DNA of 64,000 bases from Raja brachyura (Eukaryota): NCBI GenBank assembly GCA_963514005.1, contig OY740787.1:30814001-30878000 (forward strand). Reading direction: 5' to 3'. Shown here in pieces: positions 1-64,000 of the stretch; positions within the stretch are counted from its first letter, which is position 1, and every line of letters starts with the position of its first letter. The position numbers were made by a program, and so were the translations under genes. Below the pieces are notes generated by a model, which searched no databases, was not told the origin of the DNA, and saw only the letters and a program-made list of their open reading frames with translations.

Positions 1-109
1 TTGTGTTGGGGGAACGGGTGAGTGGTGGAATATTGCGTTGGGGAATGGGTTGCGTTCTGGGACCAGGCCTCCCATGTGACTCGGAAACAACGGGTCCCAC
101 TTAGTCTAG
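1..109 (+). mobile_element. 3' end of non-autonomous Helitron (family A), runs off the left edge
   Basis: Ends ...gggtcccacttagtCTAG|t and is the reverse-complement homologue of 3602-3690. Degenerate subterminal hairpin. Confidence 0.75.
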
Positions 110-289
110 TGTTTTAAAAAAATCTGACCAGACATTACTTCCATCTGGGCACATTTCCCAAAACTGTAGTCATCAAGATTATCTTGCAGGAGAAGCGGTC
201 CACTGTTCTAGCTGCCATCTCTATAGAACAATAGGGAAAATAAAAGCTTAACAGTCACACACAAGACACAACAGACAGTACCTCTATCT

Positions 290-545
290 TCTGCCACCCT
301 CTGCTCAGCCTTCTCACCGAAGCCTCTTGTGCCCAAGCCTCACTTTCACCTTAACCCAGAGCCGTCTTCATTGCCAGAATGAAGCCAAATTCAAACTGAA
401 AGAATTGTACCTCATATTGCGCTTGGGTAGCTTACAACATTATGAACATTGAATTCTCCAATTTTAGGTAACTTTTGCAAACACCCACTCCCCTTTCTTC
501 CCCAAACCCTCTTCCCCTCTTTCTCTCCCTCTCCCCCTGCTTTCA
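290..545 (+). mobile_element. Penelope-like element fragment (C-terminus of GIY-YIG ORF and 3' flank), decayed
   Basis: 369-450 translates HCQNEAKFKLKELYLILRLGSLQ. Homologous to the minus-strand fragment at 60730-60840, which lies next to a YIGET motif. Confidence 0.6.
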
Positions 546-2336
546 GTTGTAAAAAAGTTGATTGTCCACTCAACATGGGAATGCACTAGTGGTGACAACA
601 AATACTATCATCACCTTTTCCTTGTCACAAGGCATTTGGGGAATTCAACCTGTAAAAAAAAATACAGGATCCATTCATGGTACTAGTTTGGAAAGTTTAT
701 TCAATGAGAAAACCCCTGTTACAGTAAAATAGCAGGTGTCTTTTGCTAGCATGCTCTGTCAGCTAACATGTCAACACTCAAAGTCAATCATGGAATATTG
801 AAGTATATCAAAAATATAGGTTATCTTTCTTCGTGTACATCAAAGAGCTGGTGGAAACAGAGCTTCTCAAAGAGGAAAGGACCTTTCACATCTTTGGAGG
901 TCAATGTTCTAACAGGAAGCAAGTTCAGTCTGAAATGAAACTATCAAACATTAATTTTGCTGTCCAGGTGAGCTTTCATCACTATTGGATTGAGAATTGT
1001 GATTACACCTCTGCAGAGGCCAATATGGTGATATGTTTCCATCTGACCTCCAGATTTCAAACTCACCTGCAAAGTTACCTTAGTAGTCACAGTAACATCT
1101 GAATACTAAGGTAACAACAAGATGATTTGATCCATTTCCACCTCAACAATTAAGTTATTTTTTTGAGAACTAAAGAGTTTGTAATAGTGAAAATTTACAG
1201 ATAGTTATCTTGTTTCTTCTCAATTTAGTGTGAACATCTCTGTTCTGCTTGTAAGTTATATATCAAGGAAGTTTTAAATTATATAATACTTGACTTGATA
1301 GGTTAAATAAAATCCAATATAGCAATCCTTGAGTAGATAAAATAAATTTAAAAGATTAAAAAAATCAGAACATTAAATTTTGACTATTCCCGTGACAAAA
1401 TATTTTTGTATCTTTCATATACTTAATTGTAGAACAGAGAGAACAACAATTATTTTTGATTTTATTTCATGCCTATGTTATTAATCTCCATTGACATAAT
1501 AGTAATTCGAGAGCTAGGTCCATCGCATGAAGCAAAATGCTTGATAGCACATTGCCCAGGATCTGGTATTTCCTCTAGTAAAACAAACATTTCTATCTCC
1601 AGTGATCTTTTTGTGCTTGATATGCAGAGATCCCTCACCATGACCTAAAAAGATCATGTGCAAAATTCCATTATTACTTTCTGTAAAAATAATTAAGATT
1701 AATTACTATTAATGACCTGCACTAATGGAAAGCTGTTATCACAAATTCCAGAAGACAATTTTCAATAGTAATTATATAATCCAATGGTATGAATTTTGGA
1801 TTATCTAATTTTCAAGTAATGCACCCCAAACATCCTCCACCCTCCTCTCATTCCCCCCCACCCCCAGCCCAGTGTGCACACATTTCTCCCCACAACCCCC
1901 TTGGTCACCCTACTCTTTTGGTCTGATCTGATGTCTTCTTTCCTCGCCACCACTATCCCCTCTCATGGGGGTAATGTAGAATTATTAAAGGTTATTAACT
2001 CCGGAAATTGGATAATATAATGCCAGATTTTGTGAATTTTACAATTTAACATGAATGAAAAATTGCAGGTAAATTGGCATTGGGGATTTATTGTGAGTTC
2101 CACAGTCTGTGACTTTCCTTCTGAATATTTCATGTAGCTGACATACCCAACACATGAAGAAGCCTGGACATGAGAAGTGATGTCTCATGGTTTGTTAACT
2201 ATGCTACGATGCACGTTTCACGATTTCTATTCACGCAGACTTGGCCTATAGATATTATGGGCCACTCATGCTGAAGCAAGCCTTCACAGCGAATGTGATT
2301 TATCTTCAGTGTTACATAACTTGTACAAGTGAGTTG

Positions 2337-3325
2337 AATAGAAACATAGAGACATAAAAAATAGGTGCAGGAGTGGGCCATTCGGCTCTTCGAGCCTGCA
2401 CTGCCATTCAATATGATCATGGCTGATCATCCAACTCAGTATCCCGTACCTGCCTTCTCTCCATACCCCCTGATCCCCTTAGCCACAAGGGCCACATCTA
2501 ACTCCCTCTTAAGTATAGCCAATGAACTGGCCTCAACTACCTTCTGTGGCAGAGAATTCCAGAGATTCACCACTCTCTGTGTGAAAAATGTTTTTCTCAT
2601 CTAGGTCCCAAAAGTCCCCCTAATCTTCCCCCTTATCCTTAGACTGTGACCCCTTGTTCTGGACTTCCCCAACATTGGGAATAATTTTCCTGCATTCCTG
2701 CATGTAAGTTTCTATAAGATCCCCGTCAATCTTCTAAATTCTAGTGAGTACAAGCCAAGTCTATCCAGTCTTTCTTCAAATGAAAGTCCTGACATCCCCG
2801 GAATCAGTCTAGTGAACCTTCTCTGTACTCCCTTTATGGCAAGAATGTCTTTCCTCAGATTAGGAGCCCAAAACTGTACGCAATACTCCAGATGTGCTGC
2901 TGCTTCTCCAGGTTCCTAATATGGTCCCTTATGAGCCCCATCTCGAAACACCAAGTACAGATGTGGACGTCTGGAGGGCTATCAGACTCCATGACCTCCC
3001 ACATCTGACATCCACACAGTACACTGCCCTGGCACTCATACTCCCCCCTTACCCTGGCTACAATACAAAGTACAATACAATACAATACAAAGTGCTGGAA
3101 GAAATCAGCAGGGATCTGACTCCCAATCAGCTGCTTCCTCTCGTCCGCTTCCACCAATCAGCGGCTTGCTCAAGCCCACTTGTTTTGAAATGTGAATGGA
3201 ATGTTACAGAGTTGGGCAGTCCTCCCTCTGCAACGGCTCCTCAGCCTCTGTGGAAACAAGCCTCGTGATCGGTTTTTGAACATACTGCCCGGACGTCGCT
3301 CCTCCCTCTGCAACGGCTCCTCGGC
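2337..3325 (-). mobile_element. Internally deleted or chimeric CR1 LINE (5' UTR and ORF1 start fused to ORF2 3' end and tail)
   Basis: 2897-3325 matches the 5' UTR and ORF1 N-terminus of the 12616-17488 element (CQMWEVMESD). 2337-2896 matches the CR1 3' end at 27566-28126, with a (TCTATGTT)n-like tail. Confidence 0.85.
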
Positions 3326-3344
3326 ACTTCTAGCTTTCATCACT

Positions 3345-3560
3345 TACTCCACCAGTTTCCCCCCCCCCCCCACCCTTCACCTGTATCCACCGATCACTTG
3401 TCCAGCTTTGTGCCACCCCCTCCACAAAATTTCTATCTACTCCTGAAGAGTCTCAATTCGAAACGTGATCTGTTTATTCCCTCCATAGATGTTGCCTGTC
3501 CTGTTGGGTTCCTCCAGGACTTCCTTTTTCACTTATGATTCCCTTCATCTTTTGTCTCAG
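3345..3560 (+). mobile_element. Penelope-associated terminal repeat fragment with hammerhead-like core
   Basis: ctgaagagtctcaattcgaaacgtg followed by agatgttgcctgtcctg. Same repeat as 7358-7422 and 35084-35220. Confidence 0.55.
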
Positions 3561-3601
3561 TTGAAGTAAACAATATCATATTAATTAATATTTAGATTGT
3601 A

Positions 3602-4846
3602 CTAGACTCGGTGGGACCTGTTGGGTCCCAGCATCACATGGGAGGGCTGGTCCCCTAACGCAATATTCCACCTCTCCACCAATTCCAATATTGGTGGTCA
3701 GTGGGGGGGGGGGTTTGGCTTTCTGGAGCACTAGTATGGGTGTTGTGGGCTAAATGGACTGGTTTCCAGAGGGCTAGTATGGACATTGTGGGGCGAATGG
3801 ATTCTTGGGCTAGCGGCTCAGTCACTCGAGCCTGTTGTGCTGGCAGGTCACTCATGGCTGGTGGGCTGGCAGTTGACTTACGGCTATTCCTTGAAATTCA
3901 ATTTCAAGCAGGGTGCAAGGCCACCAAATTCAAGTGCAGTTTCTTACCACTTCAAGCAGGGTGCAAGGCCACCAAATTCAAGTGCAGTTTCATACCATTT
4001 CAAGCAGGGTCAAAGCCCATTAAAGACAGCGAGTCGTGACCTCTCCCTGCTCCATCTTGCAAGAGACTGAGCCACGCCCACACTTCTGGGTTTTATAGTC
4101 CCTCCCCCTTCCCACCTGAAGGGGCGTGACCTTCATGGCATGATTGACAGGAGAGAGAATCTCAACATTTTTTAAACACTAATAACTCTTTTATTTTTAA
4201 TTGATGGGAAAAATCCTCGGCACCTGATGAGCGGAGGGGGACTGTGTAAGATGGCAAAAAAATCACAGCCGTACGTGGTAGCGTTCTTTCTAAAATCAAT
4301 ATAAAACGCAACCAGGAAGTGGTCAAGATTAGACTTTTAATTATATAGAAGGCAAGGCAACTTTAATTATGCAAGGCAACTCTAATTAGGCAAGGCAACT
4401 TTAATTAGGCAACACAGCTTTAGCATTTCCAAACCACAGGCAACACAGCTTTAGAATTGCCAAACCAAATGCAACACAGCTTTAGCATTTCCAAACTATA
4501 TTTTCAAACCACATTAAGGGCACTGACAGGTCAGTAAAACCACTCACAGTTTAGTAGACATGTGTTCAGTGATATTTACAGCTAAGACTGAGAGACGTGA
4601 CCCTCTCGCTCCCCCATCTTGCAGAGACTGACTGAGGCACTCGTGGCCTTCAGGAGAGAGAATCTCAACATTTTTTTAACACATAACTCTTTTATTTTTC
4701 ATCGATGGGAAAAATCCTCTTGTCCTGCACAGCGGAGGGGGACTCTGAGTAAGATGGCCAAAAATCACAGCCATAACTGGCAGCGTTTTTTCTAAAATCA
4801 ATATACAGAACTATAGTGGTCAAGATCCGACTTTTAGTAATATAGA
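3602..4846 (-). mobile_element. Complete non-autonomous Helitron (family A)
   Basis: Minus strand starts a|TCTATATTACTAAAAG and ends CTAG|t. Inserted in an AT dinucleotide with no TSD. 7-bp-stem hairpin tgggacc-tgttg-ggtccca at 3612-3630 next to the CTAG. Internal 48-bp and 19-bp tandem repeats. Confidence 0.9.
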
Positions 4847-6204
4847 TGTGGAGAGCTATATATCATTTCAAAGAATGGGGTAGCTAATTGCATCATTATT
4901 TGTTATCGCTGCATCACACTATTATCTCGTCTCTCACAGGCAATTTAGCTTTTATCTGTAATTTATGTAATTTGTAATTAACTTTAGAAGTAAATGAGAA
5001 TTGTCATGAAATTAAACTTTTAACCTCACTTATAAATGTCATTGAAGGCATTCATGTTCTTGCAAAGTTACAGATTTAAGAATACGAGGGATGCTGCAGT
5101 GAAAGAATTGGAGCCCAAAGCCAGGGTGGCATTATTTTGCCTCGGGAATTGTATTTTAAATTGGCATTACTTCTTAAAATGTAAATAAAGATAGAGCCTA
5201 AACTAAACCAAATTATCTTTCAGGATATGATCTTTGCAGCAACTAGCTACAAAATACATCCAGGAATCTAGATCTGTAAACACGGCTCCAAATATTGTAA
5301 ATACTACTGTATCTTAATTATCCTTAAATTGCAGACTGAACTAGTATAATCATTTTAGTCATTGCTGAATAATTATATCATATGACAATAAGGTTATATC
5401 CCATTTTAAGGTTTCAATACTTATTGCGTTATATTCCAAATCTTTTATTTACAATGATTATTTTTGAAAACACCTTGCTTTATACATTTTCTATGATTTA
5501 TCTAAATTAACAATTAACTATTTTTTAACAGAAGTTGAACGTCACTGCCAATATTTAACTGAAGTGTTAAAGAAATATAAACCTAATATTAAACATAATC
5601 AGTTGGATCAATAATATATTTTTAGCTTGAATACTATGATAATAATGTCAGATCACCAGATCATTTAGCAATGATCTGATGTGGATGTGTTGAATAGCTT
5701 TTGCATACTGATGGGAATTAATGCAAAGAGCACTCTTTACTGGGGTCACTACATAAAAAACACTTTGTTGGTATCCCTTCCCTACGATATAACACTCTAT
5801 CATTAATCATTCGGCTAATGAACTGTGTTTTCTTCCATCATTGGAAATTTGCTAAAGATTTTTCATTTAAAACAGATATTTAAATTTGACTCAGAAGTGT
5901 TGCTAATGTTCATTGCCCCCCATGGAGATGTTATTGCAATAGTGGCAGGTTTTCAGTATTTACCTCCCATTTAAGGGTGGGCCCTACATATTTTATCTCC
6001 GATTAAACACTAAAATGCCATAATTATCTTTAAATTGCTTCCGGTGTCACATACCAAACATCCAAATTAAATGTCTTGTGACTAGGCCTGGGGGAAAGAC
6101 CGAGGATACTCACTTTACTTGTTTTAATAGACTCTTAAAATAGTTGGCAGCGTCTACTTGTACTGTGACATCTACCAAATTAAATTATCTGTTAAGTAAA
6201 TAAA

Positions 6205-6565
6205 GCATATAAAATTATGAGAGGCTTATTGGAATCTTTTTCCCTGGATGGAAAAAAATCAAACACTACAGGGCATAGATTTAAGGTGAGAGGAGCAGCG
6301 TTTACAAGCGATGTGCTGGGCATGTTTTTCACATAGATGGTGGTGATTGCCTGGAATGCACTGCTGGGTTAGTAGTTGAAACAGATGCGATAGGGGTATT
6401 CAAAAGACTTTTGTGTAGGTATATCGATATGGCGGGAATTAAGTGATATGGATTATGGCAGGTAGATAAGTGATGGCCTTGGCATCATGTTCAGCACAGA
6501 CATTGTGGGCCAAAGGGTCTGTTCTTGTGCTGTACCGGTTTATTTTCTGTGTTCTATATTCTATG
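6205..6565 (+). mobile_element. Old CR1 LINE 3' fragment
   Basis: Decayed homology to CR1 ORF2 C-terminus (tataaaattatgagaggc...actacagggcatagatttaagg), ending in a ttctatattctatg tail. Confidence 0.7.
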
Positions 6566-7084
6566 TCCTCTTCGTAATGTCTTCAAAATGTATCTTACAG
6601 TTCAGAGCTGAGCAACTTATCAAGTTTTGATGGTGTTGACCTGTTTCATTAATGAAAGTATTTTCCTTTGGTTGAAGTGAATGATATGCTATTAAAAAGA
6701 AAAGTCAATATGGGGAATATAAAGTAAGTTGACACCAGTGTTTCAATTCAAAAACTCTAGATAATTGAACAATTTTTCAAGTAAAAGTACTATAATGATA
6801 TAACACGTGTGCTCAGTTTTCCATTATGTGATTGGTGAAGAATTATATTAATAACCCAGATTCAAATAAGTTTCTCCTTTTTTGGTTGACATCATGATTC
6901 ATTACGTATTCCTTCAGTGATTCTACAATTGTTACATTATTGTTAACACATTCAACAAATTCTATGGTGCATGTAAAAGTAATCAGGAGGTCATAGAACC
7001 ATAATGTACTTGAAGGCACAGTTTGTGCTGGACCTGGACTAAGCATCTTTCTGATAGATCAAACCCACATTTATTTGTACAAAA

Positions 7085-7422
7085 GGTAGACTCAAAACGC
7101 TGGAGTAACTAAGCGGGACAGGCAGCATCTTTGAAGAGAAGGAATTGGCGACGTTTCAGGTCGAGACCCTTCTTCCAGTATGCTGAAGTCAACTTGAAGA
7201 TATCTATAATACCTAACAGAATCAGAAAAAGCTTTATAGAAAATGCACCTGATAAACCTATTAATGAAATTATTTATATATCAACAAAATTCGTACCATT
7301 AGAATCTTTAAGTTTGTTTATTTCCTATTCCTTTGTTAAATGAGTATTTACTTACTTCTGAAGAAGGGTCTCAACCCAAAACATCACCCATTCCTTTTCT
7401 CCAGAGATGCTGCCTGTCCCGC
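7085..7422. repeat. Two oppositely oriented Penelope-tail/hammerhead-like repeats forming an inverted repeat
   Basis: 7113-7178 is the approximate reverse complement of 7358-7422, with about 180 bp of AT-rich spacer. Confidence 0.75.
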
Positions 7423-7629
7423 ATAGCAATGTTTTGTGTTTTTGTAGAGGATTAGTTAAGGCCAATCAGTAAAATATATTGTCAGAAGTATTTTAACTAA
7501 TTACTTCCTTAAAATGAAAGCCAGAATAAATATTAACTGAAGTAGTATCTGAAATATAGGTAGCATTTTCACTCACTCACTTTTAGAAATTGATTACATA
7601 AAGCAGTTTTACATCAATGAGAAATAATA

Positions 7630-8208
7630 TGAGCTTGTGGCGGCCTGAGCCATTTTGGTATCGAACCGTCGTTAGTCGGGCTCTAACTCTCGCGTGGACC
7701 AAGCTTAATCTGGGCCTTTCAGGTACTGCAACACAGCGCCACGACTTTTGTCATCAACATGGGTGGCTGGCACGAGACTGACTCCGTGGACCGTCTTAAT
7801 CTGGCACACTTGGACAATGATCAACCAGTGCAAGTGGCACAGCCCCACCGTCACGACCACACCCGCCCTGAACTCTGGCAGCTGTGACCCGAACACAGGA
7901 GACGCGTGTAGAGATCTGGCTGCCTCACTCGTGAGCCTAACCGCCTCCATTACTCCGGTTCTGTGGGGGTGGGGGGTCACGTGGCGGGCTGAGCCATGTT
8001 GGTATCGAACCGTCGTTGGTTGGGCTCGAACTCTAGTGTGGATCGGGCGTGATCTGGGCTGACCAATCGGGTTAGAGAACAAAGGATTTGGTAGTTGAAG
8101 CTTAACTCGGGTGTGCTCACGAGCGACGGCATGGTAGCAGTTAAATATTCTTGATGCGCACGTGAGCGACGGGGCTGTATCGGTTAATTATTAAACGGAA
8201 TGTTTACA
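7630..8208. mobile_element. Unclassified CpG-rich insertion with internal direct repeats (possible solo LTR)
   Basis: Abrupt GC/CpG rise. Direct repeat of about 72 bp at 7643-7715 and 7987-8059. Second short repeat (gagcgacgg...gttaa) at about 8120 and 8164. Confidence 0.4.
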
Positions 8209-9074
8209 TAATGTGTGGACCTCTACAAGCTCCTATTTTGTTGTATGCTGAGTGTGATGGTCATATATTTTACAGGAGAATGACTAAGAAATATTTAAAT
8301 TTATGACTTTATATGCAAAAACTGCCATGTGCCATATTGAAACAATCCATCCAAAGTTCAAAATATACATTTGATTAGTATTTTTATTATTGGTATTTCT
8401 AATCACTATAAAAGCATATAGTGGGTGCCAATCTATTGTGACATTGCACATGGAAAACTAAGATCTAATGTACTCATGTACATCTAATGTACCAGGTTTA
8501 GATTACAGTGGATAACTGAACCAAATAACAGTCAGGTACATCAATTCTCATTTCAATGTGAGGTGTTTTGTTCCCATTTTACAATATTATTCAGTTTACA
8601 GTTAAATTGCAAAGGCTATTGCCCATTTGAAATACAAATAAGTAGATTTGCATGGGTGGGAGTTCCTTTGCAGCACAAAACTGGGAAATGAATTTCAAAA
8701 CTGACATGCTACAACACTACCACAAGCATATGGATGTAATTATTGTACATAATGGGTATAATTACCAAACACAAAATGTCCTTTATAATCATGGACAAGA
8801 ATTTTGATTGGAAAAATGTGTGATTAAAAATACAACAGGAAATACTTGCATTTCTAATGACGATGCACTAGGGCTCACTATTTAATGAACTGTAAAGCAA
8901 AGTGGAGTGAATGTTGAAAATACGAGGTAGCAGCAGAAAAAGCAGGAAATACTGAGCATGCCAAGGTGCCTCTGAGAAAGTGGGAAAATGCTAGGAAATA
9001 CTTAGCTACCCAAGTGACCATAAAATTCTCAATTTCCTATACAATCCAATATAATTTACATTTAGTTATGAGGA

Positions 9075-10966
9075 AATAACATTCCTCAACTGGAAAGATA
9101 CCGCAGCAGGGATGACAGTGGAACAACAATGGCAGGTATTTCTGGGAATAATACCGAAGGTGCAGGATCAGTTCATTCCAAAGAGGAAGAAAGATTCTAA
9201 GGGGAGTAAGGGGTGACCGTGGCTGACAAGGGACGTCAGGGACAGTATAAAAATAAAAGATAAGTACAACGTAGCAAAAATGAGCGGGAATCAAGAGGAT
9301 TGGGTAATGTTTAAAGAGCAACAGAAGACAATACGGGGAGCAAAGATGAGGTACGAAGGTAAGCAAGCCAAGAATATAAAGGAGGATAATAAAAGCTTCT
9401 TTAGGTATGTGAAGAGGAAAACAAAAGTTAAGACAAAGTTGGACCATTGAAGACTGAAAAAGACTGAATTTATTATGGGGATCAGGAAATGGCAGATGAG
9501 TTGAACAGGTACTTTGGATCCTTCACTAAGAAGGACACAAACAATCTTACTGATGTACTAGTGGCCAGAGGATCTGGAGTGACGGAGGAACTGAAAGAAT
9601 CCACATTAGGCAGGAAATGGTGTTGGGCAGACTGATGGGAGTGAAGACGGATAAATCCCCAGGGCCTGATGGTCTGCATCTCAGGGTACTTAAGGAAGTG
9701 GCTCTAGAAATTGTGGATGCATTGGTGATAATTTTCCAATGTTCTATAGATTCAGGATCAGTTCCTGTGCATTGGAGGGTAGCTAATGTTATCCCACTTT
9801 TCAAGAAGAGGCGGGAGAAAGTTAACAGGGAATTATAGACTAGTTAGCCTGACATCGGTGGTGGGGAAGATGCTGGAGTCCATCATAAAAGATGAAATAG
9901 CGGCACATTTGGATAGGAGTAACAGAGTCGGTCCGCGTCAGCATGTATTTACGAAGGAGAAATCATGCTTGACTAATCTTCTGGAATTTTTTGAGGATGT
10001 AACTTGGGATTTTTTTAGGATGTGATGAAGTGATTCAAAGTAACATTAGCAAATTTGCAGATGACACAAAACTGGGTGGCAGTGTGAACTGTGAGGAGGA
10101 TGCTATGAGAATGCAGGGTGACTTGGACAGGTTGGGTGAGTGGGCAGATGCATGGCAGATGCAGTTTAATGAGGATAAATGTGAAGTTATCCACTTTGGT
10201 AGCAAAAACAGGAAGGTTATTACCTAAATGGTGTCAAGTTGGGAAAATGGGAAGTACAATGGGATCTGGGGATCCTTGTTCATCAGTCAATGAAAGTAAG
10301 CATGCAGTGAAGAAAGAGAATGGCATGTTGGCCTTCATAACACGAAGAGTTGAGTATAGTAGCAAAGAGGTCCTGCTGCAGTTGTATAGGGCCCTAGTGA
10401 GACCACACCTGGAGTATTGTGTAGGCTCCATGTTTCCCTAATTTGAGGAAGGACATTAATGCTATTGAGGGAGTGCAGCGTAGGTTTACAAGGTTAATTC
10501 CCGGGATGGCAGGACTGTCATATGCTGAGCGAATGGAGCAGCTGGGCTTGTATACTCTGGAGTTTAGAAGGATGAGAGTATATCTCATTGAAACATATAA
10601 GATTATTATGGGTTTGGACATGCTAGAGGCTGGAAACATGTTCCCGATGCTAGGGAAGTCCAGAACCAGGGATCACAGTTTAAGAAAAATGGGTAAGCCA
10701 TTTATAACAGAGATGAGGAAACACTTTTTCACACACAGAGTTGTGAGTCTGTGGAATTCTTTGACTCAAGGGGCGGTGGAGGCCGGTTTGGATACTTTAG
10801 AGAGAGAGCTAGGTAGGGCTCTTAAAGATAGCGGAGTCAGGGGATATGGGGAGAAGGCAGGACCGGGGTACTGATTGGGGATGATCAACCATGATCACAT
10901 TGAACGGCAGTGCTTACTCGAAGGGTCGAATGGCCTACTTCTGCACCTATTTGTCTATTGTCTATT
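9075..10966 (+). mobile_element. 5'-truncated, decayed CR1 LINE (ORF2 pseudogene, RT core deleted near 10010)
   Basis: Fragments [35 protein letters not shown] and a (TCTATTG)n tail. Confidence 0.92.
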
Positions 10967-11185
10967 CATAAGTGATAGGAGCAGAATTAAACTATTCAGC
11001 CCATCAAGTCTACTCTGCCATTCAATCATGGCTCATCTATCTCAATCACATTCTCCTGCCTTCTCCCCATAACTCCTGACACCCATACTAATCAAGAATC
11101 TATCTACATAACTTACCATTGATGGCCTCCACAGCCTTCTGTGGCAACAAATTCCACAGATTCAGCACTCTTTGACTAAAAACAT
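10967..11185 (-). mobile_element. CR1 3' end, tail-to-tail with the preceding copy
   Basis: Homologous to 2361-2590 (tcctgccttctccccataac...ctgtggcaacaaattccacagattc). Confidence 0.8.
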
Positions 11186-11659
11186 TATAGTCCTTACTTG
11201 CTTGTAGTCCTGACTATAAATGACCAGTCATAATCCATCATGATTAATATCAAAAAAATCTGATAGACTATTCAGCTGGCCTGCCTCTTAAACCAGAGTT
11301 GGCATGAAATAGCACCTGGCTAATGACACCTACTTTCCAGATGGCTAGGAGGAGGAGGGTGATTGATTCTGCAGTGAGTGATTAGTTTAAATTTTCCTGG
11401 TTCTGTATTATTGCAGTTAAATGATTTATTTTTGCTGGAGAGAAAGGTACTTTGCATAAAACATTGATATTGAAGCCTCCAATAAATTGTGAAAATATAC
11501 GAGCAAGTTTTCTGTTATCATCCAGAACTTGTCTTTGGGAATTATTTGCCAGGTCAGATTTAATTGACACAGAAGTGATTTTTAAATGGTGTTACGAACT
11601 GGAGCAACCAATTATTCATTGTTCTTTCAGTTTCTGCTACTTTCAATAACTTTTTGTTT

Positions 11660-11950
11660 TCCTTTTGCCTCAGAGTTAGAAGGTAATGTACTATTTTGCA
11701 TTCCAAAAACAGCATTGCAGATTGATACTGCAATGCAGCACTGAGAGAATGTTGCACTATCAGAGTTGTCAACTTCCAAAACTAAGATTGTATCTCCTAT
11801 CTCAGAATGAAAAAAACATTTCAAAAAGAGTACGGGTGGGGTGGGTTATCACCAGGGGCCTAATCAGTATTCATCCTTCAATCAATATTACCAGATCAGT
11901 GCCCTGCTCACATGGTAATTTAGGAGCACGCTGCACACACAGTAACTTCA
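11660..11950 (+). mobile_element. Ancient Deu-domain-like SINE remnant; its tail probably resumes at 22840-22930
   Basis: gcagcactgagagaatgttgcactatcagag and cagtattcatccttcaatcaatattac resemble the Deu-SINE core as I recall it. Similar decayed copy at 36455-36745. Confidence 0.45.
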
Positions 11951-11951
11951 A

Positions 11952-12260
11952 AAGCACGGTGGCACAGTGATAGAGTTGCTGCCTTACAACAAATGCAGCA
12001 CCGGAGACCCGGGTTTGACCCTGATTTTGGTTGCTGTCTGTACGGAGTTTGTACGTTCTCTCCGTGACCTGCGTGGGTTTTCTCCGAGACCTCCCACACT
12101 TCAATGACGTACAAGTATGTAGGTTAATTGGCTTGATAAATTTTTGTTTTAATTGCCCCTAGCAGGCATGGGATAGTGTTAATGTGCGGGAATCGCTGGT
12201 CGGTGCAGACCCGGTGGGCCGAAAGGGCCTATTTCCACGCTGTACCTCAAACCGAAACCG
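11952..12260 (+). mobile_element. tRNA-derived V-SINE (HE1-like)
   Basis: A-box-like ggtggcacagtg, B-box-like gggtttgaccc, V-domain gctgtctgtacggagtttgtacgttctctccgtg, (aaaccg)n tail. Confidence 0.85.
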
Positions 12261-12695
12261 TTTTCCTTCCTATATAAAAGTAAGATTAAATGAGAACTTA
12301 CCAGTTTGACGTTTGATCTTTATTTTATGGGGAGTTACGATGAGCGATTACGTGAAGAACCCCGCCAGTCGGCATGTGCGTCAATCTTCAAAGCAGCGAT
12401 GTGAAATCACAGAAGAACAACAATTGAAGTGTTATAAAAAGATTAGAAACCTAGAACTACCAGATGAGCTTTGTGATATGAGGGTTGGGAGCGGTGGGAA
12501 CGTAATCGCTCATCATAACTTCTCATAAAATAAAGATCAAACTTCAAACTGGTAAGTTCTCGTTTAATCTTACTATTTTACTTCGGAGTCACGTGAGTGA
12601 TTCCGTGAAGATTTAACCATATAACCATGTAACAATTACAGCATGGAAACAGGCCATCTCGGCCCTTCAAGTCCGTGCCGAACAACTTTTTTCCC

Positions 12696-15633
12696 TTAGT
12701 CCCACCTGCCTGCACTCATACCATAACCCTCCATACCCTTCTCATCCATATGCCTATCCAATTTATTTTTAAATACCAACGAACCTGCCGCCACCACTTC
12801 CACTGGAAGCTCGTTCCACACCGCTACCACTCTCTGAATAAAGAAGTTCCCCCTCATGTTACCCCTAAACCTCTGTCCCTTAATTCTAAAGTCATGTCCT
12901 CTTGTTTGAATCTTCCCTATTCTCAAAGGGAAAAGCTTGTCCACATCAACTCTGTCTATCCCTCTCATCATTTTAAAGACCTCTATCAAGTCCCCCCTTA
13001 ACCTTCTGCGCTCCAGAGAATAAAGACCTAACTTATTCAACCTATCTCTGTAACTTAGCTGTTGAAACCCAGGCAACATTCTGTACCCTCTCTATTTTGT
13101 TGACATCCTTCCTATAATTGGGCGACCAAAATTGTACACCATACTCCAGATTTGGTCTCACCAATGCCTTGTACAATTTTAACATTACATCCCAGCTTCT
13201 ATACTCAATGCTCTGATTTATAGAGGCTAGCATACCAAAAGCTTTCTTTACCACCCTATCTATATGAGATTCCACCTTCAAGGAACTATGCACAGTTATT
13301 CCCAGATCCCTCTGTTCAACTGTATTCTTCAATTCCCTACCGTTTACAATGTACGTCCTATTTTGATTTGTCCTGCCAAGGTGTAGCACCTCACATTTAT
13401 CAGCATTAAACTCCATCTGCCATCTTTCAGCCCATTTTTCCAACTGGCCTAAATCATTCTGTAGACTTTGGAAATCCTCTTCATTATCCACAACACCCCC
13501 TATCTTGGTATCATCTGCATACTTACTAATCCAATTTACCACCCCTTCATCCAGATCATTGATGTACATGACAAACAACAAAGGACCCAACACAGATCCC
13601 TGAGGCACCCCACTAGTCACCTGCCTCCAACCTGACAAACAGCCATCCACCATTACCCTCTGGCTTCTCCCATTCAGCCACTGTTGAATCCATCTTGCTA
13701 TTCCTGCATTTATACCCAACAGTTGAACCTTCTTAACCAACCTTCCATGAGGAACCTTGTCAAAGGCCTTACTGAAGTCCATATAGACAACATCCACTGC
13801 TTTACCCTCGTCAATTTCCCTAGTAACCTCTTCAAAAAATTCAAGAAGATTAGTCAAACATGACCTTCCAGGCATCAATCCATGTTGACTGTTCCTAATT
13901 AGACCCTCTTTATCCAGATACTTATATATATTATCTCTAAGTATCTTTTCCATTAATTTGCCCACCACTGAAGTCAAACTAACCGGTCTATAATTGCTAG
14001 GTTTACTTTTAGAACCCTTTTTAAACAATGGAACAACATGCGCAGTACGCCAATCCTCGGGGACTATTCCCGTTACTAATGACATTTGAAATATTTCTGT
14101 CATAGCCCCGGCTATTTCTACACTAACTTCCCTCAATGTCCTAGGGAATATCCTGTCAGGACCTGGAGACTTATCCACTTTTATATTTTTCAAAAGTGTC
14201 AGTACTTCTTTTACTTTGAAACTCATAGTATCCATAGCTACTCTACTAGTTTCCCTTACCTCACATAATTCAATATCCTTCTCCTTGGTGAATACCGAAG
14301 AAAAGAAATTGTTCAATATCTCCCCCATCTCTTTTGGCTCTGCAGGTAGCTGTCCACTCGGTCTCTCCAATGGACCAATTTTATCCCTTGTTATCCTTTT
14401 GCTATTAATATAGCTGTAGAAACCCTTTGGATTTACTTTCACCTTACTTGCCAAAGCAACCTCATATCTTCTTTTAGCTTTTCTAATTTCTTTCTTAAGA
14501 TTCTTTTTACATTCCTTATACTCCTCAAGCACCTCATTTACTTCATGCTGCCTATAATTATTGTAGATCTCCCTCTTTTTCCGAACAAGATGTCCAATTT
14601 CCCTTGAAAACCAGGGCTCTTTCCAATTTTTACTGGTTCCTTTCAACCGAACAGGAACATAAAGATTTTGTACTCTTAAAATTTCCCCTTTAAATGTCCT
14701 CCATTTCTCCTCTACATCTTTCCCATAAAACAAAATGTCCCAGTTCACTCCTTTTAAATCATCTCGCATCTCGTTAAAGTTAGCCTTTCTCCAATCAAAA
14801 ATCTCAACCCTAGGCCCAGTTCTGTCCTTCTCCATAATTATATTGAAACTAATGGTATTGTGATCACTGGACCCGAAGTGCTCCCCAACGCATACCTCCG
14901 CCACCTGTCCCGTCTCATTTCCTAACAGGAGGTCCAGCACTGCCCCTCCTCTAGTAAGCACCTCTATGTATTGCTGCAAAAAACTATCCTGCACACATTT
15001 TACAAACTCCAAACCATCCAGCCCATTTACAGAATGTGTTTCCCAGTCTATGTGTGGAAAGTTGAAATCTCCCACAATCACTACCTTGTGCTTACTACTA
15101 ATATCTGCTATCTCTTTACATATTTGCTCTTCCAATTCTCGTTCCCCATTTGGTGGTCTATAATATACCCCTATAAGTGTTGCTACACCTTTCCCACTTC
15201 TAAGTTCCACCCAAATAGCCTCCCTAGATGAGCCCTCCAATCTATCCTGCCAAAGCACTGCTGTAATATCTTCCCTGACTAGCAATGCAACACCTCCACC
15301 TCTTGCCCCTCCAATTCTATCACACCTGAAGCAACAAAATCCTGGAATATTTAGTTTCCAATCACAGCCCTCCTGCAACCATGTTTCACTGATCGCCACA
15401 ACATCATACTTCCAGGTGTCTATCCAGACTCTAAGCTCATCCACCTTTCTTACAATGCTCCTAGCATTAAAATATGCACATTTAAGAAACCCCCCATCTC
15501 TTATTCTCTGTTTATTTCCTTTTCTTTCTTTCTCCTCTTGTGTCCGAGTGCTTCCCTTTTCTGCTTCCTGCCTCCCATTCTGTCTACTAGCTTTTGCTAT
15601 TTGCATCCCTCGCCCCAACCATTCTAGTTTAAA
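12696..15633 (-). pseudogene. CR1 ORF2: apurinic-type endonuclease plus reverse transcriptase; one frameshifting microdeletion near 13080
   Basis: 893-aa ORF with [28 protein letters not shown] and YADD. C-terminal 127 aa continue in ORF 12696-13079, with RRFTR missing at the junction. Confidence 0.95.
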
Positions 15634-16560
15634 GTCTCCCCAGTGGCCTTTGCAAATTTCCCCGCCAGGATATTGGTCCCCCTCGGGTTCAAGTGCAACC
15701 CATCCTTTCTGTACAGGTCCCACCTACCCCAAAAGAAGTCCCAATGATCCAGAAACTTGAATCCCTGCCCTCTGCACCAGTCTTTCAGCCAAGCATTTAT
15801 CCTCCACCTTGCTCCATTTCTACTCTCACTGTCACGTGGCACAGGCAGTAATCCTGAGATTGTTACCTTTTTGGTCCTTTTCCTCAACTCTCCTCCCAAG
15901 TCCTTAAATCCTCCCTTCAGGACCTCTTCCCTTTTTTTACCTATGTCATTGGTACCTATATGTACCACAACCTCAGGCTCCTCTCCCTCTGATTTGAGGA
16001 TATCTTGGACACGTTTAGACACGTCCAAGACCTTGCCACCAGGGAGGCAGACCACCATCCTGGTCTCCCGACTGCGTCCACAGAATCGCCTATCCGACCC
16101 CCTAACAATAGAGTCCCCAATTACTATTGCCCTCCTCTTTTTTTTCCCTACCTTTCGGAGCAACAGGGCCGGTCTCTGTGCTGAAGGCCCGTCCGCTGTC
16201 GCTACCCCCGGGTAGGCTGTCACCCCCATCCGTACTCAAACAGGAGTACTTATTTGCCAGGTGTACTGACATTGGAGTACTCACTCGTTCATGCCTCTGC
16301 CCCTTGCCCTTCCTTAGCGTGACCCACATGTCTCTCTCCTGTGGTTTTGGAGTGACCACCTCCCTATAACTCTCCTCTATCACCTTTTCACTCTCCCTGA
16401 CCAGGCAGAGGTCATTGAGCTGCTGCTCCAGGATCCTAATACGGTCCCTTAGGAGCCCCATCTCTCTGCACCTGATGCAGATGTGGACGTCAAGAGGGCC
16501 ATCCGACACCATGACCTCCCACATCTGACATGCAGTACAGTACACTGCTCTGGCTGACAT
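15624..16560 (-). pseudogene. CR1 ORF1: CxxC-CxxC zinc finger, coiled coil and SGNH esterase; frameshift in an A-run near 16140
   Basis: CTAC...CIRC, GDSIV, GTND and DGLH motifs split over ORFs 16102-16560 and 15624-16229. Colinear with the intact ORF at 24118-25065. Confidence 0.92.
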
Positions 16561-16689
16561 TCTCTCGCCTTACCCTGGATCCGATACCAGTATAATATAA
16601 TGGAAACTGCTGTGAGAAATCAGCAGGTATCTGACTCAAACTGCTGCTCCCAACTTGACCTTTAACCTACACCTTTATTATACAAACCA

Positions 16690-17315
16690 AAAGCACTGTA
16701 CCTTTACTAAAACATTGTACCTTTACTAAAACACTGTACCTTTACTAACCCACTGTACCTTTACTAACCCACTGTACCTTTACTAAAACACTGTACCTTT
16801 ACTAACCCACTGTACCTTTACTAAAACACTGTACCTTTACTAAAACACTGTACCTTTACTAAAGCACTGTACCTTTACTAAAACACTGTACCTTTACTAA
16901 CCCCCTGTACCTTTACTAACCCCCTGTACCTTTACTAACCCCCTGTACCTTTACTAACCCCCTGTACCTTTACTAACCCCCTGTACCTTTACTAACCCCC
17001 TGTACCTTTACTAACCCCCTGTACCTTTACTAACCCCCTGTACCTTTACTAACCCACTGCACCTTTACTAACCCACTGCACCTTTACTAACCCACTGCAC
17101 CTTTACTAACCCACTGTACCTTTACTAACCCACTGTACCTTTACTAACCCACTGTATCTTTACTAACCCACTGTACCTTTACTAACCCCCTGTACCTTTA
17201 CTAACCCCCTGTACCTTTACTAACCCACTGTACCTTTACTAACCCACTGTACCTTTACTAACCCACTGTACCTTTACTAAAACACTGTACCTTTACTAAC
17301 CCCCTGTACCTTTAA
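16690..17315. repeat. 19-bp minisatellite (about 33 units) in the CR1 5' UTR
   Basis: Unit ctgtacctttactaa followed by aaca, ccca or cccc, head-to-tail with no spacers. Confidence 0.97.
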
Positions 17316-17348
17316 CCAGAAAGCAGAAATACTAACCAGAGGCTCCAC

Positions 17349-17384
17349 CCAATCAGCTGCTTCCTCTAGTCTGCTTCCACCAAT
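17349..17384 (-). promoter_or_regulatory. Paired CCAAT boxes in CR1 5' UTR (candidate internal promoter)
   Basis: CCAATCAG at 17349 and 17380. Same 31-bp spacing at 3123/3154 and 23910/23941. Confidence 0.55.
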
Positions 17385-17657
17385 CAGCGGCTTCCACCAG
17401 AAACCTCCCTATTCAGTATGGAATGTTCCGGATTTAGGTAAAAACAAGCCCCTGACCCTCCTCCACTCGCTCCAACGGTCCCGGGCCTCAAAGGTGATTT
17501 CACGCCGATTCAGATCCAGGCGTCTCACACTGCAATCAGTTGACTCAGGAGGAGTGAATATAGCAAAACATCGAAACAGGATACTGATTAACATGTTAAA
17601 GCTTTAATTCACAAATAAACAAATATACAATAGCAACTCCTCTCTCCCAGGGAGAAG

Positions 17658-18620
17658 CTATGAAACAGAACTTAAAACAGAATGGGCGAACACCCCGGCT
17701 TCAACAAGCAGCTTATTATAAAACCTTTGAAAAGTCAATTCATTTGACCATCCTGCGGCCACGAGGATATGGTCTAGGGGGATGACAATTGCCCTCGCCA
17801 CTGATGTTGATGCTGCCCTGGTGGAGTGAGATTTAAAATTGTCAGTATTAACTCCTGCACATCCCAACACTTGCTTCAGCCATCGTGAAATGGTCTGAGC
17901 TGAAACTTTCATATGTGGCTTTTTGTGGCTAATAAACAATGCTTGCCCAGAGCCTCGAAGGCTCTTCGTGACTTCAATATAATGCCGCAAGTGTGCCACC
18001 ACACACAGCCGTAAATCCATGGGATAAGCTAACAGTACAAGCTTGAATCCAAACACCCCTGGCCTGCTTTGTTTAATTAGGTCATAGATGTAAAATTTAA
18101 CATAATTCTGTAAGGACACCATCCTGTCCAGGCACAGTTTATGCAAGGTCTGAACCCTTTGCGCTGATACGAGCGCCATGAGCACAACCAACTTAAGGGT
18201 AATCTTTGTTAAGGGCAAAGATGTGGCTGTACCCCATTGACGAAGCAGCGTCAGTACCATGCTTACATCCCGGATTTCAGAATACCTAGGCCTAGGAGGA
18301 TTAGAGTTAAAAACACCCTTCATAAATCTGGAAATTAACGGATGAGATCCTATAGACGGAAGGTCTGACCCCCATCATAGGTACGAGGACAAAGCGCTCC
18401 TGGCACTGTTGATGGCACTATAGCTCAACCCTTCATCGAAATGTAAGTTGGACAGAAATTCGAGCACATATGGGATGGAGGCTGTGTGGTATGTAATGTT
18501 CCCCTGTAAACAAAATTTCTCCCATTTCCTGACATGAAAGATTTACTGCCTTTTCGTACTATCCCTCCATGATGCTGTGATGACATCCATGGTCTGATTG
18601 GATAGTGCCAGACCCAGATA
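17658..18620 (-). pseudogene. DIRS tyrosine recombinase
   Basis: ORF 17658-18323 has SAQR, HSTR, AGWS and FQRFY (R...HxxR...W...Y catalytic residues). Upstream SAM-like domain is disrupted. Confidence 0.9.
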
Positions 18621-18628
18621 TGGCCTTC

Positions 18629-19330
18629 TTAATATCTGCAAATCAACAAATTTAGACGATCATACAATGGGTGTTGACCTCCATTCACAGGGTGCACTAA
18701 CAGATTATGACATTTTGGAACCACCATAATAGGTTGTGTACTATTACCCGAAATCAGAGGGAACCATGGCTGTGTAGGCCAGTCGGGTACCACCAAAACC
18801 CCTGAAGCGGAGTCCTGTTTGATCTTAGTCAAGCACCGACTGATGAGGCAGAAGGGGATAAATGCATATAAAAACATTCCGCCCCAGTGCAGCGAGAATG
18901 CATTCACTGCAACTGCCCCAGGGTCTGGTTCCCATGAAACATATTTCGGTACCTGGTGATTAAGCATGGATGCAAACAAATCGATATCTAGTACCCCATA
19001 TCGGAGAACAATTTCCTTAAATACATCATGATTCAACATCCACTCAGTGTTGTCGTTGAATTTGCGTGACCTGGTGTCTGCCACCATATTGAATCTGCCT
19101 GGCAATCCAAATATTCTTTTTAATGCAGCAGTGCCAAATAAGGTTAGCCAAGCCGTCACAAGATTTCGATTTGATTCCACACATGTGATTAACATACGCC
19201 ACTGCTGTGGTGTTGCCAATCTGAAGCTGAACATGTAAGTGATGCTTAGTGGTACAGTAAGCTTTGAGCCCATAAAATGCCACAAAGGTGTTTCCAATTA
19301 ATAAGATGTCATCCAAATAGGCCATTACAA
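18629..19330 (-). pseudogene. DIRS RT C-terminus, RNase H and adenine-methyltransferase-like domain (frameshifted, internally deleted)
   Basis: MAYLDDILL, GNTTAVAYVN, NMVADTRSR, IDLFAS, LYAFIPF and VPDWPTQPWFP motifs. Confidence 0.88.
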
Positions 19331-19875
19331 TATAGAAACATAGAAACATAGAAATTAGGTGCAGGAGTAGGCCATTCGGCCCTTCGAGCCTGCACCACCA
19401 TTCAATATGATCATGGCTGATAATCCAACTCAGTATCCCGTACCTGCCTTCTCTCCATACCCTCTGATCCCCTTAGCCACAAGGGCCACATCTAACTCCC
19501 TCTTAAATATAGCCAATGAACTAGCCTCAACTACCCTCTGTGGCAGAGAGTTCCAGAGACCCACCACTCTCTGTGTGAAAAAAGTCCTTCTCATCTCGGT
19601 CCTAAAGGATTTCCCCCTTATCCTTAAGCTGTGACCCCTTGTCCTGGACCTCCCCAACATCGGGAACAATCTTCCTGCATCTAGCCTGTCCAACCCCTTA
19701 AGAATTTTGTAAGTTTCTGTAAGATCCCCTCTCAATCTCCTAAATTCTAGAGAGTATAAACCGAGTCTATGCAGTCTTTGTTCATAAGACAGTCCTGACA
19801 TCCCAGGAATCAGTCTGGTGAACCTTCTCTGCACTCCCTCTATGGCAATAATGTCCTTCCTCAGATTTGGAGACC
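19331..19875 (-). mobile_element. 5'-truncated young CR1 3' end inserted in the DIRS RT
   Basis: Open ORF2 C-terminus (19430-19875) and (TCTATGTT)n tail. It splits DIRS RT between LLWSQG and IVMAYLDD. Confidence 0.93.
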
Positions 19876-20208
19876 CTGTGACCATAATAACCCTAGTACT
19901 GGTTTTAGTAATTTGGTAAATAAGCGAGGGGCTGAGGTTAACCCATTAGGCAGTGCTCTAAACTACCATAATTGCCCCAACCAGCTAAATTTCAAATATC
20001 TCCGATATTCTTTATGAACAGGCACTGAATAATATGCATCTTAAAGATCTATAGATGTCATATAACACCCTCTGGAAAACAATTGCTTGGCAGTAGCGAA
20101 CGTTTCCATCTTAAAATGATTATACTGCACAAACGGATTAAGTCCTATCAGGTACAAAATAATCCGACACCCACCATCTTTCTTTGGTCTAGGAAACATA
20201 TTAGACCA
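19876..20208 (-). pseudogene. DIRS reverse transcriptase N-terminal half
   Basis: Manual translation gives RPKKDGGCRI...HFKMET...SIDL*DAYYSVP...FRALPNGLTSAPRLFTKLLKP. Confidence 0.88.
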
Positions 20209-22798
20209 TGGGGGAGTGTTTGCCCTAATGTTGTCAGGGAGGATTTAAACTAATGTGGCAGGGGGTGGGAGCATGAGCAGAGAGAGGGATGTAAAATGAG
20301 GGTAAAAGCAATAGGTAGCAAGGTGAAAAGTAAAAGTGGCAGGCAGACAAATCCAGGGCAAAAATCAAAAAGGGCCACTTTTCAACATAATTGTATAAGG
20401 GGTAAGAGTGTTGTAAAAACAAGCCTGAAGGCTTTATGTCTCAATGCAAGGAGCATTCGTAATCAGGTGGATGAGTTGAATGTGCAGATAGTTATTAATT
20501 AATATGATATCATTGGGATCACGGAGACATAGCTCCAGGGTGACCAAGGCTGGGAGCTGAACATCCAGGGATATTCAATATTCAGGAGGGATAGACAGAA
20601 AGGAAAAGGAGGTGGAGTAGCGTTGCTGGTTAGAGAGAAGATTAACGCAATGGAAAGGAAGGACATTAGCTTGGAGGATGTGGAATTGATATGGGTAGAG
20701 CTGCGAAAACTAAGGGGCAGAAAACGCTGGTGGGTGTTGTGTACGGCCACCTAACAGTGGTAGTGGAGTTGGGGATGGCATCAAACATGAAATTAGAAAT
20801 GTGTGCAACAAAGGTAAAACAGTTATAATGGGTGACTTCAATCTACATATAGATTAGGTGAATCAAACTGGCAGGGGTACTGAGGAAGAGGATTTCATGG
20901 AATGTATGCGGGATAGTTTTCTAAACCAACATGTAGAGGAACCAATGAGAGAGCAGGCTTATCTAGACTGGGTACTGAGTAATGAGGAAGGGTTAGTTAG
21001 CAGACCATTGAGTGTTGCCCCTTGGGCAAGAGTGACCATGATATGGTTGATTTCTTCATTAGGATGGAGAGTGACATTGTTAATTCAGAAACAAGGGTTC
21101 TGAACTTAAAGAAAGGTAACTTTGAGGGTATGAGATGTGAATTGGCCAAGATAGACTGGCAAGTGATTCTTAAAGGGTCGAAGGTGGATATGCAATGGGA
21201 GGCTTTTAAAGACTGCATGGATGAACTACAACAATTGTTCATCCCAGTTTGGCAAAAGAATAAACAGGGAAGATAGTGCATCCGTGGATAACAAGGGAAA
21301 TCAGGGATAGTATCAAAGCAAAAGATAAAGCGTACAAATTAGCCAGAAAAAGCAGCCTACCAGAGGACTGGGAGAAATTCAGAGAACAGCAGAGGAGGAC
21401 AAAGGGCTTAATTAGGAAAGGAAAAATAGATTATGAAAGAAAAGTGGCAGGGAACATAAAATCTGACTGCAAAAGTTTTTATAGATATGTGAAGAGAAAA
21501 AGGTTAGTTAAAACAAATGTAGGTCCCTTGCAGTCAGAAACTGGTGAATTGATCATGGGGAACAAGGACATGGCAGACAATTGAATAACTACTTTGGTTC
21601 TGTCTTCACTAAGGAAGACATAAGTAATCTGCCAAAAATAGGAGGGAACCGGGGGTCAAATGAGATGGAGGAACTGAGTGAAATCCAGGTTAGCTGGGAA
21701 GTGGTGTTAGGTAAATTGAATGGATTAAAGGCCGATAAATCTCCAGGGCCACATAGGCTGCATCCCAGAGTACTTAAGAAATAGTGGATGCATTAGTGAT
21801 AATTTAGAGATTAGCATTCAAACTTAAAGCACATGGTATTGGGGGTTCAGTGTTGATGTGGATAGAGAACTGGCTGGCAGACAGGAAGCAAAGAGTAGGA
21901 GTAAATGGGTCATTTTCAGAATGGCAGGCAGTGACTAGTGGGGTACCGCAAGGCTCAGTGCTGGGACCCCAGCTATTTACAATATATATTAATGATCTGG
22001 ATGAGGGAATTGAATGCAACATCTCCAAGTCTGCGGATGACACAAAGTTGGGGGGCAGTGTTAGCTGTGAGGAGGATGCTAGGAGGCTGCAAGGTGACTT
22101 GGATAGGTTGGGGGGGTGGGCAAATGCATGGCAGATTCAGTATAATGTGGATAAATGTGAGGTTATCCACTTTGGCGGCAAAAACAGGAGGGTAGACTAT
22201 TATCTGAATGGTGGCCGATTAGGAAAGGGGGAGATGCAATGAGACCTGGGTGTCATGGTACACCAGTCATTGAAAGTAGCCATGCAGGTGCAGCAGGCTG
22301 TGAAGAAAGCGAATGGTATGTTGGCATTCATAGCAAAAGGATTTGAGTACAAGAGCAGGGAGGTTCTACTGCAGTTGTACAGGGTCTTGGTGAGGCCACA
22401 CCTGGAGTATTGTGTACAATTGTGGTCTCCTAATCTGAGGAAAGCCATTCTTGCCATAGAGGGAGTACAGAGAAGGTTCACCAGACTGATTCCTGGGATG
22501 GCAGGACTTCCATATGAAGAAAGACTGGATAGACTCGGCTTGTACTCGCTGGAATTTAGGAGATTGAGGGGGGATCTTAAAAAAGACTTACAAAATTCTT
22601 AAGCGGTTCGACAGGCTAGATGCAGGAAGATTGTTCCTGATGTTGGGGAACTCCAAAACAAGGGGTCACAGTTTAAGGATAAGGGGGAAGCCTTTTCGGA
22701 CCGAGATGATCATTTTTCACACAGAGAGTGGTGAGTCTGTGGAATTCTCTGCCACAGAAGGTAGTTGAGGCCAGTTCATTGGCTATATTTAAGAGGGG
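20209..22798 (+). mobile_element. Decayed CR1 LINE from the end of ORF1 to near the end of ORF2; internal deletion near 21803; tail lost
   Basis: Closely parallels 25023-27968. APE and RT fragments with stops and frameshifts. Confidence 0.93.
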
Positions 22799-23539
22799 AT
22801 TCTTCACTGAATCATTCATGTGACTCCGAAGTAAAATAAGAATAATAACACTTCTCAAAATGCTTCACTGGTTATAAATTGCTTTGTGATGCCTTAAAAC
22901 GGAATATGAAGTGAAAAATAAATTTTCATTTGTACATCTTTTCATCTAATAAATGAGTATTCTGTTTGCTGAGTAAAACAAGCTAATAATAATTATCTAA
23001 AAGCCTAAAATAGGTCTACATGAATGGAATTCTGAAAATAACATACCATCATTTTTCTACTTTCTATGGCACAGTCATTAATAATATTCCAGATTATAAT
23101 TCTGATCAACTGCAAAAGAATAGAGCATTCAAATTTATGGTGCAGCTTGAGAGTGCAAGAACCGTGGACAAACTATATCCATGCAGCTCAAATACCCACC
23201 TGTCACATATAAACTACATTTTTTATAGGATGACGGCCTCTGCTATTTGTAGTAATTTATGTTTCACAAATACATAGGCCAATGAAGATAAACTTAATAA
23301 TTCCCAACTATATAAAGGAATCAGCAATGATAATCACAGTGTGTGTACTGCCTACCATGAGATACCATGCACCTGTTCTTCACTGTGTAACAACTTCACG
23401 GGAACTGTATTTTGACACACAGTAGCTTTGACGATATTAATCAAGAAGGACTGTGGAGCATTCTTCTTAAATTTGGCTGCCTGCAGCAAGTTGTCTCCAT
23501 CTTGCATCTATATGATGTCTGCGTGTTGTGATCTTGCTG

Positions 23540-23670
23540 TAGATTCTGATGTGGGGTCTCAACCTGAAACGTTGACAATTCCTTTCTTCCAATTGATGCT
23601 GCTGACTTGCTAAGTTCCTCCAGCAGGTGGATTGTTGCTCCTATTCCAACATCTGCAGTCTCTTGTAGCT
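23540..23670 (+). mobile_element. Penelope-tail/hammerhead-like repeat
   Basis: ctgatgtggggtctcaacctgaaacgttgac...gatgctgctgacttgctaagttcctccagc. Confidence 0.55.
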
Positions 23671-24117
23671 CTATGTTGTGATCATAACCTGGGGGACTAC
23701 TAAAGATCCAACCTTAGTGCAGACAGTGTTAAACAAAGCTGCATCAGTGCTCCAACTCTCATTCCAATCTTCTTCTGAATGCCATTCTCATCTCCAACAA
23801 ACTTCCCGTTGGATCCGTTGGTGAGAGAGGGTGGAGTACCTGGAGCTGTGAGACCGAATTCTGCAATGTTCCGTCTCACTTCCAGAGAAGGAATCGGGTG
23901 AAGCCTCTGATTGGTGCAAGAGGACCTGAGGAAGCAGCTGATTGGGTGCAACCCCGGGTTTACAATTTTTACATTTCTGCCTTCAGGTTTAAGGATTCTG
24001 GGATATAAGGATTCTTGGAGTTAAGGATTCTGTATTTATTAGTATTTATTAGTAAAGTTTAAAGGATAAGTTTTTGTGTTTTTTATTATTTAATACAGAG
24101 TAATTTGGGAGTAAGAT

Positions 24118-25065
24118 ATGTCAGTAGAGATTGGCCCCATGGTTTGCTCAGCCTGCAACATGTGGGAGATCAGGGATATGGTTGGTGTCCCTGGTGACTA
24201 CGTTTGCAGGAAGTGTGTCCAGCTGCAGCTCCTGGCAGACCGCATTGAACAATTGGAACTGCGGCTGGACTCATACTGGAGCATCCACGATGCAGAGAAA
24301 GTCGTGGATAGCACATACAGCAAATTGGTCACACCGCAGGTAAAAGGTAAGAGGACAGAAAGGGAACGGGTGGCCATTAGCCAGCGTAGCAGTAGGCAGG
24401 TGGTGCAGGAGTCCCCTGCGGTCATCTCCCTCCCAAACAGGTATACCATTTTGGATACTGTTGAGGGAGATGGCTCATCAGGGGAATGCAGCAGCAGCCA
24501 AGTTCATGGCACCATGGGTGGCTCTGTGGCACATGAGGGGGAAACAAAGAGGGGAAGAGCAATAGTAATAGGGGATTCAATTGTCAGGGGAATAGATAGG
24601 TGTTTCTGCGGCCACAAACGAGACTCTAGGATGGTATGTTGCCTCCCTGGTGCAAGGGTCAGGGATGTCACTGAACGGCTGCAGAACATTCTGGAGGGGG
24701 AGGGTGAACAGCCAGTTGTCGTGGTGCATATTGGCACCAACGATATAGGTAAAAAAAGGAATGAGGTCCTACAAGGTGAATTTAGGGAGCTAGGAGATAA
24801 ACTTAAAAGTAGGACCTCAAAGGTAATAATCTCTGGATTACTACCAGTACCACAGGCCGGTCAGAGTAGAAATAGGAGGATATTGCAGATTAATACGTGG
24901 CTTTTAAAATGGTGCAAGGGGGAGGGATTCAAATTTTTAGGGCACTGGAACCAGTTCTTGGGGAGGTGGGACCAGTACAAACAGGACGGTTTGCACCTGG
25001 GCTGGAATGGAACCAATGTCCTTGGGGGAGAGTTTGCTAGTGCTGTCGGGGTGGATTTAAACTAA
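24118..25065 (+). CDS. CR1 ORF1p: zinc finger, coiled coil and SGNH/GDSL esterase domain (315 aa, open)
   Basis: ATG to stop. CSAC...CRKC, heptad leucines, GDSIVR, HIGTND, DGLHL. Confidence 0.9.
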   Translation: MSVEIGPMVCSACNMWEIRDMVGVPGDYVCRKCVQLQLLADRIEQLELRLDSYWSIHDAEKVVDSTYSKLVTPQVKGKRTERERVAISQRSSRQVVQESPAVISLPNRYTILDTVEGDGSSGECSSSQVHGTMGGSVAHEGETKRGRAIVIGDSIVRGIDRCFCGHKRDSRMVCCLPGARVRDVTERLQNILEGEGEQPVVVVHIGTNDIGKKRNEVLQGEFRELGDKLKSRTSKVIISGLLPVPQAGQSRNRRILQINTWLLKWCKGEGFKFLGHWNQFLGRWDQYKQDGLHLGWNGTNVLGGEFASAVGVDLN

Positions 25066-28035
25066 TGTGGCAGGGGGATGGGTACAAGAACAGAGAGGCA
25101 GGTGGGTGTAAAATGAGGGCAGAAGCAATAGGTAGCAAGGTGAAAAGTAAAAGTGGCAGGCAGATAAAACCTCAAAAGGGCAAAAATCAAAAAGGGTCAC
25201 TTTTCAACATAATTGTATAAGGGGTAAGAGCGTTGTAAAAACAAACCTGAAGGCTTTGCGTCTCAATGCAAGGAGCATTCGTAATAAGGTGGATGAGTTG
25301 AACGTGCAGATAGCTATTAATGATTATGATATAGTTGGGATCACGGAGACAAGGCTCCAGGTTGACGTAGGCTGGGAGCTGAACATCCAGGGATATTTAA
25401 TATTCAGGAGGGATAGAGAGAAAGGAAAAGGAGGTGGGGTAGCGTTGCTGGTTAGAGAGGAGATTAATGCAATGGAAAGGAAGGACATTAGCTTGGAGGA
25501 TGTGGAATTGGTATGGGTAGAGCTGCGAAACACTAAGGGGCAGAAAACGCTAGTGGGTGTTGTGTACGGGCCACCTAACAGTAGTAGTGAAGTTGGGGAT
25601 GGTATCAAACAGGAAATTAGAAATGTGTGCGACAAAGGCAAAACAGTTATAATGGGTGACTTCAATCTACATATAGATTGGGTGAATCAAATTGGCAGGG
25701 GTGCTGAGGAAGAGGATTTTTTGGAATGTATGCGGGATAGTTATCTAAATCAACATGTAGAGGAACCAACAAGAGAGCAGGTTATTTTAGACTGGGTTTT
25801 GAGTAATGAGGAAGGGGTAGTTAGCAGTCTTGTTGTACGTGCCCCCTTGGGCAAGAGTGACCGTAATATGGTTGACTTCTTCATTAGGATGGAGAGTGAC
25901 ATTGTTAATTCAGAAACAATGGTTCTGAACTTAAAGAAAGGGTATGAGACGTGAATTGGCCAAGATTGACTGGCAATTAATTCTAAAAGGGTTGATGGTG
26001 GATATGCAATGGAAGACATTTAAAGACTGCATGGATGAACTACAAAAATTGTTCATCCCAGTTTGGCAAAAGAATAAAACAGGGAAGGTAGTGGATAACA
26101 TTTGTGGATAACTAGGGAAATCAGGGATAGTATCAAAGCAAAGGAAGATGCGTACAAAGTAGCCAGAATAAACAGCATACCAGAGGACTGGGAGAAATTC
26201 AGAGACCAGCAGAGGAGGACAAAGGGCTTAATTATGAAAGGAAAAATAGATTATGAAAGAAAAGTGGCAGGGAACATAAAATCTGACTGCAAAAGTTTTT
26301 ATAGATATGTGAAGAGAAAGAGATTAGTTTAAACAAATGTAGGTCCCTTGCAGTCAGAAACAGGTGAGTTGATCATGGGGATCAAGGATAGGGCGGACCA
26401 ATTGAATAACTACTTTGGTTCCGTCTTCACTAAGGAAGACATAAATAATCTTCCGGAAATAGCAGGGGACAAAGGAGGAATTGAGTGAAATCCAGGTTAG
26501 TCGGGAAATGGTGTTGGGTAAATTAAATGGATTAAAGGCCGATAAATCCCCAGGGCCAGATAGGCTACATCCCAGAGTACGTAAGGAAGTAGCTCCGGAA
26601 ATAGTGGATGCATTAGTGATAATATTTCAAAACTCTTTAGATTCTGGAGTAGTTCCTGAGGATTGGTGGGTAGCAAACGTAACCCCTCTTTTTAAGAAGG
26701 GAGGGAGAGAGAAAACGGGGAATTACAGACCAGTTAGTCTAACATCGGTAGTGGGGAAACTGCTAGAGTCAGTTATTAAAGATGGGATAGCAGCACATTT
26801 GGAAAGTGGTGAAATCATTGGACAAAGTCAGCATGGATTTACAAAAGATAAATCATGTCTGACGAATTTTGTGGAATTTTTTCAGGATGCGACTAGTAGC
26901 TTGGATAAGGGAGAACCAGTGGATGTGGTGTATCTGGACTTCCAGAAGGCTTTCGACAATGTCCCACATAAGAGATTAGTATACAAACTTAAAGCATATG
27001 GCATTGGGGGTTCAGTATTGATGTGGATAGAGAACTGGCTGGCAAACAGGAAGCAAAGAGTAGGAGTAAATGGGTCCTTTTCACAATGGCAGGCAGTGAC
27101 TAGTGGGGTACCGCAAGGCTCAGTGCTGGGACCCCAGCTATTTACAATATATATTAATGATCTAGATGAGGGAATTGAAGGCAATATCTCCAAGTTTGCG
27201 GATGACACTAAGCTGGGGGGGCAGTGTTAGCTGTGAGGAGGATGCTAGGAGAGTGCAAGGTGACTTGGATAGGCTGGGTGAGTGGGCAAATGTTTGGCAG
27301 ATGCAGTATAATGTGGATAAATGTGAGGTTATCCACTTTGGTGGCAAAACCAGAAAAGCAGACTATTATCTAAATGGTGGCCAATTAGGAAAAGGGGAGA
27401 TGCAACGAGACCTTGGTGTCATGGTACACCAGTCATTGAAAGTAGGCATGCAGGTGCAGCAGGCAGTGAAGAAAGCGAATGGTATGTTAGCTTCCATAGC
27501 AAAAGGATTTGAGTATAGGAGCAGGGAGGTTCTACTTCAGTTGTACAGGGTCTTGGTGAGACCACACCTGGAGTATTGCGTACAGTTTTGGTCTCCAAAT
27601 CTGAGGAAGGACATTCTTGCCATAGAGGGAGTGCAGAGAAGGTTCAACAGACTGATTCCTGGGATGTCAGGACTGTCTTATGAAGAAAGGCTGGATAAAC
27701 TTGGGTTATACTCTCTGGAATTTAGGAGATTGAGAGGGGATCTTATAGAAACTTACAAAATTCTTAATGGGTTGGACAGGCTAGATGCAGGAAGATTGTT
27801 CCCGATGTTGGGGAGGTCCAGGACAAGGGGTCACAGCTTAAAGATAAGGGGGAAATCCTTTAAGGCCGAGATGAGAAATACTTTTTTCACACAGAGAGTG
27901 GTGAGTCTCCGGAACTCTCTGCCACAGAGGGTAGTTGAGGCCAGTTCATTGGCTGTATTTAAGAAGGAGTTAGATGTGGCCCTTGTGACTAAGGGGATCA
28001 GAGGGTATGGAGAGAAGGCAGGTACGGGGTACTGA
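25056..28035 (+). pseudogene. CR1 ORF2 (endonuclease plus RT) with several frameshifts and stops
   Basis: ORFs 25256-25954, 26102-26332, 26481-27230 and 27166-28035 carry consecutive APE/RT motifs ([18 protein letters not shown]). Confidence 0.95.
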
Positions 28036-28404
28036 GTTGGATGATCAGCCATGATCATATTGAATGACGGTGCAGGCTCGAAGGGCCGAATGGCCTACTC
28101 CTGCACCTAATTTCTATGTTTCTATGCTTCTCATTAGAGTGGAGGTCATCTACAGAACTATTGGAAAACTGTTTAATCTATTACACCACCATTTCAGAAC
28201 AAAGGGCACACCAATGTTAGTCATCAAAAGTGATGTACCATCCAGAATATATAAGTTCTTTAACAATTTTTCCCCAGTATACAACATAACCCACCAAGAA
28301 ATTAGGTCCACAAGGCCAGCTCCAGTGCGGTCCTGACCTCCTATCTCATTGGAGCCCTTTGAACTATATTTAATTGGACATTATTGGACTTTATCGAAAT
28401 ACTT

Positions 28405-29240
28405 ATAAAAATCTCATCTTGTCCTCTTCCGGTTTGCGTTGTTTTTAAATTTGCGCAAAAATGGTACCCATTAGCGCTACGATGTTTTTGCCACCTTACT
28501 AGCCGTGCAAGTGCATCAAGTTGTATTCCAATCGGTGAAATATTACAAAAGTTATTTGTCTGTTATTTGCCGGGTCAGCAACGCCCCTTCCGGCACCCGC
28601 TGTCAATCACCAGCGGCAAGAATAAAGCTGAAGGAGCGGAAGAGCAGAGTGTGGGCTGTGTACCGCGGGCGGGGGCTGTGTTCTGCGGGAATGGGCTGCG
28701 TTCTGCGGGAGTGGGCTGCATTCCACGGGAGTGGGCTGCATTCCGTGGGCGGGGCTGTGCTCCGTGGGCGGGGGCTGTGTTCCACGTGCAGGGCCGGTGG
28801 CCACCATGACGAGCCGGGGGCTGATGAGGGAGCTGCTGAGTGCGACAGGACCCAGGGACGGGAGCCGTTGAGTGCGGTCGGAGCCAGGGCAGGGAGCCGC
28901 TGAGCCCACACACCCCCCTCAATCCCCCGCCCACATCCCCCCTCCCCCCACACCCTACATTCCCCCCACACCCTCCTTCCCCCTCACATCCTCCCTCCCC
29001 CCCTCCTCCCCCCACACTCCCTCCCTCCACAACCCCCCTCCACCACACACACCCCTCCCCCTCCCACATGCACACCCTTCGCTACGCCCACAACCCCCCT
29101 CCACCACACACCCTCCCTCCCCCACACACCCCCTCCTCCACACCCCCCCGTCCCTCACACACCCCTCCCCCTCACACCCCGTTTCCAACACCCCCACACG
29201 CCCCCCCTCCACCAAACCCCCCCCCCCTTTCCTCCTTGTT
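28405..29240 (+). mobile_element. Non-autonomous Helitron-like element (family B), termini eroded, with C-rich low-complexity tract
   Basis: Reverse-complement homologue of 35440-36399. 5' part aligns with the family A 5' end (tttttgccaccttact vs tttttggccatcttact). Confidence 0.65.
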
Positions 29241-32104
29241 CCTTGGCCCACTAAATATTTGAGCATTTGCCAAATATTTCAGGTCAACTATCACTCTAGG
29301 GTGAGAAATGATACAATATACAAAAAAAAACACTGAACATTATGTTGGTGAAAAATATAGGCGTATGGAATTTCATTAGTTTTCTTCTTTGATGTTGGAC
29401 ACCACAATGAAATGATAAGCAATCAGGAAACTATTGATCTTTCTGTGGAGGCTGAAAATAAAACTGTACCCCTGGAGAAGTTCATATATATAGAAAATGA
29501 CTTTTAGTGTGCCTGATCAATATTTGAGCCAAATGAGTCAGTTGTCTAGCTATAGAACAATTGGAGAATTAAGACAAGGTGACACGAGGTGCATTATGAT
29601 ACTTTGAAGAAAATAATCAAACTGTGAATGGCCTTGAGTCAGTGAAGAGCAGTGACTGTGACAATGATAAAAGTTGATGTGACACAGATGCATATTGCCA
29701 GAAAGCAAATAAGATGTTTGAGTGAATTTTTAAATGCACTGGCTTTATTACCTTTGGGGTTATCTTCGTATAAAAATGTGTTACAAAGGACAGAGTATAT
29801 TTTAGTACTTGCCTATTTAAATTTAAGCTAATTTTGTTTATAAACCATTATAAACTGCTCACACTTTAGTGACACATTATGGAAATATTTGATAGCTTGG
29901 TGTAAAGGCTCAAGATATGTGGGAAATATTTAATTTCAATCAATGTTGATTAGTGCTTCGATATCTGTGGACAACAATTATTTTATAACATTAAGAGATT
30001 GATACGCCACTGTTTGGAATAAATGCTTTTTTATTCTGATTTAAAACAAGTGTTCCAGTATGCAATTATTTGATTATAGGTTATATCTATACCTTTTCCA
30101 CCATCACTTTGATTGACACTTAATATTGTAAGTAATATCACAGCTTCCATCAAGTATTTAGGGGATATCATGCCTAGCAATGTAGAATTAATAAATCATA
30201 TTTCCTACCTGATTTATTATTATTAAAATAGGATGGAAACAATGCTCAACAAATATTATGTTCACTGTTTTGGTATTTTAACCCTTGCTTACTCATTGGT
30301 CATGCACACTGTTGACTGCAGATCTTTGTATTAATAATACTTTTAATTTATTGTAATTATACAATAGATGGAACATAAGTGCTGGGAATCAGTCTTTCAT
30401 GTTGGTTGCCTAATGGTGTGGAAGTGAGCAAGAATCATGTCCCACTGTGAAAGGAGACTTGACCAGTGCTTAATGAACTGTTGTTAGTCACAACCATTCT
30501 TGGTGAGTCTTTGATATTGTATCCATTCAGTTGCAATTTAGCATGGCATGTCCATTTGGAGGGGGTGGTATTTACTGACAAGTTGAGGATGGTCTGGGAA
30601 AAGGTTCAGAAATGTGTCAGAACAACACAACCATATACACTTGAGTTTCCCTAATGTTTGTGTTGGACATAATAGCTTTCTAGCGATTTCAGCATTTTTC
30701 TTTGGTTGGAGTATAAATGTACATATTTCCAGGCTTTAAATCTAGTTTGACAAATAGTGGAGGAATTCTTCACCTGTCCTGGCTATCATTTTACTTTTTA
30801 ACCACCAGCATAGGAAGAGATGATCTTGTTTGTGAAGCCTTTACTGTTTGTGGACATGTGGTGTATTCAAATTGATCACCAGCATCTTGGCATGGTGAAA
30901 ATATGTAGCATAAATTACTAATTCCCTTTTTATTTTGCAAGTGTCTTGAACTGTGCATGATATGCCTGCCGAAAGAAAACAAAATGAAATAATTTGTGGA
31001 AGGTAGTAGAAATGCTTTGCTATGCACACTAAATGGACTGCAATGGTAGGATACTATTGGAGAAAATGCCAAATTACTACACTTGGTCAACTAACTATAA
31101 AACAAGATTAGAATGGATGTGCGGCCAAGATTAGATCACCCATAATCTTGCTGAATAAAAGAGGGTTCAAGATGCCATAGGACCTACTCCCATTCCTTTA
31201 GTTTTTATGTTTTTATACTGAGTGTTTTTAGGCTCTGCTGGTTGTCTGTGCAGACTGCTCATGGTGCACAGATTTGCCTTTACTTGATGTGGAGGGCCAT
31301 GTGATTTGACTCTCTTCCATCAAGAGGTGAGCTGCAAGATGGAACGGGCTACAAGTGAGCTTCCCATGCATCGTATCTTGGGGTTGTGACTGTAACTGAC
31401 TGCTAGAGAACTGTTATTTGCTAACTGTTTGTAGCTCAGCATGATTTGGTGAAAGACAGAATTTGTAATGCTAGGTGCAGTAACTAGAAAGTGGCTGAAA
31501 AAGGCTACAATTCAATGAAAGGCCACAATTCAATGAAATAAAACAATATACCCAAATTGCAATTGCTTTCAACAGATCAAAGCAGAATAAGAGAACATAA
31601 TTTGGACCTTTTAAATAATTTCAAAGAGTATTTAATAATATTGCCGAGGTAGTTGATGGAATGTGGTAAAATATTTTATTTATATTCTTCCTGTGTACAT
31701 CCATAACTCTCTTCCATTGATAAGTACATTGAATGAAACATTGAAGAAAATTAAGATTTGTTATTTTTTTCTAATAAGGAATATATATATATATACACAT
31801 ATATTTATCATACCTTGTAATAAAACAGTAACTTGGAAATACATTAGTATAATGGTGGTAATGACTATTTTATATTGATTACCACAATTATTCTAATGAT
31901 ATATTTGGAGGCCCTATTAATAAATAAAATATGCTTGCATTTGAAGGAATTATGGTTAGCGATCATTATGAATGTTTCAGGAAAGTTTTTTTTAACATCC
32001 AGTAACACATCTTTCAATAATAAAATGTATCATACTAGAAATGGAATTTTCATAAGTGTGGGCTAAATCCCAGTGTTGACCACACCCTTCCACCAAACCC
32101 AACC

Positions 32105-32590
32105 CCACCAGAGGGACCTTGGGGTGCATGTTCATAGGTCTGAAAATGTTGACATACAGTAGGTGGAAAAGTTGATGAAGAAGACATTGGGATGTCATGT
32201 TGCAGCTGTACCAAGTATTGATCTGCCCATACTTAGAGAAATGTAAACAGTTCAGGTTGTCATGCAACAGGAATGATGTGGTAGCAGTAGAGAGAGCTCA
32301 GAATAGATTAACCAGGATGTTGCCCGGTATGGAGAGATTGGAAAGGCTGGGTTTATTCTCACTGGAATATGGGAGGCTGAGGGGTAGCCATAGAGATTTA
32401 TAAAATTCAAAGGGGCATAGTTAAGGTAGACAGTCAGACCATTTACTTCAGATGAGGAAGTCTAAAACTAAAGGCCATAGGTTTAAGATAAGAGAGAAAA
32501 AAAAATGTAAAGGAGATCTGAGGGATAGGCTTTTCACAGAGTGAGTGATAATTATCTGGAACAAGTTGTCAGAGAAAGTGCCAGAAGTAT
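32105..32590 (+). mobile_element. Old CR1 ORF2 3' fragment
   Basis: ORF 32197-32403 MLQLYQVLICPYLEKC...RLTRMLPGM...LGLFSLE. Confidence 0.8.
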
Positions 32591-32834
32591 AATTCATTTA
32601 TGGACTGGAGCATAGCTCTCATTGGGCAACGGTCCATCAAACCAGAGCACTGCTGAAAATGACTGTGCTTTGCAGGTGGGAGAGTGCCCTTGTTTCATTG
32701 GCATGGGTCTTCAGATCCTTCAGGTTGACTCCAAGGGGCTATATATAGGGTGGGAAAATAAAAAGTAGTGGTAGGAGGTGACAATTAAAATGGACTCAAC
32801 AAATGTACTCTCCTACATGTGACACTATTGCATA

Positions 32835-32980
32835 GAGACATACATCATGGAAACAGGCCCTTTAGCCCAATCAATCAGTGCTGACCATCAACCATCTATT
32901 TACATTGCCCCTACATTAATTCAATTTTATTCTACCCACAAGCCCCCCCCTCCTCCCCTCCCCACCTCAATTCTGCCACA
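32835..32980 (-). mobile_element. Old V-SINE 3' fragment
   Basis: catggaaacaggccctttagccca...accatcaacc is the reverse of the SINE tail seen at 47745-47795. Confidence 0.5.
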
Positions 32981-35083
32981 TAACAAAGGGTATGGTTAAC
33001 ATTGTATTTGGTTACGTCAGGAGCATAGTGACAGTGAAGGGTGTGTTTCAGAGTGGAAAGAGTCCAATTGATAGAATTCTTAAACTGAACCTACCTGAGA
33101 GAAGATTGATTTTCCAGACTCAAGAGCCACGCATCCTTTAATTAAAATAGAAGAACATTCAGCTGAATTGTCTGGAGCAGCTACAGATTGCATGCCTCTG
33201 TGCACCTTCACTTATGAGAAAGATCTAAAACACATTTTATTTGTTTAATTTCAGTCTGCAACCTTTGTGTGTGATCTATATACAAATGAACTACATATAA
33301 TTACGTTTTGTGATCACGTTTTAGATTATGTTCATTTAAGCTGTGTACAAAAATCTTATGGTTATCTTGAAGAATTTTAGGTTTATGATTCATATTGCAC
33401 AGCAAAGACCATTTCACTGGGATGAGGTGTGCTGCACAATTATTTGTCTTTGGTTTGTGCCTTCTGGGTATCCATTAAACTGTGCAGCCTAATGCAATTA
33501 ATAGATGTGTAGTTTAATATTTAAGATTAAGAGAAGATTGAATAATATTTTCAACGAATTTGTGTGGTTAGATGCTAATAGTTTCGAGAATCTGAGAATG
33601 TTAGGCAAATACTGATTTAACAGTTTTGTATATCATAGTGATATGTTTTATAACATACTTTGAAAAATATTCATCGGTTAAGTTAGAGTTAAAATATTTT
33701 AGTGAGCCGTTAGTGAAATGTTCGATTTTTGCAGCCTGGATTAAATGTTTTTAATTTGGCATGCTTGTATTTTGAAATTCAGAATGATGATTTCATTGTC
33801 TTGATATAATTACTGTGTTACACATAACCAGTCATTAGGAGGGAAACCATGTAATTATGCAAGCATAATCTTGTTTTATGATCAAAATATATACATAGGA
33901 ACAGGGGAGCTCTGGAAAATCCAGGAGGGAGACAATTTGGCAGCTGGATTTGTGGTGTACCAGCTGATCATCAGATAGTGTTTGTAGGAGGCATGGAACA
34001 ACTTGAGGGACACATGTTAGCAAGTGTCCGTGGGCACTAAAGTGGGCATTAGGATGGCAGATGGGAAGCTGGAATTATTCCTGTGGAGGCCCAAAGAGCC
34101 TTTTCTTAGTCCTCTCCGTCCAATAGTCCCGTAGGAATAGTTTCAGTCTGCAACTTTTAGGCCCCTATTTGCAGTTTTGCCTGTCATTGAATATGTTCTT
34201 ACTAATAGATAATTAATAATCTTTATAGAACATTTATTTGCATTGATTAATAAACCTCTCTTCTGATGCAGAACGGCACCCAGGAGGAAGGTGCACGTAT
34301 TTGTTAGTACGGGGGTGGGGGGGTGGGGGGGGGGGGTGAAAGGAAGGAAACAGTGGAAGTCCACCTTGATTTGAACCCTATAAATGATCACATCTGAAGA
34401 TTTGATTATTTCAGTTTAAAAAAACCCGAAAGAATCTGTCCACCAGAGCTGGCCTGGTTATCTTTGAGAGTGTAGAGTTAGTAAGTGGGAATTCTGGGTA
34501 AGAGCTCAAACCTGGTCCAATGTAGCAGCTGAGCTAAACTGGCACCGTTTGATGTATGTACGTTGTGACTTAAGTTGCAGTTGCTTGTTTACAAATGATA
34601 GAGCGACTAACAAGAATGTGAGGCTTATACTTGCAGAAAAAATTAAAATAGTAGGAAATTACTGCAGATGCTATAAATCTGACATAAAAATTCGACAAAT
34701 ACTCAGCAGGCCAAGACGTGGAAGGAGAAAGTGTCAATGTTTCAGTCTGGTGATCTTGCACCAGAACTGCTTTGATTTTGCAGACTGCTGAAATTTATAA
34801 TGTCTGTGCATATCACGTGCTGGGATATCACATGTTTGGGGGCACTTTTGAGTATAACTCCCACCTCTTTAGTGTTTTCTCCTGTTCAACATCTCTTTAC
34901 TTCACTGGGAATGGAGCGAATCTTCCACATGCCTCCCGTATCAGGGACGATATTTTGGATTATTCGGAACATATCCCAGAAATTTTGCCCATCATGCTTC
35001 CTTGATTCTCTGGGTGCTGGATCACTTTATTATGGCTGTAGTTTTCTTTTTTTTTAAAAGGAAGAATATTTTCTTATTATCAA

Positions 35084-35222
35084 TCTGAATAAAGGTCCCG
35101 ACCCAAAACACCACCCATCAATTTTGTCAACAGATGCTGCCTTGACTCGCTTTCTGTTGTCAGCACTCAAGTACTTTCTGTTTTCCCTCAGGATACCAGC
35201 ATCGGCAGTATTTTGTGTCATC
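35084..35222 (+). mobile_element. Penelope-tail/hammerhead-like repeat
   Basis: tctgaataaaggtcccgacccaaaacaccacc...agatgctgcc. Confidence 0.55.
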
Positions 35223-35400
35223 AATATTTTTTTTGTTATTTATTCAAGATGATCAGGTAGTACATCAAGGTGTCTGATATTCCCTGCAATACCAGATTGG
35301 CTGCCTTGACCAAATAAAGAAATTCTGTTTTCAGGATAAGATCAGTTCCACCAGCGTTTCATGCACCAGGAAATGGCAATGTGGCCATGTAGTTTACAAT

Positions 35401-36399
35401 CTAGCTTCTAACTATTGACCAAGAGGTGACTGCATCATAAAGGGGGGGTGTGGATGGGGGTGGGGGAGGCGGAGTGGGGGAGGGTGTCTTTGGGGGAAGG
35501 GGTGGGGGAGGGGGGTGTGGGGGGTAGGGGAGGGGGTGTGTGTAGGGGTGTGTGGAGGTGTAGGGGATAGGGGGTTGTAGGGGGAGGGGGGTGTGGAGGA
35601 GGGGGTTTGTGGGGGTAGGGGAGGGACGGAAGAGGGGGAGGGTGTGTGTGTGTGTGGGGGAGGGGGGGTGTGGGGAGGGGGCGGGTGCTGGGAGGGGAGG
35701 TTTGACGGGGTTGTGGGGGTGGGGGGAAGGGGGAGGGCTGTTGGTGGTAGGCGAGGGGTAGGGTTGTGTGGAGGAGGGGGGTGTAGGGGGGGAGTGTGGA
35801 GGGGGTGTGTAGGGAAGTGGGGTGTAGGGGAGGGGGGTGTACTGGAATGAGGGGTGTGTGGGGGAGAGGTGTGTGTGGAAGGGGGGAGTGTGGAATGGGG
35901 GGGAGTGTGGAAGGGGGGGTGTGTGGAAGAGGGGGGTGTGTGGAGGGGGGTGTGTGTGGGGCGTGGGGGAGGGGGAGGGGGAGGGGGTGTGTGGGCTCAC
36001 AGGTTCCCGGCCCAGGTTCCAACCGCACTCACTGGCTCCAGGACCTGGCTCCGGACTCACTCAACGGCTCCTGGCCCCAGCGCCTGTCACGCTCACAGCT
36101 CGCCCCCGCCGCCGAACACAGCGAGCCTGCGAACACAGCCCGCACTCCGCTGCTTCAGCTTTATTCCAGGCGCCGGTGATTGACAGCGGGTACCGGAAGG
36201 GGCATCGCCATCCTGGCGAATATCAGACCAATAACTTTTGGAATATTTCACCGATTGGAACAGAACTTGGTGCGCTTGGAGCAGAGGAGAACAGTGAGTA
36301 AGGTGGCAAAAAAACCTAGCGATATAAGGTACCGTTTTTGTGCAAATTTAAAAACAACGCAGACCGGAAGAGGACAAGATGTGAGTTTTAGTAATAGGA
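35401..36399 (-). mobile_element. Non-autonomous Helitron-like element (family B) with about 550 bp G-rich tract
   Basis: Minus strand starts a|TCCTATTACTAAAA, homologous to the family A 5' terminus. 3' end is uncertain: CTAG at 35401-35404 but no clear hairpin. Confidence 0.7.
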
Positions 36400-36454
36400 T
36401 TGATTGATTGATTGATCCCTTCCTTCTTTCCAGAGACATCCTAAGAAAGCGGTG

Positions 36455-36745
36455 TATTGCTTTAACTGATGCCTTTCAGATGAATACCACACTGAGGGTC
36501 TCGCTGCTCTCTCCAATGTGAAATAAATCCTTGAGCACAATTCCTAAAATGAGCAGAAGAGTTATTTATTTTGTCTTGGCCAAATTATACTCTCAAACAT
36601 CATGAACATACGCACATTATCTGGTTAATATTAGAATTTAATATTTGCATTGAATAAACTTCAGAATTATTTCATTGGTTGTAAAGTGATTTGGGGCATT
36701 TGGGAGCTGTGAATGGCCTTATATAAATGTAAGTCTTCTCTTTGA
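36455..36745 (+). mobile_element. Ancient Deu-domain-like SINE remnant
   Basis: gcctttcagatgaa...cttggccaaattatactctcaaac...ttcattggttgtaaagtgatttgggg...tatataaatgtaagtcttc. Confidence 0.5.
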
Positions 36746-37819
36746 ATTGTTGCTGCATTTAAATGGATCATCCATTTTACAACAGTGGGAACATTTCCTT
36801 TAATGCTTTGATGGATTATCATGGATGTACCGTGAGAGCACATATAAATAAAAATGACTATTAGGTAAAGGATAGTATATAATATTTCTGTTGGCAGATT
36901 ATTATTATTATTCAGTCACTTTAAATTGACAGGTAATTTTAAATTGTGTGATTAAAGATGAACATCTCAAAAGCAAATGAATGCTTACAATGATTTTGCA
37001 ATAAAATTATATAATCACAAACATATTTAAAGACATTTAGCATATTTTTGACAAGCAATCAAATTGAACTCTTTAATTGTTTCCACAAATAAAAGTTTTA
37101 ATTTTATGTACATATAAATTATCCAGGAACTGTATAATCTTTGAAATGGTGAAGCCCTGTGATTATCTACTTAGACTTGATTTAAATGTTTATTCTCCCA
37201 AAACTGTGATCTGACCTTCAGTTTCTCTCTAACGAATCATCAACAGGGTCAACAGGATTTTGAACAAATTTGTTTTAACAGCTGCAAAATGGAAAAGCTG
37301 TTTGTCCAGTGATGTGATTTTACTGCACAGGCAATTAATTGTAGCCCACCATAATGGCAGGAGAGGAAGACTTTCAAAAAGTAGTTTGATGTCAAAGCAG
37401 CATTAAGCTAGGAAAATACATCAAAATGAATAGTTTAGCTTATTAGACTTAAATACTACCATTTTACATTAGTATTGCTTCTGACAAATGAAACAGCTGT
37501 TACAAATATCCACATTATGAGTAGTTATTCTCCTGCTGAAAATAATGAGTGATTGTTATAATATGATGCAAGGTAATTGGATCGATCAGCAATTCCCGAG
37601 TAAATTTCAGTTCATTAAAAAAAAAATCAATACTGTTGTGGCATCTGGGACTGTGTGAAGAAGTGCAATAAATTTCATGTAAACTGTATGTCCATACCCT
37701 ATGGGTGAGTACATTTTGTTTCTTACTATGTCTAATATTCATGCTTGGATTATTCATTGCACATAGTACTGCTCATTCCCTATGTCTGAAGCACGTTCTC
37801 GGTGCAGGTGTGCAAATTA

Positions 37820-38656
37820 CCGTATTTCCCGGCAATGAAGACGCTATTTTTTACTCTAAAATAAGGCCCGAAAATTTACCTGCGTCTTGGAGGCCGAAGG
37901 TTAGACTGTTAACCAAGAAAGATAGACTTGGGCCAAATTGCTTTTAAAACATGGGGGGCACAATGAGGCCTAACACAGGGTCGGCAACCAAATCCGGCCC
38001 GTAACCCGAACTCATCTGGCCCGCAGGCGTATTTTTTCTCAATGTGTTTTCACGTCCCGGGGCTCGCAGGCAACCTGGGAACTGCGGCCAGACCTAGGGC
38101 AAGCGAGCCGACCTGTGAACTGCAGCCATTCGCGGGGCACGCATTCGACCTGGGCGCAACAGCCAGACCTGGGGCAAGCGAGCCGACCTGGGCGCAACAG
38201 CCAGACCTGGGGCAAGTGAGCCGACCTCGGGGACCATGATTGGGGATCATGCCAGCAACTGACTCAGTAGGCCGGGTGGCTGTGAGCAGCTGCCAGGACC
38301 GGACAGAGGAACCGGCCGCCACCTCAGCGCCTTCTGCCTGCCCGCCCGCCAGCCAAGGTGTCCTTCGGCACAGGCTGGTGGTGGTTGGTGGGTAGCTGCT
38401 GGGCGGAAGGCTAGCTGCTCCATCCCGGGCATTCCCGAGCATGCCCGCTCTGTCTCTCTCTCTCTCTTTCCATCTCTTTTTCTCTCTCTTTTTCTCTCTC
38501 TCGCCTAAGCCAGGAAGTCCCCGTCTCTCAGACCTCCCCCTAAGGAGTTTCACATTTTCCTTTCTACTGACTAAACCAAACCCTTGATCCCGTCCCGCCA
38601 GTCTTTTTTTTCAATATTTAGCAACTCAGGTGCGTCTTCATTGCCGGGAAATACGG
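37820..38656. mobile_element. Tc1/mariner-superfamily (pogo/Tigger-like) MITE
   Basis: Perfect 25-bp TIR CCGTATTTCCCGGCAATGAAGACGC at 37820-37844 and 38632-38656. TA duplication at 37818-37819 and 38657-38658. No transposase. Confidence 0.93.
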
Positions 38657-38859
38657 TACTTTTTTTTACTGCTGCAAAGTCACAGCGGATAGATTTTTTT
38701 ATTTGTTGATTTCTGTATTTAGCAAGCTTTCCATGGGTCTTTCATTTTAGGTAATTATTGGATTGTCTCTACTGCTCTGCTGTTGTCTGAAAGATGCCAT
38801 GACTTTTAGTACATTGGTTAACTTCATTTACAAATGAAGATCATGCCTGATAATAGTTT

Positions 38860-38997
38860 AGGCAGAAACAAAGAACTGCCGAAGCTGGTTTACAAAAAAA
38901 AAGACACAAAGTGCTGAAGTAACTCAGCAACATCCACATGCAACACCCCTGGAGAACATGGATGGGTGACATTTTGGGTTGGGACCTTTCTTTGAAC
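38860..38997 (-). mobile_element. Penelope-tail/hammerhead-like repeat
   Basis: caaagaactgccgaagctgg...gtgctgaagtaactcagc...gggtgacattttgggttgggaccttt. Confidence 0.55.
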
Positions 38998-41704
38998 TTT
39001 TATTTCATCTTACAGCAGATTAACTAAAAATAATACAAAACAAATGGTAAAAGGTGAATAATTTTGATATTTGTAGTTTTTGTGAGAAACACCTCTTCAT
39101 CAGATTGTGGTATAAATTACTGACCTTCAGCCGGTTGCACACGAAGGAGCAAGGGATTAAACAATGAGTAAAAAACAAATTGCTGGCAAAAACAGAAACT
39201 GAACAGCATTAGCAATTTTTTTGCCCATTCAAATATCCAATAAATGGCAGCATACTGAGAAATGTAGACGGACAGAGGATCTAAAACTGCACGCCCACAT
39301 ACTTGAACAAGGAACTGAGGTGTTTATGAATTTTCCATGAATGTTTGAACTTCAATCCTACATTTAACCTTTGGCCGATTAAATGTTCAGTTAGCTAAAG
39401 CCTTTTTCAAGTTTCACCTATTCCATCATCTGAAGTCTATTATTGCAAGGTTCAAACAAAAATTTCCTGATGGCTTTATTCTAAATAGAATGGTTAAGGC
39501 TGACAGTCCCTTGAATACTGACCTCCCTCTCTTGATTCAATAAATGTTGATGATAATTAGAAAGGTGTATTTGTTTGCTTTTTTGACCTTTTTGAGTACT
39601 TAGTTTCTGCAGAGCTAGAAAAGGAGTAAAGCTCCAGTGGAATACATCTTAACAAAATGTTTTAATGGACACAATGATTCAAGTGGTCTCAAATTAAATG
39701 AAAACTATAACTGAAGTTAGTAACATTAAAACTTGCTGGCAGCAAAGCTATAATTTCTGCTAAAATGGTTGTTCAACAGAAACATATGAAAATGACACTG
39801 CAGGATGTGGCTTGTAGACTGATTGCATCGCAAGACAGTACAGTATTTACTTTCTTTCATCTATTATTTAGACTGTATAATTTCTATCTTATGACTGTTA
39901 ATGCTTTGAATTTTTTCCTGTGGAAATGATGCACGTAGTCCCCATTTCCAGGGTTAACCATTGGCATTCTGATCTTAATAACAAAGTAAACCTATTTTTT
40001 TACTCATTTGTTTCTGATTTAGGTAATTGTGATCTTTGATTCGGTGAATTATTGTACTCTTCTGTTATTGGGACTTCTTTTATGCCCATTCAAGCTATCT
40101 ATATATGGAATGTGAATGGTTTTGATATTTGTGCTCATGTATATTATTTCTTCAGTCAACATCCTCACATCAGCAATTGATCTTAGATTCATTTTTCCAC
40201 TTTCCATCAGTATACCAGCACCTGAACTGGTTTCTTGCCATTTGATATTAAATAGAAATCATAGGCAGTTTGGGTATTTAGCATTCTCCAATATGCCATT
40301 CACGAGGCAGACTGAAGTATAGCACCTGTAAAACTCTAATCCTGATTTCAAAACATTGGAGGGGCCACTTATAGTTGTTTCACCGGATAGCTTCTAGCTT
40401 CAATCTTGGTTTAGTTGTATAACCTTGATGGAAGATTTAGTTAAGGGTGCTGTGGTGGTAGAGATTTAGAGTCAATAAATATCTGAACCTGAACCTTCCA
40501 TTTATCATCAGTTTGCTAAAGACACATTCAAATAGCAACTATTTCACCCTCCAAAGTTTATAGTTTTGAAACTCAATAAGTAGTTGCTGACTAATTCCAT
40601 TCAAGATACAGGAGTTTAGGCAGTGGCTCATCAAATTTGATTCATCCATACCCCTTCTAATAAATACTGATGAATTATAGCTTTTTTAAAGTTAAAGTTT
40701 GATTTTTTTTTAAATCACTTTGGCAGCTTAATTTTTCAGTTTTTAATAAAACTAGGGAATTTCTTAAAAGGGGAAAACTTGCTTATTTTGATGATTGTGT
40801 TCATCCAATTTTATTCTGATGATTCCATCTTCTGCACAGTTTTGGAAGTAGACTCCTCTTTGGTTTGAAGTTATTTTGTTACTCTCTAAGTAAGAAGCAT
40901 CTTCATTTTGCAGTGGTTTAATTATCAGTGCTTTTGTTGTTACCTTTACAAATTTTGCTCACATGCTTTTCCCTTTTCTCCATCATATTATCCCCCATAT
41001 TTGGATGATCACCTGCAATTTTATGAAAACCTGTACCCAAAATGTTGATGTGGTTTTTATTTCAGTTGCTGAATATTGCAGTTTGCAATATTCTTGTTTC
41101 TAAATAAGCTAAAATCAGCAACTGAACTAACTTCTGGTTCAGCTTTTAAAAGAGATCACAGTTCAAATTTGTGATATGATCTGTTTATGCTGGATATCTG
41201 TTTCGTCGAGAAATGTGTTGGTGTACTTGTCAATAATGATTCCAGTTGAGTAATATGCAGCTATTTGATGGAATTCAATTCTGCACTGACAACTCACAAC
41301 GTGAATCTATCTTTGTAATAAGATGATTTTTTATTATGCCATATCGGGTAATTTCCACTTGACAACCTGCCTATCAAATTGACAATTTCATACTTTCAGC
41401 TCTGATATTAAGTGCAATTTAGACATTAATGGCTGTGTGGAAAATTTCTGCTGACAACATATAATAAGATCACATGGGAAAAATTATGACTTAGAAATCA
41501 GGCACGTAGCACTGTTTTCTCAGCATCACACTAGTGAAAATCGATATTTCTTAAATGAAACATGATTTGAACCCTTTCTGTGTTGAAATCATACAACTCC
41601 AGAAATGTGTACAGGCACCTTTTGTCATGGCCTCCAATGCACTATTTATTACATCAATAATAGATTCCTATGCTACATTATTTAATAATGTTGTCCAAAA
41701 TAAT

Positions 41705-42402
41705 GTTGTCTGTCACATAGGAGATTAGGGGCAAAATTAGTGCACATGGTATTAGGAGTAGAGTGCTGACACGGATAGAAAATTGGTTGGCGTTGTACAG
41801 GGTCCTAATGAGACCACACTTGGAATATTGTGTGCAGTTTTGGTCCTCTAATTTGAGGAAGGAAATTCTTGCTATTGAGGAAGTGCAGCGTAGGTTTACA
41901 AGGTTATTCCCAGGATGGCGGGACTGTCATATTCTGAGAGAATGAAGTGGCTGGGCTTGTAAAGTCTGAAGTTTAGAAGAATGAGAGGGGATCTTATTGA
42001 AACATATAAGATTGGTAAGGGTTTGAACACACTAGAGGCAGGAAACATGTTCCCGATGTTGGGGGAGTCCAGAATGTGGCCCCCCGATGTTGGGGGGAGC
42101 ACAGTTTAAGAATAAGAGGTAAGCCACTTAAAACAGAGACGAGGAAACACTTTTTCTCACAGAGAGTTGTGAGTCTGTGGATTTCTCTGCCTCGGAGAGC
42201 GGTGGAGGCCAGTTCTCTGGACACTTTCGAGATAGAGCTAGATAGGACTCTTAAAGATAGCAGAGTCAGGGGATATGGGGAGAAAGCAGGAACGGGGTAC
42301 TGATTGGGTATGATCAGCCATGATCACATTGAATGACGCTGCTGGCTCGAAGGGCCGAATGGCCTACTCCTGCACCTATTGTCTATTGTCTATTATCTAT
42401 TG
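41705..42402 (+). mobile_element. CR1 3' fragment with internal deletion near 41790
   Basis: RIENWL joined directly to LYRVLMRPHLEYC. (TCTATTG)n tail. Confidence 0.9.
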
Positions 42403-42644
42403 AAATATTAGATCACCTTAATCCAAGGGGTGACCGTCATAAGTCACTCCCAGAGCAAGCCTACTCTAACAACCTCTCCATTTCTTACCCTTTACTGTGA
42501 TGGCCTTCTTCCCACTTATCTTGGTGGCACTCCATGTACTACCTTGATTTCAACTAATTGTTTACATCTATAAAAAGCAAGGCAGAACAATTTTTGGAAG
42601 GAATACCATGTATCCCAGAATTTAGAGGAATTTTGAATGTTGGC

Positions 42645-45600
42645 TGTAGATGGTTTATGCATACAACCGATAATATAGCTACCTCAGTTCCATTAACCCC
42701 GCCTTAGTTAACATCAATCATAACGCTTTCCCCTCCCTGGGTATAGTTCAGTAGAAGAATGTAACCAGTGCTTGCTGATGTGTGTTACACCGTATGCTAT
42801 CATTAAAGGATGTTATACACTTCAAGAGTATGTGATTTGCTTATTTACATGGTGTCGAAGTTAGATGGTACCTGCATCTCCTGTCTATCGGTTTTATTTA
42901 TTTATTTTGAATTTGTGCTCAATCTCTCTGGCCATGGTGTCTTCTTGCAGAAAGCCCGCGCAGCTTGTCTTTGATGCTGACATATCTGAGCGCTGGGCCA
43001 CGTTTGAATTTGATTTCACCCACTTTGTCAACGTCGTGCACCGCGCGGAACCTGACTCTGTTAAAGCCTCCCTCCTCCTCAACCTTGTTGGACCTGATGC
43101 CATGAGGAGAGCCAGAACTTTCACCTACGCTCCAGCGGTCCTGGACGCGAATAACGTGCTGATTACTCCTGCAGAATCAGACAGTGACCCCACTTGCCTG
43201 CTACGTAAGTTCAGGGAGATTTGTGACCTGCCCTCAAACCACATTCTAGAGAGGGCACGGTTTTTTACAAGGAAACAGTTGCCGGATGAACCTATCGAAC
43301 ATTTTACTGCTGATTTGAGTTATCTTGCCCAGCGGTGCCGTTTCGGTGACATGACAGACCAGCTCACTAGGGACATTTTAGTAACTGGCATGCATGACCA
43401 GAAGTTGCATTGTGAGCTACTAAGGGATTTGGATCTAATGTTAGTCAAAGCTATGCATGCGTGCAGAATGTCTGAGGTCGTTGAACTGCCAGATGACCAC
43501 CGTGATTCGGGCACGAAATCTATCAACCTGGCTGGCTTTAAGAGGCCACAGCTTCGGATGGGAAACACTGCTTTCCTGCCGTGTGCCAACCCAGGTCCTG
43601 GCGAAATGCCCCCCAAGAGGTGCCCAAACTGTAACTACATGCACCACAGACTGTCGACGTGCCCTGCCTATGGTAAGGCCTTCAATTTTTGTAAAAAAGT
43701 GAATAATTTCTCTGCAGCCTGTCAGGCCTGTGGGAAACCTGTACAGACTTCCAGACCAAATCAAAACAGGCTGACACAATCTGATAACTGTCACGGCTCA
43801 CAGTCTGCCATAGCAGAATCCTACGACGAGGAACCCACTAGTTCTCCAGAGGAGTTGAGCGTGTTTACCCTCCTCCACGCACCCGGCCAGCATAACAATC
43901 CTACCGTATCAATAACTGTCAATGGTTTGACCTTCCTCGCTATGTTAGACTAGGTGAGAGTGAATGTTTTGTCAATAAACCTTTTCAACATGATAACGAA
44001 TAATGAGGCCTTGATTGCTGACCGTTCAACTCTGCATGCCTATGGAGGAGAGATTCTAAGGCCAGTGGGGAGGGCCACTTTAACTTGTGTGCTGCAAAAG
44101 GCCACGCAAAACCTGTTTTTTTACATTTTGATTTCTGACTGTGTGACTCTGCTGGGCAACCGTGCGTGCCAGGATCTTGGCCTGGTGTCCTTCGACGGCA
44201 CGGTCCACAAAGTGCAACTGTCATTTGACCCAGTAGCAGAATACCAAGACCTGTTCAACGACGACCTGGGAAAGTTACCACTGACTGACCGTATTTCTAT
44301 TGACCTAAATGTGATGCCGTGGTCCACGCACCGCACAGGGTGTCTCACGCCATGAAAGACAAGGTCGAGGCGATGCTCAACAACATGGTCGAAATGGGGG
44401 TGCTAGAAGCGGTTAGCAAGCCCACCGATTGGGTATCCACCATGGTTGCCAAGCTAAAGAAAGACAAGAATGAAATACGCGTGTACATCAACCCGAAGGA
44501 CATAAACCTTGCCATCAGTAGACCCCACTACCCCATGCGGTCTGTTGAGGACGTTGTGGCCCAGGTCAGAGAGGCCACCGTCATTTCGGTCCTAGATGCT
44601 AAGAACTCGTTTTGGCAGATTCCATTGGACAAAGGGTCTTCTGACCTGACAACCTTCTCCACACTGTTTGACAGATTCAAGTTTCTGCGAATGCCATTCG
44701 GCATCAATTCCGCTAGTGAGGTGTTCCAGTGAACGATGGAGCAGATATTCTCGGACCTGCCATGTGCCATCATCGTGGATGATATCCTGGTCAATGGGAA
44801 GGACATTGCTGAGCACGACCTGAACCTTCGCTGCGTCCTGGATCGGGCGCAACTGGCCAACCTGAAACTGAATCCCAAGAAATGCCGGCTTCGTGTCTCA
44901 GAAGTCACGTATGTTGGACATGTCTTCACCTCTACCGGACTAAAACCCGACCCTTATGAAGGCCACTGCCATCTCCGAGATGGTAGCCCCCACCGACGTG
45001 CCAGGTCTGCAACAATTCCTGGGCATGGTGAATTACCTTGGGAAGTTTATACCAAATCTTTGTGAGCTGAGTGCACCCCTGCAGCAGCTGACAAAAAAGG
45101 ATATCGCCTGGGCCTGGCTCCCACAGCACCAGCAGGCTTTCAACTGTCTCAAGTCCAGACTGATTAACACACCGACATTGAGGTTCTTCGACGTGAGCCG
45201 CCCCACCACCGTCACCTGTGACGCTTCCAAGTTTGGTCTGGGCGTGGCCTGCCTTCAGTCTGTCGATGGATCGTTACATCCTGTCTCCTATGCCTCCCGC
45301 ACCATGACGAACACCGAGCAGAGGTACGCTCAGATCGAGAAGGAGCTGCTTGCGGTAGTTCACAGACTTCCTGTTTGGCAGCAAATTCACGGTCGAAACC
45401 GACCACCAGCCACTGGTGACAATTCTGAACAAACCGATTCATGCTGCCCCTGCCAGGCTGCAGCGTATGATGCTGCAGCCCCAGCGTTTCAACTTCAATA
45501 TCGTCTATAAGAAGGGCACCGAGATGCACATTGCGGACACCCTGTCCCCCGCCCCGCGGACCTCCTGTGCCCGCCACCCTTACGAAGCAGAAGACTTGCC

Positions 45601-45980
45601 AGTACTGGGTGATGACTTTATTCCCACCAGTCAGTTACAGCTTTTGGCCGAGCACACCGCTACCGATGCAGTTTTGCAGTGGCTTGCCTTGGTGATTAAA
45701 TCGGGGTGGCCAATGAAGCGCTCCAGCGCGCCGACTGAAACACAGCCTTTTTCCTGGTCCGCGACGAACTGGTGCTACAGAATGACGTTATCGTTAAGGG
45801 ACATAAAGTTGTAGTTCCGTCCTCCCTGTTTGATTTCTACTATCGCACAGCCCATAGCGGACACCCCGGGGTCGATGCAACACTCGCCCACGCTCAGTAC
45901 CAGTTCTACTGGCCTGGAATGGCCAAGTATATCCAGTACCGCGTTACTGCTGCTCCACGTGCAATAGTCCTATCCCCATT
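42645..45980 (+). mobile_element. Ty3/Gypsy LTR retrotransposon, 3'-truncated in integrase
   Basis: Candidate 5' LTR TGTA...TACA at 42645-42849 and PBS tggtgtcgaagt at 42850. Order is gag, protease, RT, RNase H, integrase Zn-finger. No second LTR found. Confidence 0.92.
42865..45980 (+). pseudogene. Gypsy gag-pol polyprotein (multiple stops and frameshifts)
   Basis: Gag with Cys/His knuckles (CPNCNYMH..CPAYGK), broken protease LD*G, LDAKNSFWQ, MPFGI, IVDDIL, CDASK, YAQIEKELLA, HSGHPG. Confidence 0.92.
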
Positions 45981-46971
45981 GTCCTGCCTTCCTCCCATAA
46001 GCCCTGACACTCGTACTAATCTTTAATACTAGTGTAGAAGTTACCTCCAATTAAGTACTGGAAAATAACAAATCTTGCGTCTTCTTCACCAATTCCAAAT
46101 TTTGAGCCAGTGGCTCGATTCCACTCCTTGGCGATTGAGTGAAAGTGAACTTGGCCTTGCCTGGAGGCCTTGTCGATGACTGCAGAAAGTTTGATCCTCC
46201 AAATCTTGGCTTGGTGACTGTGGCCAGTGATTGTTGGCTGTGAGCCAAACCAACATGATAGACTCATCTAAATAAATTATCATATTTCATGGATTAGATT
46301 GTCTCTATTATTGTATACCTATAAAAAACGTGCCCAAATCTAATGGTTTATAAATCACTAAACAGTAGCTTATCTATGCTCTCCTCAATTGCATGGGGAC
46401 AGCATTTTTTCTGTTAAATATGCGATGCATAGTTGCTATGTTATAACAAGGGGATAGCAATGTATAATCTGATCATCGAATATCTCAGGCTTTATTTTCT
46501 TTGTCTTTCTTTTCCATTTAACTGAAATTACATATCTGCTGATTTAGAGTTTTAAAACTATCAAAATTGCTTTTCTCAAAAGTAGTATTAATATTTTAAT
46601 TTGAACTAGCATTTATTTATTTAACTGCTTTCACTGAAGTTTTTACTTCGAGTTTTTAAAAAGGTAGGGTCATCCTTTCCCAGTTCCTGGCATTTAATGA
46701 TTGTCTGAAAACTGTTCTGGGTTCTAAATCCCTATATTGGCACTGGTAGATGTCGCGACTCATTCCAATAGAGTATATGAGTGCTAACTTTGCAAAGCAC
46801 CCTTGTTTATATACAACCTTTGAATCATTGTAGGCAACACTGCAGGAGATCGGTGGTTTATTGGAATTATGGTTTTGGCAACTGCTATATGTCACACCTA
46901 TGCTCTTTGTCAACATTTTATCATCACATATATTTATTAGACATTACGCTGTGCGTCTAGAATACTGTTTA

Positions 46972-47810
46972 GGTCAGCACAGTGGCACAGCTAGAGGAAC
47001 TACTGCCCTATAGTTTAGTTTCCAGCAGAAGGACAAAACATGATAACTATCGAGCCATTTACAGTGTATAGAGACATGGTAATGGAATAACGTTTAGTGC
47101 AAGGTAAAGCCAGCAAAGTCTGATCGAAGATAGTCTGAGGGTCACCAATGAGGTAGATGGTAGTTGAGCACTGCTCTCTGGTTGTGGTAGGATGATTCAG
47201 TTGCCTATTGACAGCTGGGATGAAACTGTCACTGAATCTGCATGTATGTTTTCACACTTCTATACCTTTAACCTGATGGGAGAGGGGAGAAGAGGGAGTG
47301 GCCAGGGTGCAACACATCCTTGATTATGCTCCTCATCTTGCTGAGGCAGAATGAGGTATAAATTGAATAAATACAAGGGAGGTTGGTTTGTTTGATGTTC
47401 TTGCCTGTGTCTACAATTTGTTGCAATTTCTTGCGGTCTTGGATGGAGCTATTGACAAACCAAGCTGTGATACATCTTGATAAAATACTTTCTATGGTGC
47501 ATCTGTAGAAGGTAAGTAGTGCCAAAGTCTTGAATTTGAGCCTGACCACAGGTGCTGTCTGTGTGGAGTTTGCATGTTCTCCCTTGACTGCGTAGGATTC
47601 CTCCGGGTGCTCTGGTTTCCTCACACACCCCAGAGACATTCAGGTTTGTAGGTTAATTGGCCTCTCTAAATTGCCCATCATGTGTAGGGAGTGGAGGTGA
47701 AACTGTGATAACATAAAATTAGTGTGAATTAGTAAACTAGTGTGAATAGGTCGGCATGGACGGTGGGCGTAGGACCTGTTTTTATGCTGTATCTCTAAGT
47801 TAAGTTCTAA
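46972..47810 (+). mobile_element. V-SINE split by a Rex1 fragment
   Basis: Head gcacagtggcacagc at about 46977. V-domain gctgtctgtgtggagtttgcatgttctccc at about 47554. Tail ctgtatctctaag. Confidence 0.8.
47012..47513 (-). mobile_element. Rex1/Babar LINE 3' fragment
   Basis: TFYRCTIESIL...HPGHSLFSPLPSG, homologous to the C-terminus of ORF 56256-57134. Confidence 0.85.
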
Positions 47811-48409
47811 TGCTGACAGGCATGCTGTTCGTGGATGTTTCAAATCCATTGTCCAATATTCTGCAAGGTGTTGCAAATGCAATAAGTTCCAGTTTTTTAA
47901 ATCCCTCTATTTCAATTTTAAACTATTTTCTTTACGTATGCTTAAGTCCTCACATCACCAATACGCATGTAAAATGATATTTTTGATGTCAATTTTTAAT
48001 TTGTATGAATTGAAGCCTCCAAAATCCAGACATCGCTTATGTAAAACTCCTTGTCAATTGTACTTCTAGGAACAATCACCCATTCATCTATCTGACACAT
48101 ATCCAGTCACAATGCTCAGCTTGCTACACACCTGTCAGCAATGCTGCACCTGGGTCTTGAAATATCAGCTGCTTAAAGTTATTCACCTTTTATGTTCTAA
48201 ACTGTGAGACTTTTGTATAGGTTTTAGAAAGCTTGAGATATTTATTTCCAGCCTAATACCTAAGGATTGGGGTTAGTATTAGTCTACTGGGATGATGTTA
48301 GGGTAACAATGTTGATGCCTGCAAATAATGGGCAACTGAGTACTCGCTGGAGCTGGTGCTGGATTCACTTGCTGTTAGTTATATCTTATTGAAATATACT
48401 TCTGGTGTT

Positions 48410-48732
48410 GGTGTTGGTTTGGTTTATTATTGTCATATGTGATAATTCAAGGAGAATAATATTAGAGTGCAGAATATAGTGCTACCGTGTTATAGTGATA
48501 CAATTACAGAAAAAGTGTACATTTTTAAAAAGTGCAAAATTGCCTTTGAGAGGTCCATTTAGTAGTCTAATATTATCGTGAAAATCTGTTCCTGAATCAA
48601 CAATGTGCTTTTGCACATACAACAATGTGTCTTCACGCTTTTCTATCATCTTCCCAACCGGAGAGGGCAGAAGATGGGATGACCAGGGTATAAGTGATCC
48701 TTGATTATGTTGGCTCCTTACCCGAGGCAGCA
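48410..48732 (-). mobile_element. Old Rex1-like 3' fragment
   Basis: Minus strand ctgcctcgggtaaggagccaacataatcaagga...ctctccggttgggaaga, then AATAAA and a short tandem tail. Confidence 0.65.
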
Positions 48733-49568
48733 AATTATTCGAGAAACAGAAGATAAATCACTTTTAAATATTCCTGCTGGTCCTAAATCTTGATTAAGAA
48801 AAATAGAAGCACAAGTGATGTTTGTTTTCTACCTACTTGCTGCTTGCAGGTGAGATAGTTCTTCGTGTTCATGTTAGAAAATGAAATTGCAGAAGAATTT
48901 ACAAAAGTACCTACAATCCTCATTTTGAAATTTTGATCTATATATAAACTGTTGCACGGGCATTTTTACTTTTTTAAACCCTTTGATTACTGCAATAAAT
49001 TAAAGCATTAAACAACTTATATACAACTTAAAAGAAAGATTGTTTTTGAAAGACATAATGTTTTATTTATGCAAATCATTTTCCTTATTAATAGAACTCT
49101 GCAATCATCAGCAAAACTTTGCTTGAATCATTTCATCAGCTGCTTAGCACAAACATGTCATTTCACTATCCTCTGGATATATGAGAAGTGAAGAGTGGAT
49201 TCTTTGTTATTCCTGTTAAATTATTGACACTATTTTGCAACTTCCATTTCATCATTTTCAATTAAATGCTGCAATAAAGAAACTACAATTTATGCCTAAT
49301 ATTTTGTGATATTTTAATTTGGAGAGGGTGCGGAAGAGGTTTGCCAGAATGCTAACTTGCATTAACTACAAAGAGAGGTTGCACAGACTGGGATTATTTT
49401 CTCTGGAACACCGGAGCGACATGGTGGCGCAGCGGTAGTATTGCTGCCTTACAGCGCTTGCGGCCCTCCGGGTTCAATCCTGACTCTGGGTGCTGTCTGT
49501 ACGGAGTTTGCACATTCTCCCCGTGAATGCATGGGTTTCCTCCAAGATCTTCAGTTTGCTCCAAAGAC

Positions 49569-50515
49569 AAAAGACAAAGGACAAAGGACATTTATTGATA
49601 TCCACAACCTCATCCACTTGTGCCTGGCTCTGCAGCAATTTCATGTTGCTGCCAAAGGCCCCTGGAGCAGTTGGCGGAGTGTCGGGGGGACATGGGGCAG
49701 ACATGTCCCCCCGAAATTTGATTTGCCATGCGGCACACAAATAAAGATAAGACACAACATCATAGGATTTAACAGTAGACATAAAAACATCCTCCCATAA
49801 TGGTTCCCACTGTGGGGGAAGGCAGCAAAGTCCAGTCCCATCCCCAGTTCACCCATAGTCGGGCCTATTGAGGCCTCCGCAGTCGCTGCTACGGGGCCCG
49901 ATGTTCCAGGCCATTCTCGCCAGATGATGATGCTCCGGAGTCGGGAGAACCCTCTCAGCGGCTTGGGACACCTGGAATGGCCGCCTCTTACTGGAGTCCG
50001 TGGCTTCCGAAGCCAACAAGGCCGCGCCGGATGGAGCTCCACCACTAGGATGGAAGCTCTTGATGTAAAGTTCAGCGCTGCCGTCCGCAGCTGGCCGCTC
50101 CACAGTCCTGCAGCTCCGCGATGTTTCTTGTCAGCGGTCTTCAGCTCACCGGATCTCCATCGCGGCGACCCAGGCAAGGCATCGCCTGCTCCTCTCTGCA
50201 ATGGCGCTCCAGCGGCCGTTCCAGGTGTCCCAAGCCGCCGCCAAAGCCGAGGTTCCGGCCGGTCCCATCAAGAAACGCCACTCCAGGCCCGCTGGTAGGC
50301 CGCGAGGACGGGTCGAAGATGCAGCCCGGAGAAAAGCTGCCTCTCCGACCAGGTGGGAACCAGGAAAAGCAGTTTCCCCCTCCCCCCCCCCCCCCCCCAC
50401 ATAAAAAGGAATAGACTCCAAACAAAACACTTTTTACACACTAAAAACTAAAAAAAGAAGTTAAAAGACAGACAGCTGCAGGCTGGGCAGCCATACCAGT
50501 TGGACAGCGCCCCCT
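49569..50515 (-). mobile_element. GC-rich non-coding retroposon (non-autonomous LINE derivative or SINE)
   Basis: Minus strand begins agggggcgctgtcc and ends with AATAAA plus a (tcctttg)n tail. Related 5'-truncated copy at 54889-55214. Confidence 0.65.
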
Positions 50516-53500
50516 ATGTTTGTAGGTTAATTGGCTTGGTATAAGTGTAAATTGTCGGACTTCCGATGGCGCTATGGAGGGTTAGGACACGTGCTCAACA
50601 TCTTCGCCCCGTTCCAACCAAACTCCTGAAAAAAAAAAACAGAACAGATCGCCGGCAGAGGTTCAGCAGACCAGTAAGCGGACGTCATCACTATGCGACT
50701 CCTACGACTCCCGTAATTACCGAAAATGCTGCCCAAACCGAGGAGGAAGGCCGTGGTGAAGCCTCGACCTCGCCTGAAGAGCAGCCCCAAGAGGAAACGG
50801 CAATCCAGACACCAGCCCTGAAGGACACTGGTGCCCATCCACGTCTGGAACTTTCAACTGTGAAGCAAGAGATTTGTGACAAGATAGACTCTCACATAGA
50901 AGAGGTAAATACCACCTGAAAAGGGAAATTCAAAGGTTGGAAACCAATATCAGCCACAAGCTGAAACCCATCTTGGCTACCTCATATAAACACAGCAAGG
51001 CTATCCAGGAGCTGGAAACAGCAGCGGTAACAAACTCCAAGGCTACGCATAAGCTGAAAGTTGAAGTGGAGCGCATCTCCGGTTTACTAACAAAAGTAAC
51101 AGAAAAATGTCTACATCTGGACGGGCGCTTCACACGTCAGAATCTAAGGATTGTTGGAGTGAAAGAAGGCAAAGAATATGGTCAAAACATGGTCAAAACC
51201 TCTGCGACTTTACGGCTCAACTACTTCAAGATGTACTCGCTTTGAAGGAAAAACCCAGACTCGACCGGGCACACAGAGCTCTGAGAACCCAGCCGGACGA
51301 CACTGCCCCACCGAGACATCTGATCCTGCGTGTGCACCACTGACATGTTCTAGAGAAAACCCTTCGTAAAGTGGCCAATGACAGAAATTTAACATTCCAA
51401 GGAGAAAATATATGAATTTTCAGAGACTTCCCCTCTGAAGTCGTAAGGAAAAGAGCACTTGTTTCCAAGTCAAGAGCTATTCTGAGGGATGTACCAGGAG
51501 TTTGATTCGGGCTACTATACCCTGCTAAGGTCCGTGTTACTTATAAAGATGTTGAATCATGCTTTATTGATCCAGATAAAGCATTACAGTTTGCCCAGAG
51601 CATTGCCGGAGCCGACGGGATAAGTACCAGTTTACAGAGTTTATAAGTTACAAGCTGTTACAGACTTAAGATCTGTTAATATGTCAAAATAGTATTGACT
51701 GAAAGTTAGCTAATATGCAATGTAAGTCAGTTAAAATTAATACTCAGCTACTTACTCATACCACAATATAAATTCCTAACTGGAGGGGAATGCTGAGCCC
51801 CTTAAAAGGGGGAAATAATTCTTCATGGTTTGTTCTGTTTAGTTTTTCTAACTCCTTGAGGCACGGGGCTATCCTAATATCCAAAATCTTATGTTAAGGA
51901 TAGCATATATTGTATACTGTAAGGAAGTTTACTTTAACTTAACCACCATCATGTGGTATTTGTTAGCAACATTCTTATATGTTGTAGTTTCTGTTGTTTC
52001 TCTTTTCTATTTTCTGAACTTTCTAATAAATATCTTCACATCTTGTACTAGATTACACTTGTCTTGGGGATATCTCGGGGGGGTAGGGGCAAAGGGTGAA
52101 GGGCTCACTCATCCTGCATTTAAAATAAATATATTAAGTATTGTGTTGGACCATTTCATTCAGCAGAGACCATATAATTTTTGATATGCAAGACGATGTA
52201 GCTAGAAAATTATGGGGGAAAGGAGTTACGTTCTGTAGTTGGAATGTCAGAGGTGCTAATGAACCAACAAAATGGGGTAACTACTAGCCCATCTAAAATC
52301 TCTTAATACTGATATAATATTCCTTCAGGAGACTCACCTTCAGAACGATGCACACAATAGGCTGAAGGGTAGGTGGATTGCACAGCTATACCACTCTACA
52401 TTCTCTTCTAAGCCAGAGGAACCGCAATTTTAATCCGTAAAGGTATTCCGTTTAAACATAAATCCACAATGGCTGACAAGGTAGCCAGGTATACTGTAGT
52501 ATCTGGTAAATTGTACTCAACTTTATATATGTTGGTGAACATATATAAACTCCTAATTGCAATAACCCCCAATTTTTCAATAATATATTCAATTTAATTC
52601 CAGACGCATTCCAGTCCAATTTGATAATCGGGGGGATTTAAACTGTGTATTGACCAATACCTGGATAGATCTTAATGTCAAAGAAAAATTACATCTAAGT
52701 CTAGTGACCTTTTAAACACCTATATAAACAATGCAAATATAAAGGAAGTCTGGACGATTGCCAATCCTTCAGGAAGAGAATACCCCTTTTATTCAGGTGT
52801 TCATAAAATATATACACAAATTGACTCTTTCTTGGTGGATTCTAAACTTCTGCCACATACCTACAATCCAAAATATCACAATATTATTATTTCGGATCAC
52901 TGCCCTCTTACATTTTCCGTAAAATTGGAAGGAATGGCAAATAAACAGCCATGCTGGAGATTTAACCCAGAAATACTTGCAGAGGCCAATTATTGTGACT
53001 ATCTGAAGGTACAGATTAAAAATAATTTTTGAGATAAACGACACTCCTGGTATTTCTCCATCATTGCTTTGGGAAACTTTTAAAGCCTATCTCAGAGGCT
53101 GCATTATTTCATACCAAGCCTTTCAAAATAAGAAAAATAGGGCATAACAATTGGAATTAGAAAAACAGATAAAACAATTAGACTTAGAAAATGCAGCTGA
53201 TCCGTCCATAATAAAACACAATAAGATAGCTACACTTAAATTCAAACTAAACCAGATACTTTCGGCAAGAATCAATAGAGCATTTCAATATACTAAACAA
53301 GAATACTTTGAATTCGGTGATAAACCACATAAACATTTAGCACGACAACTCTGCAAATTAGAGAATGACTGTACCATACATAAAATTAGATCAGAAAAAA
53401 GGGATTTGCTCACACTGCCCAAAGATATCAATGAAAGATTTCTACAATTTTATCAAACCCTATACTCGTCACAAACAACAGCTGACTCAGCGAAGATGAA

Positions 53501-54888
53501 GAGCTTTCTTGAGAAGCACAACCTCCCATCTCTCAGTGAGATGGAACGGGAGGAACTAGGTGTAGAGATAACAATAAAAGACATTTCAGAGACCATTAAA
53601 TCACTGAAAAATGTAAAAACTCCAGGCCCTAACGGGATTAATAATGAATTTTATAAAAAAATGTAACAATTTAATTTCCCCATGCCTATGAAGCCTCTAT
53701 ATTCAAGCATTCAAGGAACAGACCCTACCACAAACACTCGCAGAATCAATTATTACGTTAATTCCTAAAAAAAAAAAAATCTCGAAGAGTCGGGATCCTA
53801 TAGAGCAATTACCCTCTTAAATACTCACCTAGCCAAGACTTTGGCTCGTAGACGTAGCCTAGTTATCGGCAAATTAGTACACCCAGACCAAACCGGGTTC
53901 ATACCTAAACGACACCTGTTTTATAATTTGAGACGTCTGTTTAATATAATGTATTCGCAGAAAATACCAAACGAAGACCTAACAATTATCTCACTGGACG
54001 CAGAAAAGGCTTTCGATCAAGTGGAATGGTCCTATCTTTTTACAGTGTTGGAAAAATTCCAATTGGGAGAAAACTTCACTTCATGGGTGAAGCTTTTATA
54101 TATTAATCTGACAGCCAGAATACTAACAAACCAAATGCTTTCACCTAAATTTCAATAAAAGAACAAGACTTCACCCAACTCCAACAGTTTCCCTTTAGAA
54201 TTGTTACTGAACAGGTCAGATACCTTGGATTTACGTTACCAGAAAATATTTTCTTTTGTTTAAAAGAAAATTCCCACCATTAATTACTAAACTTTATACG
54301 TATATTCAATTTTGGAAAACACTGCCTATTTCTCGTAATGCCGTAAAGATGATCTTCCTTCTGCAACTTTTATACTTATTCCAGTCAATACCGATATATC
54401 TCCCTAAAAGCTTTTTCAAAAAAATCGATTCCATAGTCACTAATTTAATCTGGGACTATAGAAGACATTTGTGTAAATCCAAAGAGAATGGAGGATTAGC
54501 CTTACCTAACATCCTCTTTTATTATTGGGCAACCAATATTAAAACTATAATTTTTTGGCTGGATGACTCCTATCAGCAGGCTAAACATGGAAAGGGAAGA
54601 CTTATTTGCCTTTCTGTATAGGCTCGATTGTCCTGTCTCCAATATCCTTGAATAAATCAATGTTTGAGCATAACCCGATAATACACAGTACTATCCGCAT
54701 CTGGAAACAGTTGAAACTCAGTCTCAAACTGAGAAACATGTCTCCTTCTCCCCATTGCAAACAATCCCTCTTCTAAACCTTCTACTCTAGATGTGTTTTT
54801 TGTTCAATGGAAGAATCAGAATTAATGCTGTGGGAGACCTCTATCAGAAGGGGACTCTTTCTTCCTTTCAAGAACTGCAGGAGACATA

Positions 54889-55214
54889 CACGATACAAGA
54901 TACATTTATTTGTCACATGTGCCAGTTGGCGCAGTGAAATGTAATCACTATAGAGCCATACAATAAAAATAAAGAACACAACATAGAGTTGATAGAATTC
55001 AACATAAAACATCCCCACACAGCAGAATCAAAGTTTCCCACTGTGAGGGAAGGTACCAAAGTCAGTTTCTTCCTCTAATGTTCCCCAATGTTCACCCATG
55101 GTCGGGGCCTCCCCGAGCCCTCCGCCGTCGCCGCTACGGGCGGCCCGATGCTCAGGCCCACTCGCCGGGGTGATGTAAGTCTGACGTCGGGGCTGGGGGA
55201 CCGTTTTGAACACC
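54889..55214 (-). mobile_element. 5'-truncated copy of the 49569-50515 family inserted in L1 ORF2
   Basis: Shares ttcccactgtg..ggaagg...gttcacccat.gtcggg...gctacggg with 49805-49900. Splits L1 FQELQETY from FFRYLQVRDYV. Confidence 0.75.
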
Positions 55215-55322
55215 AAATATTTTTTCAGATACCTCCAAGTTAGGGATTACGTGAGAACACACATACAAGACTGCTCCTCTGTACGTCCAGACATACTAGA
55301 TGAATGTTTGAATAGACATGCA

Positions 55323-58139
55323 AGTCAAAGTCAAAGTCAAACAAACTTTATTGTCATTTAGAAATACATTGATATATGCAGTTCCAAACAAAATTATGTT
55401 GCATTTGGCTCCCTGTGCAACACGATAAATTAACAGAATGGATAAAAAGTATAAAAGGATAAATAGACAATGGTGGCAGCCCATTACATGGCATTCAGGA
55501 GTCTGATGGCTCGTGGGAAGAAGCTGTTGCAGAACCTTGATGTTCTGCTCCTTATGCTGCGATATCTTTTTCCCGAGGGCAGCAGAGTGAACAGACCGTG
55601 ATGGAGATGTGTGGGGTCTTTTATAATACTGCTGGCCTTAGACACGCAACGTTTGGTCGCAATATCCCCGATTGAGGGGAGAGAGGTCCCGATTTTTTCC
55701 GCTGTCCTCACCACTCTCTGCACAGACTTCCAGTCGGAGGCTCTACAGTCCCCAAACCAGACAGAGATACAGCTGGTCAGAATACTCTCTATGGTGCCCC
55801 TGTAGAAAGTAGTGAGGATGGGATGGGGGAGATGAGCTCTTCTCATCCGGCGCAGAAAGTGCAACCGCTGCTGCGCTCTCTTAACTGTTGATGAGATGTT
55901 ATTCGACCAGGTCAGACTGTTAGTGATCTGCACCCCCAGGAACTTTGTGCTACTGACCACCTCCACATCGCTGTCATTGATGTGAAGTGGTGTGGGACTG
56001 TGCCGGGTTTTCCTGAAGTCGACGATAACCTCCTTTGTTTTTTCGACATTCAGGATCAGGTTGTTCGTATTGCACCAGTCCACCAGTTGTTTCACCTCCT
56101 CCCTGTAAGCCAGCTCATTGTCGTCCCTGATGAGGCCCACCACTGTTGTGTCATCTGCGTACTTCATGATGTGGTTTGTACTAAACCTGGCACAACAGTC
56201 GTGAGTCATCAGGGTGAACACCAGTGGACTCAGGACACAGCTCTGAGGGGAGCCGGTGCTCAGAGAAATGGTGTTGGAGGTGTTATTTCCAACCCTCACA
56301 GACTGTGGTCTGTCAGTGAAGAAGTCCAGCAGCCAGTTACACATGGGGGTGCCGAGGCCCAATGGAACCAGTTTGCTTATCAGGTGCTGGGGGATAATGG
56401 TGTTGGGGGATAATCCTGTACATGGTACTAACACCATCATCAAGTATGCAGATGATACAACGGTGATTGGCCTCATCAGCAACAACGATGAGTCGGCCTA
56501 CAGGGAGGAGGTCCAGCACTTAGCAGCATGGTGCGCTGACAACAACCTGACCCTTAACTCCAAGAAGACCAAGGAGCTCATTGTAGACTTCAGGAAGTCC
56601 AGGGGCAGCACGCACACCCCCATCCACATTAACGGTACGGAGGTGGAACGTGTTTCTAGCTTCAGGTTCCTGGGAGTCAACCTCTCCGACGACCTCTCTT
56701 GGACCCACAATACCACAACTCTGATCAAGAAGGCTCACCAGCGTCTCTTCTTCCTGAGTAGACTGAAGAAGGTCCACCTGTCTCCTCAGATCCTGGTGAA
56801 CTTCTACCGCTGCACCATCGAGAGCATCCTTACCCACTGCATCACAGTTTGGTATGGCAACTGCTCTGTCTCCGGCCGGAAGGCATTGCAGAGGGTGGTG
56901 AAAATTGCCCAACGCATCACCGGTTCCTCGCTCCCCTCCATTGAGTCTGTCCAAAGCAAGCGTTGTCTGCGGAGGGCGCTCAGCATCGCCAAGGACCTCT
57001 CTCACCCCAACCATGGACTGTTTACCCTCCTACCATCCGGGAGGCGCTACAGGTCTCTCCGTTGCCGAACCAGCAGGTCCAGGAACAGCTTCTTTCCGGC
57101 GGCTGTCACGCTACTCAACAACGTACCTCGGTGACTGCCAATCACCCCCCCCCCCCGGACACTTATTGTTATTTATTCAAATCATTTGCTGTGTCGCTCT
57201 TCCAGGGAGATGCTAAATGCATTTCGTTGTCTCTGTACTGTACACTGACAATGACAATTAAAATTGAATCTGAATCTGAATCTGTTGAATGCTGAACTGA
57301 AATCCATGAACAGTATTCGCACATAGGTGTTTTTCTCCTCTAAATGTTCCAGGGTCAGATGGAGTATGGAGGATATAGCGTCCTCTGTGGAGCGGTTTGG
57401 CCTGTAAGCAAACTGGTATGGGTCGAGTGTGGAGGGGAGTCTGGAGGTGATGTGGTCCCTGACCAGCCTCTCGAAGCACTTCATCATTATGGGAGTGAGT
57501 GCTACAGGGCGGTAGTCATTGAGACATTGTATGTTGGATTTTTTGGGCACTGGTATGATGGTGGCAGTCTTGAAACATAATGGGATGACAGCCTGGTTCA
57601 GCGCGGTGTTAAATATGTCCGTAAGGACATGTGCCAGCTGATCAGCACATTCCCTGAGCACCCGCCCTGGTATGTTATCAGGGCCTGCCGCCTTTCGTGC
57701 GTTCACTCTTTTTAAGGTCCTCCGAACATCCACTATGTCAAGACTGAATGCCTTTTCCTCACAATGAGGAATACCTTTGCTTGCAGGTGTGTTATTTAAT
57801 GCCTCGAACCGACCAAAATAGTTGTTGAGTTCATTGAGGAACTCAATGTTGTCATCACAGGGTGGTGAAGCAGTCTTATAGTCTGTGATTGATTTGATTC
57901 CCTGCCACATGCGCCTGGTGTTCTTGGGGTCATGGAAGAAGCTCTGGATTTTCTGACCATGGGCATGCTTGGCCAGCCTGATGACTCGTTTCAGGTTGGC
58001 TCTTGCGGATCTGAGTGCCACCACGTCGCCGGATTTAAATGCAGCATTACATGCTCTCAGCATTCCACGTACCTCTGTGGTCATCCAGGGTTTCTGGTTG
58101 GCCCGTACAGTGATGGTCTTGGTGACACAGACATCCTCT
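55323..58139 (-). mobile_element. Rex1/Babar LINE, 5'-truncated, inserted in L1 ORF2; RT open apart from one nested insertion
   Basis: ORFs 57182-58186 and 55484-56485 join at DFSSAFN|[23 protein letters not shown] and YADD motifs. (TTTGAC)n tail. atgca repeated at 55318-55322 and 58140-58144. Confidence 0.93.
56406..57282 (+). mobile_element. Second Rex1/Babar 3' end inserted antisense into the first
   Basis: Open RT C-terminus (KYADDTT...FFPAAVTLLN) and (TGAATC)n tail. TSD tgttg at 56401-56405 and 57283-57287. Confidence 0.93.
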
Positions 58140-58963
58140 ATGCAGATACAGAGAAGTTGATATCCCACATTTACAATGCCCTCCAAAACGTCGACACTCC
58201 ATCTTCTGAGATTTATAGGTGTTCATGGGAGGATGAGATGGGTCAACACGTCTCCAAGGATATATGGGACAAAAGCCGAAAATATATACACCATTGCTCT
58301 TTAAACGCCAGACATTGCTGGATACAGTTTAAAGTACTGCACAGGTTATATTACTCAAAGACAAAATTGAACAAGATCTTCACCAGTGTTTCCCCTCCTT
58401 TGTGATAAATGTCACTCTCAAGAAGCCACCTTAACCCATACTTTTGTACTAAAATAGAAAACTTTTGGACAGAAGTCTTTAATGTTACTTCTAAAACACT
58501 GAAAATTCCACCAGAGCCAGACTCAAAACTGATAATACTGGGAGTATCAGAGGCATGTGTTAATTTAACAGAATTTCAAAGACATTTTCTTGATTACGGT
58601 TTAATATCTGCTAAAAAATATATACTTAAATTTTGGAAAAAAACAGTCCCCTCAGTAAAGACATGGATTATGGAAATGACAGAGGCACTACATCTAGTGA
58701 AAAATAGGTTTGTCTTGACTGACAAACCCGATCAATTTTTAAAAATATAGTCTCCTTTTGTGTAAATTGTCCCTGGTGTGTGTAGGATAGTGTTAATGTA
58801 CGGGGATCGCTGGTCGATGTGGACTCGGGCCAAAAGGCCTGTTTCCACACTGTATCTCTAAACTAAACTAAACTAAACGAAACTCAACTATACTAAATCA
58901 GAGGTTAATGGGAAACCTTATAGAATAATAATAAATTATGAGATGCATTGGTGGGATAGGCAG

Positions 58964-59211
58964 TGTTGTGTAATGAGACCCATACACAGGAGTAACAATT
59001 TATAGTCTTTATTGTAACACAAGCGGAGGAAACATTACATGCTATCGTCTCCGTAGTCAGCTTCAAGTCTGACCGTGAGATGGTGAAGTACTGTTATCAA
59101 TAGTCCGGGCTAGGGATGAAGATCTGGACTGGACTACAAATGGAATGTGCAGCATGCATAATACGTGTGGTGATAGATATAGTAAAGGCAGGCTAATATG
59201 GTTAATCTGCA
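58964..59211 (-). mobile_element. Candidate solo LTR
   Basis: TG...CA ends, flanks ggcag/gacag (5-bp TSD with one mismatch), AATAAA on the minus strand. Interrupts an old CR1. Confidence 0.55.
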
Positions 59212-59246
59212 GACAGTGAGAATCTTTTCATCCGGGGTGGAATTGT

Positions 59247-59299
59247 ACGATACGATACGATAACACTTTATTCATCCCTGGAGGCAAATTGGTCTGCCA
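59247..59299 (-). mobile_element. Extremely 5'-truncated retroposon tail
   Basis: (tacga)n tail, AATAAA on the minus strand, aattgt duplicated at 59241-59246 and 59300-59305. Confidence 0.6.
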
Positions 59300-60469
59300 A
59301 ATTGTCAAATACTAGATGTCATAGCAAATCCAACATTTAATGACAAACCCCGAGCTAAAATTGCTTTATTTTTTAATGATTGTAGTTCGACACAAAACTT
59401 ATAAATCAAGGTAGTATTCCTTAGGAGTTTCCTCACAGAATTCCTGCCTTGTGAGGTCACCGCTCATTTATATAATATATATTAGTTATGCTTTTTTTTG
59501 TTACCTTCTGCTTAAGTCAACCTTTGACGGTGACTTAAAAAAAGAAGGATTTTCTGATTAATGCTTATAGGCCTTCTGAGGCATTGAATAAATAAAGGAG
59601 TGCATTATTGAATTCTTGTACAGGAAATAACTTATGGTACTTTCAAAATTCTTTCAGTGTGTTGGTGTAAGATATCCGCTTGGCTAATGGTTTATGCTAG
59701 GCTGGACAAAGCTTCTTTCCTTCTAAACATCCTTCACCCCATTGGCTTTGAAGTTCCACGCTGTAATCTTTTAGCCTTCAATCATTTGTGGCGACATTTT
59801 TTGTAGATGAAATTAGTGTTTCTTTCCGCTCATCACTCACACTATGCAAATCAACCTTTAAAAGTTGCAGGATCCCATTTTGAGGGAAGTAGGTTCTTAA
59901 ACTTATGAGAAATATTAAAGGTTCCGAATGGCATCAAATATAACTTGTACACTTCCAAGAAGAAGGGAATGAAGAAGGAAAATAAAATTAAAAGGCACAG
60001 CATCTGGTCGGCTCTTGTTAACCTTTGAGTTGCCTGTTAGGTATAGAATGCCAGCTACATGTTGTGTGCAGTTTGATTGTTCTCACAAATAAATCATGGA
60101 ATTATATACGGATCTAGTTAAGGGGAGTTCTTGCTTTAACTGAGTTTGTCGTTTAATGTTTAAGAATGAACTGCAGATGCTGGAAAAATCGAAGGTAGAC
60201 AAAAATGCTGGAGAAAATCAGCGAGTGAGGCAGCATCCATGGAGCGAAGGAATAGGTGACTTCTTCTTCAGACTTCTTGTCATTTAATGATTGTGGGTTT
60301 TATTAATGCATATCAAAAAGCAAATTCAGTAGTGTCCCATTAAACTGATTGTACCCATCCAACATGTTCAGTTTGTAATTTCAGGTGAGTTCGGTCAAAG
60401 ATGTATTGTAATTATGTTGAAGTATGGTTCCTTTAAACTGCTGTCTTTCAGTTAACCTGTTTTTTTTAG

Positions 60470-61561
60470 ATATTTGAGGGGGGAGTGGAACAAAGCTTGT
60501 CAAGTAATAGGTGGATGCATGTGAGGGAGATTTTTGATTGGCAAATTGTGGGCAAAGGTTAGAAATTAAAAGATGACAAAAGGGTGCAAGAGGAGATATC
60601 AAGTAGACAAAATAGGAAGGGAGGAGGCATGAAATGTAAAGCTCGAGGGAGAGATATGGGTTGAAGTAGGATGGGGACCGGGTGGGGGAAAATGGGTGCG
60701 TATCGGGGTTGGGAGGAGCGAGGTGGGTGATGTTACCTAAAATTAGAAAATTGGTTTGTAAGCTACCAAAGCGTAATATGAGGTGTCACTACTCCAATTT
60801 GCAGGGAACCTCCCTCTTGCACTGGAAGAGGTTCAGGTCACAATGATAGGTATTGGAACAGGAGTTAAAATGATCAAGCAAGCCTTGGCAGACTGAGTGT
60901 TCAGCGAAATGGTTACCTAGTCTACACTTGGTCTCCCCAATGTAAAGGAGGACACAGCGGAGACAGAATGCTGAAGATGAGGTTAGAGGAGGTGCATGTG
61001 AACCTCTGCCTCACATGGCAGGGCTGCTGTAGTGACAGTTTTTGTACAACGTCTCAAGGATTTAGTCATCGATAGTCACTTTAATTGATGACCGTGGATC
61101 AGAAGATAATCTATACACACCCACGAGCCATCCACGAGACATTCAATGCCGTCAAAAGATGAATCTTCCAACAACAGTCTCTTGATTAGCTTCTTCTTGT
61201 ATAAGTACTTTTCAATCATACTCGTGGTCATGCTCGTGCATGGTCGAAAACTATGTCTCTTCCCTGAACTTCATCGAAATAAACTAAACTACTTGGGAGT
61301 CTGCGACAGAATCCCAGCCGCAAACACGCCTCAGACTACTTATAAGTCCCACCCACATAATTACAGGCAGATAACATTTAAAGGTAACTGGTTATAGTTA
61401 TAACATACTGAATTAAGCTAAATGGCTACTACAGATGTGATGGAGAAGGTGTAAGGACAGGTGTTACATCGTTACCCAGACGTGGCGTCAAAGGACGAGA
61501 ACCCGAAGCCGAATAACTTGGAGAGAAGGAATGGGTGACGTTTTGTGTCGAGACCCTTCAG
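60470..61561 (-). mobile_element. Penelope-like element remnant with GIY-YIG endonuclease, interrupted at 61028-61433
   Basis: Minus strand of about 60895-60955 reads LLYIGETKCRLGNHFAEH. 60730-60840 matches 369-472. Hammerhead-like tail repeats at 60165-60273 and 61520-61561. Confidence 0.7.
61028..61433 (-). mobile_element. Candidate solo LTR
   Basis: Inverted termini TGTAGT...ACTACA, TATA-like ttataa near 61340 and ATTAAA on the minus strand near 61080. No convincing TSD. Confidence 0.45.
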
Positions 61562-61730
61562 CATTATGCGTTGCCTGTGCATAAAATACGATCACTTCCT
61601 GCGTATGTACGCGTGTGTGTGAGTAAGCGTGAATCGTCGTGAGTTAGTGTCAGCGTGCATGCCCGGGAGATGGGAAGTGTCCGCGCTGCGCTGCCTCAGG
61701 TCGGTAACGCAGCCATTTTACACCCAATAC
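61562..61730. promoter_or_regulatory. CpG-rich promoter-like patch
   Basis: Dense CpG. ETS-like cacttcct (61593) and ggaagtg (about 61673), NRF1-like gcgtgcatgc, YY1-like gcagccatttt (about 61709). Confidence 0.4.
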
Positions 61731-62414
61731 CATGAATTTTTTTTCATTTAACCTTTTCATTCGTACAAATGCAGGAAACACATTCTGAAAGGTTTGACAA
61801 ATTACTATTATTGGATTTTTGGGGGGCATTCTTAATTTTTTTAAGGTTTCAGTGAGAATAGACAATATAATCAAGACTTTTAATTAAATTGATGTGTAAT
61901 TGAATGGCAGGTTTACTCGTGGAGGCTTCCTGATAAAATGTGTAAAAACAAAAAAATCATAATTGTCACTTTATTACATTACATTGCATTACAGGGATTA
62001 CATGTTTAATTTTATCTTCTGAATTTTACCAGAATACGTGCAGAATTAATTAAGAATGGTAAATTTCATACGAAAAATGCTTACAATTATTTGTAGTAAC
62101 GTAGAAAGTGGCCATTTGTCCCAGTAGGTCCATGGCAGTTCTGTGAGGTGCAGCACTGCTAGTCAATGTCTCTCTCTTTTTATTTCCCTGTATCCTTACA
62201 AATTCTCTCTCACAGATGGCTATCAATTGGCTTTTGATTTTTTGTCTGCCATTAACAAACACTGAGAGGCAATTTACAGTAACTAATTGACTAGCCACCA
62301 TGTTACTAGGATGTGGACAGAAGCCAGACCATCCAAAGGAAACTTGTGTGGTCACATAAAGAACATGCATGCTCTGTATAGAGAGCATCCAACCCAGAAG
62401 TTGGACAACTGCAG

Positions 62415-63090
62415 CATTATCGTTTGCATATAAAATAAAACAATTCCTCCAGTTTGATGACCTTGAAAAGTTCATCCACACATTTATTTCCTCCCTCCTA
62501 GATTACTGCAACTCCCTTTACACTGACATCAGCCAATCTTCCCTGTCCCACCTGCAACTGGCCCAAAACGCCGCAGTGAGACTCCTGACGGGCACTCGAA
62601 AAAGGGACCACATCACCCCGATCCTGGCCTCTCTCCACTGACTCCCTGTGCGGCTCCATATAAATTTCAAGATCCTCCTCTATGTCTACAAAGCCCTCAA
62701 TGGGCTTGCCCCCACCTACATTAAAAGTCTTCTCACCCACCACTCCACCTCCAGGCCCCTCAGATCGGCCAACTTGGGGTTGCTGAATATCCCGCGGTCT
62801 AGGCATAAGCTCAGGGGCGACCACGCCTTTGCAGTTGCAGCTCCTAGACTGTGGAACAGCATCCCTCTTCCCAACAGAACTGCCCCCTCCATCGACTCCT
62901 TTAAGTCAAGACTAAAAACTTGTCTATACTCCCAAGCCTTTATTGACATCCTCTGAGCGAAGGCTATATGTATATATGTATGTTGTTTGTTTGTTTATAC
63001 TATTCTTATAACAATTGTAAAGCACTTTGGCCACCGAGAGTTGTTTTTTAAATGTGCTATATAAATAAATGTGACTTGACTTGACTTGAC
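62415..63090 (+). mobile_element. L2 LINE 3' end
   Basis: IHTFISSLLDYCNSLY, QNAAVRLL, ITPILASLH*LPV, FKILLYVYKAL and a (GACTT)n tail. Confidence 0.92.
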
Positions 63091-63223
63091 ATCTAATCAG
63101 ATTTTAATTTTCACTAATAATACATTCTGTAGCATTCAATGCTTCTTTAGAACCAAGTAAGTCGCCTCCAGACACTGCAAATATTTTCCAATGTCTTTGT
63201 GGGATGTCAAGTGTGTGATGAAA

Positions 63224-64000
63224 TCTATATTACTAAAAGTCTGACCTTGACCACTTCCTGTTGTTCTGAATATTGTTTTTTTTTTAAACACTGCCACTTA
63301 CAGCTGTGATTTTTGGCCATCTTACTCAGAGTCCCCCTCCGCTGCGCAGGGCAAGAGGAATTTAAAAGAGTTATTAGTGTTTAAAAAATGTTGAGATTCT
63401 CCCTCCTGAAGGACATGCCCCTTCCGGAGGGACTATAAAACCCGGAAGTGTTGAGTGCCTCAGTCAGTCTCTGCAAGATGCGGGGAGCGTCACATCTCTC
63501 AGTCTGAGCTGTGAATAACACTGAACACATGTCTACTAAACTGTGAGTGGTTTTACTGACCTGTCAGTGCCCTTAATGTGGTTTGAAAATATAGTTTGGA
63601 AATGCTAAAGCTGTGTTGTCTTTGTTTTGGAAATGCTGAAGCTGTGTTGCCTAATTAAAGTTGCCTTGCCTAATTAAAGTTGCCTTGCCTAATTAAAGTT
63701 GCCTTGCCTAATTAAAGTTGCCTTGCCTAATTAAAGTTGCCTAGCCTAATTAAAGTTGCCTAGCCTAATTAAAGTTGCCTTGCCTAATTAAAGTTGCCTT
63801 GCCTAATTAAAGTTGCCTTGCCTAATAAAATTGCCTTGCCTATTAAAGTTGCCTTGCCTAATTAAAGTTGCCTTGCCTTCTATATGATTAAAAGTCTAAT
63901 CTTGACCTCTTCCTGTTTGTGCTTTATATTGAGTTTAGAAAAAACGTTACCACATATGGCTGTGATATATGGCCATCTTACTCAGTCCCCCTCCGCTCAT
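63224..64000 (+). mobile_element. 5' part of non-autonomous Helitron (family A), runs off the right edge
   Basis: Starts a|TCTATATTACTAAAAGT. Reverse-complement homologue of about 4225-4846. Confidence 0.88.
63651..63877. repeat. 19-bp minisatellite (about 12 units) inside the Helitron
   Basis: Unit ctaattaaagttgccttgc. About 3 units at the homologous site 4351-4410. Confidence 0.95.

What the first reader, a model, noticed from the sequence alone, without database searches (positions are those of the whole stretch)
15595..15640. Candidate programmed -1 ribosomal frameshift joining CR1 ORF1 and ORF2 (U_UUA_AAC immediately before the ORF1 stop)
Seen: all three CR1 junctions end ORF1 with xxT TTA AAC stop, at 15633-15627 (-, then TAG), 20244-20250 (+, TAA) and 25056-25062 (+, TAA), although the two families are strongly diverged. 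In this copy the -1 frame (TTT AAA CTA GAA TGG, FKLEW) is the open 893-aa ORF2 frame. In the 25056 copy the -1 frame reads into MRAEAIGSKVKSK and reaches the endonuclease once a 5-nt insertion near 25170 (absent from the 20244 copy) is removed. The 20244 copy is decayed just downstream. A G-rich tract (ggttggggcgaggg, ggcagggggatggg) starts 6-7 nt after the heptamer in each, where a stimulator would sit. Known: U_UUA_AAC in X_XXY_YYZ phase is the canonical coronavirus slippery site, and the studied LINEs L1 and SART1 make ORF2 by termination-reinitiation. Inference: these CR1s may make a Gag-Pol-like ORF1-ORF2 fusion at a set ratio. Caveat: the plus-strand family also has a TAATG stop-start overlap, but this copy has no in-frame AUG there. 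I cannot confirm whether this has been reported.
Basis: partly seen in the sequence, partly recalled or inferred. Interest (0 to 1): 0.85.

Follow-up and report, generated by a model that had tools for sequence, protein, structure and literature searches.

The report
Slippery frameshift site in vertebrate LINEs
A common vertebrate jumping gene (CR1 LINE) ends its first gene on the same seven-letter slippery sequence plus a stop in every family examined, with its second gene open one base back and often lacking a start codon, so ribosomes likely make the second protein by slipping, as retroviruses do.

Summary
Confirmed and extended. All three CR1 junctions in the window end ORF1 with T-TTA-AAC-stop, with ORF2 in the -1 frame. 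Genome-wide, 6,505 of 6,759 matched ORF1 ends carry the exact heptamer; the 254 variants are scattered decay, and none forms an active family. Seven lineages (29-88% ORF1 identity) fix all three synonymous positions, while upstream Leu codons, the stop codon and linker length vary. The junction also appears in a sturgeon-type element and in 18 published consensus elements (shark to crocodilian and lizard). AUG is not conserved: a subfamily of at least 742 copies has none before the endonuclease. No conserved hairpin, pseudoknot or long-range partner was found; a G-run sits about 10 nt downstream. Best reading: programmed -1 frameshifting gives an ORF1-ORF2 fusion (0.8), untested by experiment. 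I found no report for CR1 in ten searches; older CR1 papers were unavailable, and Dictyostelium TRE LINEs are a stated precedent. This scan noted the same junction before in another genome (e1-8041403).

The parts
15627..15633 (-). Slippery heptamer U_UUA_AAC, last codons (Leu-Asn) of ORF1, family A copy
15624..15626 (-). ORF1 stop codon TAG directly after the heptamer
15607..15620 (-). G-rich tract; GGGG run starts 11 nt after the heptamer (15616); candidate stimulator, function untested
15604..15606 (-). In-frame ATG at codon 10 of the -1 frame; specific to this family, ACT in sister subfamilies and in RNA of a related species
15624..16235 (-). 3' part of ORF1 (SGNH/GDSL esterase); the 5' part lies in another frame at 16102-16569 in this copy
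13042..15633 (-). ORF2 in the -1 frame: 53-codon charged linker, APE endonuclease, RT; 863 codons, broken near the end (rest in another frame at 12696-13091)
25056..25067 (+). Heptamer, TAA stop and overlapping ATG (TAATG) of the family B copy
24118..25065 (+). Intact ORF1 of the family B copy, 315 aa, SGNH esterase
25172..25176 (+). 5-nt insertion that breaks the -1 frame in this copy
20206..20253 (+). 5'-truncated family B copy: last ~40 nt of ORF1, heptamer 20244-20250 and TAA; ORF2 frame decayed

Best explanation
Esterase-type CR1 LINEs end ORF1 on a fixed U_UUA_AAC heptamer plus stop with ORF2 open one base back, and likely make ORF2 by programmed -1 ribosomal frameshifting, which would give an ORF1-linker-endonuclease-RT fusion from a minority of ribosomes. 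Shown: heptamer, phase, open linker, absence of a conserved AUG. Inferred: tRNA-Leu and tRNA-Asn re-pair from UUA AAC to UUU AAA and the ribosome goes on in the -1 frame through a charged 33-76-codon linker, while most ribosomes stop and release ORF1p. More weakly inferred: the G-run about 10 nt downstream helps the pause, more likely through a bound protein or the ribosome than through a fixed fold.
For: (1) Genome counts at a fixed distance from the esterase DGLHL motif: TTTAAAC-stop 6,505 (control 1), CTN-AAY 17, other first base 84, TTG 37, AAT 116. The listed variants are spread over all families; the one cluster inspected is a dead fragment. (2) 7 of 7 lineage representatives, 29-88% identical in the last 130 aa, end NNT-TTA-AAC with five different preceding residues and all three stops, while the two Leu codons of DGLHL vary (TTG, CTG, TTA, CTT). 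Background use is about 0.26 x 0.13 x 0.26, near 0.01 per lineage. (3) The -1 frame is the ORF2 frame in all families, with linkers of 33-76 codons, and has a stop 5-22 codons upstream with no Met between. (4) Subfamily A' has at least 742 copies; of 30 examined, 13 are open to the EN motif, 3 of those have a sporadic Met at codon 46-47, and the other 10 have their first Met at codon 143-269. L151 (sturgeon-type) and L221 also have no Met before the EN motif. (5) The AUG of this copy is ACT in about 98% of RNA reads of a related species, and no indel or splice joint is listed at the heptamer at a 3% threshold. (6) 18 published consensus elements show the junction. (7) The solved L2-type esterase 4C1B ends before the Leu-Asn position and L2-type ORF1s end in TI, so the fold does not need it. 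(8) U_UUA_AAC is among the shiftiest heptamers on mammalian ribosomes (PMC5009743).
Against: No direct test of translation. No conserved hairpin or pseudoknot 3' of the site (z from -3.6 to +3.1, inconsistent between families). A G-quadruplex is predicted in only 4 of 8 representatives and not in this copy's family. No conserved long-range partner for the G-tract. Families A, B and C do have an in-frame AUG before the endonuclease (codons 10, 4, 26), B with the SART1-type UAAUG overlap, and both studied LINEs use termination-reinitiation. Copy counts mostly reflect neutral decay; only lineages are independent, and they share ancestry. The published hits were found by the heptamer itself.
Confidence: 0.8

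Rival explanations
1. ORF2 is made as a separate protein by termination-reinitiation that needs no AUG, as proposed for mammalian L1; the heptamer would act as a pause or positioning signal for the terminating ribosome.
For: L1 and SART1 ORF2 depend on ORF1 translation and reinitiation. It fits an open frame behind the stop and the lack of a structured stimulator.
Against: It does not explain an exact X_XXY_YYZ heptamer in slip phase with fixed synonymous sites, nor the constant -1 phase; L1 has a 63-nt spacer between the ORFs.
Confidence: 0.12
2. AUG-dependent stop-start coupling (SART1-type UAAUG) or reinitiation at a nearby AUG makes ORF2, at least in families B and A; it could run beside frameshifting.
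For: Family B has TAATG, which itself gives the -1 phase; it recurs in dogfish and catshark consensus elements; family A has an AUG at codon 10.
Against: Absent from A', D (L221), L151 and most published junctions; the family A AUG is ACT in a related species. It cannot be the general mechanism.
Confidence: 0.05
3. The heptamer is fixed for another reason: protein C-terminus, an internal promoter or RNA-processing signal, or polymerase slippage that inserts a base in the RNA.
For: TTTAAA is TATA-like; ORF1 ends in Leu-Asn at the protein level in most close homologues.
Against: Protein need cannot fix synonymous sites. RNA reads list no indel or joint at the site at 3% or more and no focused start. 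An internal transcript would still need an AUG.
Confidence: 0.03

Closest known systems
Coronavirus ORF1a/1b -1 frameshift site (IBV U_UUA_AAC; PMC5009743 passages)
   Same: Identical heptamer in the same phase, gating a polymerase-bearing ORF in the -1 frame.
   Different: No pseudoknot or stem-loop found 5-9 nt downstream; the stop follows the heptamer directly; host is a non-LTR retrotransposon.
Retroviral gag-pol -1 frameshift (ALV-E passage in PMC11835228)
   Same: A first ORF joined to an RT-bearing ORF at a low ratio by a -1 shift.
   Different: No protease domain was found in ORF2, so a fusion would stay whole or need a host protease; ORF1 is an esterase, not Gag.
Dictyostelium TRE5-A and TRE3-A LINEs (figure legend of PMC5911963)
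   Same: APE-type LINEs stated to require a -1 frameshift for ORF2.
   Different: Unrelated ORF1 and host; I saw only the legend's statement, no shift site or experiment.
SART1 UAAUG coupling and L1 unconventional reinitiation (PMC5972666, PMC2881922 passages)
   Same: Bicistronic LINE RNA, ORF2 dependent on ORF1 translation; family B has the same UAAUG overlap.
   Different: Those give a separate ORF2p; the CR1 junction conserves a slippery site and not the AUG.
Arterivirus PRRSV protein-stimulated frameshift (PMC5009743 passage)
   Same: A short low-complexity motif about 10-11 nt 3' of the shift site in place of a fold.
   Different: PRRSV uses a C-rich motif bound by nsp1beta and PCBP, mainly for a -2 shift; here the motif is G-rich and no binder is known.

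Membership tests
CR1 LINE with esterase ORF1 | ORF1 with SGNH esterase domain | tested here: met
   PF13472 above cut-off in both families; best PDB match 4C1B ORF1 esterase, E 1.4e-44
CR1 LINE with esterase ORF1 | ORF2 with APE endonuclease and RT | tested here: met
   PF03372, PF14529, PF00078
CR1 LINE with esterase ORF1 | Placement in the CR1 clade by RT phylogeny; CR1-type 3' repeat | not tested
   No tree built; label rests on likeness of the junctions to consensus elements named CR1 in PMC13343379
Programmed -1 ribosomal frameshift signal | X_XXY_YYZ heptamer in 0-frame phase, -1 frame open downstream | tested here: met
Programmed -1 ribosomal frameshift signal | Conservation at synonymous sites beyond coding need | tested here: met
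Programmed -1 ribosomal frameshift signal | 3' RNA structure (stem-loop or pseudoknot) 5-9 nt downstream, coronavirus type | tested here: not met
   No conserved local fold in 8 representatives (the folding method does not model pseudoknots, but no shared first stem was seen); no conserved distant partner in 15 elements
Programmed -1 ribosomal frameshift signal | Other stimulator (protein-bound motif, G-quadruplex) | tested here: inconclusive
   GGGG at +11 in 5 of 7 lineages, +8 and +9 in the others; G4 predicted in 4 of 8
Programmed -1 ribosomal frameshift signal | Transframe product made at a measurable ratio | not testable with these tools
   Needs reporter, Ribo-seq or mass spectrometry
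SART1-type stop-start coupling | Conserved UAAUG overlap giving ORF2 its start | tested here: not met
   Present in family B only among 7 lineage representatives

The most novel reading that the evidence does not exclude
The esterase-CR1 lineage of jawed vertebrates has used one coronavirus-type -1 frameshift site since before sharks and bony vertebrates split, makes its endonuclease-RT as a fusion to the ORF1 esterase, and stimulates the shift with an unstructured G-run about 10 nt downstream that binds a protein or forms a quadruplex: a natural non-viral case of a stimulator type known only from viruses or synthetic constructs.
Probability: 0.35. Interest if true: 0.92.

Novelty: new variant of a known kind. 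Interest (0 to 1): 0.78.

Why it matters
CR1-group elements are described as the dominant retrotransposons of most vertebrates (abstract of PMC13343379), yet I found no account of how they translate ORF2, and the LINE models in the reviews I read are reinitiation models. A frameshift would mean the active enzyme is an ORF1-ORF2 fusion, that ORF2 annotations starting at the first AUG are wrong or cut into the endonuclease, that CR1 retrotransposition assays must keep the junction, and that host anti-frameshift factors could restrict these elements. The signal is about 30 nt long and can be tested in one reporter experiment.

Tried and rejected
Local folding and G4 folding: no shared structure. 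Long-range duplex scan of the G-tract in 15 elements: best partners differ between families and often lie in flanks. L224-L227, the only cluster with a CTA codon, is a broken ORF1 fragment without endonuclease, amplified with its flanks: rejected as a counter-example. Supplement search with 11 variant spellings: 22 hits, none at an ORF1 end by my reading; not all variants were tried and only the first ~400 nt of each consensus is held. In the two parts read whole, 4 of 22 CR1 rows show an ORF1 end and all 4 have the heptamer. Supplements of PMC8665684 and PMC4316615 gave no junction (one file not searched). Run search: no holder on record as RNA among indexed runs; this says nothing on expression. 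Papers not held: Kojima 2005, Alisch 2006 and two older CR1 papers asked for by recalled ids. Shuffle probabilities for an open linker (0.004-0.30) were computed on copies picked for being open, so I give them little weight.

Full report
Observation. The three junctions are as described. ORF1 is an SGNH esterase and the -1 frame holds endonuclease and RT. The window lies in a 2.7-Gb genome whose ORF1 has its closest named homologues in sharks and rays. Two corrections: the 20244 copy keeps only about 40 nt of ORF1, and the minus copy has an in-frame ATG at codon 10, 15606-15604.

Protein ends. Among 351 proteins fetched, 244 end within 45 residues of the esterase D-x-x-H motif. Of the 90 that end 26 residues from it, 83 end in Leu-Asn; these include named shark, ray, Xenopus, turtle, coelacanth, mormyrid and sturgeon proteins. 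One lizard protein ends LK and one skate protein IN. An unnamed group of 106 ends in Leu-Asn 39 residues from the motif, so there the dipeptide travels with the stop; I saw no DNA for it. Sixteen catfish L2-type proteins end in TI at 24, and the solved esterase 4C1B aligns only up to profile position 316 of 320. The fold therefore does not need Leu-Asn. Many of these proteins are near-copies, so the counts are not independent.

DNA in this genome. With the DGLHL motif fixed 19 codons upstream, exact TTTAAAC-stop matches number 6,505 (reversed-pattern control 1). Variants that keep Leu-Asn: CTN codon 17, first base not T 84, TTG 37, AAT 116 (100 listed). That is 254 of 6,759, or 3.8%; double variants and other spacings were not counted. 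The listed variants come from all families and look like decay after insertion, with a few near-identical neighbours. The one cluster I inspected (L224-L227) is a broken fragment without endonuclease, copied with its flanks. Copies decay neutrally, so the informative result is the lack of a variant family. Across seven lineage representatives (A, A2, A', B, C, D, L151; 29-88% identity over the last 130 residues, A, A2 and A' being close kin), the last codons are always NNT-TTA-AAC, with Thr, Asp, Val, Gly or His before Leu and TAG, TAA or TGA after Asn, whereas the two invariant Leu codons of DGLHL take TTG, CTG, TTA or CTT. Codon use in the window's own ORFs gives about 0.26 x 0.13 x 0.26, near 1 in 100 per independent lineage. 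B, C and D were sampled partly by queries that held the heptamer; the variant patterns are the control for that.

Phase and start codons. The -1 frame is open from heptamer to the endonuclease motif in 62 of 75 family A loci, 44 of 65 B, 9 of 13 A' and 5 of 9 C; the rest are broken or truncated, and some copies were fetched twice. Linkers are 33-76 codons, with stops in the other frames. The -1 frame has a stop 5-22 codons upstream and no Met between. First in-frame Met: codon 10 in A, 4 in B (TAATG), 26 in C, none in A', L221 (family D) and L151; another D copy has one at 42. A' has at least 742 copies. Of 30 examined, 13 are open; 3 have a sporadic Met at codon 46-47 and 10 have their first Met at 143-269, inside the endonuclease. 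L151, from a metagenome record, matches a protein cluster that holds sturgeon-named members and has no Met before the motif.

RNA. Four runs were laid on 15250-16050 at 88% likeness, differences listed from 3%. Three are raw RNA runs of a related species. Their reads cover the junction (depth about 150-170 in two, about 3,500 in the single-cell run). At 15604-15605 about 98% differ so that this copy's ATG reads ACT, as in subfamilies A2 and A'. No indel or joint is listed at the heptamer and no focused start or end; 216 substitution rows were not shown. Reads come from many copies and may be intronic, so this shows neither element-driven expression nor translation, and slippage below 3% is not excluded.

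Other vertebrates. Supplementary Table 2 of PMC13343379 (first ~400 nt of each consensus held) gave 23 hits for tttaaacta; by my reading 17 lie at an ORF1 end (alligator 2, crocodile 3, bowfin, bullfrog, chimaera, stingray, coelacanth, sawfish, catshark 2, dogfish 3, one teleost element; taxa read from the name codes) and 6 elsewhere. A lizard element has the TGA form. Eleven variant spellings gave 22 hits, none at an ORF1 end. These consensus sequences are gappy, so phase could not be checked, and no bird DNA was seen.

Stimulator. No shared fold lies in the 60-150 nt after the heptamer, and no shared distant partner was found. What is shared is a G-run: first GGGG at +11 in 5 of 7 lineages and at +8 and +9 in the others, and at +11 by eye in several published junctions. 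A quadruplex is predicted in 4 of 8 representatives. A 10-nt spacer is longer than the usual 5-9 nt for RNA structures and close to the 11 nt of the protein-bound PRRSV motif (PMC5009743). The run also encodes Gly in the -1 frame and the element is G-rich, so part of this may be coding or composition. This is the weakest link.

Mechanism. A heptamer in slip phase, fixed at synonymous sites, ending a -1 overlap, with no conserved AUG, is best explained by programmed -1 frameshifting (0.8). Reinitiation without AUG, as proposed for L1, cannot be excluded from sequence (0.12). Stop-start coupling may add to it in family B.

Literature. Ten searches found no paper that links CR1 to ribosomal frameshifting. 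Seen as passages: PMC5009743 (0 mentions of CR1 in the first 300,000 characters held; LINE ORF2 by unconventional initiation; natural G-quadruplex stimulators not known as of 2016), PMC2881922, PMC5006619, PMC13343379 (0 'frameshift' in the main text), PMC5972666, PMC5911963 (TRE5-A and TRE3-A require a -1 frameshift), PMC4120745 (0 'frameshift'), PMC11835228 (frameshift mentions concern ALV-E). PMC8665684 and PMC4316615: listing and supplement search only. The original CR1 and SART1 papers were not held and may mention the site. The scan's earlier notes e1-8041403 and e1-9568866 report like junctions in other genomes; they are not independent support, and the first gave me the TRE lead.

Verdict. 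Real, conserved feature; a likely new use of a known recoding mechanism in a major vertebrate LINE clade; directly testable. Interest 0.78.

Noticed in passing
proteins P0185-P0276 (ENA, unnamed): A distant esterase-ORF1 group (about 33% identity, long contigs) also ends in Leu-Asn, 13 residues further from the active-site motif; the signal may reach beyond vertebrates. No DNA seen.
   Followed up: partly
protein P0034 (Hypanus gene model): One predicted protein runs from ORF1 straight into the -1 frame linker and the endonuclease start, as a genomic one-base indel at the heptamer would give.
   Followed up: no
L224-L227 (G000 C25, C336, C837): A dead CR1 ORF1 fragment with a (TG)n tract, amplified with its flanks at 92-99% identity.
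   Followed up: partly
window 15580-15653, run X22: Reads with loose ends that look like a template-switch oligo (recalled) at 15580, 15594, 15630 and 15653, 150-176 reads each of about 3,000-4,500; one lies in the heptamer. Many more loose ends were not shown, so it may be ordinary.
   Followed up: no
L189, L217 (family C): The end of the family C linker resembles the end of the long family B linker while their ORF1s are 43% identical, which suggests recombination in the linker.
   Followed up: no
window 17658-19472 (-): Fragments that read like a tyrosine recombinase and RT/RNase H of a DIRS-type element (from translations; label recalled).
   Followed up: no
window 42865-45814 (+): Broken gag-pol-like frames of a Gypsy-type LTR element (label recalled).
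   Followed up: no
window 50880-54621 (+) and 55484-58222 (-): Decayed L1/Tx1-like element and nested Rex1/L2-like RT fragments (labels recalled).
   Followed up: no
window 28600-29300 and 35400-36200: Two related C-rich low-complexity tracts in opposite orientation with similar flanks.
   Followed up: no
catfish proteins P0061-P0094: L2-type esterase ORF1s end in Thr-Ile, not Leu-Asn; they may use another ORF2 mechanism and would be a natural control.
   Followed up: no
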